Below, piece by piece: positions 1-64,000 of a stretch of DNA of 64,000 nucleotides. The notes below the pieces were generated by a model. It was not told the origin of the DNA. It saw only the letters and a list, made by a program, of their open reading frames with translations, and ran no database searches. Each line of letters begins with the position of its first letter. Position 1 is the first letter of the stretch. Both the position numbers and the translations under genes were made by a program. This stretch comes from Candidatus Hydrogenedentes bacterium UBA6118. GTDB taxonomy: Bacteria > Hydrogenedentota > Hydrogenedentia > Hydrogenedentales > SLHB01. Where the stretch lies: positions 33,797 through 97,796 of the forward strand of contig DIWA01000015.1 of the NCBI GenBank assembly GCA_002422525.1. Direction: 5' to 3'.

Positions 1-661
1 ATCGCGTCAGCGAACCACGTGAGCGCCGCGGCGTGGTCTCCCGACATCATCGCCCGACGCCCGGCGGCCGTGGCGGCGGCGACGGAATGGGGGTCTACGG
101 AGGCGGAGTCGGCGAGCGCGCGCGCGGTCTCGGCCGATTCCCGTGCGAGTTCCGGGGGACCGTCCGTGACCGGAGCGACCGCGGCGCGGGGATCGTCCCA
201 CCAGTTCAGGCGCCGAACGGCCAGTGCGTGGAACGCGGCCAGGGCCGGCGGCGCCTCGGCGGGGAGCGGCGCGCGGGCGATGCCTGTGAAGTCGGCCATG
301 GCGTAGCGGATGCGGGCCTGGACGAGGAGGGCGTCGACCTTGTCCGTCTGCATCGCCCTGTCGGCGAGGCGTGCGGCGAGTTCCGGCAGCACGCAGAGCG
401 TGTCCGCGGTGAAGTCCAGCATCCATGCGGCATACTGCGGGGACGCGTCCAGGGCGGTGAGCAATGCGCGTTCGGCTTCGTAGTACCGCCCGGCTTGCAG
501 GTGAGCGGCGACCTGGTCGCGCAGTACGGGGCGGTAGGCCGCGCGGGCCCAAGACTGGCCCCAGAGGCGGAGGGCGCCGGTGGAGAGCGCGAACGCGAGC
601 AGGAGCGCGATGAACGCGAGGCGCGTCCGGCGTTGGATCAAGGGATCGCGCGTCGTCATTC
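1..661 (-). CDS. TPR-like membrane-anchored protein (partial, 3' end beyond window)
   Basis: Own minus-strand translation from the ATG at 659-661: MTTRDPLIQRRTRLAFIALLLAFALSTGALRLWGQSWARAAYRPVLRDQVAAHLQAGRYYEAERALL... A hydrophobic N-terminal helix is followed by Ala/Leu/Arg-rich helical repeats, the same architecture as the adjacent gene. No in-window stop, so it is absent from the ORF track. Confidence 0.45.
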
Positions 662-1426
662 CGGGGCGTCCTCGTGTAGCAGTTCCGGGAAGCGTTCGGC
701 CATGGCGCGGGCCTCGCGGCGCAGGTCGTCCTGGTCGGCATGCTCGAGGAAGTAGCGGACGAGGTCGCGGCCCTTGTCGAGTTGTCGCGTGTCGCGCAGC
801 AGGCGCGATCCGACGGAGGCCGTCTCGAGGGATGGGGAGAGCGCGAATGCGCGGAGGGCGCGTTCGGCGACTTCGTCGGGGCGGTCAAGCTCGCGCAGCG
901 AGATGCCGGCGTAGAGCATGCCCAGGGCTTCGGCGCGAGGGGCGTCGCGGTCGTGAGCGGCTTGTGCGAAGCGTTCGCTGAGCGTCAGCCCCGTGTCATG
1001 AAGCTGCGCTTGCTGCACGGCGCGGTGCAAATCGCGGAAGGCCGCCATGGCGGTCGAGATGTCATGGTCGAGCAGGTCGACGGCCGTGTCGAGGGCTTCG
1101 TCGAAACGTCCCTGTTCGGTGAGCAGCGCGGCAAGCTCGGCGGCGCGCCACTTGTAGAGCTCGGGGTTGTCGAAGCGGGCGGCCAAGGCTTGACGATAGG
1201 CGTCGATGGCCTCCTCAGTGCGCCCGGCGCGGGCGAGTCCGACGGCGCGCGCGCTCACGACTTCGCCCACGGCCGCATCGAGGCGCTCGACCCAGGGGCC
1301 GCCATACCGCGCGTAGGCGATGGTCGCCGCGATGAAGGCCGATCCGGTCAGCGCGAACGCGACGAGGACGGACCGGCGGAGCAACGCGACGGCGGTCTGC
1401 GGGTCGGCTGTGTCCTGGTTGTGCAT
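656..1426 (-). CDS. TPR-repeat protein with N-terminal transmembrane helix
   Basis: 256-aa ORF. It has the TM segment VLVAFALTGSAFIAATIAYA, then TPR-like helical pairs (EEAIDAYRQALAARFDNPELYKW..., GRFDEALDTAVDLL). Its stop overlaps the start of the upstream paralogue by a few nt. Confidence 0.6.
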   Translation of the reverse strand: MHNQDTADPQTAVALLRRSVLVAFALTGSAFIAATIAYARYGGPWVERLDAAVGEVVSARAVGLARAGRTEEAIDAYRQALAARFDNPELYKWRAAELAALLTEQGRFDEALDTAVDLLDHDISTAMAAFRDLHRAVQQAQLHDTGLTLSERFAQAAHDRDAPRAEALGMLYAGISLRELDRPDEVAERALRAFALSPSLETASVGSRLLRDTRQLDKGRDLVRYFLEHADQDDLRREARAMAERFPELLHEDAPE

Positions 1427-1506
1427 GGGCGCATCATAGCACGCGGTCGGCGACGGACCGAGGCGTGTTCTTGCACTGGCGGGTGCGCACGGCCGAGACG
1501 GCTAGG

Positions 1507-1917
1507 CTACCTCGCGTGATCGCCGGGGTGAGGCTGGGCCACGGGGCAGCCGAGGACTTCGCGGATCTCTTGCTCGATGTGGCGCAGGCTGATTGGCTTG
1601 AGCAAGACGCGGGAAACAGACTGCAGCAGCGTGTCGTCGACCCGATCCAGGTACCCTGTGATCATGATGATCGGCAGTCCGGGAGCGACCGACCGCAGTT
1701 CGCGGATGGTCTCGCGACCGTCCATGCGCGGCATGTCGAGGTCCATGGTCACGATGTCGTAGGTGTTCTTGTTGAACAGATCGAGGGCCTCGACGCCGTT
1801 CGATGCGGTGTCGGCGTCGAAGCCGTGCGACGTGAGCCAGCGCCGGATAGCGTTGCGGATGCTCGGTTCATCGTCGACGATAAGTGCGCGTGGCGTGTCT
1901 GTGGGCGTTTCGTTCAT
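1507..1917 (-). CDS. single-domain response regulator (CheY-like receiver)
   Basis: 136 aa. Acidic pocket LIVDDEP, phospho-acceptor Asp in IVTMDLDMP, and the conserved K in LLKP. No output domain. Confidence 0.8.
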   Translation of the reverse strand: MNETPTDTPRALIVDDEPSIRNAIRRWLTSHGFDADTASNGVEALDLFNKNTYDIVTMDLDMPRMDGRETIRELRSVAPGLPIIMITGYLDRVDDTLLQSVSRVLLKPISLRHIEQEIREVLGCPVAQPHPGDHAR

Positions 1918-2192
1918 GCGCTCCGTTGATTCTCCGGATCGCGGTCACGGCAGCCCCCTGTCGTTGTGCGGTCCGAGCGATTGTAGGGCGATCCGGGGTA
2001 TGCGGATCAACTCCTCGGTCCAAAGGCTCGGGGATGTCGGAGTATTTCGTATACACGCAACGGTCCTGTGTGTATTCCCGGTTTGCGCATTATTCCGTGT
2101 CTTCGCATGCGCCACGCCCCCCATGAGCGATGTGATCGGGACGCAGGTATGGGGAGAGGCTGACGATGCCGGAGGGGCTGGACGGCGAGACG

Positions 2193-3194
2193 TCAGCCTT
2201 GTACGGCGCGTTCGCAGTATTCGCGGAACAGGCGGATGTAGATGCGGTAGTTCTCGAGGGAGACGCCGGGCGGCGTCTGATGGTCGACGGAGGGGATGTA
2301 GCCGCCGGATCGCATGGCGGGCAAGATGCGCTCGAACTCGGCGCGCATGGCGGGCTCGCCTTGGGGCATGACCATCTTGTCGTAGCCGCCCATCATGAGC
2401 AGCTCGGGGTAGTCGCGGCGGAGGGCGTTGACGTCGACGTGGGCCTGGCGTTCGAGGGGGTAGACGCCTTCGATGCCGGCGTCCTGCATCCAGGGGACCA
2501 TCGTGGTGATGTCGCCGTCGCTGTCGATCAGCACCTTGACGTCATACGCTCGGATATGGGGGATGACCTGGCGGTAGTAGGGTTGAAGGTACTCGCGGAA
2601 CAGGTCGTGCGAGAGCATGGGCCCGAGGTTGTAGGACATGTCCTCGGCGAACCCGACCATGTCCGGGCGCAGCTCGGGGAAGAGGGCCTCGACGGCGCGG
2701 ATGTTGTAGGCGGCAAGGTCGGCGTTGATGCGGTGCATGAGTTCGGGCTGCTCGTAGAAGGCGTACAGATGGCGTTCGATGCCCAGCAGGATGCGCGGGA
2801 ACCAGAAGAAACCGTCGAGCCAGAGGCGGATGATGACGTCGCCTGCGTCGTGGCGCGTGCGGAGCTCGCGGGCCGCGCCGATGGCCGACTCGATCGCCTC
2901 ATCTGTGTAAAGCGCGGGGAGCAGGGTCTCGTAGTCGGCTTCGTTCGCGATGATGCCGGCGCCGTGATGCGCGGGGTGCGGGCAGCGGGCGGACGTGCCG
3001 ACGATGGGGATGCAGATGAGGGTGTCGAGGCCGAAGTGATCGAGGGAGCCTTGCCAGTCCAGGTCCGCGGAGAGGCCTTCCGTGCGCCAGCGAGCGATGG
3101 TCTGGTCCCACCACGCGGCCCATTCGACCATGGGGATGCGGTCGTCCGGGCGCTGAAAGCGCAGTACGCTCAGGAATCGTTCGCGGGGGGTCAT
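2193..3194 (-). CDS. uroporphyrinogen decarboxylase (URO-D) family protein
   Basis: 333 aa. URO-D / methylcobamide-methyltransferase-like fold features are spread along the length (e.g. MVGFAEDMSYNLGPMLSHDLFREYLQPYY, GGYIPSVDHQ). Confidence 0.65.
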   Translation of the reverse strand: MTPRERFLSVLRFQRPDDRIPMVEWAAWWDQTIARWRTEGLSADLDWQGSLDHFGLDTLICIPIVGTSARCPHPAHHGAGIIANEADYETLLPALYTDEAIESAIGAARELRTRHDAGDVIIRLWLDGFFWFPRILLGIERHLYAFYEQPELMHRINADLAAYNIRAVEALFPELRPDMVGFAEDMSYNLGPMLSHDLFREYLQPYYRQVIPHIRAYDVKVLIDSDGDITTMVPWMQDAGIEGVYPLERQAHVDVNALRRDYPELLMMGGYDKMVMPQGEPAMRAEFERILPAMRSGGYIPSVDHQTPPGVSLENYRIYIRLFREYCERAVQG

Positions 3195-3485
3195 GGAAGG
3201 CTCCTTGTCAGGTAAGGGCTGAAAGCGTCGGGAGGATAGCAGCCTTGCGGACGGGCGTCAAACGGGGACCGGGACGGACGGCGGCGCAGCGCGGAAGGGA
3301 TGGGTTCCGAGGCGAGGTGCGCGGGGCGGCGGGGGGCTGGTACACTGTGTGCGGCGCGACGCGGCGCGGCGTTGCGCCAACGGTTCGGCATGCCTGACGG
3401 ACCGCCCCGGCGTTGGATGCGGGCATTCGCCCGCGGTCTCTGAGTGGATCCCGGTTCGTGTGCGCACCCTTCAGGAGAGTATTGC

Positions 3486-4139
3486 ATGGTATGGGCCGTC
3501 TGTTTCGATTTGGACGGGACGTTGATCGACAGCACGGACGCGATCGTGGCGTCTTTCTTCCACACGTTCGACGTTTTCGGGTTGCCGCATCCGCCGCGGG
3601 ACCGGATCGTGGACACGATCGGGCATGTGCTCGAGGACCAGTTCCAGTTGTTCACGGACCGCGACCCGCACGAGTGCACGGAAGTGTACCGCGCGCATTA
3701 TGGAGAGACGTGTTGCGAGCGGACGACGCTGTTGCCGGGGGCGCGGGAGCTGCTGGAGCGGTTGCAGGAGGCGGGGCTTCGGCTGGGGTTCGCGACGTCG
3801 AAACGGCGGTGCTATGCGGAGCAGGTGCTGGCGCATCTGGAGGTGCTGGATCACTTCAGTTCGCGGCTCGGGCCGGACGATGTGAAACAGCCGAAGCCGC
3901 ATCCCGAGGCGCTGTTGGTCGCCGCGGAGCAGCTCGGCGTGCGACCTGCCGAGATGGTGTTCGTGGGGGACACGCATTTCGATGTGCTGGCGTCGCGCGC
4001 GGCGGGGGTGCGGTGCGTGTGCGTGACGACGGGCTACGCGACGCGGGAGGCGCTGGAGGCGCTGGAACCCGAGGCCGTGTACGACACGTTGGCCGAGGTG
4101 GGGGATCACATCCTGGGGGATCGCGTGGGCTGCGTGTGA
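3486..4139 (+). CDS. HAD-superfamily hydrolase (phosphoglycolate phosphatase-like)
   Basis: The HAD motif I FDLDGTLIDS lies right after an ATG at 3486, which has an AGGAGAG RBS 8 nt upstream. Motif III is K-x(n)-GD (VFVGDTHFDVLA). The track ORF starts earlier, at 3444. Confidence 0.75.
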   Translation: MVWAVCFDLDGTLIDSTDAIVASFFHTFDVFGLPHPPRDRIVDTIGHVLEDQFQLFTDRDPHECTEVYRAHYGETCCERTTLLPGARELLERLQEAGLRLGFATSKRRCYAEQVLAHLEVLDHFSSRLGPDDVKQPKPHPEALLVAAEQLGVRPAEMVFVGDTHFDVLASRAAGVRCVCVTTGYATREALEALEPEAVYDTLAEVGDHILGDRVGCV

Positions 4140-4140
4140 A

Positions 4141-5373
4141 CTAAGCGGGGTCGAAGCGGAGCGCGGTCTCGATGTGGGGCGTGTCGGGGAAGAGGTCGAT
4201 GACGGTGCATGCGGCAGGCCGCCATCCCTCCGCGATGAGCGCGCGGGCGTCGCGGGCGAGCGTGGCGGGGTCGCAAGACACGTAGATGATGCGGTCGGCG
4301 GGGGCGGCGGCCAGGGCCGGGGCGATCGCCTTGGCGCCCTGGCGCGGGGGATCGAGGATCACGGCGTCCCGCGTCTCGTCGGCGAGCGCTTCCGCGAAGT
4401 CCGACTCGCGTCCGGCTTCGTACGTTCCCCTGCCTGTCGCCGCGGCCGCGGCGACCGCGGCGCCGTTGTGGTCCATGCCGAGCACGCGCCGCCCTTCTTC
4501 GGCCAGACGAAGCGACAGATTCCCGGATCCGCAATACAGGTCGAGGACGTTGCGGGCGTCTCCGACCATCGCGCCCACGACGTCCAGCAGCAGGCGGTTG
4601 AGCAGCAGACTGCCTTGGGAGAACGCGCCGTTGACAACGGGGATCCCGTCGAACGAGAAGGCGGCGCGGGGGGCATCGTCGCCGAGCTCCTGGGCCTGGG
4701 GGAACGCGTCGCGTATGAGACGACGCGCCGCGTTGTGCGGGGCGCGACGGGGACGGCGGCCGGCGTGCGTTCTTCGCCCCGGGCGGGATGCTTCCCGCAC
4801 CCACACCAGCACGTCGTCGCCCTCCGGATTGACGGTGATCTCGACGCCTGCCTGTGCGCGGACGGCGCGCAGTTGCGCCAGCGCGGCGTTGAGCCGCGGA
4901 TGACACAGCGGGCAGGCGCAGATGTCGACGATGTCGCGGCTGCCGCGTGCGTAGAACCCCCAGGCCTCGCCGTCGCCGTGGAACTCGGCCCGGGTTCGAT
5001 AGCCCCGGCGGAGGGCGGGATCGGCGGCGATGTCGGGCGCGATGTCGATGCGGGCGATGCGTTGGAGGCAGTCCTGTACGATGCGGCGCTTCCAGGCGAG
5101 CTGGGCGTCGTAGGCGAAGTGGAGCCAGGAGCAGCCGCCGCAGGCGCCGAAGACCCGGCAAGGGGGCGTCTCGCGGTGGGGCGAGGGCTCGATCAGCTCG
5201 ACGATCCGGGCCCACAGGACGCCTTTGGCGGCGCGTTCGACGGCGATGCGGACGGTGTCTCCGGGGAGCGCGAGGGCGACGAAGCAGACCTGTCCGTCGA
5301 TGCGGGCGACGCCGTGACCGCCATGGGCCGCGGCGTCGATCGAAACGATGTGTTCAGCGTTTGATGCGGGCAT
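4141..5373 (-). CDS. rlmD: 23S rRNA (uracil-C5)-methyltransferase, RlmD/RumA family (TRAM + 4Fe-4S + class I SAM MTase)
   Basis: 410 aa. N-terminal TRAM-like beta domain, Cys cluster CRVFGACGGCSW...CACPLC, SAM-binding motif VLDLYCGSGNLSL, and catalytic region ending IIYVSCDPATLARD. Confidence 0.7.
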   Translation of the reverse strand: MPASNAEHIVSIDAAAHGGHGVARIDGQVCFVALALPGDTVRIAVERAAKGVLWARIVELIEPSPHRETPPCRVFGACGGCSWLHFAYDAQLAWKRRIVQDCLQRIARIDIAPDIAADPALRRGYRTRAEFHGDGEAWGFYARGSRDIVDICACPLCHPRLNAALAQLRAVRAQAGVEITVNPEGDDVLVWVREASRPGRRTHAGRRPRRAPHNAARRLIRDAFPQAQELGDDAPRAAFSFDGIPVVNGAFSQGSLLLNRLLLDVVGAMVGDARNVLDLYCGSGNLSLRLAEEGRRVLGMDHNGAAVAAAAATGRGTYEAGRESDFAEALADETRDAVILDPPRQGAKAIAPALAAAPADRIIYVSCDPATLARDARALIAEGWRPAACTVIDLFPDTPHIETALRFDPA

Positions 5374-5451
5374 GGATCCGCTTCCTCCGAAGGGGTCGCA
5401 TACGGCCGTCCTTCGGACGGAATGGTCCGGCGTATGGCGTTGTGCGTACGG

Positions 5452-7077
5452 TCAGGGCGCCTCGGCGGGCCGCGCCTCGCTCAGTCCCGTGAACGGCAGC
5501 GAAGCGACGATGAAGGCCGTGCGCGCCGCGGGCTGTTCCTCGACCCAGCGGGCCAGCGTGGGGGCCGCCTCGTAGTACTTGGCGACCAGCATCCGGCCGA
5601 TGTCGGTGGCCATGAGCACCTGATCGCGGAAGGCGCGAAGGCGCGCCAGGGCTTGCGATCCGTCGCCGTAGGCGGCCTTGAGGGGGCACGTGATGGGCGT
5701 GACGGGACCGCTCGGGCCGTCGGGGGGGTCCGTACCCGCGAGCCACCCGCCTGCTTGGGAGTAGAACAGGCGGAAGGTGGCGAAGTTGTCGTAGTTTCGG
5801 GTCGTATCCGTGCAGGAGTGCATGGGGCCGTTGCTGAGGCAGCCGACGTAGTAGTGCGCGCCGCCCTCGGTGATGAACAGGCCGCAGCCGGAGCTGCCGC
5901 CCTCGGTGACGCCCTCGGTCCACATCACGTCGATCTGCCGTTCCCACGGGGCGGAGGACACATCGACGGTGCGAACGGCGCCGTAGGTGATGCGCATGTG
6001 GGAGCCCTGGGGGTGGTGCATGGCGAAGGCCTGCTCGCCCACGGCGACGGGACGGGTGGTGTAGCCGGCGTAGGCGCGGCCGAGTTCGCCCGGCGGTACG
6101 TCGCTGAGAAGGAGCAGGGTCATGTCGAGGATGGGGTTGGTGGTAAGCAGGGTCGTGCCGTCGGTGCGGGGCAGGCTCGCGAGGGCGGGCGTCTCATTCG
6201 AGTCGCACGCGGCGGCGCGGTAGTCCCAGATGACCTCGGCGACGCTCGCCTCGTCCTGGTCGGCGATGCAATGGTTGGCGGTCATGAAATAGGGCTCATG
6301 CTCAGGGGTGTCGGGGTTGTTGATCAGGATGCCGCTGCAGAGGGCCTGGTCGTAGCCGCCGTTGGTCCAGACCATGAAGCCGACCCCGGTGGAGAGGTTC
6401 TGGATGGTCGGCGAGGTCTCGCAGGCGATGTTGACGTTGCAGGGCAGGGCGATGTCGAATTGCTTGAAGAAATGCGATAAGCCGCGCACGACGAGCCGCG
6501 GGGGATCGGCGGCAGCGGATTTCGCGATGAACACGATGGCGTCGCCCTCGACCGTGGGGGTCCAGCGGCCGTCGGGGAGCGCATCCGATGCACGGTAAGG
6601 GCCGAAGGCGCGGGGGCCCGTGGGGTCGACGACCCAAATCTCGTCGCCGGGCGCGAGGGCGGAGAGATCCAGCACGGCGCGCAGGGCGAAGGCGTCGACC
6701 GATACGAGTTCGCCGACGAAGACGTTGCGGTCGTCCTCGGCGAAGACGGCGGTGAAGAGGTCGGACTCGGCGAGATCGAGCTCCATGCCGACGGCCACGG
6801 TGTGAGATTTGCCCGCGGCCTGGAAAGAGGCGGCGAATGCGTCGTTCATGCCCGCGTAGGCATCGTAGACGACGGGTTCGGCGCGTCGGTCGAGGTATTC
6901 GGCGACGCGCGCCTGGGGCAGCGGGTGGAGCAGCGCGTCGAGGGCGCTCTTGCTGGACACCGGCGGGTCGAAGGCCGTCGGAGCGGTGATGATGGGTTGT
7001 GCGAATGCCGTGCAGGCAAGGCACAGGGTCAAGGCCAGGACGGTAGCCGGAACCGATCGCCGTATGGACGTCGCCAT
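5452..7077 (-). CDS. secreted trypsin-like (S1) serine protease with C-terminal sorting-signal-like domain
   Basis: ATG at 7075-7077 has an AAGGGAGA RBS. It gives the signal peptide MATSIRRSVPATVLALTLCLACTAFA. The catalytic His is in TANHC and the Ser in GGSSGCGLF. The C-terminal 78 aa carry the shared CPLKAAYG...LRAFRDQVL...KYY..AP module. Confidence 0.7.
   Translation of the reverse strand: MATSIRRSVPATVLALTLCLACTAFAQPIITAPTAFDPPVSSKSALDALLHPLPQARVAEYLDRRAEPVVYDAYAGMNDAFAASFQAAGKSHTVAVGMELDLAESDLFTAVFAEDDRNVFVGELVSVDAFALRAVLDLSALAPGDEIWVVDPTGPRAFGPYRASDALPDGRWTPTVEGDAIVFIAKSAAADPPRLVVRGLSHFFKQFDIALPCNVNIACETSPTIQNLSTGVGFMVWTNGGYDQALCSGILINNPDTPEHEPYFMTANHCIADQDEASVAEVIWDYRAAACDSNETPALASLPRTDGTTLLTTNPILDMTLLLLSDVPPGELGRAYAGYTTRPVAVGEQAFAMHHPQGSHMRITYGAVRTVDVSSAPWERQIDVMWTEGVTEGGSSGCGLFITEGGAHYYVGCLSNGPMHSCTDTTRNYDNFATFRLFYSQAGGWLAGTDPPDGPSGPVTPITCPLKAAYGDGSQALARLRAFRDQVLMATDIGRMLVAKYYEAAPTLARWVEEQPAARTAFIVASLPFTGLSEARPAEAP
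5455..5688 (-). other. C-terminal conserved module (copy 3): CPLKAAYGDGSQALARLRAFRDQVLMATDIGRMLVAKYYEAAP... plus hydrophobic tail
   Basis: Aligns position-by-position with the C-termini of the ORFs ending at 28265 and at 30142: Cys, AAYG, [FL]RxFRDxVL, G, YY..[AS]P. Confidence 0.6.
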
Positions 7078-7331
7078 GGTTCTGAATCTCCCTTGGATGC
7101 TCACGTGATTTCACCCCCGGCAAGGAGCGGGACGCGGAGCATAACGCTCATTGGCGGCGCACTGCGCGCGCCGTCGCCCACTATACACCTTGTATCCCGA
7201 TCCCGCACAACGGGTTGCATCGGTCGCTTCCGTTGCGCCGGAAGGCATGGTAGCATCGAGGGGACGCACGAGCGTCGGGCGATTGCCCGTTGAAGGGCGG
7301 ACAGGTTGCGCATCGGCGCGAGGGGAGTGCA

Positions 7332-8999
7332 ATGACGAGCGGTTTGGGGATGATCATCGTGATGGCGACGGCGGCGACAGGGGCGGGCGAGGGGCTTGCG
7401 GCGGATGTCGGCGCCGGTCCGGCGTGGGGCTTCGGCGATCGGCCGCCCGTGTCGATGCCGATCGGGGCGGACGATGCGGGGAGCAAGCTGCCGGTGTATG
7501 CGGATGAGGCCGCGCAGGAGGCGTTCCGGCGGATGGGGCTGGACTTCTACAGCCACCACATCGGCTACCCCGGGCATCCGCTGCCGTTGGAGGAGGACGT
7601 CGAGGCGCTGGACGCGTGGGCGCGGAAGGGCGGCTACGGGTATATCCTGAACAGTGAAGGGGCCTTCGTGACGGAGGGCGACCCGGAGATCCATACCAAG
7701 CCGGGGGCGTTCTTCCAGCCGGATCCGGCGCTGGTGCGGAAATGGAGCGAATCGCCGCATTTCATGGGGATCTGTTACGACGAGGTGTCGCATTGGGTAT
7801 TGGACGGGGGCTGGCCGACGATCTACGAATGGCGGTATGCGCCGTACTTCCACGACGCGCGCGGCGAGTCGTTGGCGGAGGCGTACGCGGCGAATCTGGC
7901 CAACCTGCGGACGCTGATGGCGCGCAGCTACGCGGGGATGGCGGGGAATGCGCGGATCCCGCATGGCACGCCCACAGTGAGCGGCGAGTACGCGATGCCG
8001 GTGTTGCAGCATCTGTTCGCGCGCGCGGGCTGGGTGCAGACGCCGAAGTACCTCAAGGAGTCGATCACGCCGGTGCATGCGGGCATGGTCTTGGGCGCTT
8101 GCCGGCAGTACGGGGTTCGTTACTGGACGTGTCTGGACCTGTGGTTCGTGACGGGGTATCCGGGCCACACGCCCGCGGATCTCGAGTCCGCCCTGCTGTT
8201 CTCCTACTGGACGGGCGCCGACTACGCGTACGTGGAGAACCTGAATTGGGAGGGGAGTCTGTACACCGAGTCGGAGGAAGGGGTGACGCTGAACGCCTAC
8301 GGCGAGGCGGTGCGGGAGTTTCGCCTGGACTACCTGCCGAGGCATCCGCGGAGCATTCGACTCGAGGAGTTCGCGCCGGAGATCGTGATCGTGCGGTTCG
8401 ACGACAGCGACTGGGGTCAGGTGAAGACGGGGACGTGGATCACGGGGGATTTGTACGGCGCGGAGGATCTGCAGCCGGACGCCGACACGCGCTACTGGAT
8501 CCGGATCTGGCACGTGCTCACGCATGGCGCCATGAAGCCGATCGCGGTGAACTACAACAACCCGGAGATGGGCGACGAGTTTGCGTTCTGGATGCCGGCG
8601 AACAATGTCGCGGTGTACGACCACCTTGCGGCGGATCCGATGCTGTACGACGGGGTGAAGCTGGCGTTCCTCACAGGGAAGGAGATTGACGCGAGGAGCA
8701 TGGCGACGATCGAGGCGCGGGTTCGGGATCACGGGATGACCGTCGTGTCGACGACTCGACTTGCGCCCGCGCGGTTGGCGCGGCCCGACGGGGCGCCGAT
8801 GGCGATCACCGAGGACGGCCGGGGGCGGTGGATCGTGACGGACAGCGTGGACGATCCGGCGGTTCGCGAACTGCTTCGGCCCTATCTGGGCGACCCCGAA
8901 CAGCTTCGGTACGTGTTCGGGGAGCATGAGGTCGTCTTCACGAAGCCGTCGACCGACGACGAGGCGATAGGCGTTCGCGTGGGGCGGTTGGCGCGGTGA
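7332..8999 (+). CDS. hypothetical protein, possibly glycoside-hydrolase-like (TIM-barrel-like, Trp/Tyr-rich)
   Basis: ATG at 7332 has a GAGGGGAG RBS 6 nt upstream. The N-terminus MTSGLGMIIVMATAATGAG is hydrophobic. Aromatic-rich segments (GICYDEVSHWVLDGGWPTIYEWRYAPYF, WTCLDLWFVTGYPGH) are typical of carbohydrate-active enzymes, but I recognise no family. Confidence 0.45.
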   Translation: MTSGLGMIIVMATAATGAGEGLAADVGAGPAWGFGDRPPVSMPIGADDAGSKLPVYADEAAQEAFRRMGLDFYSHHIGYPGHPLPLEEDVEALDAWARKGGYGYILNSEGAFVTEGDPEIHTKPGAFFQPDPALVRKWSESPHFMGICYDEVSHWVLDGGWPTIYEWRYAPYFHDARGESLAEAYAANLANLRTLMARSYAGMAGNARIPHGTPTVSGEYAMPVLQHLFARAGWVQTPKYLKESITPVHAGMVLGACRQYGVRYWTCLDLWFVTGYPGHTPADLESALLFSYWTGADYAYVENLNWEGSLYTESEEGVTLNAYGEAVREFRLDYLPRHPRSIRLEEFAPEIVIVRFDDSDWGQVKTGTWITGDLYGAEDLQPDADTRYWIRIWHVLTHGAMKPIAVNYNNPEMGDEFAFWMPANNVAVYDHLAADPMLYDGVKLAFLTGKEIDARSMATIEARVRDHGMTVVSTTRLAPARLARPDGAPMAITEDGRGRWIVTDSVDDPAVRELLRPYLGDPEQLRYVFGEHEVVFTKPSTDDEAIGVRVGRLAR

Positions 9000-9052
9000 G
9001 GCGCGTGCGTCTCCCGACCGCGGGGCTCCGGAGCAAATCGGATGTTTTCACT

Positions 9053-9080
9053 TGACGTTTGGCACGCGAGTCGGTAACCT
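9053..9080 (+). promoter_or_regulatory. sigma70-type promoter: TTGACG, 16-nt spacer, TAACCT
   Basis: The -35 TTGACG (9053-9058) and -10 TAACCT (9075-9080) sit about 40 nt upstream of the lipoprotein gene RBS. Confidence 0.4.
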
Positions 9081-9118
9081 AGATGAAACGCGTTGAACGC
9101 AGTACAGGAGGAGCACCG

Positions 9119-9424
9119 ATGAAACGCATACTGACTATGGCATTCGCGCTGTTGATGGTCGTTGGGCTGGCCGTGGGCTGCACCCCGAAAGAGGCGGCCA
9201 CGGACGACGAGGCCACGACCGAGGGCATCTCGGACGAGGCGACCGAAGAGGACGCTGAGGCCGGCATGGGAAGCTTCGCGCCTGACGCTGCCGAGGAGGC
9301 TGCTGAGGCCCCGGCCGACGTGGAAGCGGTCGCCCCGGTAGAGGCGGCTCCGGCGGATCCGGCTCCGATGGCTCCGGCGGCTCCGGTTGAGGAAGCCCCG
9401 GCCGAGGAAGCGCCCACGATGTAG
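9119..9424 (+). CDS. small acidic Ala/Glu/Pro-rich lipoprotein (intrinsically disordered)
   Basis: ATG at 9119 is preceded by AGGAGG. The signal peptide and lipobox are MKRILTMAFALLMVVGLAVG-C. The rest is low-complexity E/A/P/D-rich. Confidence 0.6.
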   Translation: MKRILTMAFALLMVVGLAVGCTPKEAATDDEATTEGISDEATEEDAEAGMGSFAPDAAEEAAEAPADVEAVAPVEAAPADPAPMAPAAPVEEAPAEEAPTM

Positions 9425-9481
9425 GGTGCAGGCAGGGTGTTCTGTACGGACCCCTCCTTCGATCCCGATCCAAGTCAGTGA

Positions 9482-9522
9482 AGCCCGAACGCCCCCGGTG
9501 TGCGCGTTCGGGCTTTCTCGTT
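9482..9522. terminator. bidirectional intrinsic terminator between convergent genes
   Basis: Perfect 11-bp inverted repeat: AGCCCGAACGC (9482-9492) pairs with GCGTTCGGGCT (9504-9514). It is followed by TTTCTCGTT. It lies between the lipoprotein gene and ftsY. Confidence 0.5.
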
Positions 9523-9562
9523 GCGTGTCAGGCGTCGGCCGCGCGGGGTGCGGAACGGTCGA

Positions 9563-10555
9563 TCAGGTGAAGATGGCCTCGACGTAGTCGACGGCGGAGA
9601 AGGGCTGGAGATCCTCGACGCCTTCGCCGACGCCGATGTACTTGATGGGGATGCCGAGCTGCCGCTGGATGGCGACGGCGACGCCGCCTTTGGCGGTGCC
9701 GTCGAGCTTGGTGACGATGAGGCCGGTGACGTTGAGGGCCTCCGTGAAGACCTTGGCCTGCTGCAGGCCGTTCTGGCCCGTGGTGGCGTCGAGCACGAGC
9801 AGCACGTCATGGGGCGCCTCAGGATAGCGCTTGCCGATGACGCGCTGGATCTTGCGCAGCTCCTCCATGAGATTGACCTTGGTGTGCAGGCGGCCGGCCG
9901 TGTCGATGAGGAGGCAGTCGATGCCGCGCGCGATTGCCGCGTCCGTTGCGTCGAATGCGACCGCGGCGGGGTCCGCGCCGTCTTGATGCCTGATGATGGG
10001 GATGTCGACGCGCTCGCTCCAGATGGTGAGCTGCTCAACGGCGGCGGCGCGGAAGGTGTCCGCCGCGGCGAGCATGACGGTCTTGCCCTGTTGTTTGAGA
10101 TGGGAGGCGAGCTTGCCGATCGTGGTGGTCTTGCCGGATCCGTTGACGCCGACGACGAGGGTGACATGGGGGCCGCCGTCGGCGGCGAACCGCAGGGTAT
10201 GGTCGCCGGGTTCGAGGGCGGCGACCAGCTCCTCCTTGAGAACGGCGTAGAGTTCGTCCGGATTCTGGAGGCGGCGTTGGCGCACGGCGGTGCGCATCTC
10301 GTCGACGAGGGCGAGGCTGAGCTCGACGCCGAAATCGGCCTCGACGAGGATCTCCTCGAGTTCGTCGTAGACATCGTCGTTGATCTGCGTGTGGCCTGAG
10401 AAGACCCGCTTGACGTTGTCGACGAGGTTGCTGCGCGTCTTGCCGAGCTGTTCGCGAAGCCGGCCGAGGAATCCCTTATTGGCTTGTGTCATGTTGATGG
10501 GTCCTGTTGGGGGTTGGGTACGGGAGGAAGCTACCACGGCGCCGCGATGCAACAC
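9563..10555 (-). CDS. ftsY: signal recognition particle receptor FtsY
   Basis: 330 aa with an SRP-GTPase NG domain. Motifs: P-loop GVNGSGKTTTIGKLA, DTAGR, and the G4 motif TKLDGTAKGG. Confidence 0.9.
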   Translation of the reverse strand: MLHRGAVVASSRTQPPTGPINMTQANKGFLGRLREQLGKTRSNLVDNVKRVFSGHTQINDDVYDELEEILVEADFGVELSLALVDEMRTAVRQRRLQNPDELYAVLKEELVAALEPGDHTLRFAADGGPHVTLVVGVNGSGKTTTIGKLASHLKQQGKTVMLAAADTFRAAAVEQLTIWSERVDIPIIRHQDGADPAAVAFDATDAAIARGIDCLLIDTAGRLHTKVNLMEELRKIQRVIGKRYPEAPHDVLLVLDATTGQNGLQQAKVFTEALNVTGLIVTKLDGTAKGGVAVAIQRQLGIPIKYIGVGEGVEDLQPFSAVDYVEAIFT

Positions 10556-10597
10556 AAACCGCGGGCGCGGCGGCAGGGAGGGCGTTCGGCGCGGGGG

Positions 10598-11788
10598 TCA
10601 GCCTTCGGCGGCGGTGTCCTGCGTCGCGGGCGCCGGCTGCTGCGCGGGCGCGGGGTTGGGGTTGAAGCGGCCGGCGTACTCGAGCTCGCAGCAGCCGCGG
10701 CAGAGGGCGAAGCCGGATTCGCGGCGGCGTTGACGGAAGCGGCGCAGCTCGGGGCCGTTCCAGATCTCTTTGAGCGGTTTTTCGCGCACGTTGCCGACCT
10801 TCTGGATGAAGCAGGGGTAGACGCCGCCCTTGGCGCCGATGTAGAGGTTCATCCAGACGGCGCGGCACTCGAACTGCGCGAGGTCGTAGCCCTGGTCGTA
10901 GTGGTTGAGGACTTCTTCGTAGGGCATGCGGGGGAGGCGGACTTCGATGCCGAGGCGCCTGGCCTCGGCGAGGGCGCCGCGCAGGGCCTTGTCGAGGCGG
11001 GCGCGATTGATGGTGGGCATGGCGATGTCCTCGCGGGAGAACTCGCCGGGATCGACGAGGCCGACGCGTTCGTAGTCGTCGAGGGATCGCATCTCGGTGA
11101 GGAGGTTGAGGACGTCGGCGCCGGCGTCGGCGGCGATGCGCGGCATCTCCGGCAGGCAATCGAGGTTCTCGTCCTGGACCACGGTGTTCATGTGGATGAG
11201 GGGGGCGTGTTTGCCCAGGCGGTCGCGGTGTTCGCGAAGCGTCGTGACGCCGGCGATGCTGCGGTCGAAGGCGCCCGTCTGGGCGCGGATCACGTCGTGG
11301 ACGTCGCGCGTGCCGTCGATCGAGACGCCGAGGAAGTTGAAGCCGCGCATGCCGAACCATTTTGGGGCGAGTTCGGCGCAGCGGCGGGCGCGCTCTTCGG
11401 TGAGCATGGTGGCGTTCGAGATGAAGTGGACGCGACGCCGGGCGCAGGCGTACTCGAGGATCTCCATGAAGTCCTTGCGGACGAAGACCTCGCCGCCGGT
11501 GAAGGTGAGGAGGCTGAAGCGGGCGGTCTGGTCGATGACGTTGCGCCACTCGTCCGTGGTCAGTTCGCCTTCGGCTTGCACGCGCCCGGGGGTGGTCTTG
11601 TACCACTCGATGTACTGGCACATTTTGCAGCGCAGGTTGCATCGGCGGGTGACTTCGAGGAAGTAGTGCTGGGCGGGGAAGCTGGCGCCGCTTCTGGAGA
11701 GGCGGTAGGGGGCGGCGGTGTAGAGTCGCGTGAGGCCGCGATAGAGTCGCGTGATCAGGCCCATGGGGCTGTATGCGGTGGCATCCAT
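10598..11788 (-). CDS. radical SAM / SPASM-domain protein
   Basis: The CNLRCKMCQY (CxxxCxxC) cluster is near the N-terminus. The C-terminal SPASM Cys pattern is CRAVW...YPCF...CRGCCELEY. The likely start is the ATG at 11786-11788 (MDATAY, RBS GAGGA); the track uses an upstream TTG. Confidence 0.8.
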   Translation of the reverse strand: MDATAYSPMGLITRLYRGLTRLYTAAPYRLSRSGASFPAQHYFLEVTRRCNLRCKMCQYIEWYKTTPGRVQAEGELTTDEWRNVIDQTARFSLLTFTGGEVFVRKDFMEILEYACARRRVHFISNATMLTEERARRCAELAPKWFGMRGFNFLGVSIDGTRDVHDVIRAQTGAFDRSIAGVTTLREHRDRLGKHAPLIHMNTVVQDENLDCLPEMPRIAADAGADVLNLLTEMRSLDDYERVGLVDPGEFSREDIAMPTINRARLDKALRGALAEARRLGIEVRLPRMPYEEVLNHYDQGYDLAQFECRAVWMNLYIGAKGGVYPCFIQKVGNVREKPLKEIWNGPELRRFRQRRRESGFALCRGCCELEYAGRFNPNPAPAQQPAPATQDTAAEG

Positions 11789-11930
11789 GACTATCCTCGG
11801 GGTTCGGCGCAACGGGGCGGGTCGGCATACGCTCCCGCGTGTCCCTCCGTTGGTAAGAGCAACAGGCGCCTGGTCGACCGTATTTCGCGCGGGCGCGGAT
11901 GATGGATGATCGCGTCGCGCGGCGTCGCGT

Positions 11931-12611
11931 CTAGCTTAGCACGGGTTGACCCGGATCCAGGAGCGGGCCGAGCGGGCAGGCGTCGCATTTGGGGGAGCGG
12001 CGACAGAAGTCCTTGCCGACGAACACGATAAGCCCGTGGTACTCGCCGTAGACGTGGATGTCTCGGGGGAGATGCGCTTCGAACAGGGCTTGCAGGGCGT
12101 GGTAGTCGATGTCCGGGGGACAGAGGCCGTGGCGACTGAAGATGCGGCGGGTGTAGGCGTCGATGACGAACACGGGCTTGTCGCAGGCGTAGAGCAGAAT
12201 ATCGTCGGCGGTCTCGGGGCCGATGCCGTGGAGGGCGAGGAGCTCGCGGCGCAGGGCGGGCATGGGGCGTGCGGCCAGCCGGGCCATGTCGCCGTCGTAG
12301 TGGTCGACGAGATGGCGGCAGAAGTGGAGCAGGCGCTTGGTCTTCACGCGGAAGAAGCCCGCGGGACGGAGCAGTTCGTGCAGTTCCTCGTCGCCGCGGG
12401 CGAGGAGGGCGCGGGGGTCGAGGGCGTCGGCGGCCTTGAGGTTGTCGATGGCGCGCTCGACGTTGGTCCATGCGGTGTTCTGTGTGAGGATGGCCCCGAC
12501 GGCGATCTCGAACGGGGTCTCGCCGGGCCACCAGTGCGTGGGGCCGTAGTGGGCGTGCAGGGCGTCGTGGAAGCGCAGTATTGCGTCGTATTGCGGCCGG
12601 GCGTCGGTCAT
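11931..12611 (-). CDS. endonuclease III-like HhH-GPD DNA glycosylase
   Basis: HhH motif LLALHGIGPETADDIL, a catalytic Asp, and the C-terminal [4Fe-4S] loop CRRSPKCDACPL. Confidence 0.75.
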   Translation of the reverse strand: MTDARPQYDAILRFHDALHAHYGPTHWWPGETPFEIAVGAILTQNTAWTNVERAIDNLKAADALDPRALLARGDEELHELLRPAGFFRVKTKRLLHFCRHLVDHYDGDMARLAARPMPALRRELLALHGIGPETADDILLYACDKPVFVIDAYTRRIFSRHGLCPPDIDYHALQALFEAHLPRDIHVYGEYHGLIVFVGKDFCRRSPKCDACPLGPLLDPGQPVLS

Positions 12612-13528
12612 GGGCGGATCAGACTCAGGGCGACGGGGGTCTTGGCGTCGGCGCGGGTCTCGGCGGCGAGACTGCCGAGGTTGACGGCGAGTTCGAGGAA
12701 GCCGGCGCTCTGGACCAGGGCGAGGCGTTCGCCGGCGGGGACGTCGCTGTAGGTGGTCTTGAACGGGGCCTCGAACGTCTCCTCGCCCAGGGTGATGCGC
12801 AGGCGGGCGTCCGGCCGGATGTCGGCGTCCGCGAGCAGCGTCGCCGGGATGTTGGTGACCAGATTGCCGTAGGGATCGGAGCGGAGGACGACGCCTTCGA
12901 TCGCGTCGTCGCGGATCCGGGCCTGGGGGATCTCGAAGCGGATGAAGTCGGGCAGATCCGGTCCGACGGAGGCGATTGGCGCGCCCGCGGCCAGGGCGGC
13001 GGCCAGCGGGCCGAAGATGTCGCGGCCGTGGAAGGTGTGGGACTCGGCATCGGCCCAGAGGTCGCGGTTCACGCCCTCGCGCGCGTCGGCGACGCCGTCG
13101 CGCTGGGCGACGACGGTGAGCAGGCCGTTGTCGGGCGCGACGAAGAGCTGGTTCTTGCGGGTGCGCAGGACGAGGACGCGACGGTCCGTGCCGACGCCGG
13201 GGTCAACGACGACGCAGAATACGGTCCCCTCGGGGAAGGCGGAGCAGCCCTCGGCCAGCATGAAGGCCCCGGTGAGGATGTCGTACGCGGGCACGCTGTG
13301 GGTCAGGTCGACGGCGCGGACGTCGGTCTGTTTGGTCGCGATTGCGCCCCGGAGCATCCCGACGTAGAGCGAGTCCGCGCCGTAGTCGGTGAGCAGGGCG
13401 ACGATGCCGTTGGGTTGGAAGGCTGAGGAATCGGGCGGCGCGTCTTGGGCGGCGGCGGGGGCGACGGCGGCGAGTAAGGCGAGACAGCACAGCGCGCTGA
13501 TGACGTATCGGGTTCGGATGGACACCAT
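12608..13528 (-). CDS. SAM hydroxide adenosyltransferase (DUF62 family) with N-terminal signal peptide
   Basis: ATG at 13526-13528 has a GGAGG RBS. The signal peptide is MVSIRTRYVISALCCLALLAAVAPAAAQ. The DUF62 core shows LTDYGADSLYVG, VDPGVGT and SAGFLELAVNLGS. Its stop overlaps the next gene's start by 4 nt. Confidence 0.65.
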   Translation of the reverse strand: MVSIRTRYVISALCCLALLAAVAPAAAQDAPPDSSAFQPNGIVALLTDYGADSLYVGMLRGAIATKQTDVRAVDLTHSVPAYDILTGAFMLAEGCSAFPEGTVFCVVVDPGVGTDRRVLVLRTRKNQLFVAPDNGLLTVVAQRDGVADAREGVNRDLWADAESHTFHGRDIFGPLAAALAAGAPIASVGPDLPDFIRFEIPQARIRDDAIEGVVLRSDPYGNLVTNIPATLLADADIRPDARLRITLGEETFEAPFKTTYSDVPAGERLALVQSAGFLELAVNLGSLAAETRADAKTPVALSLIRP

Positions 13529-13671
13529 GGGTTCCTCCAGCGGATGGGTTGTCTGGGGCGCCCGGCTCCGCGAGGCCGGGGCGCGAGGCGCGTATTGTAC
13601 CGATCGCGTATGGCCCCTGCACGGTTTTCGAGGTTGTGGCGGGGGGCGGGGTGTGAAATACTGACGGCGCC

Positions 13672-15930
13672 GTGATCCGGGCGGAACGGCAGGCGTTGGG
13701 CCGACGAAGAGGAGGCATGGCCGTGTATCTTGCGTTGTTGCCGTTGGGAATCTTGTGTGCATCGATGGGGGCGCCGGCGCCGCCGCCCGCGGACCTGCTC
13801 GAGGACGTGCCGGAGCATTTCCCGCGGTTCTATGTGGAAGGGGCTGAGGAGGACGCGCAATGGCTGGGGCGGTACCTATGGTATCACTACAAGAACCGGT
13901 TGGGAGCGGGGCCGACGCTGTTCAACAAGGAGTACATCGCGACGTCCGACCTGTGGATGGGCGGCTCGATGCACCCGCACCGGAACAAGACGGCGCAGGA
14001 GCAGTTTCGCGCGGACCTGTTGGCGATCCGGATGCAAGACGACGGGTATGTCGAGACGCATCAGCACTTCTCGCACGCGCATGAGCAGGGCTGGCCGTTC
14101 CCGATGTGGGTGCAGGGGGATCCCGGTCGGCTGACGGCGGGGTGGCATTTCCAGGAGCAGGGGTTCGGGTGGGCCTGGGAACACTATCTGAACCACCAGC
14201 CCGATTCGCCGTTCGGGCGGGCGCGGGCGATCGAAGGATGGACGCTGGAGAACGTCGCGTCGGAGGGGATCGTGGACGGGAGGTGGCGCTTGACGGCCAC
14301 AGGCCCGTCGCCGGCGATCACCACGCCCGCGGGGCCGACGATCGACGCGTTCAACGCGCCGTATCTGCAACTGCGGTGGAAGCGGAGCGGGGAAGCGCCG
14401 GACGGCGTGCTGCCGTATCTGGAGTGGAAGCGCGAAGGCGACGCCGCGTTCAGCGAAGAGCGGCGCGTGTCGATCCTTCCGGGGACGGGGAACCCGGACT
14501 ACGAGAAGCAGACGGGCGTGAATCACGCGATGATCGCGATGCACGGCCATCCGCAGTGGGAGGGGACGATCACGGCGATCCGGCTGTCGCTGGCGCCGGG
14601 CGAGTCGGACGTGACCTTCGACGTGGATTCGTTCTTCACGGTGTACGACACGCGGCACAGCATCAACAACCCGATCTACATCCTGGCGTGCTGGGACTAC
14701 TACCGGTGGACGGGCGACGCAGGGTTCCTGCAGGAGGTGATCGGCCGGATGCGCACGGCGCTGCGGTACCAGCAGACGGTGATGGGCGGGCAGGAGCTGA
14801 ACCATATTCGCAATCCGTGGCCGGGCCATGACGGATTGCCCGGGTTCACGGTGCATCCGGACGGATCGAAGGAGGTCCGCCACGGCCACGGGATCGGCAA
14901 TAACTATTGGGACCTGCTGCCGTTCGGCTGGGACGACATGTACGCGACGTCGCAGTACTACGCGTCGCTGTTGGCGATGGCGGAGGTTGAGGACGCGGTG
15001 CGGCGGCATCCGGAGTGGGGGATCGCGCAGGGCGCCGATGCGTTCGAGCCGGAGGCGCTGCGGGAGCATGCGGCGCAGGTGAAGCAGACGGCGAACCGGA
15101 AGTTCTGGAACGCTGAAACGGGGCGGTTCTTTGCGTGCATCGACAGGGATGGGAACGCGCATGACTTCGGCTTTACCTTCCTGAACCTCGACGCGATCTG
15201 GTACGGGATTGCGTCGGACGAGCGCGCGGCGTCGATCATGAGCTGGATCAACGGCGATCGGATTGTGGAGGGCGACACGTCGCAGGGCGCGGACATCTAC
15301 CATTGGCGGTTCGGTCCGCGGGCGACGACGCTGCGTAACGAGACGTGGTACGTGTGGGTGTGGCATGCGCCGGAGTCGATCCCGTGGGGCGGCCAGGTGC
15401 AGGACGGCGGCGCGGTGCTGGGGTTCAGCTTCTACGACCTCTGGGCGCGCTTGCAGACGTTCGGTCCGGACGATGCGTGGACGCGGCTGCAGGCCCTGCT
15501 GGCATGGGAGCGGGACGTGTGGGCCGAGGGCGGCTACCGGCCGTACTACGCGGACGGCAGCAAGGGCACGACGCTGCAGGGCGGCGGCACGGCCGGCGGG
15601 CTGGGGATTGACCAGGAGTTCTACGAGAGCAGCCTCGTGCCGACGGTCTTCGTGCGGGGGTTCCTCGGGATCGAGCCGCTGGCGGACGGGCTGCTGATCG
15701 CGCCGAAGCTGCCCGAGGCGCATCCGCGCATGGGGATGACGAACCTGTTCTACCGCGGGGCGCGGCTGGACATCCTGGCGGATGCGGCGGGCGTGTCGAT
15801 CCAGGCGCACGACGTGCCGCCGGAAGGCGTGGTGATCGTGTTCCTCGCGCCGCACGCCGACGCGGAGGAGCAGACCGGGACCGTGTTCCGGCTGGCGCAG
15901 TCGGGCGAGTACCGGTTCACGAAGCAGTAG
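13672..15930 (+). CDS. six-hairpin (alpha/alpha)6 glycoside hydrolase, secreted
   Basis: GTG at 13672 gives a positively charged n-region (RQALGRRRGG) and h-region (MAVYLALLPLGILCA). The alternative start is the ATG at 13717. The six-hairpin GH signatures are NPIYILACWDYYRWTGDAGFL and GNNYWDLLPFGWDDMYATSQYYASL. Confidence 0.55.
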   Translation: MIRAERQALGRRRGGMAVYLALLPLGILCASMGAPAPPPADLLEDVPEHFPRFYVEGAEEDAQWLGRYLWYHYKNRLGAGPTLFNKEYIATSDLWMGGSMHPHRNKTAQEQFRADLLAIRMQDDGYVETHQHFSHAHEQGWPFPMWVQGDPGRLTAGWHFQEQGFGWAWEHYLNHQPDSPFGRARAIEGWTLENVASEGIVDGRWRLTATGPSPAITTPAGPTIDAFNAPYLQLRWKRSGEAPDGVLPYLEWKREGDAAFSEERRVSILPGTGNPDYEKQTGVNHAMIAMHGHPQWEGTITAIRLSLAPGESDVTFDVDSFFTVYDTRHSINNPIYILACWDYYRWTGDAGFLQEVIGRMRTALRYQQTVMGGQELNHIRNPWPGHDGLPGFTVHPDGSKEVRHGHGIGNNYWDLLPFGWDDMYATSQYYASLLAMAEVEDAVRRHPEWGIAQGADAFEPEALREHAAQVKQTANRKFWNAETGRFFACIDRDGNAHDFGFTFLNLDAIWYGIASDERAASIMSWINGDRIVEGDTSQGADIYHWRFGPRATTLRNETWYVWVWHAPESIPWGGQVQDGGAVLGFSFYDLWARLQTFGPDDAWTRLQALLAWERDVWAEGGYRPYYADGSKGTTLQGGGTAGGLGIDQEFYESSLVPTVFVRGFLGIEPLADGLLIAPKLPEAHPRMGMTNLFYRGARLDILADAAGVSIQAHDVPPEGVVIVFLAPHADAEEQTGTVFRLAQSGEYRFTKQ

Positions 15931-15998
15931 GCGCAGGCGACGCGAAAGCGCCCGCCGCGGGGACGGATTCCTGTCCAGCGGCGGGCGCGCTGGAGAAC

Positions 15999-16078
15999 GG
16001 CGTGAAGGGGTGTGGGACGAGCCTCGATCGCGTGGGCCAGCATGTGCTGGAGATAGATCTCGTCGCTATGCTGCGTCA
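15999..16078 (-). pseudogene. hepT (HEPN/DUF86 toxin) 5' remnant
   Basis: ATG at 16076-16078 overlaps the mntA stop in the classic ATGA-type arrangement. It encodes MTQHSDEIYLQHMLAHAIEA, a HepT-like N-terminus, and then loses all HEPN conservation with no Rx4-6H motif. The rest of the frame lies over the 3' end of the GH gene on the other strand. Confidence 0.35.
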
Positions 16079-16371
16079 TATACTGGCTCTGCTTCCCCAA
16101 GCACCTTGTCGCGAAAGCCAGCGCTCAGCGAACTGGCGAGGTTGAGATCCACTTGCCGGTCGAGCAGTTCGGATAGCTCCGCTTCGATCGTCCCCAGTCG
16201 GATGAACCCGACTCGCTCGCCTGGTGCGAACTCGGCGAGGAGGTCGATGTCGCTCTCGGGGGAGAAGTCTCGTCGGAGCACGGAGCCGAATGCGGCCAGC
16301 CTGCGGATCCGGTGTTTCTGGCAGAAGGCGCTGAGAGCCTCGTCAGAGATACCCAATCGGCTGCGGTCCAT
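16066..16371 (-). CDS. mntA: MntA-type nucleotidyltransferase antitoxin
   Basis: ATG at 16369-16371 (MDRSRLGISDEALSAF...). Minimal nucleotidyltransferase motif GSVLRRDFSPESDIDLL. Confidence 0.65.
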   Translation of the reverse strand: MDRSRLGISDEALSAFCQKHRIRRLAAFGSVLRRDFSPESDIDLLAEFAPGERVGFIRLGTIEAELSELLDRQVDLNLASSLSAGFRDKVLGEAEPVYDAA

Positions 16372-16634
16372 GTGGCGCCTCCGTGTCAACCTGCTCGATC
16401 TTTGCACGAGACCCGAGTCTTACTCAACCCGGATTCGACGACCAAGTGCACGGCAGGTCGCCGAGTTCATACAGGAGGTGCAACGCGGGGAGAGAGGCCC
16501 TTTCCCGTCGGAGGCGTCCGTCGCTGATTGAGCGCGGCGGCGCAAGTAGTCTGTCCCTGTCCCATACGCCGAGTGAGGGTAGGCGCCCGCGCGTTGGTCG
16601 GCGCATAGGATCGGGGCAGGTCAACGTCGTGACG

Positions 16635-18272
16635 CTACGCCTCCACGCGGACGATGCCCTCGGGGAGGTCGATCTCGGATGCGACGGCGCCGTCGGCCTT
16701 GCGTTCGTGGCGCACGCGGATGTCGCCCTTCGGCGTCGGGTAGGTTCCTTCGGCGAAGGCGAGGTCGCCGAGGTGCGGCTCGATGGCGACCTTGGCGAAG
16801 CCGGGCGCGACGGGACGGATGCCGAGCACATGCCGGCTCATCCAGGCGGTCGGGCCGGCGGCCCAGCCGTGACAGAGGCTGTGGCGAAGGCCCTTGTAGC
16901 AGTAGTCGCCGAAGTCGCCGTGGATGTCTTTCATGCCTTCCGGCACGGGTTCGTCGATGCCGGCGGCGTTGTCGGTCCAGTCGAGGTTGAAATCCTCCCA
17001 GAAGGTGGTCGCGCCGAGGTCGAGCATGGCGCCCCAGAATTTGCGGATGACGTCCAGGCAGCCCTGGTGGTCGCCGGCCATGGCGCGGGCTTCGAGGACG
17101 TAGTAGCCGTAGAAGGTGGACAGGTTGCGTGCGGGGTCGGCGCCGAGCACCTTCGCGTTCGTCTCGGCGGCGTCGGCGTGGCCGGACAGCACGAGCAGGG
17201 CGTTGGCCTGTTTGCTCGAGGTGGGCGGGGGCAGATACCGGCTCAGGCGCTGGGCGGCGACGAGGCATTCCTCCTGGTGGGAGCGTTCGCCGAGGATGCC
17301 GCAGAGCTCCGCGCCGGCGCGCAGGCTCATTGTGAGCAGGGCCTGGAGGCCGGCATGGACGGCGCTGTGGTCGGGGCTGGAGGGCCAGTCGAGGAAGCGG
17401 GCGCCGTCGAGGGTCTCCTTGCCGTCGGCGTCGACCTTCGAACGGAGCATGGTCAGCAGATCCAGCAGGTAGGGGCGCTGCTGGGCGAGGTAGTCGGCGT
17501 TTCCGTGGAAATGGTGCCAGCAGTGGTGGATGAGGACCCACCACAGCGAGTAGGAGCTGATGCCGTTCATCCAGCGGGGCAGGGGCGTCTCATCGCGGAC
17601 CTTGTCGAGACTCTCGGGCACGATGTCGGTCTCGCCGAAGACGGTGTTGATCACCATGGTCTCGGGGTGCATGTCGCCGATCCAGACGAGGCGGTCGCGT
17701 TTGATGCCGTCCCAGAGGTGGTCCTGCATGCAGAGGTGAACGGTGTACGCGCCGGTCTGCCAGATCGTGTTGAGGCGTTCGTCGTTGCAGCGGAACGATC
17801 CGCGGTAGGGGAGGTCGCGGAAGACGAAGATGCCGCGGACCCGCTCGATCTCCCATTCGGTTCCCTTGTCGAGCAGATCGATGCGGACGAAGCGGAACCC
17901 GGTGTTGCCGATCTCGGCCGCGCCGCACCAGGGGATGCGGCACTCGAGGTCGTGGATGCTGTGGTCTTGGTTCGGGGCGCCCATGACCTCGCTGACCGAT
18001 TCGCCGAACCGCAGGCGGATGCGCACGGGGGACTGGTTGTTGGTCCAGCCGTGGCGGAGGTGGACGCCGCCGTGGATCTCGCGACCGAAGTCGAGCACGA
18101 TGGAGGCGGGGGCGTCGGTGTAGCGCATCATGGCCGATCCCGCGCCGTCCTGGCAGACGCGCTCGAGGTTCTCGAACGCCTTGTCGCCGCCGGATTTCCA
18201 GACGATGCGCGTCGGCAGTACGTAGTGGCGCACTCTCGGGTCCAGCGTTGCATGGTCCAGCCGCAGATGCAT
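16635..18272 (-). CDS. GH78-like six-hairpin glycoside hydrolase (alpha-L-rhamnosidase-like)
   Basis: 545 aa. N-terminal beta-sandwich (IVLDFGREIHGGVHL), six-hairpin region (WQTGAYTVHLCMQDHLWDGIKRDRLVWIGDMHPE, TFWEDFNLDW), and a C-terminal beta domain. Confidence 0.5.
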   Translation of the reverse strand: MHLRLDHATLDPRVRHYVLPTRIVWKSGGDKAFENLERVCQDGAGSAMMRYTDAPASIVLDFGREIHGGVHLRHGWTNNQSPVRIRLRFGESVSEVMGAPNQDHSIHDLECRIPWCGAAEIGNTGFRFVRIDLLDKGTEWEIERVRGIFVFRDLPYRGSFRCNDERLNTIWQTGAYTVHLCMQDHLWDGIKRDRLVWIGDMHPETMVINTVFGETDIVPESLDKVRDETPLPRWMNGISSYSLWWVLIHHCWHHFHGNADYLAQQRPYLLDLLTMLRSKVDADGKETLDGARFLDWPSSPDHSAVHAGLQALLTMSLRAGAELCGILGERSHQEECLVAAQRLSRYLPPPTSSKQANALLVLSGHADAAETNAKVLGADPARNLSTFYGYYVLEARAMAGDHQGCLDVIRKFWGAMLDLGATTFWEDFNLDWTDNAAGIDEPVPEGMKDIHGDFGDYCYKGLRHSLCHGWAAGPTAWMSRHVLGIRPVAPGFAKVAIEPHLGDLAFAEGTYPTPKGDIRVRHERKADGAVASEIDLPEGIVRVEA

Positions 18273-18377
18273 GGTTGCTCTCCTTGTAACTTCGGCAGCG
18301 GAATATGGGGGTCCTGACGTGCGGGCGGCGGGTAGTCTAGAGGCAATGCCGCAATGACCGCAAGATAGTCGCGGGGG

Positions 18378-19343
18378 CTAGGGAGATTCGGGAGCGGCGT
18401 CGCGCAGGTCGGCGTCGACTTCCTGAATCCACGCGAGGGCTTCGTCGAGCACGGCGCGGACGGTGTCCGGGTCGAGGCCGATGTGGTCGCCTTCGTACCA
18501 TGTGATCGATTTGGGTTCGCCCGCGGCGTCGTAGAGGGCCTGCGCGGCGGCTGTGGGGATGAGCTGGTCGTCGGTCCCGTTCTGGAAGAGGATGGGGCGG
18601 GGGCTGATGCGGCCGACGTAGTGGATCGGGTCGGCGGTCTGGAGCAGCCAGGAGACGAGGCCGGCGGCCTCGTCGTGCCAGGGGCCGAGCTCTTCGGCCG
18701 CGGCGCGGTTGCCAAGGAGCACGGGCAGGTTGCCGCCGCCGTACACGAGGGCGACCGCGCGGAAGCGTTCGTCGAAGGCGGCGGCGGTCGCGCCGGTGAT
18801 GGCGCCGTAGCTGGCGCCCATGAGGTAGATGCGGTCGGAGGCGATTTCGGGGCGCGTCTGCAGGTAGTCGATGAGGCGGCGGGCCTCGATCACGGTGAGC
18901 GCGCCGCGCCTATAGAAGGCGGATGCCACGCGCAAGGGGCTTTCGTCGTCGTCGAGTTTGCGCTCGCCGCGCATGAGCTGGTCGAACGTGGCCATGGCGA
19001 AGCCGGCTTGGGTGAAAGGCCCGGCGATGCGGTCGAGGAACTTGCGGTCCTGGCCGATGCCGTGGAGGAACACGATGCAGGGAACGGGTCCGTCGGCGTC
19101 GAGGGGGAGCGCGAGGCGCGCGGGGACGGTAACGCCGGGAGCGCCCTGGAAGGCGACCTCGATGCGGCGGAACGGGGCTTCCGCCTCTTCGGGATGGACC
19201 GTCTCGTCGGCGCGGATTTCGGCATTCAGCGCAAGGTCGGGGTCGTAGCCGTCGTAGTACCGGGCGTCGAAGTAGGCTTTGGCCGCGACCGCGCCGGCTC
19301 CGGCGAGGGCGACGACGGCGACGAGGATCAGCAAGCTGCGCAT
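18378..19343 (-). CDS. membrane-anchored alpha/beta hydrolase (dienelactone hydrolase / S9-like)
   Basis: ATG at 19341-19343 gives the TM anchor MRSLLILVAVVALAGAGAVAA. Nucleophile elbow LMGASYG, plus HG and D/H downstream. The track ORF extends to 19595. Confidence 0.6.
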   Translation of the reverse strand: MRSLLILVAVVALAGAGAVAAKAYFDARYYDGYDPDLALNAEIRADETVHPEEAEAPFRRIEVAFQGAPGVTVPARLALPLDADGPVPCIVFLHGIGQDRKFLDRIAGPFTQAGFAMATFDQLMRGERKLDDDESPLRVASAFYRRGALTVIEARRLIDYLQTRPEIASDRIYLMGASYGAITGATAAAFDERFRAVALVYGGGNLPVLLGNRAAAEELGPWHDEAAGLVSWLLQTADPIHYVGRISPRPILFQNGTDDQLIPTAAAQALYDAAGEPKSITWYEGDHIGLDPDTVRAVLDEALAWIQEVDADLRDAAPESP

Positions 19344-19783
19344 GAGGCGGGCTCCAAGGCGGCGGGCGGGTTTCGCGTTTGTTTCCGGCGCATCCGGCGG
19401 ATTGGGTTGGGAAGGCGTTGCGGTCACGTCAGACTCCGTATGAGTTGCATGCCGTGGGCGCTCGAGGACGGCGAGCGCATGGAGATAACGATACTCCGGG
19501 GCGCCCATGCACGGCAACCGCGACGCGCTGCATCGCCGGATGCCGTGTTGCGCAGCAAGGCGTCGGGAGGACCGGCTCGCGAAGCCGATACGCAAATTGA
19601 TACGCGCAAGGGGGTTGTGGCAGTATTCATTATTCCAGGAAGAGAGTGCGCGACGGCATGGATACGCATGTCGGCGTGTGTGCAGTAGGCGGGAGCCGCC
19701 GCGCGGCGGGGTTGCAGTGCGGCGCGTCCGGAGGGCGGAGCGTAGCGCGTCCCGGCCACGTGCAGCGAGGAGAAAGACGGAAA

Positions 19784-20884
19784 ATGGCGAACATTGATTT
19801 CGGCGGCGTCACGGAAGAAGTGATCATGCGCAAAGAGTTCACGCTCGCGAAGGCGAAGCGTGTGCTGAAAGACGAGACGATCGCGGTGATCGGGTACGGC
19901 GTGCAGGGGCCGGCGCAGTCGTTGAACATGCGCGACAACGGCTTCAACGTGATCGTCGGCCAGGCGAAGTCGTTCAAGAACGACTGGGACCGCGCGGTGG
20001 AGGACGGGTGGAAGCCCGGAGAGACGTTGTTCGACATTGAAGAGGCGGTCGAGCGCGGCACGGTGGTCCAGTACTTGGTGTCGGACGCGGCGCAGAAGGC
20101 GCTGTGGCCGGTGGTGAAGAAGGGCCTGAAGGCGGGCGACGCGCTGTACTTCTCGCACGGGTTCTCGATCGTCTACGGCGACCAGACCAAGGTGATTCCG
20201 CCGGAAGACGTGGACGTGATCATGGTGGCGCCGAAGGGCTCGGGCACGTCGGTGCGTCGGAACTTCCTGTCGGGCGCGGGGATCAACTCGAGCTTCGCGG
20301 TGCACCAGGATGCGACGGGCCGCGCGCGGGATCGGGCGATCGCGCTCGGCATCGCGATCGGCTCGGGGTATCTGTTCCCGACGACGTTCGAGCACGAGGT
20401 GTACAGCGACCTGACGGGCGAGCGCGGCGTGTTGATGGGCGCGCTGGCGGGGATCATGGAAGCGCAGTACGATGTGCTGCGTAAGAACGGTCACTCGCCG
20501 AGCGAGGCGTTCAACGAGACGGTCGAGGAGCTGACGCAGAGCCTGATCCGGCTGGTCGATGAGAACGGCATGGACTGGATGTATTCGAACTGCTCGGCGA
20601 CGGCGCAGCGGGGCGCGCTGGACTGGAAGCCGAAGTTCCGCAAGGCCGTGGAGCCGGTGTTCAAGGAGCTGTACGAGCGGGTGAAGAGCGGCGCGGAGAC
20701 GCGGCGCGTGCTGCGCGAGTGCGGACGCGAGGACTATCGCGAGCGGCTGGCGAAAGAGCTTGCGGAGATCCACGACAGCGAGATGTGGCGCGCCGGGGCG
20801 GCGAGCCGCGCGCTGCGTCCGAAAGAGAAGGCCAAGACCATCACGCGGGCGACGAAGGGCGTGTCGGGTCGCGGGGCCAACTGA
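19784..20884 (+). CDS. ilvC: ketol-acid reductoisomerase (NADP+)
   Basis: ATG at 19784 follows GAGGAGAAAG. Rossmann motif VIGYGVQGPAQ. The KARI catalytic region has the conserved SHGF, MVAPKGSG, and EQYDVL segments. Confidence 0.9.
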   Translation: MANIDFGGVTEEVIMRKEFTLAKAKRVLKDETIAVIGYGVQGPAQSLNMRDNGFNVIVGQAKSFKNDWDRAVEDGWKPGETLFDIEEAVERGTVVQYLVSDAAQKALWPVVKKGLKAGDALYFSHGFSIVYGDQTKVIPPEDVDVIMVAPKGSGTSVRRNFLSGAGINSSFAVHQDATGRARDRAIALGIAIGSGYLFPTTFEHEVYSDLTGERGVLMGALAGIMEAQYDVLRKNGHSPSEAFNETVEELTQSLIRLVDENGMDWMYSNCSATAQRGALDWKPKFRKAVEPVFKELYERVKSGAETRRVLRECGREDYRERLAKELAEIHDSEMWRAGAASRALRPKEKAKTITRATKGVSGRGAN

Positions 20885-20916
20885 TCGGTTGATCGGCGTC
20901 GACGACTGTAATCGCG

Positions 20917-20956
20917 AATCCCCGAGGGCGCGCCGATCGGTGCGTTCTCGGGGATT
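20917..20956 (+). terminator. hairpin downstream of ilvC (10-bp stem, 20-nt loop)
   Basis: AATCCCCGAG (20917-20926) pairs with CTCGGGGATT (20947-20956). There is no U-tract, so it is a weak terminator or an RNA-stability element. Confidence 0.3.
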
Positions 20957-21121
20957 GCTGCGTCTACGGAGGGCGCGACCGGCGCCTCACTCTGCTGGTA
21001 CGCGGAAGCGAGCGCTTGATCGGATTGCAGCGGCCTTGATAGGGTGCGCGCTGATTGACGGGGTTTGCAGACCGACCGGCGCGGGCCCGTGCGCGCGGCG
21101 TGTCGGAGGGAGTTTCCAAGG

Positions 21122-22324
21122 GTGAGCGGTGAGAAGAGTCAGTTCACGCGCCTCGTAGAGCTGGGGTTCCGCGTTGCGGCGCACTGGAAGCCCATGACGC
21201 TGTTCGCCCTGATCGGGGGCGTGGTCCTTGGTCTCGCGGCGTACTACGTGCCGCCGCCCTCCTACACGTGCGAGGTGCTGGTGTATCTGCAGCCGCAGCC
21301 GTGGACCGGCGAGACGGCGGGGCGGATCGACCTGGAACAGGAGATTGTGTTCACGCCGAAGCCGTTCTCGGCGTACCTGTCGCGCCCGCCGGAGGCGAAG
21401 GACTACGTACAGATCATGACATCCGACGGGGTGTTGGGGGACGTGCTGGACCGGTTCGTGGAGCGTCACGGCAGCGAGTACCGCGAGAAGGAGATTCCCA
21501 CGCGCCAACGGCTGCGACGGACGATCTCGGCATATGCGCCGACGGTGCTCAGGACGCCGTATGAAGTGGAACACACGCCTACGATCTACCTGTCGACCAA
21601 GGCGCCGAAACCCGAGATGGCGTATCAGCTCATGGTGATCTACCTCGAGGTGATCCAGGAGTGGACGCGAGACCTGACGTACGCGGAGCGGGCGAAGAAG
21701 GCCTTCGCGTCGGTGGAGGCGGAGTACAACCGCCTGCTGGGCGAGCTCGATGCGTTGGACGCGGAGCGGATTGCGCTGGCGCGGGAGAACGCGGAGAAGC
21801 TGGAGGCCGTGCAGCACGAGTGGTCTCGCAAAGCCGCGGAGTACGAGGCGGAGACCGAGCGGCTGGTGCTGGAGCTGATGGGCGAGTGGACCGAGCGGAT
21901 CGCGGAGGCCCCGGACGGCGTTGCGCGGGAAGTTGCGAAGGAGGAGCGGGACCAGGCGATCGAGGCGCTGCGCGCGGAGCGGCGCTACGGGCTGGAGGAT
22001 ATCCTGCGGGCGGGCGAGGGGGCCTACAGCGCCCTGCGGCGGGAGTGCGAAATCGCCGAGCAGAAGCTCGAGCGACGGTACCGGATGGAGCTCGAGATCA
22101 CGCAGAACGTGGCCGCGGCGTTGACGCGGGCCGCGCCGGTGATCGCGGAGGAGTTCGAGGAGATCGTCGTGATGAACGAGCCGCGGATGCCGGAGGAGCC
22201 GGAGAAGGCGTCGGTGGTGCTGTTCGTGGCGGGCGGCGTCGTGTTGTGCGGTCTGGCGGCGCTGGCCTACGTGATTGGCAAAGTGCTGGTGGGAGACGTG
22301 CGGTCGGCGGTGCAGCAGGGATAG
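21122..22324 (+). CDS. polysaccharide chain-length determinant (Wzz/PCP-like) protein
   Basis: GTG at 21122 has a GGAGGG RBS. N-terminal TM after FRVAAHWKPMTLFALIGGVVLGLAAYYVPPPSYTCEVLVYL matches the Wzz N-terminal pattern. It has a long coiled-coil periplasmic region and a C-terminal TM VVLFVAGGVVLCGLAALAYVIG. Confidence 0.5.
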   Translation: MSGEKSQFTRLVELGFRVAAHWKPMTLFALIGGVVLGLAAYYVPPPSYTCEVLVYLQPQPWTGETAGRIDLEQEIVFTPKPFSAYLSRPPEAKDYVQIMTSDGVLGDVLDRFVERHGSEYREKEIPTRQRLRRTISAYAPTVLRTPYEVEHTPTIYLSTKAPKPEMAYQLMVIYLEVIQEWTRDLTYAERAKKAFASVEAEYNRLLGELDALDAERIALARENAEKLEAVQHEWSRKAAEYEAETERLVLELMGEWTERIAEAPDGVAREVAKEERDQAIEALRAERRYGLEDILRAGEGAYSALRRECEIAEQKLERRYRMELEITQNVAAALTRAAPVIAEEFEEIVVMNEPRMPEEPEKASVVLFVAGGVVLCGLAALAYVIGKVLVGDVRSAVQQG

Positions 22325-22359
22325 GACGTTGGGGGGAGAGTGCGCCAGGAGATGGGAAA

Positions 22360-22436
22360 TGGCGTACCCGGAGGGACTCGAACCCCCAACCTTCTGGTCC
22401 GTAGCCAGACACTCTATCCAATTGAGCTACGGGTAC
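22360..22436 (-). tRNA. tRNA-Arg (anticodon ACG)
   Basis: Reverse complement GTACCCGTAGCTCAATTGGATAGAGTGTCTGGCTACGGACCAGAAGGTTGGGGGTTCGAGTCCCTCCGGGTACGCCA folds as a cloverleaf. Acceptor 7 bp, D-stem GCTC/GAGT, anticodon stem TCTGG/CCAGA, loop CTACGGA, T-arm GGGGG-TTCGAGT-CCCTC, and an encoded CCA. Confidence 0.85.
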
Positions 22437-22803
22437 GCACTGTTCTGAGCAGAACGAACGGAATGATAGCAGAGGATCGGGGCCGAATGCAAATCAGGTC
22501 CGGCGTCGGGCCGGCGTCGGCATCGGTTCGAGGCGGTCGGCGGGCGCTGTTAATAGCCTTGCTATGCCCTGATCGCATGGGCTATGATACGAAGAGCATG
22601 AGGGGCTTCTCGTTCCTGCGGGGATTGTCGGGGCGAGGGGCGCGATCGAGCAGGGTGAGAGAGTGACTCCACGAGACGAGCCGGGAGGAGTCTCCCGCGA
22701 GTGGGGGAGACTATTGACGCGATTGCCGAATAGTCGAGTCCGTCGAAACCGGCGAGGGATGCTTAACTATTTGCCAGCAAGGGGATTGCGTGGGATTCAT
22801 TTG

Positions 22804-22832
22804 TTGACAGCCCCGGTGCCGTGTGATATAAG
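22804..22832 (+). promoter_or_regulatory. near-consensus sigma70 promoter: TTGACA, 17-nt spacer, TATAAG
   Basis: TTGACA at 22804-22809 and TATAAG at 22827-22832, with AT-rich upstream flank GATTCATTTG. It is oriented toward the giant gene about 260 nt downstream. Confidence 0.5.
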
Positions 22833-23033
22833 GCCCTATGCCATTGTATGTTGGTTGGGCCGTCAAAGTCAGCCCGCCGGCGGTCATGGGTCGCAGGCCG
22901 GGGCGGCTTGCGGGCTGTGGGATATCCGTGTGGGGAGTCTGCAAGAGGGCGCGTGTGGCGCCTCCTGGACGACGTCGGGGTGTGCGGGCTCACACGGCAA
23001 GAAGGTAGCCATGCACGCAGAGAAACGGGAAAC

Positions 23034-23073
23034 AACGCTCCTCGGGCATTCACGCCCGGGAGCGTTTTTTGTT
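23034..23073 (+). terminator. intrinsic-terminator-like hairpin plus U-tract in the 5' leader (attenuator or riboswitch expression-platform candidate)
   Basis: AACGCTCCTCGGGC (23034-23047), loop ATTCAC, GCCCGGGAGCGTT (23054-23066), then TTTTTTGTT. The U-tract ends 6 nt before the RBS GGAGGT (23080-23085) and 20 nt before the GTG start. Confidence 0.5.
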
Positions 23074-23093
23074 CCTGCTGGAGGTACCGAACC

Positions 23094-26000
23094 GTGAAGA
23101 CCAAACTCGGCGCTCGAACCTGGTTCATCGGCGCAGCCTTGCTTGCGGGAGCGGCGCTGCTGGTTGCGCCCGCGGCGCGCGCGCAGGACGACGTCCCGAC
23201 GGCGAGCTTCAACATCGAGGACGCCGTCCAGGACGGTCACTCGCTGTTGCCCACGCAGAACTGGACGCCGCTGGTCCGGCTCGAGTTGGCGTGGGACAGC
23301 CAGGACGCGCCCGCGCCGCGGGATCTGACGGGGATGGTGTATTACATCACCGGGGATCCCGTGGATGAGCGGTCGTGGAGTCGGTACGCCAGTCCGGAGA
23401 CGAAGCACCTCTATGAGTTCGCGATCATCCGGGAGGGGCAAGGCCCGGACGACGACGGCTATGGGGTGTTGGGCGACAACGACAGCGTCTGGTATGTCTG
23501 GGACGGCGAAGGCGACCCGGTCGGCGAAGTGACCGACCTGGGCGGGGCCCTGCGGTACGAGATGGACTTCGTGGGGGATGGCACGGAGGACAATCCCGAG
23601 TTCCCGATCCCGAACGGTTCCGCGGACTTTCCCGCGAGCTATTTCCTCGCGGTGCGCACGTCGGCGCTGTGGCACAACGGCATGCACATGAGCGTGCGCA
23701 TTCCGGTGGGCGGGCTCGACTGGAACCCCCGTTTCCCCGACGACTCGGCGACGGTGGACGAGGATCCGTTCGAGCCGGAGACGGCCTACTCGGCCAGTTT
23801 CGGCGCGTACGACGTGACGGGTTCGCTCACCTCCGACCAGAGTTACGTGTACACGAATACGTGGAACTACCCGAACTTCGTGTACACGCCGCAGCCGGAG
23901 TATTCGCGTCCGCGTTGGGACAGCTCGGCGACGGCGCTGCAGATCCTGAACGGCGAGTGGATTCAGCTTCGGCGGCTGTTTGCGATCGAGACGTGGTATG
24001 CGGTGATCGGGCTGAACATGCATTCAAGTTCAGCGTCCGTCATGGAGACGGCGACGCGGAGCGGGTTCGATCCGCTGCTGAATCCCGAGCCGCGCGGCGA
24101 CGTGGGCCGCGTGCGGACGGTCGCGGTGGACGGGGCCTACCCGATCGAGATGAACGTCGTCATGACGGACGTGGGCGGGGATCCGCTCGGGCCTCCGGGA
24201 AACGGCGGGTTCAATCCGCAGACTGGTCTTGAGACCATGACCTACGATGTGCTGTCCGCCGGCGGCGACATCATCGTCGACCGCGCGTACGAGGAGGACC
24301 ACGCGTTCAACGGCGTCTGGCTGTGGCGCGACGGCGGCAACAACGATTTCGACCGGCCAACGCCCGGCGCGAACGGCGCGACGTTCGGCGAGGACACGCC
24401 CGCGTTGCCGATGGGCTGGGCGATCGACGACGACCAGAACATCTTCATGCTGCCGGACGCCGGGCTCGGCGCGTACTGGGAGCATGTGGCGAACCCGCCC
24501 GGCGGCGGGGATCCCTGGTGGCGAATCACGCTGCAGTTCGGCAACAACCGCGGCGGCGCGGGGCGCATGGAGCCGACGCCGAACGGCGATGTGAACGCGC
24601 GGCCAAGCATCCAGTTCCACGATTACTTCATCACGGTGCGCGCGGACAGCGGCTACGCGGATGCGAGCGGCCGGTCGGGCGACGGCACGGGGATCACGTA
24701 CGGCGCCGAGACTCGGATGTACATCGAGCCGCGGTATACGACGCCGAGCAACGACGTGTTCGACGGTTCGATGGACATGGGCGGGCTGCTCGTGACGTCG
24801 CAGTTCCCGCTGGAGTGGTCGGGCGGCTGGCGCGAGCACCCGGCGTTGAGCCCGGTGAACGAGGACACGGGGCTGCGGCAGCAGGAGCCGTGGTGGCACC
24901 AACGCACAATGGATCGCAACAACGCGAAACTGGTGCGCTTCGGCGCCGAGATCCACGACCTCGTGATGACCTACGAGTCGAACAACGCGTTCTCGATGGC
25001 GCAGGGCGTGGACATCGATATCGCGGGCGGCGACAACTTCGGCAACCCGGCGTTCAGCGATCTGCTCGACGACCTCGGCTTTGACTTCTTCTCGATCGCC
25101 AGCTTCGCGCGGTGGATGGATCCGTTCGGGATCCGGTCGGGCGAGTTCATCGACGGCTACCGTACGGGCGTGGTGAACTGGCGGTTCGTGGACTTGGGGA
25201 TCGACGACAGCCAGAACGGCCCGATGCAGAAGCCGTATGAGACGGCGCCGTTCTTCAATCCGCTCGATCTGGCGCCGGCGGGTCCGCGTTCGTTCTTCTA
25301 TCCGAACCCGCCGCAGCAGCCGTCGCTTCCGTCGTATGCGACGTGGCCGCTTGGCGCGGGCGAATTCGCGAACAATCCGGGTATGCAGACGCTGCCTCCG
25401 GGCGAGTTCCCGCGGGAGATCAACTGGCGGCCGGCGGATCTGGGCACGCGGAAGCTGAAACAGCATATCGACGCGGACAGTCGCGCGACGGCGTTGCTGG
25501 GGTTCAACATGGCCGGCGCGAACGACCCGGTGACGAACGAGTTCGCGGCGATCTCGCTCGAGCAGATCACGGTGGCCCTGTGGGGTCCGGACACCAACAA
25601 CGACGGCGTGATGGACTTCTCGCCGGCGGACTTGAAGGCGCTGGACCCGGAGGGTCTGTCCGGCACATCCGGCGTGGCGATCTATGTCGACACGGGGAGC
25701 GGCACGTTCTCGGATCTTGCCGGGGGCGACCAGCCGCTTCCGCTGCGAAGCCTGAAGTGGGGCAGCGCGCCGGAATTCCTCGATGTGACGGGCGACGGCG
25801 AGCCGGATGACCTGAACGGCGACGGCCTGATCACCGGGCTGGACAAGGCGTGGGTGCTGCGGCTGCGTCCGCAGACAGCCTTCCGCGTGCCGGTCGAGGA
25901 CGCGAACATCGCGCCATTTGCGCGTTCGCTGCCGTCGGGCGCGGGCTCGGGCGGCGGCAAGACCGTGCTGGATCTGGGCGAAGAGATCGAGGGCGCGCCG

Positions 26001-28265
26001 TACTGGACGCAGAAGCCGCGCCTGGTGGACCTGGAGACGTATAACGAGGACGCGATCGCGCAGGCTGGACAGGGCATGGGCGACGGGTCGATTCCGGTGA
26101 CTCAGATCCCCGGCGACCCGGACGGCGGCGGCAACGCGGGTGACGACCTGTTCTTCGTAGTTCGGACGTCGGATGCAATCGGGCAGTTCCGGAAGTTCAC
26201 GGCGCTTGTGCCGGCGACGTTGCCGGAGCGGCCTGTACAGGACCGGACGGCGGGGATGCAGTTTGCGCCGTCGAACATCCCGGCCGCGGCCTATGGCAAG
26301 AACCACCCGGAGGAGTCGGGCGGTCCGTCGTTCTTCGAGCACGAGCTGATCGAAGCGAATGTGGCGGTGAAGCTGACGGATTTGACCGGGCAGGGGCAGA
26401 TGCTGTACGCGAACGGCCAGCCGACGGCGGTAATGGGTATTGACGCATCGACGAACCGCGGCGGGGGCGCGATTGTGGCGTCCGGCGAAGCGGGCGTTGG
26501 GGGTCCGGGCCAGTTCACCGCGGCGGGCGCGGGCTTCCCGCCCGGCGGGTTCGTGGGCTACCACCTGATCGATTCGGCGTATGAGTCGTACCTGATCACG
26601 GGGAACACGAACACGCAGTTGACGGTGCTGAGCGGCACGCCGCTTTCGGGGGCGTGGCGGATCGTACGTGATCCGACGTATCTGGAACAGGTTATCGTGG
26701 AGCTGTATCCGGAGGTGGAGGACGTCCAGAACTTCAACCTGCTGGAGCATCTGCTTCCGCTGAATATCAACCAGGATGTCAGCGGTGTGGCGCTGTACCG
26801 CGATAATGACATGCATCCCGACAATCAGAACGGGATCTTTGATCCGGGCGTCGACATCCCGCTGCAACTGGACTACGCGCCGTATATGATCGGCATGCAG
26901 GGCGAACCGCGGCATCAGGTGTTGTTCGTGTTCAGTTCGCCGGGAACGGATGACGTGCCTCTGCAAGGGTTCCCGGCCGGCCTGGCCAACCAGCCGCGGC
27001 GGCGCCAGGTGATCCCGGAGACGTTCGGCGCGACGCTGAGCGACCCGGACCGCGGACCGGACTTCTTCGTGGTGATGCGGGCGGCCTCGAAGGTAGAGGA
27101 GCCGGTGGCGTTCCGGGTCGGCATCGTGTCGTGGGGTCCGAACACGCCGACGGCGCCGGATCCGGACACGTTCCCGCCGCCGCCGGTGGCGACAGTGGGC
27201 GAGTTCGACATCTTCTCGGAGTTCCCGTGGGGCGGGCGCGGCCTCGGCTTCGTCAGCTTCTTTGCGGATATCCGAGACTATGACGCGCGTGACTTCAGCG
27301 GATACAACTGGGTCCGTACGCATCCGAACAAGAACGTGCGGACAAACGTCCTGACCATTGACGAACAGACGGCGCAACCGGGCGACGTTGTGATCACCTC
27401 GGTGTCCCACGACAAGTTGCCGCAGGTGACGCCGGACGGCGGGATCGTGCTGGTGATTCGCGGCAGCGGGTTCGGCACGACGCCGCGGGTGACGCTGAAC
27501 AACACGTTGCTCGAGGTGCAGTCGGCGACGGATACGTCGATCAGCGCGCAGATTCCGGGCGGGTCGACCTTCACGGACATGCTGGTGTTGACGGTTACCA
27601 ACCCGAAGACCGAGAAGACGGGTACGTGGACGGCGATTACCCTTGTTCCGGACGACGGGGGCTTCGGCGACGCGCCGTCGATCGCGTCGGTGTCGCCGAG
27701 CAGCGGCAGCGCGGCCGCGTTCCCCGTGACGATCGTCGGCGCCCGGTTCAGTGATCCGATCGTGCGGTTTGACCAGGCGGAGATGCCGATCGTTGAATGG
27801 ACGCCGACGCGCGTGGTGGTGGCGTTCCCCTCATCGGGTCTGCCCAAGACGGGCCCGTTGGACGTCACCGTGGAGAATGGCGGCTCGGGTCTGTTCGCGA
27901 CGGCGGTGGACGCGTTCACGTATCTGAATATGCCGGGGACCGGGGTGCGGCCGTGCTTCATCGCGACGGCGGCGTACGGTTCGCCGTTGTCCGGGCAGTT
28001 GGACGTGTTCCGCGCATTCCGTGACGATGTGCTGCTGAAGAGCGCGGCGGGCGCGGCGGCGGTCGACCTGTATTACACGGTGAGCCCGGGGTTCGCGGAC
28101 GCGGTTGCGGCGCACCCGGCGCTGGCGATGGCGGTGCGGGCGGCGCTGACGCCGATCGCGTGGGCGCTGAAGTGGCCTGCGTGGGCCGCCGCCGTTGCGG
28201 TCGGTCTGACGTTGTGTGCGGCGGCGGCGTGTTTGCGGCGTCGCCGGGCGCGCGCGGCCGTGTGA
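23094..28265 (+). CDS. giant secreted cell-surface protein (~1,723 aa) with tandem IPT/TIG-like domains, Ca-binding D-x-D-G motifs and C-terminal sorting-signal-like module
   Basis: GTG at 23094 follows GGAGGT by 8 nt. Signal peptide VKTKLGARTWFIGAALLAGAALLVAPAARA-QDD. Ca-loop motifs DTNNDGVMDF and DDLNGDGLITGLD. Two Ig-like IPT/TIG segments (VITSVSHDK...IRGSGFG; IASVSPSSGSAAAFPVTIVGARF). C-terminus CFIATAAYGSPLSGQLDVFRAFRDDVL...DLYYTVSP, then TM AAAVAVGLTLCAAAAC and LRRRRARAAV. Confidence 0.75.
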   Translation: MKTKLGARTWFIGAALLAGAALLVAPAARAQDDVPTASFNIEDAVQDGHSLLPTQNWTPLVRLELAWDSQDAPAPRDLTGMVYYITGDPVDERSWSRYASPETKHLYEFAIIREGQGPDDDGYGVLGDNDSVWYVWDGEGDPVGEVTDLGGALRYEMDFVGDGTEDNPEFPIPNGSADFPASYFLAVRTSALWHNGMHMSVRIPVGGLDWNPRFPDDSATVDEDPFEPETAYSASFGAYDVTGSLTSDQSYVYTNTWNYPNFVYTPQPEYSRPRWDSSATALQILNGEWIQLRRLFAIETWYAVIGLNMHSSSASVMETATRSGFDPLLNPEPRGDVGRVRTVAVDGAYPIEMNVVMTDVGGDPLGPPGNGGFNPQTGLETMTYDVLSAGGDIIVDRAYEEDHAFNGVWLWRDGGNNDFDRPTPGANGATFGEDTPALPMGWAIDDDQNIFMLPDAGLGAYWEHVANPPGGGDPWWRITLQFGNNRGGAGRMEPTPNGDVNARPSIQFHDYFITVRADSGYADASGRSGDGTGITYGAETRMYIEPRYTTPSNDVFDGSMDMGGLLVTSQFPLEWSGGWREHPALSPVNEDTGLRQQEPWWHQRTMDRNNAKLVRFGAEIHDLVMTYESNNAFSMAQGVDIDIAGGDNFGNPAFSDLLDDLGFDFFSIASFARWMDPFGIRSGEFIDGYRTGVVNWRFVDLGIDDSQNGPMQKPYETAPFFNPLDLAPAGPRSFFYPNPPQQPSLPSYATWPLGAGEFANNPGMQTLPPGEFPREINWRPADLGTRKLKQHIDADSRATALLGFNMAGANDPVTNEFAAISLEQITVALWGPDTNNDGVMDFSPADLKALDPEGLSGTSGVAIYVDTGSGTFSDLAGGDQPLPLRSLKWGSAPEFLDVTGDGEPDDLNGDGLITGLDKAWVLRLRPQTAFRVPVEDANIAPFARSLPSGAGSGGGKTVLDLGEEIEGAPYWTQKPRLVDLETYNEDAIAQAGQGMGDGSIPVTQIPGDPDGGGNAGDDLFFVVRTSDAIGQFRKFTALVPATLPERPVQDRTAGMQFAPSNIPAAAYGKNHPEESGGPSFFEHELIEANVAVKLTDLTGQGQMLYANGQPTAVMGIDASTNRGGGAIVASGEAGVGGPGQFTAAGAGFPPGGFVGYHLIDSAYESYLITGNTNTQLTVLSGTPLSGAWRIVRDPTYLEQVIVELYPEVEDVQNFNLLEHLLPLNINQDVSGVALYRDNDMHPDNQNGIFDPGVDIPLQLDYAPYMIGMQGEPRHQVLFVFSSPGTDDVPLQGFPAGLANQPRRRQVIPETFGATLSDPDRGPDFFVVMRAASKVEEPVAFRVGIVSWGPNTPTAPDPDTFPPPPVATVGEFDIFSEFPWGGRGLGFVSFFADIRDYDARDFSGYNWVRTHPNKNVRTNVLTIDEQTAQPGDVVITSVSHDKLPQVTPDGGIVLVIRGSGFGTTPRVTLNNTLLEVQSATDTSISAQIPGGSTFTDMLVLTVTNPKTEKTGTWTAITLVPDDGGFGDAPSIASVSPSSGSAAAFPVTIVGARFSDPIVRFDQAEMPIVEWTPTRVVVAFPSSGLPKTGPLDVTVENGGSGLFATAVDAFTYLNMPGTGVRPCFIATAAYGSPLSGQLDVFRAFRDDVLLKSAAGAAAVDLYYTVSPGFADAVAAHPALAMAVRAALTPIAWALKWPAWAAAVAVGLTLCAAAACLRRRRARAAV
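27954..28262 (+). other. C-terminal conserved module (copy 1) plus TM helix plus Arg-rich tail
   Basis: CFIATAAYGS...FRAFRDDVLL...GAAAVDLYYTVSPGFADAV...WAAAVAVGLTLCAAAACLRRRRARAAV. Confidence 0.6.
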
Positions 28266-28396
28266 AGGGGTCCGACGGGAGTCGGGGAAGCCCACGGTAC
28301 ATATGCTAGGACCCCTCGGGGGGTCTGGAACCGGCCTTTCCGCAGGATGCGATCTCGATCGGGGATCGCTTTGGGAAGGCCCTGAGGAGCCAACAG

Positions 28397-30772
28397 GTGA
28401 GAACGAGAATCTGGCACGTGATGCTGGTGGGCCTGTGTGGGATCGCCCTGCTGTTCGCAGCGCCCGGGGCCGAGGCGTTCTTCCCCCTGGGCGTGTTCCT
28501 GACGGATCTGGAATACGGGGATCCGTTGCGCATCCCGCTGTGGACGCTGAACTACATGGACACGAACGGGGACCGGGACGTGTCCGGAGCGAACGAGGGC
28601 ATCCCGATCACGTTCCAGGGCGGCGATGACGGATGGACCGTGCAGGAGATGCAGGCCCTGCAGGATGGGTTCGAGGTATGGGAGCGCGTGCCGTCTTCGT
28701 TCCTCGCCTTCCAGTACACCCAGCCGGTGGAGCAGGCGCTCGAGACGTCGGATGACTTGGGGTCGATCGACTTCTTCAACTACGTGGCGAATGACGCGGG
28801 CGGCGCGCTGGTTCCGGCGGGGTTCGCCGGGATCACGTTCATCTCGTATGTGGCCGAGAGCGGTTTCTTCACATACAACGGCCAGGCGATCGAGGTGACG
28901 GGGCCGCAGATCCTGGATGCGGATATCGCGATCTACGGGGATGTGATTCAGACCAGCCGCGACATTGATTTCTCGAATGCCACGGACCAGTTCGATGCGG
29001 GGGTGCCGCTGTCGGGTCTGGTGGTTCAGTTGGCGGGGATGATGGCGGGGCTTGGCCAGAGTCCGATGACCAATACCGATGAAGTGCAGGTGCAGACGGC
29101 GGGCGGCGAGCTGACGCTGCTCGTGGATCCGCTGGTGTACGCGGACCGGGTGTTCTCGGGGAACCTGCAGATGGTGGGCGTGACGCCGAGCATGTACCCG
29201 AATCTGGTGTACACGGACCTCGGGAATGACATCTACCGGCTGGCGTGGGAGGACCTCGCGCCGGACGACATCGCGGGGATCACGTTCCTGTATCCGCGGG
29301 GCGACTTGTCGAACTTCTTCACGGTGCAGCAGGAAGCGCGGTACGCGTCGCGGGCCGGGTTCCCGACGGCGCCGATCGCGGGCGGGTTCATCGAGGCCTG
29401 GTGTGACGTGGACGACAACGCGAACACGCCGCGCGTACCGATGTTCAGCACGCTGACGGGGATGTATGAGAACCAGGCGCAGTTCTCCGGGTTCTTCCGA
29501 CTGTACAACCTGTTCCGGCAGATCGAGTCGCCGACGGCCGTGCCGTTCACCGCGTCGTATACGCTTACGCTGAGCGAGCTGGAGCCGCCGGAGGGGTTCA
29601 CGGCGGACTTCTTCGACTCGCTGCACAACGGGCTGTACGCGGGCGGCGGCGGGTTTGCGTTCTCGACGAACTACCCGCATCAGACGTTCCTGGAAGGCGG
29701 CGAGAATATCATGAGCCGGGACCGGCATGATGAGGGCACGCCGCTGATGTACGATCCGGTGCGCGCGGAAGTGGTGAGCGCGGTGTCGGGGCGCACGCTC
29801 GATCAGATGCTGCCGGGAACGCGGCCGATGTTCGGCGAGTCGGATGCGCAGAACGTGTGTCCGTTGACGCTCGCGGCGCGGCTGGCGAAGACGCAGAACG
29901 GTCCGCGGCTGTTGCGGCAGTTCCGCGACGACGTGTTGCTGACGAATGCGCTGGGCGCGGCCGCGGCGGACGCCTACTACCGGATGGCGCCGACGATGAG
30001 CGCGTTCCTGATGGAGTACCCGATTGCGATGAGGACGGCGCAGGCGATGGCGGAGCTGACGGAATGGGGCATCGCGCATGCGCGGATGCTCGCGGCGCTG
30101 TTGTTGGCGGCGATCGGCGCGGCCTTCGCGATGCGGCGGCGGGTCGTACGCGCGGGCGTCGCGGCGGGATTGATCCTTGCTGCCGCGATCGTGTTCGCGG
30201 GCGGCACGGCGGACGCGCAGGCGATCGACTATTCGATCGAGAAGGCGGTCTCGCTGAGCGATGACATTCTGACCGGTGAAGTGACGTCGCTGCAGTGCCG
30301 GATGAACGACAACGGGCAGATCATCACGGACGTCTCGATCGAGATCGAGGACACGATGAAGGGCGCGTTGAATCGTACGGGGACGCTGCATTTCAGCCAG
30401 ATTGGCGGCGAAGTGAACGGCGTCACGACGTATGTACCGCAGTATCCGCGCTGGCGGCAGGGCGAGGAGGTCGTCGTGCTGATGAAGCGGAACGCGGTGT
30501 TCGGCCACATGGCGGTGTACGGCGTCGGCGGGAAGTTCGAGGTGAAGACGGACGAGGAGACGGGCAAGAAGTACGTCGTGGGTTCGACGGCGCTGGCGAA
30601 GCTGGGCCTGGATAGAGCGCGGCCGACGATAGAGAAGCGTGACGGAGCCGAGGCGTCGGAAGACGGCCCGGCGCAGGGCGTGGACCTGGACGCGTTCAAG
30701 GCGTATCTGGAGTCCGTGGCGGCGGAGCAGGCCGCGAACGAGGAGGCGGCGCGGACGGTGTCCGACGAGTAG
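28397..30772 (+). CDS. large secreted protein (791-aa ORF) with internal copy of the C-terminal sorting-like module, then an in-frame second signal-peptide-like segment and a 190-aa domain
   Basis: GTG at 28397 follows GAGGAG by 7 nt. Signal peptide VRTRIWHVMLVGLCGIALLFAAPGAEA. The module CPLTLAARLAKTQNGPRLLRQFRDDVLL...DAYYRMAP spans aa 488-578 and ends in TM MLAALLLAAIGAAFA plus MRRR. Then VVRAGVAAGLILAAAIVFAGGTADAQA and a soluble domain follow to the stop at 30770-30772. Confidence 0.65.
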   Translation: MRTRIWHVMLVGLCGIALLFAAPGAEAFFPLGVFLTDLEYGDPLRIPLWTLNYMDTNGDRDVSGANEGIPITFQGGDDGWTVQEMQALQDGFEVWERVPSSFLAFQYTQPVEQALETSDDLGSIDFFNYVANDAGGALVPAGFAGITFISYVAESGFFTYNGQAIEVTGPQILDADIAIYGDVIQTSRDIDFSNATDQFDAGVPLSGLVVQLAGMMAGLGQSPMTNTDEVQVQTAGGELTLLVDPLVYADRVFSGNLQMVGVTPSMYPNLVYTDLGNDIYRLAWEDLAPDDIAGITFLYPRGDLSNFFTVQQEARYASRAGFPTAPIAGGFIEAWCDVDDNANTPRVPMFSTLTGMYENQAQFSGFFRLYNLFRQIESPTAVPFTASYTLTLSELEPPEGFTADFFDSLHNGLYAGGGGFAFSTNYPHQTFLEGGENIMSRDRHDEGTPLMYDPVRAEVVSAVSGRTLDQMLPGTRPMFGESDAQNVCPLTLAARLAKTQNGPRLLRQFRDDVLLTNALGAAAADAYYRMAPTMSAFLMEYPIAMRTAQAMAELTEWGIAHARMLAALLLAAIGAAFAMRRRVVRAGVAAGLILAAAIVFAGGTADAQAIDYSIEKAVSLSDDILTGEVTSLQCRMNDNGQIITDVSIEIEDTMKGALNRTGTLHFSQIGGEVNGVTTYVPQYPRWRQGEEVVVLMKRNAVFGHMAVYGVGGKFEVKTDEETGKKYVVGSTALAKLGLDRARPTIEKRDGAEASEDGPAQGVDLDAFKAYLESVAAEQAANEEAARTVSDE
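29858..30142 (+). other. C-terminal conserved module (copy 2), located internally in the 791-aa ORF
   Basis: Same Cys / [FL]RxFRDDVLL / G / YY..AP / hydrophobic helix / RRR order as copy 1. Confidence 0.6.
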
Positions 30773-30823
30773 GGCGGACGTCGGTGCGGCGGCCGAGTCG
30801 AACGAGCTGGTAAGTAGTTGATC

Positions 30824-30866
30824 GCGGCGGTCTCAGGGGTTCTGGGGCCGCCGCGTTGTGTGTGTG
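30824..30866 (+). terminator. GC-rich hairpin followed by a (TG)5 / U-G-rich tract
   Basis: GCGGCGG (30824-30830) pairs with CCGCCGC (30848-30854), then GTTGTGTGTGTG. It lies 50 nt after the stop of the 791-aa ORF. Confidence 0.35.
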
Positions 30867-31121
30867 CGGGGGCGGGGGGAGCGCGGGGTTTTGTAGCGCG
30901 TCGCGGCGAAGGGATACACTGGCAACCGCGCCCGTAACCCGAACGGCGTCAACCGCGTGCGGGCAGGGCGCGTTCCCGAAGCGGGTGATCATCCCGGGGG
31001 CGATTCGGCGCATGCGTGGGTCTGCCGCCGAGCGCGTAGCGCGCGGCCGGGATGGAGTGCGCCGACGCAGGCGACGGGGTGTCGTTTGCGGCGTACCTTG
31101 GCTGGAGTTATCGACGAAATC

Positions 31122-32030
31122 ATGTTGCGCGGTCTGCTTATCCGACAGGCGTTGATCGCGACGGACTTGGTCTTGGCGGGACTGGTCGTCGTGATGGCGT
31201 ACTTTGTGATGGCGCGGATCCTTGGGGATGACGCGGTGACGGCGGCGCCTGTGGAGCGGGTTGAGACCTCGACGGATGTGGGCGTGTTGCGCAAGCCGGC
31301 GGAACGCGGGGACTACGACGGGATCATCGCAGGCAATCTCTACGGTCCGGCGGCGGACGTGACGCGCGAAGATCCGGTGGAGGAGGCGGTGGTCGAGGAG
31401 CAGCCGTTGCGCCCGACGACGCTGCCGCTGAAGCTGTACGGGACGCTCGCGCTGGATCCCGAGGATCCGCTGGCGACGGCGGTGATCGAGGATGTGACGA
31501 CGCGCGTGAAGCAGACGTACTATCTGAACCAGCCGGTGAAGGATGGGTACGTGCTGCGCGAGGTGCACAAGCGCCGGGTCGTGTTGTACAACGAGTCGAC
31601 CGGGGCTCTGGAGGAGCTGGCGCAGGAGGACTTGCAGGTGGCGGCGTCCGAGACGCGGAGCGCGGCGAGTGCGCGGCCCGCGGGACGGAGTCCGGCCGGG
31701 GCGAACCAGGTGGTGGTGAACCGGCTCGACACGCAGCGCGAGCTGGAGTCAATGAACTTCGCGGAGTTCTACGCGCAGGTGAGTCCGCAGCTTGTGCGGG
31801 ACGAGGCGGGGAACGTGAAGGGCATCACGTCGCCGAATATCGACAAGGTGCCGCTGGCGCAGCGGTTCGGGTTCCAGAGCGGGGACGTCGTCAAGAAGAT
31901 CAACGGGGTGCAGATCGACAGCGAACAACGTGCGCTGGAAGTGATCAACCGTTTTCAGAATTCGAGCAGCCACTGGCTGACGATAGAGCGGAATGGCCGA
32001 GAACAGACACTCGTCGTGCGGGTGGAGTGA
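31122..32030 (+). CDS. GspC-like T2SS inner-membrane protein with C-terminal PDZ domain
   Basis: ATG at 31122. N-terminal TM LIATDLVLAGLVVVMAYFVMA. C-terminal PDZ-like segment VKGITSPNIDKVPLAQRFGFQSGDVVKKINGVQIDS. It sits immediately upstream of the secretin gene. Confidence 0.5.
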   Translation: MLRGLLIRQALIATDLVLAGLVVVMAYFVMARILGDDAVTAAPVERVETSTDVGVLRKPAERGDYDGIIAGNLYGPAADVTREDPVEEAVVEEQPLRPTTLPLKLYGTLALDPEDPLATAVIEDVTTRVKQTYYLNQPVKDGYVLREVHKRRVVLYNESTGALEELAQEDLQVAASETRSAASARPAGRSPAGANQVVVNRLDTQRELESMNFAEFYAQVSPQLVRDEAGNVKGITSPNIDKVPLAQRFGFQSGDVVKKINGVQIDSEQRALEVINRFQNSSSHWLTIERNGREQTLVVRVE

Positions 32031-32043
32031 CTGGGGACGTGGA

Positions 32044-34542
32044 ATGCTGAACTATCGAGATCCGTATGCGTGGGCGCGACGCGCGAGGAGGATCGGGCGG
32101 CGGACCGGCGTCGGGCTTGTCGCGGTCGCGACCGCGTTGGCGTTGACGGCGGGATGGGTTGCGTGGGTTCCGGCGGAGCGCGCCTGGGCGCAGGACGACG
32201 AACCGTACTACGAGGAGGAGTACATCGAGCCGGATCCGCAGGCGGAGGTGGACGAGGGGGCGGAGTACGAGGAGTACGTCGAGGAGGAGGAGCCTGTGTT
32301 GCGGCCTGTGGCGCCGCAACGGCCGGCGCCGCCGGCGCGCCCGCAGCCGATCCGGCCTTCGCGCGTACAACCGACCCAGGTGCGGCCTGGGACGACCCCG
32401 GCGGCCCCGGGGGCCGCGGCGGAGCCGAACCCGTACCGACCGAAAGAAGGGGCGGCGGCGACGGAGCCGGTGAGCATCGACTATGAGGGGGTGGAGCTGC
32501 AGGAGATCGTGAAGGCGATCGGCGCGGCGACCGGACGGAACTTTCTGCTCGACCCGCAGATCGGCGCGATCCCCGTGACGTTGATCTCGCACGCTCCGGT
32601 TCCCGCGAACATGCTGCTGGACGTGCTGCAGGCGGTGCTCGTCACGCACGGCTTCACGATGCGCGACACGCTGGACGGGAAGCTGATCAAGATTCGACCG
32701 ATTGACGAGGAGGGCGAGAATGCGCCGCTGGTGGTCGGGTCGACGGAGTCGACGGCGCGGTATGACGATTTCGTGACGCACATCGTGCCGGTGCGGTATG
32801 CGTCGGCCGAGGAGCTTGCGCGCCTGCTGCCGCGGCTCGGATCGCGGACGGCGACGGTGGACGCCTACGGGCCGACGAACACGCTGATCCTGTCGGACAA
32901 TGCGCGGGGCATTGAGAACATGCTGACGTTCCTCGCCGAGATTGACGTGCCCGGGTCGGAAGTGGTCATGGAGACGTTCACGCTGGATTACGCGCGGGCG
33001 GAAGTGGTGGCGGAGCAGATCCGGGAAGTGTTGATGGGCGACGAGGGCGTCGCAGGGGATCGGGCGGCAGCGGTGGCTCGGGCGCGGGCCCCGCAACCGG
33101 TGCGGCCGACGGTGCGGACGCCGGTGAGCGCGCAGGCGCAGCAGACGATCATCGGATCCGAGGAGCCGGTGTTGCAGATCGTGGCGGTGGATCGGCTGAA
33201 CATGCTGATCGTGCGGGCGAACGAGTCGCTGATGCAGCAGGTGCGATCGCTGGTGGATCGGCTGGACGTGCAGACGCCGATCGAGGCGAACAACCTGCAC
33301 GTGTATCCGTTGCTGAACGCGGACGCGGAGTCGGTGGCGGAGAAGCTGAACGCGGTGATCGGGCTGACGCCGCGGGCGGCGTCGGACCAGGGAGGGGGCG
33401 ACGCGCAGGCGGCGATCACCGAGGTGCAGCCGTTCGAGAAGAAGGTGCTGGTCGAGGCGTATCCGGAGACGAAGTCGCTGTTGGTCGTTGCGGCGCCGCA
33501 GGACTACGAGGTGATCAAGGAGCTGATCGCGCAGTTGGATGTGGCGCGACGTCAGGTGCACATCGAAGCGTTGATCATGGAGGTCAACATCCAGGATCGC
33601 TACCAGCTCGGGGTTGAGCTGAGCTCGTTGAGCGCGGAAGACGGATTCGCGCTGAATAACGTGATCTCGTTGGCGAACATCATGGCGAACGGGCCGCTGG
33701 CGGGCGTGGGCGGATCGGACAGTCCGGTGTTGACGACCGGCGTGCTGGACGGCGTGGTGTATCTGCCGGTGGCGGGCGAGGACGGCGCATTGACGCTGCA
33801 GGCGTTCCCAAAGATCCCGCTGTTGCTGACGGCGCTGGACTCAATCACGGACCTGGACGTGTTGTCGCAGCCGTTGCTGACGACGGTGGACAACGAGGAA
33901 GGGAAGGTGACGATCGGTCAGGAGGTGCCGGTGACAACGGGGACGCAGTCCTCGCTGAACCAGAGCGCGTCGAACAGCAGCGTTTACAGCCGGATCGAGC
34001 GCAAGGACGTCGGCATCAAGATGACGGTGCAGCCGCAGATCAGCGAGGGCGACAACATCTTCCTGGAGCTGGAGGTGGAAGTGTCGCAGCCGATCCAGAG
34101 CTCGGTGGGGGCGGATCCGAACATTGTGGGCCCGACGTTCTCGAAGTCGAACATCCAGACGCCGCTGATCGTGCGCGATGGATCGACGGCGGTTGTGGGC
34201 GGTCTGATCAGCGAGAGCATCGATCGGTCGACGCGACAGACGCCGTATTTCGGCGATGTGCCGGTGGTCGGGTGGCTGTTTCGGCGGAAGAACGACCAAC
34301 GGAGCAAGCGCAACCTCGTGGTGTTGGTGACCCCGCACGTGATCAAGGAGGGGGTCGACACGGACCGGATCACGGACTACCGACTGGACGAGTTCGGAGA
34401 GGCGAATGCGGATGTCGTGTTTGAGCAAGGGTTTGTGGAACGGATCCGGCGACGTCACGAGACGCGCACGCAGCACCATCCGAGCGGGTCGCGCGTGGAG
34501 CGTCTGCGCACAAACGAGTTTGATCGAGGGGAACTGCGGTAG
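32044..34542 (+). CDS. gspD: type II secretion system secretin GspD
   Basis: About 830 aa. Signal peptide RRIGRRTGVGLVAVATALALTAGWVAWVPAERAWA, a long Pro/Ala-rich linker, N0-N3 secretin-N domains, and the C-terminal secretin domain (VVGGLISESIDRSTRQTPYFGDVPVVGWLFRRKNDQRSKRNLVVLVTPHVI). Confidence 0.85.
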   Translation: MLNYRDPYAWARRARRIGRRTGVGLVAVATALALTAGWVAWVPAERAWAQDDEPYYEEEYIEPDPQAEVDEGAEYEEYVEEEEPVLRPVAPQRPAPPARPQPIRPSRVQPTQVRPGTTPAAPGAAAEPNPYRPKEGAAATEPVSIDYEGVELQEIVKAIGAATGRNFLLDPQIGAIPVTLISHAPVPANMLLDVLQAVLVTHGFTMRDTLDGKLIKIRPIDEEGENAPLVVGSTESTARYDDFVTHIVPVRYASAEELARLLPRLGSRTATVDAYGPTNTLILSDNARGIENMLTFLAEIDVPGSEVVMETFTLDYARAEVVAEQIREVLMGDEGVAGDRAAAVARARAPQPVRPTVRTPVSAQAQQTIIGSEEPVLQIVAVDRLNMLIVRANESLMQQVRSLVDRLDVQTPIEANNLHVYPLLNADAESVAEKLNAVIGLTPRAASDQGGGDAQAAITEVQPFEKKVLVEAYPETKSLLVVAAPQDYEVIKELIAQLDVARRQVHIEALIMEVNIQDRYQLGVELSSLSAEDGFALNNVISLANIMANGPLAGVGGSDSPVLTTGVLDGVVYLPVAGEDGALTLQAFPKIPLLLTALDSITDLDVLSQPLLTTVDNEEGKVTIGQEVPVTTGTQSSLNQSASNSSVYSRIERKDVGIKMTVQPQISEGDNIFLELEVEVSQPIQSSVGADPNIVGPTFSKSNIQTPLIVRDGSTAVVGGLISESIDRSTRQTPYFGDVPVVGWLFRRKNDQRSKRNLVVLVTPHVIKEGVDTDRITDYRLDEFGEANADVVFEQGFVERIRRRHETRTQHHPSGSRVERLRTNEFDRGELR

Positions 34543-34547
34543 CCGCC

Positions 34548-36302
34548 ATGGTTGAGATGGCCGAGAGCCGGATCTGCGAGATTCTCGTGCGTAACGGCCG
34601 CCTGCATCCGGAGCAGGTGGACGAGGCGCTTGAGCTGCAGAAGATCCGCCCGAAGCGGATCGGCGAGCTGCTGTTGGATCTCGGGTATATCGAAGAGGAT
34701 GAGCTGTTGGAAGCGCTGAGCGAGCAGTTCGGGATCCCGTTCGAGACGGGGATTCGCGAGCAGCTCGACTCGTCGCTGACGACGCGGGCGCCGATCGGGT
34801 TCATCCGCGAGTACCACATGGTGCCGCTGCGCAAGAACGGCTCGGCGTACTACGTGGCGCTGAACGATCCGGCGAACCTGCCGTTGCTGGACGATCTGCG
34901 GCTGCTGTTGGGCGGGCCGGTGACGCCGGTGCTGTGTCGTCGGGAAGATATCCAGGCGGTGATCGACGGGTACTTTGACCAGCAGGGCGAGAACGCGGCG
35001 GACATGCTGGACAGCATCGTGCTGGACGAGCATGACGACGATGAGCCGGGGTCGATCGACCTGATGGACGGCGATCGCGACCTGCTGGACCTGGCGAACG
35101 AAGCGCCGATCATCAAGCTGATCAACCTGCTGATCTCGGGGGCGGTGCGCGAGCGCGCGTCGGACATTCACATCGAGCCGTTCGAGCGCGAGGTGAAGGT
35201 GCGGTATCGCATCGACGGCGTGCTCTACGACAAGTTCAACGTGCCGAAGTCGCAACAGGCGGCGGTGGTGTCGCGCATCAAGATCATGGCGCGGCTGAAC
35301 ATCGCGGAGCATCGGCTTCCGCAGGACGGGCGCATCAAGATCCGGCTGAGCGGGAAGGAGATCGACATTCGCGTGTCGGTGATCCCGATTCAGCACGGCG
35401 AGCGCGTGGTGATGCGTATCCTGGAGAAGGGCAGCTTCCTTTTCGGGCTCGAAGAGCTGGGGATGGCGCGACAGGACTACGAGCTGGTCGACAAGCTGTT
35501 GCGGAGCCCGCACGGGATCATGCTGGTGACGGGCCCGACGGGCTCGGGAAAATCGACGACGCTATACGCCTGTCTGCAGCGGGTGCTGTCGCCGGATATC
35601 AATGTGATCACGGTCGAGGACCCGGTCGAGTATCAGATGTCGGGGGTGGGCCAGATTGAGGTGAAGCCGAAGATCGGGCTGACCTTCGCGCACGCGCTGC
35701 GGAGCATTCTGCGGCAGGACCCCGATGTGATTCTGGTGGGCGAGATTCGCGATCTCGAGACGGCCGACATGGCGGTGCACGCATCGCTGACGGGGCACCT
35801 GGTGTTCTCGACGCTCCACACGAACGACAGCGCGGGGGCGATCACGCGGCTGGTGAACATGGGGATCGAGCCGTTCCTGGTGACGTCGTCGACGATTGCG
35901 ATCATGGCGCAACGGCTTGTGCGGAACATCTGCCCGGACTGCAGGGAAGCGTACGAGCCGGATCTCGAGAGTCTGCTTGAGCTCGGGCTGACCGAGGAGC
36001 AGGCGCGGGGCAAGTCGGCGTATCGGGGGCGGGGCTGCGCGAAGTGCCAGAACCGGGGCTATTACGGCCGGACGGGGATCTTCGAGCTGCTGGTGATGAC
36101 GCCGCGCGTACAGAATCTGGCGTTGCGGGGGGCGGACTCGAACCAGATCAAGCGCGAGGCGAAGAAGTATGGCATGCGCACGCTGCGCGAGGACGGGGCG
36201 GCCAAGGTGATGCGCGGCGTTTCGACCATCGAGGAGGTGTTGCGGGTGACGCGCGACGATATCCTCGAGGAGCTTCCGGAGCCGGGCGATGGCGGTCTAT
36301 GA
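34548..36302 (+). CDS. gspE: T2SS ATPase GspE
   Basis: N-terminal T2SE_N domain. Walker A GPTGSGKSTT, Asp box, Walker B ILVGEIRD. Tetracysteine motif CPDC...CAKC. Confidence 0.9.
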   Translation: MVEMAESRICEILVRNGRLHPEQVDEALELQKIRPKRIGELLLDLGYIEEDELLEALSEQFGIPFETGIREQLDSSLTTRAPIGFIREYHMVPLRKNGSAYYVALNDPANLPLLDDLRLLLGGPVTPVLCRREDIQAVIDGYFDQQGENAADMLDSIVLDEHDDDEPGSIDLMDGDRDLLDLANEAPIIKLINLLISGAVRERASDIHIEPFEREVKVRYRIDGVLYDKFNVPKSQQAAVVSRIKIMARLNIAEHRLPQDGRIKIRLSGKEIDIRVSVIPIQHGERVVMRILEKGSFLFGLEELGMARQDYELVDKLLRSPHGIMLVTGPTGSGKSTTLYACLQRVLSPDINVITVEDPVEYQMSGVGQIEVKPKIGLTFAHALRSILRQDPDVILVGEIRDLETADMAVHASLTGHLVFSTLHTNDSAGAITRLVNMGIEPFLVTSSTIAIMAQRLVRNICPDCREAYEPDLESLLELGLTEEQARGKSAYRGRGCAKCQNRGYYGRTGIFELLVMTPRVQNLALRGADSNQIKREAKKYGMRTLREDGAAKVMRGVSTIEEVLRVTRDDILEELPEPGDGGL

Positions 36303-37539
36303 ATACCAGGCCATAGCGCGGAGCTCGGGCAAGCGGGTGAAGGGCGTGATCGACGCCGACTCGCCTGCGGCGGCGCGACGCAAACTGCGCGAACAGGACA
36401 TGATGCCGACGGCGGTATCGGAGTCGTTCGGCGGCGGCGGGGCGAAGCCGGCGGGGCGTGCGAGGTCGGCGAACGGGTCGGGCAAGGCGCCGGCGGGGGG
36501 ATTCGGGCGCGTTCCGCAGCACGAAGTGTCTGTGATGACGCGGCAGATGGCGGTGTTGTTGCAGGCGGGGATGCCGTTGGTCGAGGCGCTGTCGGCGCTG
36601 ATCGAGCAGACGGCGAACGTGCGGCTGAAGAAGATCATTTACGACATTCGCGACCGGGTGAACACGGGCGCGCGGATGGCGGATGCGCTGGGCGCGCACC
36701 GGCGGGTGTTCTCCGAGTTGTACATCAACATGGTCGGCGCGGGCGAGGCCAGCGGGGCGTTGGAGCAGGTGCTGTTCCGGCTGGCGGACATGCAGGAGCG
36801 ACAGGTGCGGCTGTCGCGGCGGCTCCGCAGCACGATGATGTATCCGGCGTTCATGGCGGTCGTGGGCGTGAGCGTGGTCTCGTTCATGATGGTGGTGATC
36901 GTGCCGAAGATCACGGCGCTCTTCGACAAGCAAGGGCGGGAACTGCCGGCGATCACCGATTTCCTGATCGGCGTGTCTCGGTTTGTCGGGAACTACTGGC
37001 CGGCGTTGGTCCTGGCGGTGGTCGGGTCGTTTGCGTTGTGGCGGATGTGGGTGCGACGTCCGGCGGGGCGCCTGCAGTGGGACCGGCTGAAACTGCGCGC
37101 GCCGCTGTATGGGCCGTTGTACGTGAAGATCATCAGCGGCCGCATCGCGCGGACGCTGGGCACGATGCTGAGCAGCGGGCTGACGATGATGACGGCGCTC
37201 GAAGTGGTGAAGTCCGTCGTAGGCAACGCAGTGATTGAGTCCTCGATGGAGGACGTGAAGGCGAACGTACGGCGCGGCAAGGACCTCGCGGTGCCGCTGC
37301 GGGAGATGGGGGTGTTCCCGTCGATGATGCTGAGCATGATCGAGCTGGGACAACGCAGCGGCGAACTCGAAGGGATGCTGCTCAAGGTGGCGGACACCTA
37401 CGACGACGAAGTGGAGATGAGCGTAGACGGTCTGGTGAGTCTGCTCGAACCGGCGATGATCGTGGTGATGGCGCTGATCGTCGGGTTCCTGGTAATCGCG
37501 ATCCTGCTGCCGATCATGGACATGAGCAGCGGATTCTGA
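36289..37539 (+). CDS. gspF: T2SS inner-membrane platform protein GspF
   Basis: 416 aa with a duplicated GspF/PilC domain (two copies of the conserved periplasm-facing loop) and three TM segments. Its start overlaps the gspE stop. Confidence 0.9.
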   Translation: MAVYEYQAIARSSGKRVKGVIDADSPAAARRKLREQDMMPTAVSESFGGGGAKPAGRARSANGSGKAPAGGFGRVPQHEVSVMTRQMAVLLQAGMPLVEALSALIEQTANVRLKKIIYDIRDRVNTGARMADALGAHRRVFSELYINMVGAGEASGALEQVLFRLADMQERQVRLSRRLRSTMMYPAFMAVVGVSVVSFMMVVIVPKITALFDKQGRELPAITDFLIGVSRFVGNYWPALVLAVVGSFALWRMWVRRPAGRLQWDRLKLRAPLYGPLYVKIISGRIARTLGTMLSSGLTMMTALEVVKSVVGNAVIESSMEDVKANVRRGKDLAVPLREMGVFPSMMLSMIELGQRSGELEGMLLKVADTYDDEVEMSVDGLVSLLEPAMIVVMALIVGFLVIAILLPIMDMSSGF

Positions 37540-37585
37540 CGGCTTGGCCGCGACGCGCGGGCCAAGGGAAAAAGAGAGGTAACGC

Positions 37586-38026
37586 ATGGAGAACCGAAAA
37601 CGGCGAAGCGGATCGGGGATCTCGGGTTTCACCCTGGTCGAGCTGATGGTGGTGATCGTGATCATCGGGCTGCTGGCGGCGTTGGTGGTGCCGAAGTTCG
37701 TGGCCCGCACCGACGATGCCAAGGTGGCCGCGGCGAAGGCGCAGATCCACTCGCTGAAGCAGGCGCTCGAGATGTTCAAGCTGAAGACGGGGAGCTATCC
37801 GTCGACCAGCGAGGGGCTCGAAGCGTTGGTCAATAACGAGTATGAGAACTTCCTCGAGCAGGACGTGATCCCGCTCGACCCCTGGAACAACCCCTATGTG
37901 TATGCGTCGCCGGGCAGCGAGGGGCACGACTTCGAGATCATCTCCTATGGCGAGGACGGGGCGCCGGGCGGTACGGACTTCGCGGCGGACATCGTGAGCT
38001 ACAACCTGCAGGGCACTCGGAACTGA
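37586..38026 (+). CDS. gspG: T2SS major pseudopilin GspG
   Basis: Prepilin leader plus N-methylation site GFTLVELMVVIVIIGLLAALVVP. The GspG core (AKAQIHSLKQALEMFKLKTGSYP) has the conserved pseudopilin C-terminal residues. Confidence 0.9.
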   Translation: MENRKRRSGSGISGFTLVELMVVIVIIGLLAALVVPKFVARTDDAKVAAAKAQIHSLKQALEMFKLKTGSYPSTSEGLEALVNNEYENFLEQDVIPLDPWNNPYVYASPGSEGHDFEIISYGEDGAPGGTDFAADIVSYNLQGTRN

Positions 38027-38045
38027 CGACCGCGCGAGGCGGGCC

Positions 38046-38846
38046 ATGGACGATGCAGTGACAGACAGACGCGGGCGGGCCGGCGGCTTCACGCTGATTG
38101 AGCTGGGGCTCGTCATGTTCATCATCACGATCGTGCTGGCGCTGGCGCTGCCTCGTTTCGTGCCGATGATCGCGTTCAGCGAGCTGGAAGGGTCCGCGCG
38201 ACGGATCGCGGGGTACGGGCGGTCGCTGGTGGCGCACTGCGCGATGGTGCGCGAGCCGGTGACGTTCCGGATCGACATGGACGCCGGCGAGTACTGGTCG
38301 CTCCGGTGGCTGCCCGACGAAGACGAGGGTCTGTTCGAGGACGGCGACCTGTTCGACGAGGGCGCGTTCGCGACGCGGTCGGGATCGGAGCGCGACGCCT
38401 ACAACCCGAACCAGTATATGGACGCGGCCCAGGAGGACGCGTTGCGTGGGGAAGAGCTGGCGGTGCAGTTCGAGCGGTTCGTGCGGATGGCGACGACGGC
38501 GAAGGCGCGGAACGTGCCGGGCGACGGGCTGTTCGACGACCTGGATCCGCTGTTCGAGAAGGAATTCAGCCTGGACACCGATGAGGACGAGTCGCTTGAG
38601 GAGCTGAAGACGGCCCTGCTTGAGCGGGGCACGCTGCCGGAGGGGGTGCGGTTCGCGGCGATCGAGGTCGGGCCGCGGGTGTACGCGAGCGGTCTGGTGG
38701 AGATCGACGTGACGCCGCTGGGGCTGACGGAGGCGATCGAGTTCACGCTGGAGAACGAGCGGGGCGATCGGTACGTCGTAGCGTGGGACGCGATTACGGG
38801 CGGGGCCCGAATCGCGGAGGCGCCTCGGGCGGAGACGGGGTCATGA
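38046..38846 (+). CDS. minor pseudopilin (GspH-like)
   Basis: Prepilin-type N-terminus GGFTLIELGLVMFIITIVLALALP. 266 aa, longer than the canonical GspH. Confidence 0.55.
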   Translation: MDDAVTDRRGRAGGFTLIELGLVMFIITIVLALALPRFVPMIAFSELEGSARRIAGYGRSLVAHCAMVREPVTFRIDMDAGEYWSLRWLPDEDEGLFEDGDLFDEGAFATRSGSERDAYNPNQYMDAAQEDALRGEELAVQFERFVRMATTAKARNVPGDGLFDDLDPLFEKEFSLDTDEDESLEELKTALLERGTLPEGVRFAAIEVGPRVYASGLVEIDVTPLGLTEAIEFTLENERGDRYVVAWDAITGGARIAEAPRAETGS

Positions 38847-39235
38847 TGCGGCGGGGTCGGGAACGGCGAGGCGCAGCGGCCGAAGGGTTCACGCTGGTCG
38901 AGATCATGGCGGCGCTGGCGATACTGGGCACGGCGCTGTTCGTGCTCTTGGAGGCGCACTACGGCACGTTGCGGCTGTTCGATGCGGCGCGCGAGGAAGT
39001 GCAGTTCACGGAGATGCTGGAACGGGCGACCGGTATTGCGAAACTCGAGACGGCGGCGGGCAATCTGTCCGGATCGGACACGATGGGGAAGCGGTATCCG
39101 GGCTATGCATACCGGTTTGAGGCCGCGGCCATGGATGACACGCGGCCGGAGCTGCTCGAGTTGCTGGTCGAGGTCGAAGGGCCGACCGAAACGCGGCAGG
39201 TTCGTCTTCTGCTGTTCCTGCCGAGCCCGGGATGA
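38843..39235 (+). CDS. minor pseudopilin (GspI-like)
   Basis: The ATG overlaps the upstream stop (GTCATGATG). Prepilin N-terminus EGFTLVEIMAALAILGTALFVLLEA. Confidence 0.55.
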   Translation: MMRRGRERRGAAAEGFTLVEIMAALAILGTALFVLLEAHYGTLRLFDAAREEVQFTEMLERATGIAKLETAAGNLSGSDTMGKRYPGYAYRFEAAAMDDTRPELLELLVEVEGPTETRQVRLLLFLPSPG

Positions 39236-40239
39236 TAGCGATGACGACGCGTGCGGGCTCGTGTGCGCCCGCGAAGGGTTTCACGCTGCTGGAGTTGCTG
39301 ATCTCCCTGTCGATCCTCGTGGTGATCACGGCGATCGTGTATGCGTCGTTCTCGGGCGTGACGCGGACGATCGACGCGACGCGCACGGTGACGGAGGAGG
39401 TGCGGCTGCGGCAGTTCCTCGGGCAGAGTCTGCGGACGAACATCGCGACGGCGTACGTGGATCTGAGCTACACGGCGGAGGCGTTCCAGTTTCTCGGGGT
39501 GAACGAGGACGGCATCGACGGGGCGAAGGATTCGTTGCGGTTCATCTCGACGGCTTCATTGATCGGCGGGCTGACGTTGCCCGGCGATCTCAAGGAAGTG
39601 CGCTATGAGGTGCTGGAGCCGCGGGATTCTGAGATGGAGCTGTCGTGGGATGATGATGATGAGAATGACGAAGCGGCGGACGCGTTGACGGGGCTGGCGG
39701 CGGAACTGCGGGGCCGGCACGCTCGACTGCGGGTGACGGAGACGCCGCTGCTCGCCGGGAATGTCCAGTCGCTCGATGAGGAGACGGGGTATTTCACGCC
39801 GGCCGAAGGGTACGAGTCGCCTCACTGGGACGTGCCGATCCGTTCGTTCGATGTGCGGTACTTCGACGGCGAGCAGTGGGTGGATGAGTGGGACAGCCTG
39901 GCGGTCGGGCGGTTGCCGTGGGCGCTGCGGGTTCGGGTGAATTTCGCACGGACGGAGGCGTATCTGGAGCGGGAGCGGGACAAGAACTACGACGAGCTCG
40001 AGGATCCGGAGTTCGAGATGATCGTTACGTTGCCGGCGGGCGTGGGCGTGTTCGAGGACCAGCGCCAGCTTCCGATGGCGCAGGGCGGCGGCGCGGGCGG
40101 CATAGGCGCGGATGGCGCGTATGGAGGCGACGGAGCCGAAGGGGACGCCGAGGGGGTGCAGGGCCGTCCGAGCGGCCAGACTGGCGCGCCGTTCCAGACG
40201 TTTACGTTCGACATTCCGATGGGAGGCGGCGAGCAGTGA
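39232..40239 (+). CDS. minor pseudopilin (GspJ-like)
   Basis: Prepilin N-terminus KGFTLLELLISLSILVVITAIVYA. About 330 aa, consistent with GspJ size. Confidence 0.55.
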   Translation: MIAMTTRAGSCAPAKGFTLLELLISLSILVVITAIVYASFSGVTRTIDATRTVTEEVRLRQFLGQSLRTNIATAYVDLSYTAEAFQFLGVNEDGIDGAKDSLRFISTASLIGGLTLPGDLKEVRYEVLEPRDSEMELSWDDDDENDEAADALTGLAAELRGRHARLRVTETPLLAGNVQSLDEETGYFTPAEGYESPHWDVPIRSFDVRYFDGEQWVDEWDSLAVGRLPWALRVRVNFARTEAYLERERDKNYDELEDPEFEMIVTLPAGVGVFEDQRQLPMAQGGGAGGIGADGAYGGDGAEGDAEGVQGRPSGQTGAPFQTFTFDIPMGGGEQ

Positions 40240-41264
40240 GGAAGGCAGCCGCGCGACACGGTCGACGGGATGAAGGCATGGCGTTGCTGATGGCGTTGCT
40301 GGTGGTGGCGCTGCTCTCGGCGATCATCGTCGACTACGCCTATGAGGTGCGGGTGGAGGCGTCGTTGATCGGGAACCGCAGCGCGCAGTTTCGGGCCCAG
40401 CTTGCGGCGGAGTCCGCGGCGGCGCTGGGCATGTCGCTGTTGCTGGATGATATGGACAACCTGGACGGCGTGAGCGGGCCGGAGTTCGACGCGCTGACGG
40501 ATGTATGGGCGGGGGGCGTTCCCTATGAGGACTATGAGGACGGGGTGCTGCGGTGCTCCGTGACGGACGAGTTCGGCAAGCTGAACGTGAACGCGCTGCT
40601 GCGTGCGGACGGCGAGACGCGCCCGGTGGTGGAGGATGCGTTGCGGGCGTTGTTCATTGCAAGGGGCGCGGAGGAGGATCCGGTGGACGCGATCCTCGAT
40701 TGGATCGATCCGGATGACGAACAGCGGACGACGGGGGCGGAGGCCGACTACTACATGGGCATGGAGGTCTCAGTAGGGTGCAAGAACGCGCCGCTGGACT
40801 CGATCGAGGAGCTGCTGATGGTGCGGGGGGTGACGCCGGACCTGTTCTTCGGAGACCCGGCGCAGGACCAGACGCCGTTGACGGAGCTGCTGACGGTGCA
40901 TGGGGACCCGAGCGGCAAGGTGAACGTGAACACGGCGCGCCGGGAGCTGCTGGACGCGTTCGGCGAGGCGTTGGGCCGCCCGGGCTTGGGAGAGATTGTG
41001 ATTCAAGCGCGTGAAGAGGCCCCGTTTGAATCCGTGCAGGATCTTCAGGCGCGGGGCATCTTGCCGACCCAGACGGCGAACCCCTCGGGGGAGAGCGGGA
41101 TTCCAATGGAGCTTGAGCAGCCGGCGACGGTGGCGGGGTACTGCTACCGGGTTCATGGCGACGGCATGGTGAATGACTGCAAGGTCCGGGTGACTGCGTA
41201 CGTGTGGCGCGATCCCGCGATCCCCGGCGGATTCCGCATTCTTGACTGGAGAACGGTGCAGTGA
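40236..41264 (+). CDS. GspK-like pseudopilin
   Basis: The GTG overlaps the gspJ stop (GTGA) and has a GGGAGG RBS. N-terminal TM MALLMALLVVALLSAIIVD. GspK-like body (GKLNVNALL..., GKVNVNTARRELL). Confidence 0.6.
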   Translation: MRKAAARHGRRDEGMALLMALLVVALLSAIIVDYAYEVRVEASLIGNRSAQFRAQLAAESAAALGMSLLLDDMDNLDGVSGPEFDALTDVWAGGVPYEDYEDGVLRCSVTDEFGKLNVNALLRADGETRPVVEDALRALFIARGAEEDPVDAILDWIDPDDEQRTTGAEADYYMGMEVSVGCKNAPLDSIEELLMVRGVTPDLFFGDPAQDQTPLTELLTVHGDPSGKVNVNTARRELLDAFGEALGRPGLGEIVIQAREEAPFESVQDLQARGILPTQTANPSGESGIPMELEQPATVAGYCYRVHGDGMVNDCKVRVTAYVWRDPAIPGGFRILDWRTVQ

Positions 41265-42805
41265 AAGTCAGCGCGAAGATAGGGGTGATCCAGATTCTGG
41301 AGGACCGGGTGCGTGCGTGCGTCGTGCAGACGGGCGGCGCGGCGCCGACGATGCTGGACCGCATCGAGACGCCGATCGGCGGTTCGACGGATGAGGAAGG
41401 CGCGGATCCCGCGGTCGATGCGGTGTGGAACGCAGTGCGCGGTCTGTCGTCCATGCCGAACTGCTATGTGCTGAGCGCAAGCAGCCTGGACAGCGTGGTG
41501 CGCGTGCTGCGGATCCCCGTGAAGGGTGCGCGGCGGGTGGCGGCGGCGGTGCAGTTCGAGCTGGAGCCGTACCTGGCGTTTCCGATCGAGGAGCTGGCGG
41601 TGGACCACTTGCCGATCCGCGAGGTCGAGGGTCAGACGGAAGTGCTCGCGGTGGGGATGCGTCGCGCCGTTCTGGACCGGGGGCTGGCGGCGTTGCGAGG
41701 CGCGGGCGTGGAGCCGGAGGGCATCGGCCTGGACGCGCTGGGACTGACGGCGCTGTGGCTGTGCGGCCGGAAACAGGTGAAGGGCCTGAACGCGCTGGTG
41801 CATTTCCAGGAGCGGGGCGCGACGCTGGTCGTGTTGGCGGATCGACACGTGGCGTTCATGCGGCCGATGGCGGATGTCACCGCGGCGTCCGTGCGGGAGG
41901 CGCCCCGGGTGGTCGCGCGCGAGATCACGAACCTGGTGCGGGCGTTTCTGACGCTGTCCCGCGCCAAGGAACCGCTCGCGGGCGTGCATGTGACGGGCCT
42001 GGCGCCGGACCCGGACCTGGAAGGCATGCTGGGCGAGTCGTTGAACGCGCCGGTGGCGTGGACGGACTTGAGCGAGGTCGTCCGGTATCAGGAGAAGAAG
42101 CCGAAAAGCGCGCGGAAGCGTTCGGCGGAGGGGGATGTCGAGGAGGCGGCGGAGGCCGGCCCGAACGTCTGGGAATCGCTGGCGGGAATGGCCTTCTCGG
42201 CGGCGGGCGGGGGTCCGGCGCTGAACTTCCGGCGCGGAGAGCTGGCGCCGCGCAATGTGCTGCAGGGCGTGGGGGGTCTGGCGGCGTTCACGCTGGCGAT
42301 GGCGGCGATCCTGTGCCTGAGCTACGCAGGGTACTGCTACGTGGACTATACGAGCAACGTGCAGCGGATTGAGCGGGCAGGCGAGGAGATCTGGCGGCTG
42401 TACACGGAGGCGTTTCCGGATTCGCCCGATGCGCAGGCCGGACGGCCGCCGATGGACATCGGCGGCGTGCGGACGCTGGCGCTGATGCGGCGGGACTTCG
42501 ATGAACACACGAAGCAGTCGAGCGAGCTGAACACGGCGATTCTGACGCGGCCGACGCTGTTGGATATTCTGAACGAGATCAGTACGCATCTGTCGGCGGA
42601 CAAGATTCTGCTGACGGAGCTGCGGGTGCGTTCGAGCAGGGAACGGAGCCAGCAGGTGAGCATCGTGGGCGAGCTGACGGATCCGGGGGCCTTCGAGCAG
42701 GAGCTGGAGAAGCTGCGACAGTCGAAGGTGCTCAAGGTGACAGGGGAGCCGACGATCTCCCAACGGCAGGGAAAGACGACCTTCACGATCACGGCGTCGA
42801 CGTGA
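41261..42805 (+). CDS. GspL-like protein (PilM/actin-like cytoplasmic domain + TM + periplasmic domain)
   Basis: 514 aa. The first ~330 aa are PilM/GspL-cyto-like (MKVSAKIGVIQILEDRVRACVV...). Then one TM (AAFTLAMAAILCLSYAGYCYV) and a PilN-like periplasmic region. Confidence 0.55.
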   Translation: MKVSAKIGVIQILEDRVRACVVQTGGAAPTMLDRIETPIGGSTDEEGADPAVDAVWNAVRGLSSMPNCYVLSASSLDSVVRVLRIPVKGARRVAAAVQFELEPYLAFPIEELAVDHLPIREVEGQTEVLAVGMRRAVLDRGLAALRGAGVEPEGIGLDALGLTALWLCGRKQVKGLNALVHFQERGATLVVLADRHVAFMRPMADVTAASVREAPRVVAREITNLVRAFLTLSRAKEPLAGVHVTGLAPDPDLEGMLGESLNAPVAWTDLSEVVRYQEKKPKSARKRSAEGDVEEAAEAGPNVWESLAGMAFSAAGGGPALNFRRGELAPRNVLQGVGGLAAFTLAMAAILCLSYAGYCYVDYTSNVQRIERAGEEIWRLYTEAFPDSPDAQAGRPPMDIGGVRTLALMRRDFDEHTKQSSELNTAILTRPTLLDILNEISTHLSADKILLTELRVRSSRERSQQVSIVGELTDPGAFEQELEKLRQSKVLKVTGEPTISQRQGKTTFTITAST

Positions 42806-42833
42806 CGGGCGACAGAGACCGGAGTACGCAAGG

Positions 42834-43343
42834 GTGAAACTACCGCAACTGGAGAAGCGAGAGCGGATCGTCGTCGCGGGCGGGGCCGCGGCCGCCGTGC
42901 TGATCGTCGGGTACTACCTGATCAGCGGCCCGCTGGAGGCTTACCAGCAGTCGCGCACGCGGGTTATCGCCGCGCAACGGGCGTTGGCGCAGGCTCAGAC
43001 GATGCATCGGCAAGTCATGGAATCGCGTTCCGACCGGGAAGCGGTGGAGCAGTTGCTCGCGGTGCGGGAAGGATCAAACCTGTTCTCGACCGTGACGCGG
43101 GCGATCCAGACGGCGAACCTGACGGACCGGGCGGAGTTGCAGAGTCAGCCGCGGCTCATGGCGAATGCGCAGGCGGTGCAGATCTCGCTGACGGGCGTGA
43201 GCATGAAGGAGCTGGTGGACTTGCTGTATGAGCTGTTCAGCGACAATCTGGTGGTGCTGCATCAGTTGACGCATCTGCGCCCGGCGCAGTCGGGGCAGGG
43301 GTTGGACTGCGCGTTCGTGCTTATCCAGCCGTCGACGGAGTAG
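42834..43343 (+). CDS. GspM/PilO-like bitopic protein
   Basis: 169 aa. The N-terminal TM AAAAVLIVGYYLISGPL is followed by a coiled-coil and ferredoxin-like periplasmic region. It is the last gene of the cluster. Confidence 0.5.
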   Translation: MKLPQLEKRERIVVAGGAAAAVLIVGYYLISGPLEAYQQSRTRVIAAQRALAQAQTMHRQVMESRSDREAVEQLLAVREGSNLFSTVTRAIQTANLTDRAELQSQPRLMANAQAVQISLTGVSMKELVDLLYELFSDNLVVLHQLTHLRPAQSGQGLDCAFVLIQPSTE

Positions 43344-43369
43344 GCGAGCGACTCGCAGCGCATGGAAAC

Positions 43370-43399
43370 GGCCCGACACGGACGGCGTCCGGTCGGGCC
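43370..43399. terminator. bidirectional hairpin between T2SS cluster and rpmG
   Basis: GGCCCGAC (43370-43377) pairs with GTCGGGCC (43392-43399). An inner imperfect stem ACGGACG/CGTCCGG extends it. It is followed by GAGATCTGTTG. Confidence 0.45.
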
Positions 43400-43426
43400 G
43401 AGATCTGTTGAACGATAGGGCGCGGG

Positions 43427-43597
43427 CTACTTCTTCTCGCGGTGCAGCGTGTGCTTGCGCAGCTTCGGGTTGTACTTCCTCAACTCGAGGCGGCCCGTGC
43501 TGTTCTTGACGTTCTTCATGGTCGTGTAGCGCGAGGTGCCGGGGGCTTCCGTGCACTCGAGCGTGACCTGGACGCGGTTGCCTTTTGCTTTTGCCAT
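43427..43597 (-). CDS. rpmG: 50S ribosomal protein L33
   Basis: Own translation: [56 protein letters not shown]. At 56 aa it is too short for the ORF track. It matches the L33 family pattern (NY.T.KN......LEL.KY.P....H..H.E.K). Confidence 0.85.
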
Positions 43598-43664
43598 GGT
43601 CGGTCTCCGTCACGCGCGGAACAGACGGGGTTCTCGCGCGGAAGTCCACGTTACAGGAGTTGGA

Positions 43665-43694
43665 TTTATACCCGAACGGCGGCGGCGAAGTCAA
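43665..43694 (-). promoter_or_regulatory. sigma70-type promoter for rpmG: TTGACT, 18-nt spacer, TATAAA
   Basis: On the minus strand, TTGACT is the complement of 43689-43694 and TATAAA the complement of 43665-43670. The leader to the rpmG ATG is about 60 nt. Confidence 0.45.
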
Positions 43695-43716
43695 ACCGAT
43701 GAATCAAGCCATCCAT

Positions 43717-43763
43717 GATCGTACCGGGGATCGTATCGTCGTGCCATTTGCGATCGTACCGGG
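43717..43763. repeat. three tandem GATCGTA(C/T)CG direct repeats
   Basis: GATCGTACCGGG at 43717 and at 43752, plus GATCGTATCG at 43729. They lie between the stop of the GH42-like gene and the rpmG promoter. Confidence 0.35.
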
Positions 43764-43771
43764 ACCTTCCG

Positions 43772-46264
43772 TCAGTCTTGCGCCGAGACCGGGTCGGCGC
43801 CGCCGAACTGCACGAGACACGCGTGGGAGAAGTCCGGCAGGGCGATCCGGCCGTTCTCGACGGCGACCTCGCCGCGCTTGTCGAAATCGGCCCATGCGCG
43901 GCCGGCGGTCGGCATGTCGGGCAGGTCCAGGTCGACTGTCGCCTTGTGGGCCCGGCCGTCTTCGCGGTTCAGGGCGAACACGGTGTAACTTCCCGCGGCG
44001 GCGTCGTGGAACACGGACACGTGGACGTCGGCCCGGTCGGGATCGAGCCGCACCGGCAGGGTGACCCCGGCGTTCGTCAAGGCGTCCGCAAGGCGCCTGC
44101 GGACCTGCATGCGGGCGAAAGGCGTGCGGGCGGGGTCGTCGACCTCGACGTAGACGGGCGGCGTGTTGCCGTGAACGGCTTCGAGGCGAACCTTGCCCCA
44201 GTACGCGCGGCCGACGCTGTCGCCCAGGCGGATGACGCGGCGCGAGGCACGGTCGAGCGCGGGCAGCGGGGCGCCGGCGAGGTCTTGCTCCGGCAGCCGT
44301 CCTGACGCGACGAGCACGCCGCCGCGCGCGATGAACGCGGCCAGCGCGGCATGCACGGGCGCGGGCAGCACGGGGCAGTCCGAGAGGAAGACGACGTCGT
44401 AGCCGTCGAACGCCTCCGGGCCGCGGCGTTCCACCTCGTAGGGCGTGTAGACGTCCGGGGTGACGCCGCAATCCTGCAGCAGATGGTGCAGACCGGCGTT
44501 GTCGAGCGGATCGCCCTTGCGACCGCCGGGGTCGGCCAGCGAGTAGGTCATGACGGGCATGAGCTGCGCGGCGCGGGTGACCAGGCGCTGTTCCTGGATC
44601 GCCTCGGAGGCGGCGCGCACGTCGCGGAGGAGACGGGTGAGTTCGCCGGATGTGAGGTGCTCGAAGTAGGAGTAGTCGGGCACGCCGGTCCAGCAGTACC
44701 AGAAGAAGCCGGTCATGCCGTGCTGCACGCAGGCGAGGCTGCCGCGGTAGATGGCCTGGAAGCCGCTGTAGTGGCCGTAGGGGAAGTCGACGAGGTCGGT
44801 GCACCACATGGGCTTGCCGTACTTGCGGGCGAGGTCGATGTTCGCCGCGGCGTAGGTGAAGTCCTCATCGGCGATGCAGATCTGGAAGCCGTTCACGTCG
44901 ATCCGCGGCGTGTTGGCCAGGCTGATGTCGAGGCGTTGCTCGATCGACGCGTACTCCCACAGGACCGGCTGGCCGAAGATGTAGCCGATGTAGCTGACGA
45001 CGGGCCGCGTCGGGTCGAGGCGCTTGATGTACGCCGCGCTCTCGTCGAGCCAGGCGGCCATCGCCTCGAACGAGAAGGTGACGAAGTCCTCGAGCGCGAC
45101 GCCCGTGGCTTCGTAAGGCATGGGCTGGGGGTCGACCTCGATCTGGACGACGACCACGTCGTCCACGATTTGGATCCTTCCGCGGCCTTCGCCGTGCCAC
45201 TTGCCGAAATGCCAGCCGTCGACGCCGTCGGCTGTGCTGACGGGCGGGGGGAGCAGGTTCTTGTCCGTGCCGGCCAGGCGGAAGCCGGCGGATCTGTAAC
45301 AGGCTGCGCCGGGGGCCATGGCCTTGAAGAGGAGGGCGGCATGGGCGGCGCGCTCCGGACACCGCACGCGGGCCTCGACGCGGCTGGTGTATGCGTCGGG
45401 GGCGTATGCGTCGGTTTGGAGCAAGCCGCCGTCGGCGTCGAACCATACGACTGCCATCACGCTGAGGCCTTCGGGGATGCCCTCGAGCGTGCCCAGGGCC
45501 GATGCGTCGTAGAACTCGCCGGGCGTGACGGGGACCCACGGCGAGAACCAGCCCATGTCGATGGCGCCGTTGATGCCGAAGGTGCGCATGCCGACCCGCG
45601 GGTCGCCGATCATCCAATGGCGGGGCGGGTCGGCGTCCGACCAGTCTGAGAAGTCGGCGCCCCATGCGGCGTTGAGGGCGTCGATGTCGCCGTACTTGGC
45701 TTCGAGCCACTGGGTGAACGCGCGGAGCGCGAGCGGGCTGTAGTCCAGCGAACCGGGGTAGAACCACTCCGCGCCGCCCAGGTAGCCGGCGATGCGGCGG
45801 TCTTCGTCGCGGGATGCGACCCAGTCGGTCACGGCCTGCGCATAGCGGCGGACGGATTCGCGGAAAAGCGGCGAGTGGAGGGAGGAGAAGTCCCAGACGC
45901 GGCTGTCGAACCCGACGAAGTTCTCGCCGACCTCGCGGGTCATCGCCTGACGCCAGGGGATGTTCGTGTGGTGGACGGAGGTGTCGATGATCGGATAGGC
46001 CACGCGGTCGGATGCGGCGACGTTGGCGTACCAGTCGTCGAACTTGGCGGGGTCCAGCGCGATGTCTTCGAGGCGCAGCACGTCCTTCGGATGCTCCCGC
46101 AGGTCCCAGTGGACGACGTCGCTGAGTTCGGCGGTCGCCGGGAAACGCGAGAGGGCCTCATGGTGCGGGGCCGTGCGATGCACGACGAAGCCGATGGGCG
46201 GCGGCGAGGCGTCGCCCTGGGACAGACCGAAGGAGAGAGCAACGGAGATCAGCAGGAAAGTCAT
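43772..46264 (-). CDS. secreted GH42-like glycoside hydrolase (TIM barrel + GATase1-like middle domain + C-terminal beta domain)
   Basis: Signal peptide MTFLLISVALSFGLSQGDA. N-terminal TIM-barrel region (AWGADFSDWSDADPP, GINGAIDMGWFSPW). The middle domain YDVVFLSDCPVLPAPVHAALAAFIARGGVLVASG resembles the GH42 trimerisation/GATase1-like fold. Confidence 0.5.
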   Translation of the reverse strand: MTFLLISVALSFGLSQGDASPPPIGFVVHRTAPHHEALSRFPATAELSDVVHWDLREHPKDVLRLEDIALDPAKFDDWYANVAASDRVAYPIIDTSVHHTNIPWRQAMTREVGENFVGFDSRVWDFSSLHSPLFRESVRRYAQAVTDWVASRDEDRRIAGYLGGAEWFYPGSLDYSPLALRAFTQWLEAKYGDIDALNAAWGADFSDWSDADPPRHWMIGDPRVGMRTFGINGAIDMGWFSPWVPVTPGEFYDASALGTLEGIPEGLSVMAVVWFDADGGLLQTDAYAPDAYTSRVEARVRCPERAAHAALLFKAMAPGAACYRSAGFRLAGTDKNLLPPPVSTADGVDGWHFGKWHGEGRGRIQIVDDVVVVQIEVDPQPMPYEATGVALEDFVTFSFEAMAAWLDESAAYIKRLDPTRPVVSYIGYIFGQPVLWEYASIEQRLDISLANTPRIDVNGFQICIADEDFTYAAANIDLARKYGKPMWCTDLVDFPYGHYSGFQAIYRGSLACVQHGMTGFFWYCWTGVPDYSYFEHLTSGELTRLLRDVRAASEAIQEQRLVTRAAQLMPVMTYSLADPGGRKGDPLDNAGLHHLLQDCGVTPDVYTPYEVERRGPEAFDGYDVVFLSDCPVLPAPVHAALAAFIARGGVLVASGRLPEQDLAGAPLPALDRASRRVIRLGDSVGRAYWGKVRLEAVHGNTPPVYVEVDDPARTPFARMQVRRRLADALTNAGVTLPVRLDPDRADVHVSVFHDAAAGSYTVFALNREDGRAHKATVDLDLPDMPTAGRAWADFDKRGEVAVENGRIALPDFSHACLVQFGGADPVSAQD

Positions 46265-46369
46265 GGGGCGTCGAGCTCCTCTCTTGGCTGCGCGATGGAC
46301 ACGCGGCGGAACGCGTCAGGGGCGCGAGACCCGTGACGCCGATCCGTGTCATCTCTTCGCGTTACGCGC

Positions 46370-48217
46370 TCAGCGATCGCGGATGCCGCGCAGGGCCTGG
46401 CGGATGTCGTCGATAGCGGCCTGGCCCATGCGGAACACCTCCGCGCGGTTGTCGACGATGACGAAGCGTTCGCGTGAGTTGTCGGGCGCGACGGCGCCGA
46501 CGCGCAGGGTCGGGAGAGCGACCGGGGCGTCCGCGTCTTCCTCCTGCACCGTGACGGTCAAGATGACCGTCGGGTCGTCGAGGCCGTAGGGCGCGAGGTC
46601 GGCGGGTCGCTGTTCGGCCTCGACCTTGCCCGCCTCGATGGCGCTGATCGCGTCGATGAGGGCGCGCATGTCGCTCTGGCGGTCCCAGACCTTGTCCTCC
46701 GGCGTACGGATGCGCCAGCTCTGGGTCGGCTTTTCGAAGACGTACGCTACGTCGTCGATGGTCAGGTCGATGCGAACGGCGGCGTCGGGCAGGAACGCGA
46801 CGAGTCGGCGCTGACGGAAGTCCGTCAGGCCCATGTTGAGGAGGATGTCGGCGTCGTCCTGGCCGACGACGATGATCTCGCCGGTGTCTTGCAGGCCGTA
46901 GCAGCCGTCGCCTTCGGGGGTGGGGGCGCCGAGGGCGAACACGGAGGGCTCCTGGTCGTCGCCGGTCTCGAGCGTGATGCGCACGCGCGGCGGGTTGAGT
47001 CCGTAGGAGCCGTTGTCGGGAGCGGCGGCGAACCGAATGGCCTCGCGCCGTGTGAAGCCGTTGAGGAACGTCGGCGTGGCGACGGGGTCGGCCTTCTCCT
47101 GGATGGGCTGGGTGATGTACCACATGTCGTCGTCGCGGCGCTCAAGGTGCACGGCGACGCCGTCGCGCTCGTAGATCAGCTCGCGGAGTCCGGCGACGGG
47201 CTGCGTGATGTATCGCCGGTCGCGGTAGGCGTCGGGCGTCTTGGGGAACAGGGTCTGGATACCGGCGTCCACGGTGAAGACGGCCGGGGCGTCGGCGCGT
47301 TTGGCGAAGAGGCGGGCCTGCTCGCCCTCACGATCGAGGGAACCGAAGTAGAGCGTCTGCGGGGGCGCGTCGGGGCCGGTCTTGACGGTGAGGCGCGCAC
47401 TGGGCGGGTCGAGGCCGTAGTCGGAGAGGGCTTCGGGCTCATCGATGAAGCCCTGGCAGCGCTCGCTCTGGAGGAGGGTGATGAGCTGGGCGAGCGTGCG
47501 CATGTCGGCGGGGCCCTGCGCGGGCGAGGTCATGCGCCAGTTGCCGTCGCCCTGGTGTTCGACGGCGACGACAAGGGACTCCTCGCCGGGCTCGATTCCG
47601 GGATCCGGTTCATCCCCTTGGAGGCCCTGCCAGATCCACGCGAACTCGACGCCCTGGATGCCAGCGTCGCCGGGGTCGACCATGTAGTGGTAGCGCAGGA
47701 GCGAGAGGTCGCGGTTCAGCTCGAAGAACGCAGCTTCGTCGGCGAGAATCACCGGGCCGTCGTCGACGCGGGCGTAGCGGTTCGTCTGGGTCGGGCCGGC
47801 CTTTCCAAAGATGACGGTGTGCGTCTCGTTTTCGCGGGTCTCGCACTGCACGGTAAGCGTGGGCTCGTGCAGCCCGCGCTCCTCGAGGTCCTCGTCCGAG
47901 GGGTCTTCGAGCACGATGCGCTGGGCGAGGAGGCCGGCGAGATGCTCGCTGAGGCGGTTCCAGAGGGCGGTGTAGGCCCGGAGGGGGTACGGTTCGGTGA
48001 TGGCCCATTCGCCGTCGTCGTCACGGACGCCGACCGTGGGCCGTTTGTCCTCTTGTTGCACGCTGACCTGACGCAGATCCTCGGGTTCGAAGGCGAACAC
48101 GCGTTGCGAGGCGATGACCTGCTTCTTGGCCTCGTCGCGGTAGCGCACCATGCCGTAGTAGGCCAGGCACAGGAGCAGCAAGACCAGGAGGAGGGCGATG
48201 GTGGTCCGAGGCTTCAT
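46370..48217 (-). CDS. DUF4340-domain protein (Gld-type ABC system accessory)
   Basis: N-terminal TM MKPRTTIALLLVLLLLCLAYYG. Repeated YGLD.P motifs (SDYGLDPPSARLTV, GSYGLNPPRVRITL, APYGLDDPTVILTV). It lies immediately downstream of the GldG-like gene with a 4-nt overlap. Confidence 0.6.
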   Translation of the reverse strand: MKPRTTIALLLVLLLLCLAYYGMVRYRDEAKKQVIASQRVFAFEPEDLRQVSVQQEDKRPTVGVRDDDGEWAITEPYPLRAYTALWNRLSEHLAGLLAQRIVLEDPSDEDLEERGLHEPTLTVQCETRENETHTVIFGKAGPTQTNRYARVDDGPVILADEAAFFELNRDLSLLRYHYMVDPGDAGIQGVEFAWIWQGLQGDEPDPGIEPGEESLVVAVEHQGDGNWRMTSPAQGPADMRTLAQLITLLQSERCQGFIDEPEALSDYGLDPPSARLTVKTGPDAPPQTLYFGSLDREGEQARLFAKRADAPAVFTVDAGIQTLFPKTPDAYRDRRYITQPVAGLRELIYERDGVAVHLERRDDDMWYITQPIQEKADPVATPTFLNGFTRREAIRFAAAPDNGSYGLNPPRVRITLETGDDQEPSVFALGAPTPEGDGCYGLQDTGEIIVVGQDDADILLNMGLTDFRQRRLVAFLPDAAVRIDLTIDDVAYVFEKPTQSWRIRTPEDKVWDRQSDMRALIDAISAIEAGKVEAEQRPADLAPYGLDDPTVILTVTVQEEDADAPVALPTLRVGAVAPDNSRERFVIVDNRAEVFRMGQAAIDDIRQALRGIRDR

Positions 48218-49899
48218 TGATACTTGCTCCGCAGGAAGTAGACGGCGATGCCGGCGAGCGCGACGACGTGCAGCAGCCCGAGGCTGGCGAGCCAGGCGAC
48301 GATCTGCTCATCCAGGGGGGTCATCATGATCGGGGGGTTCTCTTCGCCGACGGCGCGCATGCCGATCAACTCCTCCGACTCGCTCAGCCAGGCGAAGGTG
48401 TTCATGATGAGGTTGCCCGTGCTGACGATGTGCTGGTTGTCGGCCATGTCGAGGTTGCCCATGACGACGATGCGCGCGTCGCGGGTGAGGCCGGTGTCGC
48501 CTATGGGGGTCTCGGTCGGGATGGTGACGGCGGCGGCGATCGGCACGGGACCGGCGCGTTCGTCGGGGTCCTGGTTCACGCGGGGATTATCGGGGTCGCG
48601 CAGCTCGTCGAGGTTGGTCTCGGCCCAGGTGTTGGGCGTGCTGAAGAGGAGCTCTTCGCCGACGATGCCATCCGGCAGGGGATCGGTGAGCGCGACGCTG
48701 CGCACGCCGCCCCGGAGTTGCAGGTTCTGGGCCATCGAGCGGGTGATCGGGTGGTCGTCGTTGTACGAGCCGCGTCGTTCGGCGCCGCCGGCGGCGCCGA
48801 AGTCGGGCACGAGCCAGACTTCGCTGAGGTGTTCGCGGGAGAAGATGACGTCGTCGCCGACGCGGACGCCGCAGCGGCGTTCGAGCCAGGGGCGGAACTG
48901 CTCATGGGCGGCGACGCCGTTGGGGCGGTCGACGATCCAGAAGTCGAAGAAGGTGAGGATGCGGCCGCCGCGTTGGACGTATTCCTGGAGCGCCTGGATC
49001 TCGGAGGGATGCAGGTCCTTGTTCTGGCCGAGCATGACGAGGATGGAGCAGTCGCTGGGGATAGCGGTCTCGGCGGGCGTCATGGTCAGGCGTTCGATCA
49101 CGTACGACTCGGCCTGGAGCAGTTGCTGCAGGCCCGAGAAGCCGATCTTCGGATCGGGGTCGCCGATGTCCTGTTCGCCATGGCCCTGCAGGAAGTAGAC
49201 CTTCGGTTCGGCGTCGCGGACGACGTTGATCAGGCTGTTGGTGAAGTCGCGCTCTTCGAGGCGGGGACTGACGCCCTGGAACGGGATCACGCGCGTGCGG
49301 GAGCCGCACCTTACCACGACGGTGCCTTGGGTCGAGACGCGACGGAGCCCGAGCTGCGCCAGGATCATCGGGTCGCGTTCGGGATCGACGAAGCGCACGT
49401 TGAGGAAGCCGGTGAGGGCTTGGCACCGCTCGAGGAAGCGGCGGGTCTTGTCGCGCGACACGGCGACCTCGCTGTCGGCGGCCGACACGAACAGGCCGTA
49501 GACCTCGACCTCCTTGTCGAGGCTCTCGAGGATCTGGACGGTCTGCGGGGCGAGCTCCTGGCGTCCCTCGCGCGTCAGGTCCCAGGAGGCCTGGGTGCTG
49601 CGGGCGAAGGCGAAGATCACGATGCAGATGAGGAAGACGACGACCGAGGCGAGCACGGCGTTGGCGCTTGCGCCGGCTCCGAAGCGGCCGGAGACGGGAG
49701 CGCCGAACAGCCTGGCCATGCTGAAGATCATCCAGACGAGACCGAGGAAGAGACCGAGAGCGCCCGGCACGACCACCCACGCCGTGAACAGGGTCTGCTT
49801 GAGCAGCAGGAAGTTGAGGGCGATGTCGAGCAGGATGATCGAGAGGATGCCGATGATCCAGGTGAATCGCGCTTCGCGTCTCACGATACCGCCCTCCAT
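48214..49899 (-). CDS. GldG-like ABC transporter auxiliary component
   Basis: 561 aa, with N- and C-terminal TM anchors flanking a large periplasmic domain. It sits between the ABC-2 permease and DUF4340. Confidence 0.6.
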   Translation of the reverse strand: MEGGIVRREARFTWIIGILSIILLDIALNFLLLKQTLFTAWVVVPGALGLFLGLVWMIFSMARLFGAPVSGRFGAGASANAVLASVVVFLICIVIFAFARSTQASWDLTREGRQELAPQTVQILESLDKEVEVYGLFVSAADSEVAVSRDKTRRFLERCQALTGFLNVRFVDPERDPMILAQLGLRRVSTQGTVVVRCGSRTRVIPFQGVSPRLEERDFTNSLINVVRDAEPKVYFLQGHGEQDIGDPDPKIGFSGLQQLLQAESYVIERLTMTPAETAIPSDCSILVMLGQNKDLHPSEIQALQEYVQRGGRILTFFDFWIVDRPNGVAAHEQFRPWLERRCGVRVGDDVIFSREHLSEVWLVPDFGAAGGAERRGSYNDDHPITRSMAQNLQLRGGVRSVALTDPLPDGIVGEELLFSTPNTWAETNLDELRDPDNPRVNQDPDERAGPVPIAAAVTIPTETPIGDTGLTRDARIVVMGNLDMADNQHIVSTGNLIMNTFAWLSESEELIGMRAVGEENPPIMMTPLDEQIVAWLASLGLLHVVALAGIAVYFLRSKYQ

Positions 49900-50717
49900 C
49901 TGCGCGCGTCGAGCACCCGGAACGTCAGGAACAGGAAGAATCCGGTGACCAGCAGGTAGTAAGCAATGTCTTGGGGTTCAACGATGCCTTGCGCCATGTT
50001 GCGCGCGTGGGCGTCGATCGGCAGCTCGAGCACGAGTTGTCGGAAGACGCGGTAGAAGAACCCAACGGCGAGGCGGGCTTGTTCGGGCCAGGCGTCGGGC
50101 GCGGGGTTCCCTTCGGCGAGGTCCTTGCCGAGGGACCCGAGCACGTAGGAGACGAAGAAGGCGCCGAAGGAGATGGTGGCGGCGCTGACGGGCGACCGCG
50201 TGAAGGAGGACACGAACAGGCCGATGCTGAGGAAGGCGGCGGACATCATGAACACGGCGAGGAGCCCGAAGATGAGCACGGCCGGCTCGACGGGGGCGTA
50301 GTATGCGACGATGCCGAGATGAACCGCCACGGAGCTCATCATGACCAGGGCGACGCCCAGCGAGGCGAGATACTTGCCAAGGATGATGTCGCGATCGCGG
50401 AGGGGATAGGTGAGCAACAGCTCCATCGTGCCGCGGTTGCGCTCTTCCGCGAGCAGCCACATGGTGATCAGCGGGGCGAGGAAGAGCATGACCTGGCCGG
50501 TGAAAACCAGATAGGGGCTGAGCATCACCTCTTCAAGATCCGGCACGGCGGGGTAGTTGAAGTCGGCGGGGGATCGGGTGATTCGCGAGAAATAGAGGAA
50601 ACTCGCGACAAACCCGAGCCCGGTGATCAGCGTATAGGCGCCGACGACGATGTATCCCATCGGTGTGATGAAGTAGCTCGCGAACTCGCGTCGGCACACC
50701 GCCCACATCCCATGCAT
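49881..50717 (-). CDS. ABC-2 type transporter permease (GldF-like)
   Basis: 278 aa with six predicted TM helices. Overlaps the neighbouring genes at both ends. Confidence 0.7.
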   Translation of the reverse strand: MHGMWAVCRREFASYFITPMGYIVVGAYTLITGLGFVASFLYFSRITRSPADFNYPAVPDLEEVMLSPYLVFTGQVMLFLAPLITMWLLAEERNRGTMELLLTYPLRDRDIILGKYLASLGVALVMMSSVAVHLGIVAYYAPVEPAVLIFGLLAVFMMSAAFLSIGLFVSSFTRSPVSAATISFGAFFVSYVLGSLGKDLAEGNPAPDAWPEQARLAVGFFYRVFRQLVLELPIDAHARNMAQGIVEPQDIAYYLLVTGFFLFLTFRVLDARRWRAVS

Positions 50718-51676
50718 CAGGCAGACTCCCTTTCTGCGTCGGAGGCTCCGGCGGGCCTGGGTTCCTTCGTGATCGATTCCACGAACACATCCTCGAGCGT
50801 GCGCTGTCGCGTGGTCAGCGATCGCAGTCCGATGCCGCCGGAGACGAGGGCGCGGCCGATGGGGACGCGCGGGTCGGCGCCGGGCTTGGCGTGCACGACG
50901 TAGCGGTCGGCGCCCTCGCGCTTCGCGTCCTCGACCCCCGCAATGGCGCGCAGGGCTTCCAATATCGCCGCTTCGTCTCCCGTCGCCTCGATTTCGATGA
51001 TCATCCCCGCGCCCGCGCCCGCGAGCGAGGCCATGGACTCCTCGGCGACGAGGCGGCCCTGATGGATGATGAGGACGCGGCCGCAGACCATGGCCACCTC
51101 GGGCAGGATGTGCGAACTGAGGAGGATGGTGTGCTGGGCGGCGAGCGACACGATCATGTTGCGGATCTCGATGATCTGGCGGGGGTCCAGGCCGACGGTC
51201 GGCTCGTCGAGGATGAGGACCGGGGGGCTGTTGACGAGGGCCTGCGCGAGGCCCACGCGCTGGCGGTAGCCCTTCGAAAGGTTGCGGATGGTGCGGCGGC
51301 CCATGTCGGCGAGGCCGCAGTGTTCGAGGACGCGGTCGATCTCGGCGCCGATGCGGTCGCGCGCGACGGCCTTGACGCTGGCGGCGTAGCGCAGGAACCC
51401 GCGGACGGTCATCTCCGGATAGAGGGGGACGTTCTCGGGCAGGTAGCCGACGCGGCGCTTGACCTCGAGGGGGTCGGTCGCGACGTCGAACCCGGCGATT
51501 CGGGCGGTTCCGGACGTGGCGGGCATGTAGCCGGCGAGCACGCGCATGGTGGTGGACTTGCCCGCGGCGTTGGGCCCGAGGAAGCCTACGATCTCGCCTT
51601 GCGCCACGTGGAACGAGACGTCCTGCACGGCGGCGATGGGGCCATAGGACTTGGTGAGGTTTTGGACTTCGATCAT
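50717..51676 (-). CDS. ABC transporter ATP-binding protein (GldA-like)
   Basis: ATG at 51674-51676 (MIEVQNLTKSYG). Walker A GPNAAGKSTT, signature LSKGYRQRVGLA, Walker B ILDEPTVGLD. The track ORF extends 85 codons further upstream through an Arg/Pro-rich frame. Confidence 0.85.
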   Translation of the reverse strand: MIEVQNLTKSYGPIAAVQDVSFHVAQGEIVGFLGPNAAGKSTTMRVLAGYMPATSGTARIAGFDVATDPLEVKRRVGYLPENVPLYPEMTVRGFLRYAASVKAVARDRIGAEIDRVLEHCGLADMGRRTIRNLSKGYRQRVGLAQALVNSPPVLILDEPTVGLDPRQIIEIRNMIVSLAAQHTILLSSHILPEVAMVCGRVLIIHQGRLVAEESMASLAGAGAGMIIEIEATGDEAAILEALRAIAGVEDAKREGADRYVVHAKPGADPRVPIGRALVSGGIGLRSLTTRQRTLEDVFVESITKEPRPAGASDAERESA

Positions 51677-51985
51677 GTCTTTCCGTCCAGGTCGCGCACC
51701 CGGCGGGCGGCGCCGCGCGTTGGGCCCGGCTCCCGCGTCTTGAATGCGTACGGATGCACCGGGCCGGACGTTGACGGCAAGTGGGCCGGCGTGCGCTCGA
51801 CGAGGCGTCTGCGTTCCCCCGGTTGGTTCGACCGGCTGTGTGCGCGGCAATGATAGCAGGGGGCGTCGGTCGGCCACAATCCGGCGTCGAGCTGGACGGA
51901 GACGGCGGCGCAAAACGAGGCCGGAACGCAAGGGGAAAACGGCGCCTTGCGTTCCGGCTGCAAGAGAGTGCGGCCGAGGCCGCGC

Positions 51986-52369
51986 TTACTGGGCGAGCTT
52001 GGCCTTGATCGTGGAAACAAGGGTCTTGGGATCGATGGGCTTCTGGAAGATGCCCGCCAGACCGAGGTCGCGCGCGTCGAGGTTGTAGCGGACGGTGTCG
52101 CCGGCGCTGCTGAGCAGGTAGATGGGTCCGGCGTACCCGGCATCCTTCATTTTCTGCGCGGCGACGGCGCCCGCGTCGACCGTCTCCATCATGAGGTCGA
52201 CGATGACGGCGTCAGGATTGATGCGCTGGGCGATCTTAACGCCTTCTTCGCCGGAGGCGGCTTCGCCGACCATGAAGCCTTCGGCTTCGAGCACCATCCG
52301 CAGCGCGGCGCGGATATCCGGATCGTCGTCGATGGTGAGGACCGTTTTCTTCTGGCTACCGCTATCCAT
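51986..52369 (-). CDS. single-domain response regulator (CheY-like)
   Basis: ATG at 52367-52369 has a GGAAGGAGA RBS. MDSGSQKKTVLTIDDDPDIRAAL..., phospho-acceptor in VIVDLMMETVD, and the conserved K in FQKP. The track ORF is longer. Confidence 0.75.
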   Translation of the reverse strand: MDSGSQKKTVLTIDDDPDIRAALRMVLEAEGFMVGEAASGEEGVKIAQRINPDAVIVDLMMETVDAGAVAAQKMKDAGYAGPIYLLSSAGDTVRYNLDARDLGLAGIFQKPIDPKTLVSTIKAKLAQ

Positions 52370-52829
52370 AGTTGGTCTCCTTCCACGTTCGCACCTTTTC
52401 GATGACGAACGCGACAGCTTCTTCGAGGTTGGCTTGGGCCCGCGGGGTGAGGCCTTCGACGAAGTCGAAGTCGTACCCGCGAATCCCCAGCGTCCACGCC
52501 TTGGGCGCGGCGCTGAAGTGGTCCTCGCAGATGGCGAGGATGGCCTCGGGGGACACCGCGTGGCTCGTGAACTCGATAGACGATGCGGGGCGCACGGGCT
52601 TGAGCTCGAGGGGCTCGGGCCCGCTCTCGGCGGCATCGACGAACAGGACGTGGTCGTGTCCGGCGATGGCCGCGCCGTCTTCGATGTTCAACTGGTAGTC
52701 GGAGTCGAGCACTACATCGGGGATGCGGAGGCTCTCGAGCCGGGCTACCAGGGCGGGCCCCAGGCCGTCGTCGCGACGGCCCGGGTTCCCGTATCCGAGG
52801 ATGTACGCCGTGGCCACGGGGCTGGTCAC
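52362..52829 (-). CDS. hoxW: [NiFe]-hydrogenase maturation endopeptidase (HoxW/HycI family)
   Basis: 155 aa. Metal ligands are the N-terminal D/E, the D in VLFVDAAESG, and the H in EFTSHAVSP. It lies immediately downstream of the large subunit gene. Confidence 0.8.
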   Translation of the reverse strand: MTSPVATAYILGYGNPGRRDDGLGPALVARLESLRIPDVVLDSDYQLNIEDGAAIAGHDHVLFVDAAESGPEPLELKPVRPASSIEFTSHAVSPEAILAICEDHFSAAPKAWTLGIRGYDFDFVEGLTPRAQANLEEAVAFVIEKVRTWKETNYG

Positions 52830-54277
52830 CCGCGGAGTTTCTCGTCGACGACTTCGCCGTCGGGTCCGACGAGCTGGACCTGGAGCCGCATCTTGCCCAG
52901 GGCGTGGGTGGCGCAGCTCAGGCAGGGGTCGTAGGCGCGGATGCCGACCTCGACGTGGTTGAGGAGGCCTTCCGTGATCTCCTTGCCTTCGAGGTACTGC
53001 TTCGCGACGACGTTGACGGCGCGGTTCATCGCCTCGTTGTTGTTGGTGGTGGAGACGATGAGGTTGGCGCGCGTGATCTGGTCGGTCTGGTTGTTGACCT
53101 CGTAGTGGTGGAAGAGCGTGCCGCGCGGGGCCTCGATAATGGCGATGCCCTCGGGCCGCTTCTCGCCGGCGACCACCAGGTCTTCGCTCTGGAGATCGGG
53201 GTCGTTGAGCAGTTCGCGGATCTTCTCAGCCGAGTGCAGCGTTTCGATCATGCGCGCCCAGTGGTACGCCATGGTGGCGTTGATCGGCTTGCCGCCGCCG
53301 AGCGCCATGAACTCCTGGCGTTCCTGTTCGGCGAGGGGCGTGTCGATGAAGTCGCAGTTGTTGACGCGGGCGAGCGGCCCGACGCGGTACCAGCCGTTTT
53401 CCTTTCCGAGGGAGCGGATGAAGGGGAACTTCATGTAGCTCCAGGGGCGGACTTCCTCGCCGATGTACTTGAGGTAGTCGGCAGGAGCGACCTGGTCGAA
53501 GATGATGTTGCCATCGGCATCTTTCGCGCGGAGCTTGCCGTCGTAGAGGTCCATGCAGCCGTCTTCGCGGACGATGCTGAGATGGTTGGACGGGAAGGAG
53601 CCGAACTCGAGCAGCGTCTGGCCGCCGGCCTTGGTGATCTTCTTGCAGAGCGCCAGGCCTTCGACCGACCACTGGACCATGGTGTCGGCGTCCTTGAGCA
53701 GGAAGTCGCGCTCTTCGATGGAGAGCGGCTTGTTGACGCCGCCCGGGATGGCGCCGGTGCCGTGGATCTTTTTGCCCGCGGTCGCCTTGATGACTTCCTG
53801 GCCGTACTTGCGCATGAGCACGGCCTGTTTGGCGACATCGGGGTAGGCCTGGATGACGCCGATGACGTTGCGCTTCTCGACGGGCGCGTCGAACCCGAAG
53901 AGGAGGTCCGGCGACGCGAGGTGGAAGAAGTGCAGGGCATGCGACTGGAAGGTCTGGCCGTAGTGCATGAGCCTGCGGATCTTCTCGGCGGCGGGAGTGA
54001 GCTTATCGGCGCCGACGATGACGTCGGTGGCCTTCGCGGCGCAGAGGTGGTGGCTGACGGGGCAGATGCCGCACAGCCGTTGCACCATGACGGGGGCTTC
54101 CCAATAGAAGCGCCCCTGCACGAAGCGTTCGAATCCGCGGAACTCGATGATGTGGAACCGGGCTTGCTCCACGTTTCCGGCGGCGTCGATGTGAATGGTC
54201 ACCTTGCCGTGGCCTTCAACGCGGGTCACGGGATTGATGACGATCTTTCTTTTGCCCGTATCAGCAGCAGTTGCCAT
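52826..54277 (-). CDS. hoxH: bidirectional [NiFe] hydrogenase large subunit (group 3)
   Basis: N-terminal RLCGICPVSHH (L1 motif, Ni ligands) and C-terminal DPCLSCATH (L2 motif). These are followed by the 24-aa extension ALGKMRLQ..., which is removed by the maturation protease. Confidence 0.9.
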   Translation of the reverse strand: MATAADTGKRKIVINPVTRVEGHGKVTIHIDAAGNVEQARFHIIEFRGFERFVQGRFYWEAPVMVQRLCGICPVSHHLCAAKATDVIVGADKLTPAAEKIRRLMHYGQTFQSHALHFFHLASPDLLFGFDAPVEKRNVIGVIQAYPDVAKQAVLMRKYGQEVIKATAGKKIHGTGAIPGGVNKPLSIEERDFLLKDADTMVQWSVEGLALCKKITKAGGQTLLEFGSFPSNHLSIVREDGCMDLYDGKLRAKDADGNIIFDQVAPADYLKYIGEEVRPWSYMKFPFIRSLGKENGWYRVGPLARVNNCDFIDTPLAEQERQEFMALGGGKPINATMAYHWARMIETLHSAEKIRELLNDPDLQSEDLVVAGEKRPEGIAIIEAPRGTLFHHYEVNNQTDQITRANLIVSTTNNNEAMNRAVNVVAKQYLEGKEITEGLLNHVEVGIRAYDPCLSCATHALGKMRLQVQLVGPDGEVVDEKLRG

Positions 54278-54298
54278 GAGTTGTGGTCTCCGTGGAGC

Positions 54299-54838
54299 TT
54301 AGTCGTACTTGACCATTTCGTAGGGTAGGTCGAGCGGCTTGCCGGAAAGCAGCGCCGTCAATGCGGCCCAGATCACGTCCGCTGAGGGCGGGCAGCCGGG
54401 CAGGAAGTAGTCGATCTTGACCACCTCGTGGCAGGGGTAGACCTTGTCCAGGAGGATGGGGATGTCGGGATCGTCCGGGATTTTGCCGTCGACCACGGTC
54501 GGTCCGTCGATAAAGGCTTCCTGCAGGCACTCGCGCAGGGGCACGGTGTTGCGGATCGACGGGACGCCGCCGGTGACGGCGCAAGCGCCGAGGGCGATGA
54601 GGATCTTGCAGTTCTCGCGGAACATGCGCAGGAACTCGACGTTTTCGTCGTTGCTGACCCCGCCCTCGACGAGTCCGATGTCGACGGGGCGGGAGAAGCG
54701 TTTGATGTCATTGATGGGCGACTTGTCGAATTCGACGAGCTCGACGAGGTCGAGGATGCGTTCGTCGATGTCGAGGATCGACATGTGGCAGCCGAAGCAA
54801 CCGGTGAAGTGGCCCGTCGCAACGAGTGGTTTGGCCAT
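54299..54838 (-). CDS. hoxY: [NiFe] hydrogenase small subunit (group 3, HoxY-type)
   Basis: 179 aa. Proximal-cluster cysteines GCFGCH...GACAVTGG...GCPP. The short form lacks the medial and distal cluster domain, typical of HoxY. Confidence 0.85.
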   Translation of the reverse strand: MAKPLVATGHFTGCFGCHMSILDIDERILDLVELVEFDKSPINDIKRFSRPVDIGLVEGGVSNDENVEFLRMFRENCKILIALGACAVTGGVPSIRNTVPLRECLQEAFIDGPTVVDGKIPDDPDIPILLDKVYPCHEVVKIDYFLPGCPPSADVIWAALTALLSGKPLDLPYEMVKYD

Positions 54839-54859
54839 GAGTCTAGCCCCTTTCTTCGA

Positions 54860-55576
54860 TTACTTGGCCGAGCGCGACCGTTCGATCTCGGAACCGATGG
54901 GTTCGTGGTCGTACTTGCGTTGGCCCACCGGGATGGCGAAGCCTTTGCGCTTGAGCATGATGCATCCCGTGGGGCAGACCTCGGCGGCCTTGTCGGCGGC
55001 GGCGAGGTTGGTCTCGCCGAGGTTGTGGGGGGCGTCGACGCTGATGCGCTTATGGACGCCGCGGCCTTCGAAGCCGAAGACGACCTTGTGGTCAACCTCT
55101 CGGGAGGCGCGGGCGCATCGGCCGCAGAGGATGCAGCGGTCGCGGTCGACGTAGACGTCCTTGTGGGAAGCGTCGAGTTCGCGTTCGCAGCGGAAGTAGG
55201 GAAGCGTGGGCGCCAGCAGGCCCAGGCGATAGGCCATGGCCTGCAGCTCGCAGTTGCCGCTGTGTTCGCAGGTGGGGCAGTAGTGGTTGCCCTCGACGAA
55301 GAGCATCTCGACGATGCGGCGGCGGTGGTCGTTGAGCTCCTCGGTGTCGTTCTCGACGACGAGGCCCTCATCGGCCGGGAAGGTGCACGAGCTGGCGGGG
55401 CGGCCGTTAATCTTGACCGTGCACAGGCGGCAGTGGCCGCCGGGCGGCAGCGAGGGGTGGTAGCAGAGCCGGGGGATGTAGATGCCGGCATCGTCCGCCG
55501 CCTGCAGGATGGTCTGCCCGGCCTTGGCCGTGATCTCCACGCCGTCGATGGTGAAGGTGACTGGTTTGTCGCTCAT
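54860..55576 (-). CDS. hoxU: diaphorase iron-sulfur subunit HoxU (NuoG N-terminal-like)
   Basis: 2Fe-2S motif C-x10-C-x2-C (CYHPSLPPGGHCRLC). 4Fe-4S motifs CPTCEHSGNC and CILCGRCARASRE...CPTGC. Confidence 0.85.
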   Translation of the reverse strand: MSDKPVTFTIDGVEITAKAGQTILQAADDAGIYIPRLCYHPSLPPGGHCRLCTVKINGRPASSCTFPADEGLVVENDTEELNDHRRRIVEMLFVEGNHYCPTCEHSGNCELQAMAYRLGLLAPTLPYFRCERELDASHKDVYVDRDRCILCGRCARASREVDHKVVFGFEGRGVHKRISVDAPHNLGETNLAAADKAAEVCPTGCIMLKRKGFAIPVGQRKYDHEPIGSEIERSRSAK

Positions 55577-57351
55577 ACGTGGTGTTCCTCCAAGGCAGGC
55601 GTGCGACCGGTGATCTCGCAGCCCTCTTTGATCGCTTTGTCCAGGTCGAACGACGGGATGAAGTCGTCCGACTGAAGCAGGGCATCGTAGAGCTCGGGGA
55701 AGTTCCGCATGGTCGTGAGGATGGGGTTCGCGGCGGTCTGCCCGAGGCCGCAGCGGCTCATCGTCTTGACGGTCATGCAGACCTGCTCAAGCTGCTGGTA
55801 GTCGGCGCGGGTCCCCTTGCCGTCGAGGATCTTGCGGAAGATGATGTCGAGGTGCTTGGCGCCGACGCGGCAGGGGACGCACCATCCGCAGGACTCCTCG
55901 ACGAAGAACTCGATGAACTGGTGCATGGATTCGAGGATGTTGCGCTGGGGGCCGAAGACGATGAAGGATCCGCCGGTGGGGATGTCTTCGAACGAGATGC
56001 TTCGGCCGAAGTTGCGCGGCGCGAGGCACTGGCCGGAGGGCCCGCCGACCTGGACGGCCGCGGCGTCTTCCGCGCCGACCATGTTGAGCACGGTGGCGAC
56101 GGTGGCGCCGTAGGGCACTTCATAGACGCCGGGGCGCTCGCAGTCGCCGGAGACGCTGAGGAGCTTGGCGCCGGTGCTGTCGCGCGTGCCGATGGAGGAG
56201 AACCACTCGGCGCCCTTTTCCATGATGCGGGCGGCGCAGCAGAGGGTCTCGACGTTGTTTACGGAGCTGGGCTGGTTGCGGTAGCCCTTCTGCACGGGGA
56301 ACGGGGGCCGATCGCGGGGGGCGCCGCGCTTGCCTTCGAGCGACTCGATGAGCGCGGATTCCTCGCCGCAGATGTAGGCGCCGGCGCCGAGCTGGATGCG
56401 GATGTCGAAGTTGAAGCCTTCGCGGCCGCAGATGTTCTCGCCGAGGAGGCCGAGTCTGCGGCGTCGGGCGAGGACCTGCTCGAGATGCGGCAGGAGGTAC
56501 TCATACTCGGCGCGGAGGTAAAGGAAGCCTTCGCGGGCGCCGATCACGAACGCGGCGACAGTCATGCCTTCGAAGACGAGGTCGGGCTGTTCGGTGAGGA
56601 TGACGCGGTCCTTGAACGTGCCGGGTTCGCCTTCATCCGCATTGCAGATGATGTAGTGGGCGTCGCCCTCGGCCTTGCGGCAGAAGTCCCATTTCATCGC
56701 CAGGGGGAAGCCGGCGCCGCCGCGTCCGCGCAACCGGGCCGTATTCATCGTGGCGATGATCTCGTCGGGGGTCATGTCGACGGCGCGGCGGACGGCCGCT
56801 CCGCGATCCATGGGCGCGAAGATGACGGGCCCGCTCTGACGCAGGTTCAGTTCGATCTCGGCGACGGGGAGGGACTGAACGGCTCCGCCCTTCTTGATCG
56901 CGTCGATGATGGCGGGAACGTCGGCTTTGCGGATGCCGGTGATGGGGACGCCGTTGACGAGGGCGGAGGGGGGTTGGTCGCTCATGCCCATGCAGGGGGT
57001 GTATTCGAGGGAGATGGCGCCGTCGGGGGTGGTTTCCCCGAAACGGATGCCGAGGGCCTCCTCGAAGGCTTGGGCGATTTCATCGGCGCCGTTCATGCGC
57101 TCGACGACCGCGTTGCAGAGTCGGATGGTGGTCTTGCCTTTCGGGGAGCGGGAAAGGAAGGCGTAGAAGCTGACCATGTCGCGGACTTCCACGCGGTGGA
57201 TGCCGAGCGCGTCGGCGATCTCCCCGATGATGTCCTCGGACAGGTGTCCGAGCTTTCCGTGGAGGGCGCGAGCGATGTCCATCAAGCGGGAGCGATCCGC
57301 GCCGAACTGCTCGACGACCTCCTTGACCAGTGTTGAATGCGCCTCAGCCAT
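55573..57351 (-). CDS. hoxF: NAD(P)H-binding diaphorase subunit HoxF (NuoE-like + NuoF-like)
   Basis: ATG at 57349-57351 has a GGTGGAGG RBS. NuoF core: GRGGAGFP (FMN/NAD site), CGEESALIESLEG, and the 4Fe-4S motif CGWCVPCR. The track start is an upstream GTG. Confidence 0.85.
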   Translation of the reverse strand: MAEAHSTLVKEVVEQFGADRSRLMDIARALHGKLGHLSEDIIGEIADALGIHRVEVRDMVSFYAFLSRSPKGKTTIRLCNAVVERMNGADEIAQAFEEALGIRFGETTPDGAISLEYTPCMGMSDQPPSALVNGVPITGIRKADVPAIIDAIKKGGAVQSLPVAEIELNLRQSGPVIFAPMDRGAAVRRAVDMTPDEIIATMNTARLRGRGGAGFPLAMKWDFCRKAEGDAHYIICNADEGEPGTFKDRVILTEQPDLVFEGMTVAAFVIGAREGFLYLRAEYEYLLPHLEQVLARRRRLGLLGENICGREGFNFDIRIQLGAGAYICGEESALIESLEGKRGAPRDRPPFPVQKGYRNQPSSVNNVETLCCAARIMEKGAEWFSSIGTRDSTGAKLLSVSGDCERPGVYEVPYGATVATVLNMVGAEDAAAVQVGGPSGQCLAPRNFGRSISFEDIPTGGSFIVFGPQRNILESMHQFIEFFVEESCGWCVPCRVGAKHLDIIFRKILDGKGTRADYQQLEQVCMTVKTMSRCGLGQTAANPILTTMRNFPELYDALLQSDDFIPSFDLDKAIKEGCEITGRTPALEEHHV

Positions 57352-57703
57352 GCGTAGTGCCTCCACCGTTGCGAGCGGCCCGAAAAGGACACACCGGATC
57401 CCTTGGGGGACTCCATGCGCCACTCAAAGATACTGCATTTCGAGGGGGGAACCGTGGACCCGGCTCCCGGATTCGCGAAGCGTATCACAATAGGCGGGAG
57501 TACGCAAGGTTCTCTCCGCCGGGTCTCCCCCGTTATCTTGTGGGCGTTGCTCTAGGGTATCTGTTGACGCGATCCGTGCCTAAGCTGTTGCTATGTATAA
57601 ACCCCCTCTTTCGGACCGGAGCGGCCGATCCGGGTCAAGCGCCGCACGAACCCGTGCGAGACGGGGATCGCAGTTGGGGCGCGAATCGTGAATATGTGCA
57701 CGA

Positions 57704-59095
57704 TTACGGGTTTTGGCGGGATGTGAGCGGCAGGGTGATCAGCACCTGACAGCCGGGGCCTTCGCCGCTGCTCAACTCGATCGTTCCCCCATGTTCTTCG
57801 ACGATGCCCCGGGTGATGGACAACCCAAGCCCGGTTCCCGTCGGCTTCGTAGTGTAATACGGGTCGAAGGCGTGTTCCAATGTTTCGCGCGACATGCCCG
57901 GACCGTCATCGCGGATCTCGATCTGACAGTCTGCGTCGCGCAGTCGGGAGAAGACGCGGACGCGGCCGTCGGGGGGGCAGGCCTCCATGGCGTTGATGAG
58001 GACGTTGAGAATGGCGCGGGACCATCGTTTGGGGTCGAGGGTGAGCGAGGCGTCGCCCGCGCGGAGTTCGGCGATGAGTCGGATGCGGCGGTCTTCGGCG
58101 TCTTTCCGGACGAGGCGGATGCATTCCTCGATGAGTTGATCGATGCGCACTTCCTCGGGCTGAAGCTCGCTCTCGCGCGCGAGGGAGAGGAAGCCGGAGA
58201 CGATCTCCTCGAGGCGATGCACCTCCGCGCGGATCGTGTTGAGCTGGCGGATGGCGCGCTGCTCGGCGTCCGCGCTCGACCCGGAAGCGGCGAGGGTGTC
58301 GAGGGCGTGACCGGCAAGCAGCTTGATGGCGTTGAGGGGGTTTCTGATGTCGTGGGCCACGCCCGCGGCGAGGTTGCCGATGGAGGAGAGGCGTTGGGCC
58401 TGCCGGAGCCGGCTCTCCATCTGTTCCTGATCCTTGAGGGAGGCGACCATGCGGTTGAACGCGCGCTCGAGGGCGAGGACCTCGCCGGTGCTGTTGCGCA
58501 TCGCGACTTCTTTGAGGTTCCCGGCGCTGATCTGTGCGCAGGATTCGGAGAGCTCGCCAAGGGGGCGGAGCGTTTTGCGGATGAAGTAGATCATGAGGCC
58601 CAGGGCGATGAGGAAGAGGGCGGTGAGCGCGATGAGGTTGCGGTTCATGAAGGCGCGGACGATCTCGGTCTGGGGCGAGAGGGTGACGCTGGTCTGGACG
58701 AGGATGCGGCGGTCGGCCAGTTGGATCATCGTCTGGGCGGTCTTCGTGACGCGACCGTCGTCGCCCATGTGCACGGAGACGCGCGCGGGGACTTCGACTT
58801 CCTCTTCGGCGGCGGGGATCTCGCTCAACTCGACGTCGGTGTAATCGTCGTGGTACTGGCCGGCGAGGGCGTCGAGGTCCTCATCGGGGTTGGCGTTGAG
58901 GTGGACGACGACGTCCTCGGCGATGGCTTCGGCTTGGCGGCGCATCTCGACGATGGTCTGGGTGTAGAAGTGGGATGTGAGGACGTAGACGAGCCCGAGC
59001 AGGCACAGCAGCAGAACGGTGCAGAGGGCGATGGTGCGGAAGATCAGCGATTGGCTCCAGCGGATGGGGAGGGGTTTCGAGGGGACTGGAGCCAT
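57704..59095 (-). CDS. sensor histidine kinase (2 TM + HAMP + HisKA + HATPase_c)
   Basis: H-box VAHDIRNPLNAIK. N box LNVLINAMEA. G boxes DDGPGM and GTGLGLSI. Confidence 0.85.
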   Translation of the reverse strand: MAPVPSKPLPIRWSQSLIFRTIALCTVLLLCLLGLVYVLTSHFYTQTIVEMRRQAEAIAEDVVVHLNANPDEDLDALAGQYHDDYTDVELSEIPAAEEEVEVPARVSVHMGDDGRVTKTAQTMIQLADRRILVQTSVTLSPQTEIVRAFMNRNLIALTALFLIALGLMIYFIRKTLRPLGELSESCAQISAGNLKEVAMRNSTGEVLALERAFNRMVASLKDQEQMESRLRQAQRLSSIGNLAAGVAHDIRNPLNAIKLLAGHALDTLAASGSSADAEQRAIRQLNTIRAEVHRLEEIVSGFLSLARESELQPEEVRIDQLIEECIRLVRKDAEDRRIRLIAELRAGDASLTLDPKRWSRAILNVLINAMEACPPDGRVRVFSRLRDADCQIEIRDDGPGMSRETLEHAFDPYYTTKPTGTGLGLSITRGIVEEHGGTIELSSGEGPGCQVLITLPLTSRQNP

Positions 59096-59104
59096 GGGCG
59101 GGGT

Positions 59105-59893
59105 CTAGGCCTCGATGCTGCCGGGGCCGAAGCAGGGCGGCTCGTCGCGTTCGAGCAGCTCCAGGATCGCCTGGACGTCTTCCCAGACCTTGCGGCGGTT
59201 TTCCTTGAACTTCTCGGGCACGTCGCGCGACCGGATGACGTAGGAGGGATGGTAGGTGACGCGCAACGGGATCCCGTGATAGCTGTGCCATTTCCCGCGC
59301 AGTCGGGTGGTGGACTCGCTCGTGCGCAGCAGGGTCTTCGCCGCATGGCCGCCAAGGGCGCAGATCACGCTCGGCGCGATGAGCTCGATCTGGCGGACGA
59401 GATAGGGTTCGCATTCGGCGATTTCGTCGGCTCGGGGGTCGCGGTTGCCCGGGGGGCGGCACTTGAGGACGTTGCAGATGAACACGTCCTCGCGGCGCAT
59501 CTTGAAGCCGCCCTCGATCACCCGGGTGAGGAACTGGCCCGCGGCTCCGACGAACGGTTCGCCGCGAAGATCTTCTTGTTGCCCGGGGGCCTCGCCGACG
59601 AAGACGAGCCGCGCGCGGGGACTGCCGGCGCCGAAGACGGTCTGGGTGCGGGTCTCGCTGAGGGGGCAGCGGGTGCATTGCGCGACTTGCCGTGCGAGCT
59701 CGGCCAGGGCGTCGGCTGTTCCGGAGGTCTCGGCGGTTTGAGGCGGCGCGGCGGAGGGAGCGCCGTCGATTTCGCGATCCGCCATCAGCCAGGCGGCGGC
59801 CTCCGGGGAGGTGCGCACGGTCCGTCGCGACCGATGCGCCGCGCGTTCGGCCAGGGCCCGCGTGTCTCTCAGGATCTCATCGATCAAGGCCAT
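59105..59893 (-). CDS. uracil-DNA glycosylase, family 4 (4Fe-4S)
   Basis: Motif A GEAPGQQED. FeS cysteines in CTRCPLS...CNVLKCRPP...C. Motif B HPSYVIR. Confidence 0.8.
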   Translation of the reverse strand: MALIDEILRDTRALAERAAHRSRRTVRTSPEAAAWLMADREIDGAPSAAPPQTAETSGTADALAELARQVAQCTRCPLSETRTQTVFGAGSPRARLVFVGEAPGQQEDLRGEPFVGAAGQFLTRVIEGGFKMRREDVFICNVLKCRPPGNRDPRADEIAECEPYLVRQIELIAPSVICALGGHAAKTLLRTSESTTRLRGKWHSYHGIPLRVTYHPSYVIRSRDVPEKFKENRRKVWEDVQAILELLERDEPPCFGPGSIEA

Positions 59894-59916
59894 GCGTTGC
59901 TTGTTCTCCGGGGGCG

Positions 59917-61833
59917 TCAGATGCTTCCTTCGGATGATACTGAAGCGGGAGGCGCGATGCCACCGCGTGCGGCGACAAGGTCGCGACCGGCATCGTTGGC
60001 GATGAGGAGGACGTCGCGGCTGCCGACCCCTTGGGCCTGAAGGACGTGGAAGCGGCGAAGGGGGGGATGGAAGGCCATGGCCCAGCGCCAGTCTCCCTGC
60101 TTCACATAGAGGAAAGCGGGTTCGGTTCCGCCGAATTCGTCCGCGAATGCGGCGATGGCGCTGGTGAGTTCGTCTTGCATGAACGCGGCGGATTCCGGGT
60201 TGAGGCGCTCATCGTCGGCGACGGCGGCGCGAATGGCGTCGCGGAGGGCCTGGACCTCGTCTTCGGCGACGGAATCCATGGAGGCGATGGGGACGCTGTC
60301 CACGGCGCGGGCGATGTCTTTGCGGAGTTGTTTGACCTGGCGGACGAGTTCGAGGAGGGACGCGTCGTCGGGGAGGCTTTTGGGCTGGAAGTCGGTGAGT
60401 ACGGGCGTGTGGGGGCGCTTGGAGTAGAAGATGTATTCCTCGCGGGAGAAAGCGAAGGAATACAAGCGGAAGGACGCGCCCGCCTCGCTGAGTTCGCGAA
60501 CCGGTCGGCAGATGTCGCGGGCGGACTTGACCGTGTTGACGACGGGGAAGATCAGCAGCGCGGTGAGGAACAGGACGACGGCGGTGTGGCCGGCGATGAG
60601 GCCGAGCAGGGCGCGGCCGTCGCCGCGGACGGCGTGGAACAGGGCGTGGGCGGCGCAGGCGGCGCAGCAGAGGGAGAACACGAGCAGGCCGTTGTTCCAG
60701 AGGTGACGGTACTCCGAGAGCAGGAGCGCGGGGCCGGATGCGGCGAGGGCGAGGAGGAGAACGGCCCATGCGGCGGCGAACCCTTTGCGCCAGCGCGGTC
60801 GGTCGGCGTCGATCAGGTCGAGCGCGCTCCGGGCGACGAGGATCGCGAGGGCGGGGTAGAGCGGGAGCAGGTAGACCTGACGTTTGCCGATGATGATGGA
60901 GAAGAAGACGAATGCGGGGACGGTCCAGGCGAGGAGGAGACGCATGCCGTCGTCCGCGCGGCGGTTGCGCCAGACCCATGGGAGCGTCCAGGGCAGGAGC
61001 AGCGACCAGGGGAACCAGTCGACCGGGAGGTTGAGGAGGTAGTACCAGGGCCATTGGGCCTTGCTGAGCCCCAGGAACATGCGGCCGATGGTCTGGCGGA
61101 ACAGGTTGGCGCCGATGACTTCCGTGGCGGCGGCGTCGGCGTGGGCGCCGGCCGCAATGCGCGCGGGGATCAGCCAGAGGGCGATGAGGACGGCGACGCA
61201 CGCAAGGCCGAGCAAGGGCCGGGCCTGACGCCGGAGTTCGGGGGCGCGCCACGTGAGCGTGAGCAGGGCGAGCAGCGGAAAGACGACGCCGGGGGGACCC
61301 TTGGCGTAGACCGCGGCGGCCATGGCGGCGTAGAAGCCGATGAGCCATGCGGTCTTGCGGGTCTGGGTCCAGTGGAGCAGGCAGAGCAGGTTGACGGCGA
61401 GGCAGGCGACGAGGATGGTGTCGGTCTGGGCGGTGCGGGCCTGCCACCAGAATCGCGAACAGGTGAGGAGGACGATGCCGGCCCAGCAGGCGACGCGGGG
61501 GCCGTAGAGGCGGAGCGCGATCAGGTAGGTGCAGGCGAGGGCGATGAGCGCGGCGACGACGGAGGGGATGCGCGCGGTCATTTCGGTGACCTCGCCGGCG
61601 GGCAGCGACACGGCGGAGATCAGCCAGAACAGCAGGGGCGGCTTCTCGAGGTAGGGCTCGCCGTTGATGTGCAGCGTGACCCAGTCGCCGGTGTCGAGCA
61701 TTTCCTGGGCGACTTGGGCGAATCGGGGTTCGTCCGGAGGCCAGACGTCGTAGCCGCCGATGTTGACTGAGAAGAGCACGGCGGCGAACGCGAGGAGCAG
61801 GACCAGGCATCGCATGGGCGCGTTCATGGGCAT
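59917..61833 (-). CDS. GT-C fold glycosyltransferase (ArnT / GT83 / PMT-like) with C-terminal soluble domain
   Basis: About 12 TM helices. DE motif DVWPPDEPRFAQVAQEM in the first periplasmic loop, and YLEKPPLLFWL as in ArnT. A C-terminal ~200-aa non-membrane extension follows. Confidence 0.7.
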   Translation of the reverse strand: MPMNAPMRCLVLLLAFAAVLFSVNIGGYDVWPPDEPRFAQVAQEMLDTGDWVTLHINGEPYLEKPPLLFWLISAVSLPAGEVTEMTARIPSVVAALIALACTYLIALRLYGPRVACWAGIVLLTCSRFWWQARTAQTDTILVACLAVNLLCLLHWTQTRKTAWLIGFYAAMAAAVYAKGPPGVVFPLLALLTLTWRAPELRRQARPLLGLACVAVLIALWLIPARIAAGAHADAAATEVIGANLFRQTIGRMFLGLSKAQWPWYYLLNLPVDWFPWSLLLPWTLPWVWRNRRADDGMRLLLAWTVPAFVFFSIIIGKRQVYLLPLYPALAILVARSALDLIDADRPRWRKGFAAAWAVLLLALAASGPALLLSEYRHLWNNGLLVFSLCCAACAAHALFHAVRGDGRALLGLIAGHTAVVLFLTALLIFPVVNTVKSARDICRPVRELSEAGASFRLYSFAFSREEYIFYSKRPHTPVLTDFQPKSLPDDASLLELVRQVKQLRKDIARAVDSVPIASMDSVAEDEVQALRDAIRAAVADDERLNPESAAFMQDELTSAIAAFADEFGGTEPAFLYVKQGDWRWAMAFHPPLRRFHVLQAQGVGSRDVLLIANDAGRDLVAARGGIAPPASVSSEGSI

Positions 61834-62106
61834 GCACTCCCTGCCGCGTGCAGCTTCGGAGCGCCGGCAGTGGCCGGACTCAAGAGGACGGCAGGCAATT
61901 GCCGCGCTTGACGCGGGAACGGAGATGGAACCATGTCGGGCTCCCGTGCGTGAAGGCTCCCCGGGTTCTCTGCGCGGAACGGAGGCCGGAGCGGGGAGTC
62001 GGGTTGCTGACTACAACGCGCCGCGGGGCGCGGTGGAAGTATAGCTGGTGGGGGGAAGGCGAATCACGCCGGACTTGGCGTTTGAATGTGGGGGCTTGCC
62101 GGGACG

Positions 62107-64000
62107 CTACGGCTCCGAGAGGGACGGGTAGGCGCTGAGGAGCACGGGAGCGGCGGCGGGGTTGTCGGGCTCGCCGGTCCACAGGCGCAGTTCGTCGCGG
62201 TCGACGTAGCGTTCGATGCGGCGGGGGTGGCCGAGGATGCGGGCCCAGCGGGCGTAGCGGGCGCGTTCGGGTTCGGGGGCGCCGAGGGCGGGGTCGGCGA
62301 GATCGCCGGCGGCCACCGAGAGCCACGCCATATCGGCGGAGAAGTCCGGGCAGGCGGCCATGTCGGGCCAGTAGATGTGTTCGACCCGGTCGAAGACGGC
62401 GAGGTCGATGTCCGGCGCGGCGTCGGCGAGGATCTGCTTGAGCAGGTCCGGGTCGCCGGGCTGATCCCATCCGATTTGGTCGCCGGGAGCGATGGCGGCG
62501 ATGGTGCGGCGGAGGTTGTCGATCACGGTGTGCGCGCGGCGTCGGCGGAGGTCGGCGATGCGGTCGAGGCGGCCGCTGGCGCGGTAGAGCTGGACCTGCA
62601 TCTGCTCGACCCGCAGAGAGGGCGTGTGGTCGGCGAGGAGGCGTTCCGCGCGGTCCCACTCGCGACGGGCGATGAGCCAGGCGACGTAGGGTTCCAGGAT
62701 GAAGTCGACATCGTCGGGGCGCCGGGCGAGAAACTCGTCCATGAGGGCGCCGGCTTCGTCGAGCTCGCCGTCCTCGACGAGGCGGTCGGCGAGGCGGCGG
62801 ACGACCTCATAGCCCCTCTCGCGGCCGCGTACGCGGGCGGCTTTGCGGAGTTGGCGCAGCTCCTCCTCGGGTTCGCCGTGCGTGCGGAAGTAGCTGGCGA
62901 GGGCGAGGTGGAATGCGTACGGGTTGCGGTTGCGGTGGGCGCGAAGATGACGCATGCCGACGGCGCGGTTGTAGCCGTCGAGCAGGGTGAGCGACCGCAT
63001 CTGGTTGGCCACGTCGCGGGGCGCGGGCGGGGGCATGGACCGGGGAGTGTAGGCGATGCCGAATTCGTCCTTGAGGACCCGCTTGAGGCGTTCGCGGAGG
63101 TCGGCGAAATCGGCCCAGCGGTTTGCGGGGTCCTTCTCGAGGCAGGTCATGATGACTTCGTCCAGGCTGGCCGGGCAGTCGGGCCGGTGGGCCTCGAGGG
63201 GGACCGGCGCGTGGGTGCGGTGCATCTCGCGCGCGCGGGTGATGTGTTCCATGGGCGTGGACGAGCGGATAGTGAAGAGGCGGCGCCCGGCGATGGCTTC
63301 GTAGAAGCAGCAGCCGAAGGCGTAGATGTCGGCGAGGCGGGTGACGTTCTCCGCGTCGACGAACTGCTCGGGGGCCATGTAGGCGGGGGTGCCGATGGCG
63401 CTGCCGGACTGAGTGAGGCCCAGGCCGTCGGAGCCGGATCCGTCGCCGGTCGGCTGGGATGCGTCGTCGTCGGGCGGGCCGGAAGTGCGCTGATTCATGC
63501 GGCAGCGCACGAGACCGAAGTCGGTGATCTTGAGCGCGCCGTCGGGGGCGATGAGCAGGTTTTCGGGTTTGAGGTCGCGGTGTACAAGGTCTGGAACGGC
63601 GCTTTCGGCGTGGACCATGCCGTCGCAGCACTGGATGGCGAGGTCGAGGATCTCCGGGATGGCCAGCTTGCGCCGGGCGAGGCGGTCGGCGAGGGAGACC
63701 GCTCCGGATGGATCGCGCTCGACGTACTCCATGAAAAGGTAGGGGACGACCTCGATGATGTCGATTCCGTAGGCGCGCACGATGTTGGGATGGAAACCGA
63801 TGAGCATCCAGGTGGCGGCTTCGCGCAGGAAGCGCTGGATGAGCTGGTGGTCCATCGCGAACTGCTGCTGGAAGGTCTTGGCGGCGACGCGTCCGTCGCG
63901 GCTGTTGAGGATGTAGACGATGCCCATGCCGCTGTGGCCGGGGCCGCCGAGGACCTCTTCGACGCGGTACCGGCCTTCGATGACGGCGCCGACGGGCCAC
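62107..64000 (-). CDS. Ser/Thr protein kinase with C-terminal helical-repeat domain (partial, N-terminus beyond window)
   Basis: Own extension of the frame past the track start shows the G-loop YRVEEVLGGPGHSGMGIVY. Then VAAK, the catalytic loop HRDLKPEN, DFG, and APE in TPAYMAPE. The C-terminal ~330 aa are TPR-like. The frame is open to the window edge. Confidence 0.8.
   Translation of the reverse strand, partial: WPVGAVIEGRYRVEEVLGGPGHSGMGIVYILNSRDGRVAAKTFQQQFAMDHQLIQRFLREAATWMLIGFHPNIVRAYGIDIIEVVPYLFMEYVERDPSGAVSLADRLARRKLAIPEILDLAIQCCDGMVHAESAVPDLVHRDLKPENLLIAPDGALKITDFGLVRCRMNQRTSGPPDDDASQPTGDGSGSDGLGLTQSGSAIGTPAYMAPEQFVDAENVTRLADIYAFGCCFYEAIAGRRLFTIRSSTPMEHITRAREMHRTHAPVPLEAHRPDCPASLDEVIMTCLEKDPANRWADFADLRERLKRVLKDEFGIAYTPRSMPPPAPRDVANQMRSLTLLDGYNRAVGMRHLRAHRNRNPYAFHLALASYFRTHGEPEEELRQLRKAARVRGRERGYEVVRRLADRLVEDGELDEAGALMDEFLARRPDDVDFILEPYVAWLIARREWDRAERLLADHTPSLRVEQMQVQLYRASGRLDRIADLRRRRAHTVIDNLRRTIAAIAPGDQIGWDQPGDPDLLKQILADAAPDIDLAVFDRVEHIYWPDMAACPDFSADMAWLSVAAGDLADPALGAPEPERARYARWARILGHPRRIERYVDRDELRLWTGEPDNPAAAPVLLSAYPSLSEP

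Follow-up and report, generated by a model that had tools for sequence, protein, structure and literature searches.

The precursors of LysC and Achromobacter protease I (API) carry extensions at both the N- and the C-terminus. C-terminal modules can also bear on where an exported protein resides. Myxosortase cleaves the MYXO-CTERM proteins, which contain an invariant Cys and are predicted to reach the cell surface via type II secretion (PMC11980579). Surface display of VesB, an S1 protease of Vibrio cholerae with a GlyGly-CTERM, needs rhombosortase as well as type II secretion (PMC6219818). NCBI has catalogued a further module of this general kind, NCBIfam NF041770 or "CFI-box-CTERM" (curated cut-off 40 bits), on which our literature search found no paper or experiment. 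We know of no cognate enzyme of the CFI-box. Here we describe a copy of it at the end of a LysC-like protease encoded in a 64-kb stretch of DNA from Candidatus Hydrogenedentes bacterium UBA6118, the whole of which is called the window below. The finding itself is a rediscovery of the catalogued domain and would be ordinary alone.

Results

A LysC-like protease with a tethered C-terminal domain

The protease gene and its parts are as follows.

5452..7104, minus strand: gene of a secreted LysC-like S1 serine protease (from the list of open reading frames; 550 aa from a GTG start; Trypsin_2 match, E 4.4e-9)
7000..7077, minus strand: putative signal peptide, aa 10–35, MATSIRRSVPATVLALTLCLACTAFA followed by Q (read from the sequence; putative cleavage site)
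6457..6999, minus strand: N-terminal beta-rich pro-domain-like region, aa 36–216 (AF2 pLDDT >90; putative boundary)
5740..6456, minus strand: S1 catalytic domain, aa 217–455, with His278, Asp327, Ser405 and six conserved Cys (alignment; Foldseek against the PDB)
5689..5739, minus strand: Pro/Gly-rich flexible linker, aa 456–472, AGTDPPDGPSGPVTPIT (pLDDT drops to 67 in block 461–470)
5455..5688, minus strand: helix-less CFI-box domain, aa 473–550 (NF041770, 48.1 bits against a cut-off of 40; AF2 helices)

The true start is likely to be the ATG at 7077, which would give a protein of 541 aa, as in the 93%-identical database protein P0001, which begins MATSIRRS; a database look-up returned no exact match to the protease sequence itself. 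The putative signal peptide ends in AFA ahead of Q, and the helix predicted there (residues 17–33) has a low pLDDT in the AF2 model. Downstream of the pro-domain-like region begins the part that Foldseek aligns to mature LysC/API. The catalytic domain has a His-Asp-Ser triad in a chymotrypsin fold, with His278, Asp327 and Ser405 invariant across 42 aligned protease sequences, and its best Foldseek matches in the PDB were 1arb and 4nsv (E ~1e-14; for 1arb, E 8.7e-15 and a target TM-score of 0.71). Judged from these features, the protease is secreted and probably active. The six conserved Cys (222, 228, 256, 279, 300 and 431) match the positions of the three disulfides of 1ARB; if they pair as in Achromobacter protease I, Cys473, the first residue of the tail module, would be left unpaired. 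The linker lies between two confidently predicted domains in the AF2 model. A scan for promoters and terminators around the gene found none, and the homologues of the protease showed no shared synteny and no conserved neighbors.

The protease tail belongs to the CFI-box family

A preliminary description of this DNA had seen in the protease tail, at 5455–5688, a third copy of a module also borne by two large proteins of the window. The copy is real and its coordinates are exact: the module makes up the C-terminal 78 aa of the 550-aa protein, running from the Cys codon (5688–5686) to the last sense codon (5457–5455), with the stop codon at 5454–5452. NF041770 matched it with 48.1 bits (E 7.6e-13), aligning aa 477–531 with positions 6–61 of the 69 in the profile, and in BLASTP with composition correction it shared 43% of 51 aligned residues with the tail of the giant protein described below (E 4e-8). 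The residues quoted at the time are all there. By profile score and alignment, then, the tail truly belongs to the family, and a Pfam check of the tail found no known protease-associated domain that fits it better. Its first box reads CPLKAAYG, as compared with the family signature CFIATAAYG, with Cys473 and AAYG present; the core of LRAFRD, G503, YY, AAP and the helix at 525–539 is kept.

In the full-length AF2 model the tail follows the low-confidence linker as a set of helices at pLDDT 78–92, predicted at residues 474–479, 484–499 (with LRAFRD), 501–523 (with YY..AP), 525–539 and 541–544. The last of these lies 6 residues ahead of the stop, and the module is C-terminal on a protein with a signal peptide. 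The observation that this copy has a weaker hydrophobic stretch and no Arg cluster was also right. Its most hydrophobic 19-mer scores 0.94, compared with 2.05 and 2.29 for those of the two other copies in the window, the protein ends in ...SEARPAEAP with no basic cluster, and no membrane helix hidden by a frameshift was found in any reading frame at the 3′ end of the gene. Since it lacks a membrane helix, the protease copy cannot support anchoring or sorting of the PEP-CTERM, MYXO-CTERM or GlyGly-CTERM kind; it cannot be a classical sorting signal of motif, membrane helix and Arg cluster.

The family has helix-bearing and helix-less layouts

CFI-box proteins fall into two main layouts. In the helix-bearing one, which accounts for ~55–60% of the sampled modules, the module leads through a short linker into a single membrane helix and then an Arg/Lys cluster, an arrangement that places the passenger and the module outside the cytoplasmic membrane and the tail inside. 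In the helix-less one, to which about a third of the sampled modules and the protease belong, the protein ends just past helix 4. The 149 best-scoring family modules included 84 with a helix and a basic cluster and 51 without a helix, the consensus being the same in both; in genome loci, complete helix-less modules numbered 19 of 88.

Among the 44 nearest homologues of the protease, 32 likewise end in a module that lacks both the membrane helix and the Arg cluster, although in one (P0044) it is cut short. Thus the suggestion that the protease copy is a degenerate form did not hold, given the 32 of 44 homologues and the 51 of 149 top modules that share the helix-less form and the same core. The homologues retained the module from 93% down to 36% identity, most tails measuring 73–89 aa from the Cys; their first motif was CP[AL]xxxF, and the core C, LRxFRD, G, YY and AP were conserved. 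Helix-less protease tails extended 29–66 aa past YYxxAP, the exception being P0044 (32% identity), which ends 4 aa past the motif. Hydropathy in the helix-less tails ranged from 0.47 to 1.78, and none had a basic C-terminal cluster. Sequence comparison thus shows the helix-less class to be conserved across the Hydrogenedentota homologues of the protease. Ten homologous proteases (P0023, P0025, P0029 and P0037–P0043) have, in place of the CFI-box, a tail of Cys, hydrophobic segment and Arg-rich end. These alternative tails gave no NCBIfam match above cut-off (MYXO-CTERM on P0043 scored 13.3 bits, cut-off 20). Their occurrence at the same position argues for a role in localization rather than in folding.

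Two further copies lie at a type II secretion operon

The other two copies and their surroundings are as follows.

23094..28265, plus strand: gene of a giant TIG-domain protein (1,723 aa from a GTG start; open reading frame of 1,805 aa)
27954..28169, plus strand: the giant protein's CFI-box module, of the canonical kind (CFIATAAYG...; NF041770, 80.4 bits)
28173..28262, plus strand: membrane helix of the giant (WPAWAAAVAVGLTLCAAAACL) and Arg cluster (RRRRARAAV), after the module (hydropathy 2.05)
28397..30772, plus strand: 791-aa open reading frame
29858..30073, plus strand: CFI-box module in the middle of the 791-aa protein (NF041770, 36.9 bits, just below the cut-off of 40; aligned)
30086..30223, plus strand: membrane helix 1 (MLAALLLAAIGAAFA), M-RRR and another hydrophobic segment, which resembles a signal peptide and ends in ADA ahead of QA (read from the sequence)
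30224..30769, plus strand: 182-aa C-terminal domain of the 791-aa protein
30957..43343, plus strand: type II secretion operon with a GspC-like protein bearing a PDZ domain, the secretin GspD, GspE, GspF, GspG, minor pseudopilins, GspK and GspM (Pfam)

The giant and the 791-aa open reading frame lie ~22 kb from the protease gene on the opposite strand, and the modules of all three are homologous. In the giant, which is identical to database protein P0237, aa 1703–1770 match positions 1–68 of NF041770 and the membrane helix starts at aa 1776. The 69-position profile thus appears to stop before the membrane helix, so that absence of a helix does not exclude a protein from the family. The second copy had been described as C-terminal as well, but it sits in the middle of the 791-aa protein. 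The arrangement of module, helix, RRR and second segment recurs in related genomes and in 28 homologues; a metagenome scan with the 791-aa protein gave one weak locus. A six-frame profile search of the window found no CFI-box copy beyond these three.

The type II secretion operon adjoins the two CFI-box genes on their downstream side. The order of giant, ~800-aa protein and GspC-D-E-F-G is kept in three other Hydrogenedentota genomes at 33–45% identity, and the two CFI-box genes stand at the head of a conserved type II secretion operon in this phylum. We found no sortase-like, rhomboid or CPBP gene in the 64-kb window.

A large family with diverse passengers

A word-index search suited to short queries returned 10 matches to the giant's module; the profile search used instead returned 31,199 bacterial and archaeal protein clusters (E ≤ 1e-3), each a representative cluster at 50% identity, of which 12,741 had E ≤ 1e-10. 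Confirmed CFIATAAY loci in species-representative genomes numbered at least 584 and included Hydrogenedentota, Nitrospirota, Dehalococcoidia, Geobacter/Geomonas, Nitrosomonas, Oligoflexus, Methanophagales, Bathyarchaeia and Halobacteriota. The passengers of 84 sampled family proteins came from 61 Pfam families, among them InlB repeats, DUF11, PKD, S8 and S1 proteases, propellers and lipases, and a Pro/Gly linker tethers the module to these very diverse exported domains.

Alignment of 29 modules showed C, R..RD, Y and P to be invariant and L, G and the second Y nearly so. Modeled in isolation, the module gave a pLDDT of 95.6 in AF2 as a compact structure of ~70 aa with four helices, and a search among solved structures found no relative. 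We predict that it is a compact extracytoplasmic four-helix domain of ~70 aa that opens with the invariant Cys and has a conserved LRxFRD / G / YY / (S/A)P core. Modules also occur in tandem without a membrane helix, in the small proteins P0136 and P0138 with signal-peptide-like N-termini, and internally in larger proteins. In a rough test, an obvious N-terminal hydrophobic signal was present in 63 of 114 family members, the rest mostly looking like N-terminally truncated metagenomic fragments. Across 80 CFI-box loci there was no recurring neighbor family except one cluster confined to loci of Dehalococcoidia and related Chloroflexota; neither these loci nor the window offered a binding partner or processing enzyme for the CFI-box.

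The preliminary description had taken the module for a portable tag, used in sorting or anchoring, and not for a functional domain of one protein family. Its portability is borne out by the 61 passenger families and the 31,199 clusters; the tag itself fits less well with a predicted folded domain of ~70 aa that can be tandem or internal and that has no helix in the protease.

Discussion

Several readings of the protease tail can be weighed against these data. In a window of 64–71% GC, where Ala/Arg-rich low-complexity stretches are common, a chance resemblance of Ala/Arg-rich coding sequence might come to mind, but the curated HMM scored above its cut-off at E 7.6e-13, BLASTP gave E 4e-8 even with composition correction, and the next-best six-frame match in the window reached only E 0.73. 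The HMM and BLASTP scores refute chance, and we give it practically no weight. The tail might also be a remnant of a former CFI-box with membrane helix and Arg tail that lost its anchor by decay and no longer functions. The weaker hydrophobic segment, the missing Arg cluster, the CPL that replaces the CFI motif and the homologues below the NF041770 cut-off (P0003, for example, at 35 bits) are consistent with such decay, which nevertheless makes a very improbable account of a module kept from 93% to 36% identity with its core conserved, of a confidently predicted fold, and of a helix-less form that retains the full consensus in a third of the top family matches.

A classical C-terminal sorting signal, recognized by a dedicated sortase-like intramembrane enzyme, is the reading implied by the "-CTERM" name, with which NCBI groups the module with putative sorting domains. 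It accords with the invariant Cys at the boundary of passenger and module, with the membrane helix and basic cluster after 84 of the 149 top modules, with the Cys, hydrophobic and Arg-rich tails at the same position in homologous proteases, and with the four invariant-Cys signals that Haft described as processed by CPBP proteases (10.1101/2023.06.07.544157). We consider it unlikely all the same, since the protease and 31 further homologues, having neither membrane helix nor basic cluster, leave nothing for an intramembrane protease to engage; the part recognized would be a folded 70-aa domain and not a short motif adjoining a helix, some proteins have tandem or internal modules, a candidate enzyme is neither present in the window nor a conserved neighbor, and the CFI-box is absent from the Cys-containing signals listed in that paper (10.1101/2023.06.07.544157). 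Quite unlikely, too, is an extension peculiar to the protease, which would help a LysC-like enzyme to fold or be secreted, or inhibit it, and would be removed on maturation as happens to the C-terminal extension of the API precursor. The catalytic domain is indeed nearest to API/LysC, it has a pro-domain-like region on one side and a linker-tethered domain on the other, and the helix-less form is tightly conserved in the protease clade with its own CP[AL]xxxF variant. However, 61 unrelated Pfam passenger families carry this domain, its invariant residues included, and it is also found on the two type II secretion-linked proteins of the window; a flexible, low-confidence linker divides it from the catalytic domain, and homologues swap it for a Cys, hydrophobic and Arg-rich tail.

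We think it probable that the CFI-box acts as a portable domain for envelope retention or docking and not as a short sorting peptide that is cleaved off; all that we state on its function we infer. Helix-bearing copies would keep their passenger on the outer side of the cytoplasmic membrane. Helix-less copies such as that of the protease cannot anchor themselves but most likely bind a common envelope partner through their free Cys and their conserved polar face (R..RD, YY); this partner might be a lipid, a processing factor or a second CFI-box. Binding would keep the protease cell-associated or route it onward, and in the Hydrogenedentota lineage the onward route may be type II secretion, whose operon is headed by the other two CFI-box genes. 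To our knowledge, archaea and Dehalococcoidia have no type II secretion, and the presence of the family there suggests that this route is not the general mechanism.

The envelope-retention reading could be extended to a docking system of bacteria and archaea, in which helix-less copies on enzymes bind membrane-anchored scaffold copies, here the giant and the ~800-aa protein, perhaps with the invariant, otherwise unpaired Cys of each copy joined in a disulfide that locks the binding. We regard this extension as speculative and doubtful; if true, it would amount to a cohesin-dockerin-like display of enzymes on the cell envelope. Two Methanophagales assemblies sampled among the top 80 matches had only helix-less or unclassified modules, which argues weakly against an obligatory helix-bearing docking partner.

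What lends the family wider meaning is that more than 31,000 clusters without a literature appear to share a folded four-helix domain rather than a short sorting peptide, and that roughly one in three sampled members, an entire clade of LysC-like proteases among them, have no anchor yet keep every conserved residue. The folded domain, the helix-less third and the operon link together make the label "-CTERM sorting signal" questionable, and they bear on the question of how exported enzymes are retained at the envelope in archaea and in uncultured phyla.

Comparison with known systems places the protease tail nearest to the NF041770 family, with which it shares the core of Cys, LRxFRD, G, YY and (S/A)P, the C-terminal place and the exported kind of passenger; it differs in having CPLKAAYG for CFIATAAYG and in lacking the helix and Arg cluster of most members. 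Achromobacter protease I and Lysobacter LysC (1arb, 4nsv) resemble the protease in catalytic fold (E ~1e-14, 25% identity) and in the six-Cys pattern, but their C-terminal extensions are not CFI-box domains. NCBIfam NF033207 (midcut-by-XrtH) is similar to the 791-aa protein only, in that a sorting-signal-like membrane segment lies mid-protein; the match is weak (18.5 bits, cut-off 45), and the NF033207 signal is PEP-CTERM-like, not a CFI-box. VesB is a secreted trypsin-like protease as well, its localization set by a portable C-terminal module, from an organism whose type II secretion system has a PDZ-bearing GspC/EpsC; its GlyGly-CTERM, which a rhomboid cuts, is built of a Gly/Ser motif, a membrane helix and a basic tail and has no sequence or architecture in common with the helix-less CFI-box. 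With the MYXO-CTERM type (PMC11980579) the family shares an invariant Cys that opens a C-terminal module on diverse exported proteins, the helix and Arg cluster that end canonical CFI-box proteins, and a plausible link to type II secretion; signals of that type are ~25–35 aa long with the motif adjoining the helix, whereas the CFI-box inserts a folded four-helix domain of 70 aa. Tripartite signals in general (LPXTG, PEP-CTERM, PGF-CTERM, GlyGly-CTERM and MYXO-CTERM) set a short motif next to a helix, whereas the protease copy is a predicted four-helix domain with neither a membrane helix nor an Arg/Lys cluster.

Family membership and fold of the protease tail

The secreted, LysC-like S1 protease appears in the ORF list as a 550-aa ORF on the minus strand (5452..7104), whose GC3 of 0.89 is in line with real genes of this window of 64-71% GC. 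Since a database protein 93% identical to it begins at the internal Met10, translation probably begins at the ATG at 7077. Most homologues are annotated as Candidatus Hydrogenedentota. Among solved structures, Achromobacter protease I and Lysobacter LysC come closest (E ~1e-14), His278, Asp327 and Ser405 are invariant in the protease alignment, and an AlphaFold model with 42 homologues as input was confident overall (mean pLDDT 90.7).

Features of the protease (minus strand)
N-terminal: signal peptide, …CTAFA/Q
aa 36-216: beta-rich N-terminal region
aa 217-455: S1 catalytic domain (Trypsin_2 match)
aa 456-472: Pro/Gly linker
aa 473-550: tail module, 78 aa
5688-5686 (-): Cys codon opening the module (residue check)
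5454-5452 (-): stop codon (residue check)

Because the Cys and stop codons fall at these positions, the coordinates and residues quoted for the tail module in the preliminary description are exact. That description also saw the module in two proteins encoded ~22 kb away, a giant TIG-domain protein and a 791-aa ORF, and at the sequence level the likeness is real. The curated NCBIfam model NF041770 ("CFI-box-CTERM domain-containing protein"; cut-off, 40 bits) matches all three copies, with 48.1 bits (E 7.6e-13) for the protease, 80.4 bits for the giant and 36.9 bits, against the cut-off of 40, for the 791-aa ORF; direct BLASTP of the protease tail with that of the giant gave 43% identity over 51 aa (E 4e-8). 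Pfam had no match over the three module regions, and a profile of the three copies, searched against all frames of the window, brought up no further one (next match, E 0.73). Across 29 aligned modules, the Cys, R..RD, one Tyr and one Pro are invariant, and a Leu, a Gly and a second Tyr nearly so. The family to which the module belongs is thus known and has a name, but is uncharacterised. We found no paper naming the CFI-box family, which is also absent from the list of invariant-Cys sorting signals in Haft's paper (10.1101/2023.06.07.544157).

Among 1.84 billion representative proteins, the module profile had 31,199 matches at E<=1e-3 and 12,741 at E<=1e-10. A CFIATAAY peptide scan, with one genome per species, gave at least 599 stretches, of which at least 584 were confirmed. 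The matches listed included bacterial sources (Hydrogenedentota, Nitrospirota, Dehalococcoidia/Chloroflexota, Geobacter/Geomonas, Nitrosomonas, Gallionella, Oligoflexus and Desulfovibrio) and archaeal ones (Methanophagales, Bathyarchaeia and Halobacteriota), several genomes having more than one stretch. The passenger regions of 84 representative members fell into 61 different Pfam families, such as InlB B-repeats, DUF11, PKD, Trypsin_2, subtilases, beta-propellers, GDSL lipases, NosD, LRR and cadherin. The module is therefore portable, as had been proposed, but this correct reading is no discovery, the CFI-box being already known and very common.

AlphaFold folded the isolated module into four helices (4-9, 13-27, 33-55 and 57-73) at pLDDT 95.6; the full-length protease model repeats them at pLDDT 78-92, with confidence falling to 67 in the linker ahead. 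On these predictions, the module is a domain, not a peptide signal. The earlier interpretation is partly supported: the sharing and portability stand, and the idea of a sorting or anchoring tag rather than a functional domain stands only in part. Six conserved catalytic-domain Cys align with those of the three disulfides of Achromobacter protease I (1ARB), so that Cys473 would lack an intramolecular partner.

The helix-less layout

The best 19-mer hydropathy was 0.94 in the protease tail; the giant reached 2.05 and the 791-aa ORF 2.29. The protease ends in …SEARPAEAP, without an Arg cluster, in agreement with the preliminary description. Its tail lacks a membrane helix, and none of the reading frames there conceals an anchor behind a frameshift. 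The suggestion that the copy might be degenerate, however, did not survive: the module is present in 32 of the 44 closest homologues, always helix-less, with complete copies down to 36% identity. Counted from the Cys, most of these tails are 73-89 aa long, and their first motif takes a form of its own, CP[AL]xxxF; the tail of the homologue P0044 stops early, after the YY motif. Among the best-scoring representatives, 84 modules are continued by a linker, then a membrane helix and then a basic cluster; 51 have no helix and end within 25 residues; and 14 fit neither pattern, all three groups sharing the consensus CFIATAAYG..P..LR.FRD..LL.n..G..fV..YY..SPP.A…VR..L.P. The helix is missing from 19 of 88 complete modules at genome loci, each with its reading frame closed by a stop codon. 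Conservation of this kind marks the protease copy as a maintained variant rather than a product of decay.

A separate helix-less class ends in EATGD(I/M)W(R/Q)N. Tails from Dehalococcoidia and related Chloroflexota have a common post-module motif, (T/A)VAVNTT..EK.AI.GL..L.S.A.A.WATRRRGRGPEYT, with an N-x-T sequon just ahead of the membrane helix (loci L018, L032, L037, L043, L048, L050, L057, L058, L064 and L073, and many representative proteins).

Surroundings of the protease and alternative tails

The protease gene lies next to a gene for an RNA methyltransferase and to one, transcribed divergently, with no assigned function. It shares no neighbours with two homologous loci, L083 and L084, and is unlinked to anything informative. 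A radical SAM/SPASM gene (10598..11812 (-)), 3.5 kb away, is probably unrelated, since it is not found near the homologues in L083 or L084. At L083 (BTWA01000005.1), two CFI-box proteases, P0019 and P0008, lie in tandem; the gene directly downstream, on the other strand, encodes a YhfC-type intramembrane protease (PF10086), and ~5 kb upstream there is a rhomboid gene. This arrangement was seen at this single locus, not in the window or L084.

In ten homologous proteases (P0023, P0025, P0029 and P0037-P0043), the place of the CFI-box is taken by a tail in which a Cys and ~15-20 further residues lead to a hydrophobic segment and then to an Arg-rich end (e.g. ...GCTGSKSS...LVLYGALIAGLTRLSRRRRT), which suggests that this C-terminal position is used for localisation signals. 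No NCBIfam CTERM model recognises the alternative tail (MYXO-CTERM scored 13.3 bits on P0043; cut-off, 20), which may be an uncurated Hydrogenedentota sorting signal.

Over the window as a whole, each 2-kb bin of 1..64000 has a strongly positive GC skew (0.09-0.24), whatever the gene orientation, and cumulative skew rises steadily over all 64 kb. A cluster on the minus strand resembles a bidirectional [NiFe] hydrogenase with a NuoE/F-like diaphorase.
52826..57423 (-): hydrogenase-like cluster; Pfam matches NiFeSe_Hases, Oxidored_q6, Fer2_4/NADH-G, Complex1_51K

The two other CFI-box genes

The genes for the giant and the 791-aa ORF are the first two of a complete type II secretion operon, the whole spanning 22848..43343 (+).
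30957..43343 (+): type II secretion genes, GspC(PDZ)-D-E-F-G-…-K-M

The order giant, ~800-aa protein, GspC-D-E-F-G-pseudopilins is kept in three other Hydrogenedentota genomes (L085, L086 and L087), whose ~800-aa proteins are 33-45% identical; both leading genes may encode dedicated substrates or accessory parts of the system. The mechanical 1805-aa ORF of the giant is over-extended by 22848..23093 (+): the database protein P0237 (1723 aa) is identical to it from the GTG at 23094, which opens a clear signal peptide (VKTKLGARTWFIGAALLAGAALLVAPAARA/Q).

In the 791-aa ORF (28397..30772 (+)), the CFI-box lies mid-protein (key stretch, 29858..30223), followed by a membrane helix, M-RRR, a second hydrophobic segment resembling a Sec signal peptide (MRRRVVRAGVAAGLILAAAIVFAGGTADA/QA) and a 182-aa domain, with no stop codon between module and domain. 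This architecture is kept in 28 Hydrogenedentota homologues (603-869 aa) and at loci L002-L005 and L009. The same module, helix, basic and signal-like junction occurs in unrelated large proteins (P0131-P0135 and P0265), P0134 looking as if a giant-like protein had been joined to a 791-like one. Such sequences suggest natural polyproteins split by signal peptidase. The midcut-by-XrtH model matched the 791-aa ORF weakly (18.5 bits; cut-off, 45). Its homologue P0292 has a precomputed Peptidase_M10 (matrixin) match; Pfam gave none in the same region of the 791-aa ORF. The N-terminal part of this family may be a diverged metalloprotease.

Discussion

Our analysis establishes that the module belongs to the family, has a predicted fold and is portable, that it comes in two layouts, and that the protease clade conserves the one without the helix. 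We infer that the CFI-box would serve, on the outer side of the cytoplasmic membrane, as a domain for envelope retention or docking. Helix-bearing copies would anchor themselves; the protease copy, unable to do so, would instead bind a common partner by means of its free Cys and the polar face that the domain conserves. A classical sortase-type mechanism, possible for helix-bearing copies, is unlikely for the protease copy, because an intramembrane enzyme would have no membrane helix to engage; moreover, we found no sortase-like, rhomboid or CPBP genes in the window, and no neighbour family recurred across 80 CFI-box loci.

Four points deserve further attention: the conservation of a subclass without the helix, the folded-domain character of what is called a CTERM signal, the gene order shared around the type II secretion operon, and the copy in the middle of a protein. 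Type II secretion is, to our knowledge, missing from archaea and Dehalococcoidia; any link of the CFI-box to this pathway would therefore be only lineage-specific. There are precedents for tail modules that route proteins to the surface via type II secretion: the S1 protease VesB, with GlyGly-CTERM (PMC6219818), and the MYXO-CTERM/myxosortase system, for which this route is predicted (PMC11980579).

Follow-up and report, generated by a model that had tools for sequence, protein, structure and literature searches.

In a 64,000-nt stretch of DNA from Candidatus Hydrogenedentes bacterium UBA6118 (the window), four closely packed genes encode a DUF62-type S-adenosylmethionine (SAM) hydrolase, a DNA glycosylase, a radical SAM enzyme and the SRP receptor FtsY, which raises the question of whether they act together. 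The four co-oriented genes and the domains claimed for them in a preliminary description were borne out by Pfam and NCBIfam (Table 1). We regard the cluster as a lineage-specific set of heterogeneous genes and not as a four-gene pathway. The best explanation, to which we give an even chance, is a Hydrogenedentota-specific cluster in which an exported DUF62 protein is coupled to an alkylpurine glycosylase, the radical SAM gene is often added and ftsY is incidental.

Table 1. Features of the cluster and its flanks (positions in the window)
Feature	Position	Strand	Basis
DUF62/SAM_HAT gene, 306 aa	12608..13528	-	Pfam SAM_HAT_N and SAM_HAT_C
HhH-GPD glycosylase gene, 226 aa	11931..12611	-	Pfam HhH-GPD and HHH
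Radical SAM gene, 396 aa	10598..11788	-	Pfam Radical_SAM and SPASM
ftsY (SRP receptor), 309 aa	9563..10492	-	NCBIfam TIGR00064
Predicted Sec-type signal peptide, DUF62 residues 1-27	13448..13528	-	n/h/c layout, N-termini of homologues
GGAGGA ribosome-binding site (Shine-Dalgarno), 4 nt 5′ of ATG 13528	13533..13538	-	Sequence reading
GC-rich hairpin, perfect 12 bp, about 47 nt past the ftsY stop	9481..9515	-	RNA fold
Region separating the divergent DUF62 and plus-strand genes	13529..13713		ORF map

The reported 4-nt overlap between the DUF62 and glycosylase genes was found as ATGA at 12611-12608, holding the stop codon of the first and the start codon of the second. The two gaps that follow were previously given as 118 and 42 nt, but these values were based on the longest open reading frames (TTG 11812 and GTG 10555). 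The radical SAM start is better supported at ATG 11788, with GAGGA 5 nt upstream, and that of ftsY at ATG 10492 (MTQANKGFLGRL...), so that the gaps become 142 and 105 nt long. On a contig about 90 % identical (L173), independent gene calls agreed in spacing (4-nt overlap, 142 nt and 105 nt) and in protein length (305, 226 and 396 aa for DUF62, glycosylase and radical SAM). The hairpin behind ftsY folds at -24.9 kcal/mol (z = -3.4, with none of 200 shuffles equally stable) and is likely the transcript end, with no U-tract after it. Both internal intergenic regions folded no better than shuffles and displayed no terminator-like structure. At the other end, the region facing the plus-strand gene, whose product is a signal-bearing protein of 738 aa, is presumed to be the promoter region; it contained no sigma-70-like consensus and no Rfam element or riboswitch, including the SAM riboswitch.

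The DUF62 protein matched SAM_HAT_N (8e-48) and SAM_HAT_C (1e-18), and its 157 bits stayed far under the NCBIfam equivalog cut-off of 350. It has the same two domains as the characterised SAM hydroxide adenosyltransferases, or (R)-S-adenosyl-L-methionine hydrolases (PH0463, MJ1651, Salinispora StDUF62 and Thermotoga 2zbu), and it shares with them about 30 core positions that show at least 90 % conservation. The Asp-Arg-His triad named for DUF62 enzymes (PMC4859513) is intact (D109, R116 and H167) and falls within the VDPGVGTxR and FHGRD motifs. The homologue alignment shows no variation at the core residues, and the signal-bearing and signal-less groups do not differ in their catalytic and core residues. 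Unlike the characterised hydrolases, the protein carries an N-terminal extension with a Sec signal; in the alignment with the closest solved structure, 2zbu (E 3e-53), residue 43 corresponds to residue 2 of the chain, leaving 42 additional residues. Translation from ATG 13528 gives the N-terminus MVSIRTRYVISALCCLALLAAVAPAAAQ, with R5 and R7 in its n-region. Its hydrophobic core spans residues 9-27 (mean Kyte-Doolittle 2.37); A-A-A precedes Q28, with Ala at both -3 and -1, and a Pro/Asp-rich spacer comes after the AxA motif. Among the four proteins only this one has a hydrophobic segment of the signal type. The n/h/c layout, the extension and its conservation in homologues thus support the signal peptide noticed earlier. 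The sequence fits a signal peptide with predicted cleavage after AAA27 and is equally compatible with an uncleaved signal-anchor. A mis-called start was ruled out by the 42-residue extension and the similar N-termini of homologues.

The preliminary description called DUF62 enzymes normally cytoplasmic, which holds for the characterised members but not for a large group of relatives. Of the 120 best homologues, which reach down to 40 % identity, about 110 have a similar signal peptide, as do roughly 50 (at least 47) of 80 loci of GTDB species representatives from many phyla; several relatives have lipobox-like cysteines in place of the AxA motif. The signal-bearing sequences group together in a rough neighbour-joining tree and form, at the level of sequence, a large and coherent subfamily in many phyla, of which the protein in the window is a typical member. 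This exported subfamily is the noteworthy part of the cluster, and we found no mention of its members in the accessible DUF62 literature. Repair of cytoplasmic (R)-SAM, the role proposed for the family, cannot be reconciled with export and does not explain the subfamily. Moreover, the earlier emphasis on two SAM-consuming enzymes of opposite chemistry falls away if one of them is exported, because they could not then share one pool.

We surveyed 19 Acidobacteriota loci encoding the exported form. A gene for a purine nucleoside phosphorylase (PNP_UDP_1) flanked it in 16 loci and an adenosine deaminase gene in 10, and in 11 loci a gene for a TonB-dependent-receptor-like outer-membrane protein came next 3′ on the same strand. 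One of the deaminases (L027, a single copy read at its N-terminus) has a signal-like N-terminal segment. These neighbours suggest extracytoplasmic scavenging of adenosyl compounds, although the loci are mutually close (phosphorylases 71-79 % identical), so that common descent and not selection could account for the synteny. Exported DUF62 would yield adenosine and in this respect resembles extracytoplasmic purine nucleoside salvage (secreted deaminases of the ADA2/ADGF type, periplasmic nucleotidases); the literature searched contained no description of an exported enzyme cleaving SAM or adenosyl-sulfonium compounds in such systems. Unlike the Acidobacteriota loci, the window has no such neighbours: no transporter for SAM, adenosine or methionine and no salvage gene was found near its DUF62 gene. 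In the mechanism that we propose, Sec would export the protein with cleavage after Ala27, and outside the cytoplasm the enzyme would carry out the chemistry usual for the family, a hydroxide attack on C5′ of SAM or a similar environmental adenosyl-sulfonium compound. The adenosine and methionine released would then be taken up, which would amount to nutrient scavenging and not to repair of cytoplasmic (R)-SAM.

A cytoplasmic alternative would take the N-terminus as no export signal, or as an anchor facing the cytoplasm, and the protein as an ordinary (R)-SAM hydrolase co-expressed with a 3-methyladenine glycosylase, both limiting damage from SAM (non-enzymatic DNA methylation and the inactive epimer). 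SAM methylates DNA non-enzymatically to 3-methyladenine and 7-methylguanine, which makes the link chemically attractive, and the active site does not differ from that of the characterised hydrolases. We nevertheless give this alternative little credence, as positive charges before a hydrophobic core followed by AxA and a Pro/Asp-rich spacer are the layout of an exported protein, the lipobox-like cysteines of relatives point the same way, an outer-membrane receptor and a signal-bearing deaminase are encoded nearby in Acidobacteriota, and a SAM riboswitch is absent.

The glycosylase (HhH-GPD, 5e-18) had its best NCBIfam match in PRK13913, a 3-methyladenine glycosylase, at 103 bits and under the cut-off of 192, and its best solved structure in MagIII (1pu6, 1e-20). 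Like MagIII of H. pylori and MpgII of Thermotoga it has the HhH-GPD fold, the WWP motif and the catalytic Asp (D151), and lacks the lyase lysine, the endonuclease III position being E133; it should therefore be monofunctional. Of the four cysteines of the endonuclease III-type cluster, three are kept and invariant (C203, C209 and C212, CX5CX2C), while the canonical fourth is an invariant Leu218 and a further invariant cysteine, C98, lies elsewhere; MagIII has no cluster. By its sequence the protein is a MagIII/MpgII-like monofunctional HhH-GPD enzyme of the 'endonuclease III-related' COG2231 type. It would remove alkylated purines from DNA, probably with an unusual Fe-S cluster formed by the three C-terminal cysteines and Cys98.

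Regarding gene order, the preliminary description asked whether it is conserved, and this turned out to be true in part. The glycosylase gene follows DUF62 in 17 independent loci of the Hydrogenedentota type whose other neighbours are unrelated, which is more than expected by chance. Seven loci had the glycosylase without DUF62, and in L168 a DUF62 gene of the same type lacks the glycosylase. The radical SAM gene follows the pair in 7 loci. It is linked in about one third of the loci and stands alone elsewhere, so the stable core is a gene pair and not a four-gene operon. The trio was found in the window, L001, L081, L082, L084 and L095; its genes lie 8 and 18 nt apart in L001, and 11 and 55 nt apart in L084.

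This recurrence could be synteny inherited among unrelated housekeeping genes whose co-transcription is not under selection, in which case the cluster would have no collective meaning. One family-level group (L081, L082 and L087) indeed shares a whole block of acetyl-CoA synthetase, rhodanese, DUF62, glycosylase, radical SAM, PfkB, Rpe and CYTH genes, and linkage varies elsewhere, with loss or an inserted gene in L168, L170 and L172. We consider this explanation unlikely, as the pair is kept at 46-53 % DUF62 identity while all other genes within 10 kb differ, the 4-nt overlap occurs in two distant lineages (the window and L083), the two genes abut in L171, and internal terminators were not found. 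The selected core would rather be the exported DUF62 enzyme translationally coupled to the cytoplasmic alkylpurine DNA glycosylase. That reading offers no mechanistic rationale for linking the two, so a real functional link may be missed.

The radical SAM enzyme met no NCBIfam cut-off (the best match was AhbD, 94 bits against 500), and comparison with characterised subfamilies accordingly led to no curated one. Its invariant cysteines are C50/C54/C57 together with C308, C326, C363, C366 and C367. With DesII, BlsE, BtrN, SkfB, SuiB, CteB and anSME it shares the CX3CX2C core and a C-terminal Cys-rich domain, and it differs in its own five-cysteine pattern (CX17C...CX2CC) and a family-specific N-terminal helix. 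The nearest folds to an AF2 model (pLDDT 87) were SkfB at the top, BlsE and DesII at TM-scores of about 0.55 (0.5-0.57 with SuiB included). The earlier SPASM label agrees with a Pfam match and yet overstates the case, since only five of the seven SPASM cysteines are present; the sequence is that of an orphan with a twitch-like, partial-SPASM C-terminal domain. Its family is a small one: a set of 1.84 billion representatives contained 154 clusters at E<=1e-30. A relative of 45 % identity (P0362, a single cluster representative) is a fusion with a DegT-type sugar aminotransferase, and this speaks for a small molecule as the substrate.

The Pfam match and the peptide maturases among the fold neighbours (SkfB, SuiB and CteB) would also be consistent with maturation of a ribosomal peptide whose precursor gene went unrecognised, the neighbouring genes being accessory. 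The preliminary description had seen no such gene, and we likewise found no precursor-like ORF beside the enzyme and no conserved small ORF; the flanking spaces in L001 (18 nt) and in L084 (55 nt) are too short for one. Since, in addition, there are only five auxiliary cysteines, peptidase or transporter partners are absent, the gene lies between ispG and def or beside an amylase gene in other genomes, and the relative carries the DegT fusion, we hold this to be extremely improbable. The enzyme would instead modify a small molecule, plausibly a sugar linked to a nucleotide or nucleoside, and not a peptide.

Another idea is that the three genes make up a single adenosyl- or nucleoside-centred pathway, in which the radical SAM enzyme would make or modify a nucleoside-linked intermediate, the HhH-GPD protein would be an N-glycosidase on that small molecule instead of DNA, and the exported DUF62 would process a product or precursor outside the cell. 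Possible models are HpnH/HpnG in hopanoid side-chain synthesis and BlsE with a base-releasing hydrolase in blasticidin synthesis. The idea gains from the tight spacing of the trio in divergent genomes, from the adenine, adenosyl or nucleoside moieties that all three folds handle, from BlsE and DesII acting on nucleoside- or nucleotide-linked sugars, and from a weak NCBIfam match to HpnH. We still find it doubtful to a high degree. Glycosylases of this family share 50-69 % identity over many phyla, stand alone in 71 of 80 metagenome loci and retain the catalytic Asp and the HhH that binds DNA, which is what housekeeping DNA repair would require, and DUF62 would be in another compartment than the other two proteins. 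Moreover, most loci show no linkage of the radical SAM gene; it is alone on the P0147 contig and on L086, whose genome has the pair on another contig (L004).

Under the reading that we prefer, the three genes would be co-transcribed and co-regulated without forming one biochemical pathway, the orphan twitch-type radical SAM enzyme would be a frequent appendage to the pair, and the housekeeping ftsY would merely happen to follow here. The latter was clearly identified (TIGR00064, 359 bits against a cut-off of 261, 1e-107), and its product consists of the NG domain and a short N-terminal amphipathic segment. It adjoins the cluster only in the window and in L173.

The most interesting outcome of the analysis concerns the DUF62 protein, for which sequence features and genomic context so far point to an exported subfamily. 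The protein passed the gathering thresholds of both Pfam domains (PF01887 with 162 bits against 26.3 and PF20257 with 68 bits against 25.5) and missed the NCBIfam equivalogs of (R)-S-adenosyl-L-methionine hydrolase (157 bits vs 350 for NF058624 and 127 bits vs 470 for NF053629). A fluorinase or chlorinase was rejected, with TIGR04507 reaching 109 bits against a cut-off of 400 and the hydrolase triad kept instead of halide-binding residues. The preliminary description had ascribed a signal peptide to this protein and allowed for a mis-called start. Judged by sequence heuristics, the signal peptide is genuine. Residue 2 of 2zbu, the closest solved structure, pairs with residue 43 of the query, so that the catalytic domain is preceded by 42 extra residues. 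They include two arginines and a 19-residue hydrophobic core with a mean Kyte-Doolittle value of 2.37, the only such segment among the four proteins of the cluster; A-A-A precedes Gln28 and a Pro/Asp-rich spacer follows. The same type of N-terminus is located right before the PNGxVxLLTDYG strand in about 110 of the 120 best homologues, down to 40 % identity. This conservation, together with GGAGGA 4 nt upstream of the ATG at 13528, speaks against a mis-called start.

To follow the spread of the signal peptide, we retrieved 80 species-representative genomes with the family alignment and scored their DUF62 proteins by a simple heuristic. Signal peptides were recognised in 47 of the 80 proteins, and in several more by eye. 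The hosts are Hydrogenedentota, Poribacteria, Acidobacteriota, Thermotogota, Binatia, KSB1, Planctomycetota and one Methanosarcinales archaeon, and some of the signal-bearing proteins have lipobox-like cysteines. Another 28 proteins begin a few residues ahead of the first strand, as do the characterised cytoplasmic enzymes. In a rough neighbour-joining tree, calculated without support values, the signal-bearing sequences fell together, separate from the signal-less ones, which is only suggestive of a clade. The signal peptide is typical of a presumably exported, large DUF62 subfamily and not an oddity of the window gene, of which the window holds no second copy. As for the active site, the water-activating Asp-Arg-His triad of PH0463 is D68-R75-H127 (PMC4859513). 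The family alignment shows D109 and R116 of the window protein to be invariant (VDPGVGTDR) and H167 to be at least 90 % conserved (FHGRD). We take these residues to be the same triad from their motif positions. Conservation of the triad and of about 30 other core positions does not differ between the signal-bearing and signal-less groups; no subfamily-specific active-site substitutions were found in the former, and the single discriminating column is a loop position. At the C-terminus of some signal-bearing Hydrogenedentes proteins (P0034, P0063 and other homologues of 410-440 aa) lies an Emfourin domain (PF20242), which has a metalloprotease-inhibitor fold.

Repair of the SAM cofactor pool would need a cytoplasmic location, and the conserved signal peptide predicts a different one. 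Export signals combined with an unchanged active site in a large clade argue against repair of the cytoplasmic pool and would give the family a concrete, testable second role. The exported subfamily therefore bears on the open question of DUF62 function, as a 2025 paper proposed that (R)-SAM hydrolysis may not be the true function of the family (PMC12120602), and this activity has been defended for thermophilic archaea (bioRxiv 10.1101/2025.08.29.672840). Nothing relevant to the export of DUF62 proteins or to the scavenging of SAM outside the cell came out of our literature search, in which coverage of key papers was incomplete.

Genes neighbouring DUF62 in the 80 genomes were clustered, and the recurrent ones were annotated and then re-screened by tblastn. 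Among the 19 Acidobacteriota loci, the signal-bearing DUF62 gene is followed by a same-strand gene for a TonB-dependent-receptor-like outer-membrane protein in 11, and it faces a PNP_UDP_1 phosphorylase in 16 and an adenosine-deaminase-domain protein in 10. The deaminase from locus L027, the sole copy translated, has a signal-like N-terminal segment. These Terriglobales-type clusters look like extracytoplasmic adenosine salvage, in which adenosine formed outside the cytoplasm would be deaminated, imported and phosphorolysed. The loci are mutually close and their synteny may be inherited. Based on this salvage theme, our preferred role for the exported subfamily, the window protein included, is scavenging outside the cytoplasm; no salvage or transport gene was found near the window DUF62 gene. 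The fuller proposal is a tentative one: signal-bearing DUF62 proteins could be distinct, widespread extracytoplasmic adenosyl-sulfonium hydrolases that obtain adenosine and methionine by cleaving SAM or related compounds in the environment. If true, bacteria such as Hydrogenedentota, Acidobacteriota, Poribacteria, Planctomycetota and Thermotogota would use an undescribed nutrient-scavenging route, and a family of disputed function would gain a second physiological role.

The DUF62 gene heads four co-oriented minus-strand genes (9563-13528) in a genome with a G+C content of 67 %. Pfam and NCBIfam identified the products as SAM_HAT_N + SAM_HAT_C (DUF62), an HhH-GPD glycosylase, a Radical_SAM + SPASM protein and FtsY, in agreement with the first reading. 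FtsY is the sole cluster protein above a curated NCBIfam equivalog cut-off (TIGR00064, 359 bits vs 260.7); it has SRP54_N and an SRP54 GTPase domain, and its two Pfam matches reached 259 and 52 bits. The 4-nt overlap between the DUF62 and glycosylase genes can be read directly as an ATGA shared by the stop and the start codon (12611-12608). The two gaps originally given as 118 and 42 nt, however, came from taking the longest possible ORFs. The starts at ATG 11788 of the radical SAM gene, with GAGGA upstream, and at ATG 10492 of ftsY, which yields a typical FtsY N-terminus (MTQANKGFLGRL), are better supported and give gaps of 142 and 105 nt. Independent gene calls on the L173 contig, which is about 90 % identical, show protein lengths and spacings identical to those of the window.

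A perfect 12-bp hairpin (-24.9 kcal/mol, z = -3.4) is located about 47 nt past ftsY. Neither of the two internal intergenic regions folds more stably than shuffled sequence. Neither sigma-70-like promoters nor intrinsic terminators were found beyond shuffle expectation, and Rfam recovered a single distant tRNA from the whole window, with no riboswitch or other RNA element upstream of or between the cluster genes. The four genes share a strand, have short gaps and lack an internal hairpin, but their order is kept for only two or three of them. An anti-phage defence system was rejected, as the PADLOC matches were at superfamily level only (pVip radical SAM core, P-loop).

To survey gene order, the family was searched for in one genome per species, and tblastn was then run with the window proteins. 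In each of the seven closest loci (L001-L007), which come from Hydrogenedentota or likely mis-binned relatives, the glycosylase gene immediately follows DUF62 (46-53 % identity for DUF62 and 61-64 % for the glycosylase); it adjoins DUF62 in none of the remaining 73 of the 80 loci. Twenty other genes within the window's first 34 kb were also compared, and none is shared with L001-L007 at a comparable position. Look-ups of radical SAM homologues recovered the full trio, with differing flanks, in L081, L082/83 and L084/85, and a glycosylase-radical SAM pair with no DUF62 remnant in L087. The radical SAM gene stands alone next to an amylase on the P0147 contig. It is also on its own in L086, where its neighbours are ispG and def; L086 and L004 belong to one assembly, and the DUF62-glycosylase pair of L004 is on another contig. 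When metagenomes were scanned for the glycosylase, the family proved widespread, with 80 loci at 46-69 % identity; of these, L088 and L093-L095 alone have DUF62 next to it, and L095 has the radical SAM gene too. Of three more look-ups that started from the glycosylase, one gave the gene by itself, one an abutting pair and one a pair with a metallo-beta-lactamase-fold gene in between. Locus L168 contains a Hydrogenedentota-type signal-bearing DUF62 gene without the glycosylase.

The 4-nt overlap recurs in the distant lineage L083 and the trio is tightly packed in L001 and L084 (gaps of 8-55 nt), an argument that co-transcription of the core has been selected. The proposed four-gene unit reduces to a recurrent DUF62-glycosylase pair, often extended to the trio, but not with ftsY, which is a bystander. 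The only other ftsY adjacency seen, probably coincidental, is on the distant metagenome contig L122, where an ftsY homologue (50 % identity) is divergent from a glycosylase of the family.

Coordinates and occurrence of the genes and gene arrangements discussed in the text (window positions unless a locus is named)
Feature	Location (strand)	Occurrence
DUF62 (SAM_HAT) gene	12608-13528 (-)	
Glycosylase gene	11931-12611 (-)	
Radical SAM gene	10598-11788 (-)	
ftsY	9563-10492 (-)	
DUF62→glycosylase adjacent		17 independent loci
Glycosylase without DUF62		7 independent loci
Radical SAM gene beside glycosylase		7 independent loci
ftsY beside cluster		only the window genome and a near-identical relative
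Terriglobales-type cluster	L027:11748-13583 (-), L027:10814-11671 (-), L030:3509-6898 (+)	16 more Acidobacteriota loci (L021-L075)
ftsY homologue, L122	4997-5905 (-)	
Family glycosylase, L122	6001-6651 (+)	
Stand-alone response-regulator receiver	1507-1944 (-)	
ORF convergent with ftsY	9083-9424 (+)	
Long ORFs without significant Pfam match	7290-8999, 13714-15930, 21059-22324, 28310-30772 (all +)	
MNT-type nucleotidyltransferase gene	16066-16407 (-)	
116-aa ORF without Pfam match	15750-16100 (-)	

The glycosylase belongs to a family named 'endonuclease III-related protein' in the databases. Its best solved relative is MagIII of H. pylori (1e-20), followed by EndoIII structures. Endonuclease III (Nth) itself was rejected, since TIGR01083 gave 77 bits against 212, the EndoIII lyase-lysine position in the HhH motif GIGPETAD is occupied by Glu133, and the protein has C-X5-C-X2-C and Leu218 in place of C-X6-C-X2-C-X5-C. 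As for the MagIII type, the HhH-GPD motif, the catalytic Asp and WWP are present and PRK13913 scored 103 bits against a cut-off of 192. With Glu133 replacing the lyase lysine and the catalytic Asp151 invariant in the family, the best reading of the sequence is a monofunctional alkylpurine enzyme. Unlike in EndoIII, only C203-X5-C209-X2-C212 is kept and the fourth cysteine is replaced by the invariant Leu218. Cys98, 100 residues upstream, is also invariant and might complete the Fe-S cluster, so cluster ligation in this family may be non-canonical. The gene cluster also draws attention to this glycosylase family, which is widespread and whose set of Fe-S cysteines is non-canonical.

SAM methylates DNA non-enzymatically, and the pairing could be explained if DUF62 removed SAM and the glycosylase mended the SAM-methylated DNA. 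This explanation fails if DUF62 is exported, as its N-terminus predicts, and no SAM riboswitch was found.

The radical SAM enzyme is a member of an uncharacterised twitch-like family. AhbD, NirJ, PqqE, MftC, MoaA, W-cofactor maturase and anSME were all rejected with NCBIfam scores far under the cut-offs, the best being AhbD with 94 bits vs 500 and NirJ with 90 bits vs 515, so the enzyme does not fall in a well-characterised cofactor subfamily, which would have counted against the first reading. Ten sampled relatives were also under every curated cut-off. Homologues at 51-96 % identity are nearly all labelled Hydrogenedentes, and an exhaustive profile-free search among 1.84 billion representatives gave 154 clusters at E ≤ 1e-30. 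The alignment contains CX3CX2C and only five more invariant cysteines (C308, C326, C363, C366 and C367). The Pfam SPASM match reached 55.7 bits, and the seven-cysteine two-cluster SPASM motif was not found. Five auxiliary cysteines would be enough for one auxiliary cluster, which fits a twitch domain better than a complete SPASM domain. The AlphaFold model (pLDDT 87) matches SkfB, BlsE, DesII, SuiB, CteB, anSME, MoaA and PqqE about equally, with TM around 0.5-0.57.

A RiPP precursor was rejected, as the 142- and 105-nt gaps hold no ORF and no conserved small ORF was found; the enzyme had been described as having no precursor gene beside it, and this is borne out also by the flanking gaps of 18 and 55 nt in L001 and L084. 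Protein P0362 (769 aa) from the representative library joins a DegT/DnrJ/EryC1 PLP aminotransferase at its N-terminus to a relative of the window enzyme; the 45 % identity extends along the full enzyme, family-specific N-terminal helix included. The arrangement recalls DesI/DesII, the pair that acts in desosamine synthesis, and, as a Rosetta-stone link, suggests sugar-nucleotide chemistry. No DegT homologue was found within the window or any fetched locus. The fusion, the lack of room for a precursor and the variable contexts of the gene provide a lead, namely that the enzyme acts on a small molecule and not on a peptide; the substrate may be a nucleotide-linked sugar. Through this gene the cluster highlights a radical SAM family mostly confined to Hydrogenedentota, with a Rosetta-stone link to a sugar aminotransferase.

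Regarding why the genes stand together, we found no mechanism in which an exported adenosyl hydrolase would have to work with a DNA glycosylase and a cytoplasmic radical SAM enzyme. One nucleoside-centred pathway for all three is disfavoured, because the glycosylase gene is conserved and mostly stands by itself, as expected of DNA repair, and the radical SAM gene often lacks linkage. The explanation we prefer is that the cluster is lineage-specific and co-transcribed and that its genes function separately. The four-gene operon of the preliminary description is a conserved pair with variable companions and shows no new mechanism; its genes, overlap and signal peptide stood, its two gap sizes did not, and its interpretation was borne out in part.

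Several other features of the window were recorded. The small ORF convergent with ftsY codes for a lipoprotein-like signal (LAVGC) and then a highly acidic low-complexity tail rich in Ala, Glu and Pro, and has no Pfam match. The MNT-type nucleotidyltransferase gene (Polbeta/NTP_transf_2) overlaps the start of the 116-aa ORF, and the two may form a toxin-antitoxin pair; an MNT/HepT pair is also present near the DUF62 gene in L168. Four long ORFs without significant Pfam match show coding-type codon bias (high third-position GC) and sit among glycoside-hydrolase and esterase genes; the one starting at 13714 encodes a signal peptide as well. The stand-alone receiver protein has 32-36 % identical counterparts at a constant offset of about 6 kb upstream of DUF62 in Poribacteria (L012-L018), a likeness that probably reflects a common domain and not a real link to DUF62. 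GC skew is positive in every 2-kb bin of the window (1-64000; 0.09-0.24) regardless of gene strand, an unusually strong and uniform strand asymmetry.

Follow-up and report, generated by a model that had tools for sequence, protein, structure and literature searches.

The E. coli pyrBI attenuator and the trp/his-type leaders operate by translation-coupled or leader-peptide transcription attenuation. In a terminator-type riboswitch, a ligand-bound aptamer selects the terminator or the antiterminator, and in factor-dependent processive antitermination (of the lambda Q/PR'-tR' or the LoaP/dfn kind), a protein loads at the promoter or leader and the polymerase then ignores terminators. The LoaP-controlled dfn leader places a small hairpin and an intrinsic terminator before unusually long operons (PMC12691694). 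Here we analysed a locus of comparable layout in a 64-kb window (the whole stretch of 64,000 nucleotides under study; positions count from its first letter and features lie on the + strand unless otherwise stated), in which a promoter, a leader and a terminator-like hairpin precede the gene of a giant secreted protein. The phylum concerned, the Hydrogenedentota, has to our knowledge no cultured, genetically tractable representative, and we know of nothing on how its gene expression is controlled; the locus provides a concrete, highly conserved control region (promoter, upstream boxes and putatively terminator-gated leader) that is tied to one gene family.

The giant gene (23094-28265) encodes 1,723 aa with an N-terminal signal peptide, IPT/TIG repeats and a CFI-box-CTERM domain (with matches to Pfam PF01833, to NCBIfam NF041770 at 5.7e-23 and to CoaZ repeats). 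Its GTG start codon (23094-96) follows a GGAGGT ribosome-binding site (RBS, 23080-85), and GGAGG is found 10-19 nt 5' of the start codon in 53 of the 63 leaders compared. No terminator was found in the 131-nt gap that separates the giant gene from its partner, a putatively co-transcribed gene of 791 aa (28397-30772) with a weak CFI-box-CTERM match, and a 15-bp hairpin 3' of the partner (30823-30855) is probably where the transcription unit ends. Beyond this hairpin, gene scans of the window identified the type II secretion (T2SS) genes C, D, E, F, G, J, K and M; on the upstream side of the giant gene there is only a tRNA-Arg, on the opposite strand. The contig from which the window is taken originates from JGI sample 3300002498.

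The comparison set comprised 146 sources (2.13 Mb), namely the window, contigs encoding close matches, 80 genome loci and 62 metagenome loci; below, WIN designates the window's own locus and L-numbers (L001 etc.) designate the homologous loci. Homologues of the giant protein belong to Candidatus Hydrogenedentota wherever the sources name them. In a protein database and two contig collections, no close relative was found besides L001, whose giant protein is 82% and whose leader is 89% identical to that of WIN. Among relatives, the order giant gene, ~800-aa partner, T2SS C-D-E-F-G is kept and the genes 5' of the giant unit vary, suggesting that the promoter described below (P1) marks the start of a conserved unit. 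Literature searches on Hydrogenedentes with a T2SS, and on CFI-box-CTERM, returned nothing relevant.

A first-pass annotation of this DNA had placed a near-consensus and very strong promoter at 22804-22832, and its TTGACA-N17-TATAAG holds to the base: P1 consists of a -35 TTGACA (22804-09), a 17-nt spacer with a TG at 22824-25 (extended -10) and a -10 TATAAG (22827-32), and would initiate transcription near 22839. Measured against the sigma70 consensus, the -35 (6/6), the 17-nt spacer and the TG bear out the first of these epithets, but the -10 matches at only 5/6 positions and lacks the final (-7) T, which leaves the strength of P1 uncertain. This T is normally the best-conserved base of the -10 and normally needed by sigma70. 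A consensus promoter scan missed P1 for the same reason, because its -10 ends in G and not in T. The P1 motif occurs once in the 64-kb window, where 0.26 occurrences would be expected even at up to two mismatches, and TGNTATAA likewise occurs a single time.

P1 also recurs in distant relatives. Across the 2.13 Mb of the 146 sources, all 70 matches to the pattern TTGACA-N13-15-TGnTATAAn are on the gene strand, and 67 of them lie 146-426 nt (median about 250) upstream of the start of a giant homologue; within the ~8-10-kb flanks, none was found before any other gene. The homologues behind P1 have GGAGG-N-GTG starts, measure 1,700-5,100 aa and share 30-50% protein identity. Of 60 distinct promoter strings, 58 have the 17-nt spacer, and all 60 close the -10 with a base other than T: G in 27, A in 25 and C in 8. 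The tRNA-Arg promoter of the window carries a canonical TGcTATCAT, indicating that it is the P1-type promoter in particular that avoids the -7 T. These patterns point to P1 as a dedicated sigma70-type extended -10 promoter that is presumably active.

Conservation continues upstream of P1. When 61 loci were aligned without gaps on the -35, information content climbed from about -100 onwards, delimiting a conserved upstream regulatory region (22714-22803). Some 100 bp 5' of the -35 are thereby conserved phylum-wide in discrete boxes, which in the window are TTGACG (22714-19), GAATAGT (22728-34), GAAA (22745-48), TGCTTAAC (22760-67), GGATTGCG (22783-90) and a T-rich stretch (22795-803); the consensus reads ..TTGACAaaaat..GAATAgTGC..gcGAAA..tGCTTAACc..GGAATTGCG..TTTcTTTg. 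Such boxes point to a dedicated DNA-binding factor and, together with the systematic absence of the -7 T, they are the most unusual aspect of the region. A sigma54 or ECF reading of the boxes was ruled out on inspection by their spacing.

A second promoter-like element, P2 (22823-22852), consists of GTGATA (22823-28), an 18-nt spacer and TATGTT (22847-52). Its general form among leaders is GTGAYA-N17/18-TAnnnT, and [GT]TGA[CT]A-N16-18-TAnnnT is present in 15 of 64 leaders, the window included, as compared to 0.23 expected from shuffles. It is confined to some clades, and its spacer is variable in sequence, as is characteristic of a DNA element. P2 may thus act as a tandem promoter, with a start near 22859, or as an early -10-like pause element; for -10-like elements in early leaders overall, enrichment was not significant (33 vs 28). 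Both the boxes and P2 bear on the possibility that an antitermination factor of the Q or LoaP kind acts here: the phylum-wide conserved DNA flanking the promoter is a possible loading site, and TATGTT occupies roughly +8 to +13, a placement known from sigma-dependent pause sites. However, TATGTT has a -35-like partner at 17-18 bp, which makes it look more like part of a tandem promoter, and it is missing in most clades.

At the far end of the leader lies an intrinsic-terminator-like hairpin with its U-tract (23034-23073). Its coordinates are those given by the first-pass annotation, which had described a ~235-nt leader ending in this structure, and the U-tract indeed ends 6 nt before the GGAGGT of the 1,723-aa gene. 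The GC-rich 13-bp hairpin, which is followed by UUUUUUGUU, is formed by a 5' arm AACGCTCCTCGGGC (23034-23047) and a 3' arm GCCCGGGAGCGTT (23054-23066) with one bulged U, closing on the loop ATTCAC (23048-53); the U-tract TTTTTTGTT (23065-23073) overlaps the end of the 3' arm. With a GC-rich stem, a 6-nt loop and a U-tract directly 3', it has the make-up of an intrinsic terminator. In a strict detector (a T-rich run after a single hairpin of <=-8 kcal/mol, yielding 0.57 sites per kb per strand overall), no terminator-like site of the 64-kb window, whichever the strand, is stronger than this hairpin at -24.2 kcal/mol. In 22 of 63 distinct leaders, where about 0.5 would be expected, the same detector identified a hairpin whose U-tract begins 21-35 nt 5' of the start codon, and four giant-gene leaders devoid of the strict promoter motif (L006, L007, L070, L085) carry the hairpin at the same site. 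A relaxed detector proved too permissive (31/63 leaders vs 52/177 control windows) and was dropped for the strict one.

Covariation support for a conserved structure, on which the first-pass annotation had let its case depend, was found in the terminator stem. A covariance model built from five WIN-clade sequences retrieves the module in other clades, always ending at the giant-gene start codon. In the terminator alignment, 93.7% of the cells are paired and 40 cells have changed on both sides (vs 11.6±3.1 in shuffles and <=6 in slid controls), values that lean towards structure, the alignment having been fitted to the model. The covarying pairs are the inner ones; the outer five (GCUCC...GGRGC) have a conserved sequence. 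Two weaker matches of the model are ordinary hairpin-plus-U terminators that end the partner gene in L050 and L021, showing that these organisms use intrinsic terminators. The hairpin is real and positionally conserved, and its form predicts that it would terminate transcription in vivo.

A fortuitous juxtaposition of promoter and terminator, devoid of function, would be in keeping with a simple consensus scan, which returned 9 terminator-like sites vs 7.1 in shuffles. It has a negligible probability given the presence of the promoter in 67 loci, its 70:0 strand bias, the position of the hairpin (22/63 leaders) and the covariation of its stem. From comparative sequence analysis, the phylum-wide recurrence of the layout is the mark of a real control region.

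The leader itself (22839-23093) is a predicted structured non-coding 5' UTR, about 235 nt long if counted up to where the U-tract ends and about 255 nt if counted up to the start codon. A 1,805-aa ORF running from ATG 22848 would make it an N-terminal extension of the giant protein; this was ruled out, as GC3 in the giant gene's frame is 0.66 in the leader vs 0.88 within the gene, and the ORF is an artefact of the high G+C content. The minimum free energy (MFE) of the WIN leader has a z-score of -2.3 relative to dinucleotide shuffles, and that of the L001 leader is -135 kcal/mol, as compared to -118.7±5.4 for composition-matched permutations, of which 1/400 was as low. The 28 differences between the two leaders break only 5 pairs of the WIN MFE structure where 15.5 would be expected, and none of 1000 random placements of 28 differences broke as few.

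The first-pass annotation had also proposed to look for the leader in related genomes: promoter, leader length and hairpin do recur there, but the leader interior is conserved within clades only and cannot be aligned across them. In nhmmer searches with the WIN leader against all loci, L001 alone was clearly similar; k-mer enrichment over 63 leaders returned T-runs and the RBS only, with no common core; and MAFFT with RNAalifold on 5 and on 16 leaders gave no supported consensus helix beyond the terminator. Another clade (L010, L014, L018, L033, L050, L077) shares an invariant core of ~75 nt, which makes clade-specific RNA elements possible.

These properties decide much of what became of the initial reading of the locus as the layout of a riboswitch or attenuator, with a leader reminiscent of a c-di-GMP-I aptamer. 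A riboswitch for a metabolite or second messenger, be it c-di-GMP-I or a new class, would account for a leader that is laid out as in terminator-type riboswitches and whose structure is maintained between WIN and L001, and the ~75-nt core of the other clade could be a clade-specific aptamer. However, a permissive cmscan of 22300-23300 against Rfam 15 gave no riboswitch at E<=10, RF01051 included, and no family of any kind in the leader, so the resemblance to c-di-GMP-I did not hold up. At gathering score, the whole window matched only tRNA and the leader nothing, and the same scan of L014 and of seven homologous loci yielded nothing but tRNA. Likewise, the alternative folds that the annotation wished to see explored did not materialise: with the 3' arm masked in folding, the leader forms no antiterminator helix that could match the terminator in stability, the 5' arm has just a weak local pairing with 23013-23027, and the fold reaches -91 kcal/mol as compared to -111.7 with the terminator, which adds about -20 kcal/mol. 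Because no Rfam family is matched, the interior is not conserved and no stable antiterminator exists, a classical metabolite riboswitch is very improbable. Nothing in the sequence indicates that the leader senses c-di-GMP or any known riboswitch ligand. The attenuator layout, on the other hand, is real and phylum-conserved; a riboswitch-like layout does not imply a riboswitch.

The U-tract ends just 6 nt short of the RBS, so that polymerase must cross the hairpin to express the giant gene, and an attenuator role is the natural reading. We consider it slightly better than an even bet (roughly 0.55, for the reading as a whole) that the region is a transcription attenuator which gates a dedicated promoter, with conditional read-through, and which serves a two-gene unit (the giant CFI-box-CTERM surface protein and its ~800-aa partner) adjoining the type II secretion cluster. 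In this scheme P1, lying below the ~100-bp conserved region and possibly aided by P2, would drive the ~235-nt structured leader; the hairpin would form by default, as no helix competes with it, and transcription would stop, leaving an RNA of ~215-235 nt. The giant gene would be made only upon read-through, in response to a trans-acting factor or a ribosome and most probably not through a small-molecule aptamer. The first-pass annotation had alternatively assigned the terminator to an independent sRNA. A terminated RNA of this size is indeed expected as a by-product, but the 20 nt from U-tract to start codon hold no separate promoter for the giant gene, whose transcription an sRNA gene alone would leave unexplained; an independent sRNA is thus not the whole story.

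How a ribosome might open the attenuator is suggested by a candidate uORF (23001-23097), composed of an SD-like GAAGGT (23001-06), 4 nt, an ATG (23011-13) and 28 codons closed by TGA (23095-97). It starts 23 nt 5' of the hairpin, crosses both arms, and its stop overlaps the giant-gene start (GTGA), an overlap seen in WIN, L006, L043, L017, L069 and L130. A start codon at the aligned position, followed by (N)GCAGAG, is present in L001, L004, L003 and L002 (TTG in the latter), and all five WIN-clade leaders have a start codon 20-35 nt before the hairpin with an ORF that reaches or crosses it. The SD-like purine stretch precedes the start in WIN, L001, L004 and L003; outside the WIN clade, most uORFs have no SD. 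Among 17 clade representatives, 13 have an ATG-ORF that enters the hairpin vs 7.4 expected, a modest excess that was noted post hoc after several ideas. The GC3 of the uORF (0.46) is no coding signature, the peptides show no conservation, with 28 codons in WIN, 12 in L001 and 5 in L004, and the WIN peptide MHAEKRETTLLGHSRPGAFFVPAGGTEP contains no regulatory codon runs. A ribosome trailing polymerase on the uORF would block the hairpin and pass to the main start, in a pyrBI-like translation-coupled antitermination; that a ribosome on this hypothetical uORF drives read-through is a tentative proposal, which we consider less likely than not.

The other candidate signal is a protein. A strong dedicated promoter, a terminated leader of ~200 nt and very long genes (5-15 kb) would fit the known systems of factor-dependent processive antitermination, as would an RNA in which no antiterminator helix forms. 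However, the 64-kb window yielded no gene of antiterminator type (NusG paralogue, Q, ANTAR, BglG/CAT): phmmer queries that approximate E. coli NusG and RfaH, so that the result is a lead only, matched none of the 453 window ORFs, and Pfam scans of the window genes returned no NusG/KOW, Q-like or other antiterminator domain. The leader also contains no UNCG-type hairpin. On this evidence we regard such a factor as rather unlikely but, in view of the conserved DNA flanking the promoter, as a serious alternative.

The attenuator reading must also be weighed against the idea that the hairpin is no conditional switch and that it tunes output as a leaky terminator, or protects the long mRNA as a 5' stabiliser or translation enhancer, the short RNA being perhaps an sRNA. 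No sensor element was found in the leader, and many relatives do without the U-tract: a clear hairpin with U-tract is missing from between half and two thirds of the homologous leaders, and the promoter and a ~250-nt leader persist without a U-tract in L005, L009, L031, L071, L044, L107 and others. Not every leader can thus be gated in this way, and the leader must serve other functions too. In addition, a hairpin with U-tail after an A/G-rich stretch has the shape of a stable-sRNA 3' end. A U-rich tract adjoining an SD can enhance translation, and the tract of this leader may do so. Against this, efficient termination is to be expected of a 13-bp GC stem with 6 U behind it, and the position of the hairpin, fixed within about 15 nt relative to the start codon, together with the enrichment of ORFs that cross it, suggests a coupled mechanism. 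An unconditional hairpin is in our view unlikely.

Read as an attenuator, the region has no entry in Rfam 15 and, judging by the searchable literature, is undescribed. It is a candidate new RNA-family entry, could serve as a marker of the phylum's most strongly driven surface-protein genes, and would allow antitermination to be studied in a lineage that is unexplored. A more ambitious and improbable extension is that the phylum-wide cassette, composed of the ~100-bp conserved region as a factor-binding site, the promoter that avoids the -7 T and the terminator-gated leader, would be a new antitermination switch for giant CFI-box-CTERM proteins, either factor-dependent (Q-/LoaP-like) or ribosome-coupled, the terminated leader being also an abundant small RNA.

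Compared to the systems from which we started, the locus shares with pyrBI and the trp/his leaders a promoter and a short leader ORF (here hypothetical) running over an intrinsic terminator close ahead of the structural gene, and a ribosome on this ORF would block the hairpin. It differs from them in having neither regulatory codon runs nor the alternative helices 1:2, 2:3 and 3:4, and in a uORF peptide of which neither the sequence nor the length is conserved. With the lambda PR'-6S RNA-tR'/Q system it has in common a promoter of strong type, a terminated leader RNA of ~200 nt, an early -10-like element and a long downstream unit; in contrast, it is a cellular and not a phage locus, no Q-like gene was detected in the window, and its -10-like element has a -35 of its own and is clade-limited. 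The likeness to c-di-GMP-I (GEMM-I, RF01051) lies in a long structured leader, an intrinsic terminator by the RBS and a plausible surface/secretion context, and stops short of a covariance-model match (E<=10), a cross-clade aptamer core and an antiterminator helix. As in the LoaP dfn/mln leaders of Bacillus velezensis, a leader terminator precedes long, costly genes and read-through is needed, but the phylum is another one, the UNCG tetraloop hairpin is absent and no NusG paralogue gene was found in the window (PMC12691694). The element is thus not a member of c-di-GMP-I, of riboswitches in general or of LoaP-type leaders; what it has in common with pyrBI coupling and with lambda PR'-tR' is, by analogy, the logic and not the family.

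The promoter ahead of the giant gene, P1 (TTGACA-N17-TATAAG, 22804-22832 (+)), and its counterparts at related loci (L-numbers, which encode homologues of the giant protein) share a peculiar -10 hexamer. At window positions 22827-22832 and in the relatives it consists of TATAA plus a closing G, A or C, and a final T was found in none of 60 distinct promoter strings. Unlike P1, the promoter of tRNA-Arg(ACG) (22360-22436 (-)) in the same window, an extended -10 element (TTGCAT-N18-TGcTATCAT, ~22463-22492 (-)), carries the canonical -7 T; a single 658-bp intergenic region accommodates both this tRNA gene and the control region of the giant gene. Judged from these strings, P1-type promoters seem to be under selection against a -7 T. 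Variant promoters occupy the equivalent position in more AT-rich clades, for example TTGACA-N..-TGCAATAA or TTGACAAAT..TGCTGTAA (L024, L035, L038, L046, L049, L102, L103, L105, L121, L139, L142 and L144), and the strict motif (TTGACA-N13-15-TGnTATAAn) therefore undercounts the family. A relaxed match to the motif (TTGACT-N..-GGGTATAA, 43666-43694 (-)) falls between the end of the type II secretion (T2SS) cluster and a glycoside-hydrolase gene; it runs antisense to that cluster and probably arose by chance. The locus is specific to Hydrogenedentota, yet several of the MAGs that encode it bear the title 'uncultured Nitrospiraceae/Nitrospirales' or 'Bathyarchaeia archaeon' (L007, L008, L012, L016, L020 and L033, among others), which probably reflects wrong taxonomic labelling or faulty binning.

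Conservation extends upstream of P1, where discrete boxes are kept phylum-wide across ~100 bp 5' of the -35 (22714-22803: TTGACAaaaat, GAATAgTGC, GCGAAA, TGCTTAACC, GGAATTGCG and a T-rich box). This box-bearing region was found with the giant gene only and looks like a dedicated factor-binding region, a candidate role drawn from its pattern of conservation. Downstream, a second promoter-like element, P2 (GTGATA-N18-TATGTT, 22823-22852), overlaps the -10 of P1, and the same arrangement, GTGAYA-N17/18-TAnnnT, occurs in 15 of 64 leaders (0.23 expected).

The true start of the giant gene is the GTG at 23094. A longer ORF of 1,805 aa, opening at ATG 22848, was rejected as a high-GC artefact, GC3 being 0.66 across 22848-23093 vs 0.88 in the gene. 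The giant protein contains choice-of-anchor-Z repeats and ends in a C-terminal CFI-box-CTERM domain (NF041770, 5.7e-23), of which no mention was found in the searchable literature; its 791-aa partner (28397-30772 (+)) matches CFI-box-CTERM weakly and midcut-by-XrtH faintly. Two hairpins lie between the partner gene and gspC (30823-30900), one of 15 bp whose tail is GU-rich and a second, G-rich one followed by TTTTG. The transcription unit probably ends here, and the T2SS genes may thus form a separate unit. Elsewhere in the window, NiFe-hydrogenase large and small subunit-like genes cluster with NuoE/F/G-like genes (52826-57423 (-)), consistent with the hydrogen metabolism from which the phylum takes its name. 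Just two signalling genes were seen across the window, one for a lone receiver domain at 1507-1917 (-) and one at 57704-59095 (-) for a HAMP histidine kinase.

Leaders of other clades have features of their own. Those of L010, L014, L018, L033, L050 and L077, ~335 nt long (for example L014 6994-7328), share an invariant ~75-nt core (ACCTGCAGGTGCGGTGGGCCGCGGCGCAGGAG...GTGCCCACAGAGGG) and two tandem terminator-like hairpins, and had no match in Rfam. In leaders of the 3,000-5,000-aa paralogues (L015, L032, L054, L069, L076, L078, L081-L083 and L130), a conserved GGGGA-N5-6-ATG follows soon after the promoter, at ~+15 to +30; from it start ORFs 45-68 codons long, one of them beginning MVLQ..., which span much of the leader. 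At L076 and L081, the stop codon of this early ORF falls within the terminator-like hairpin.
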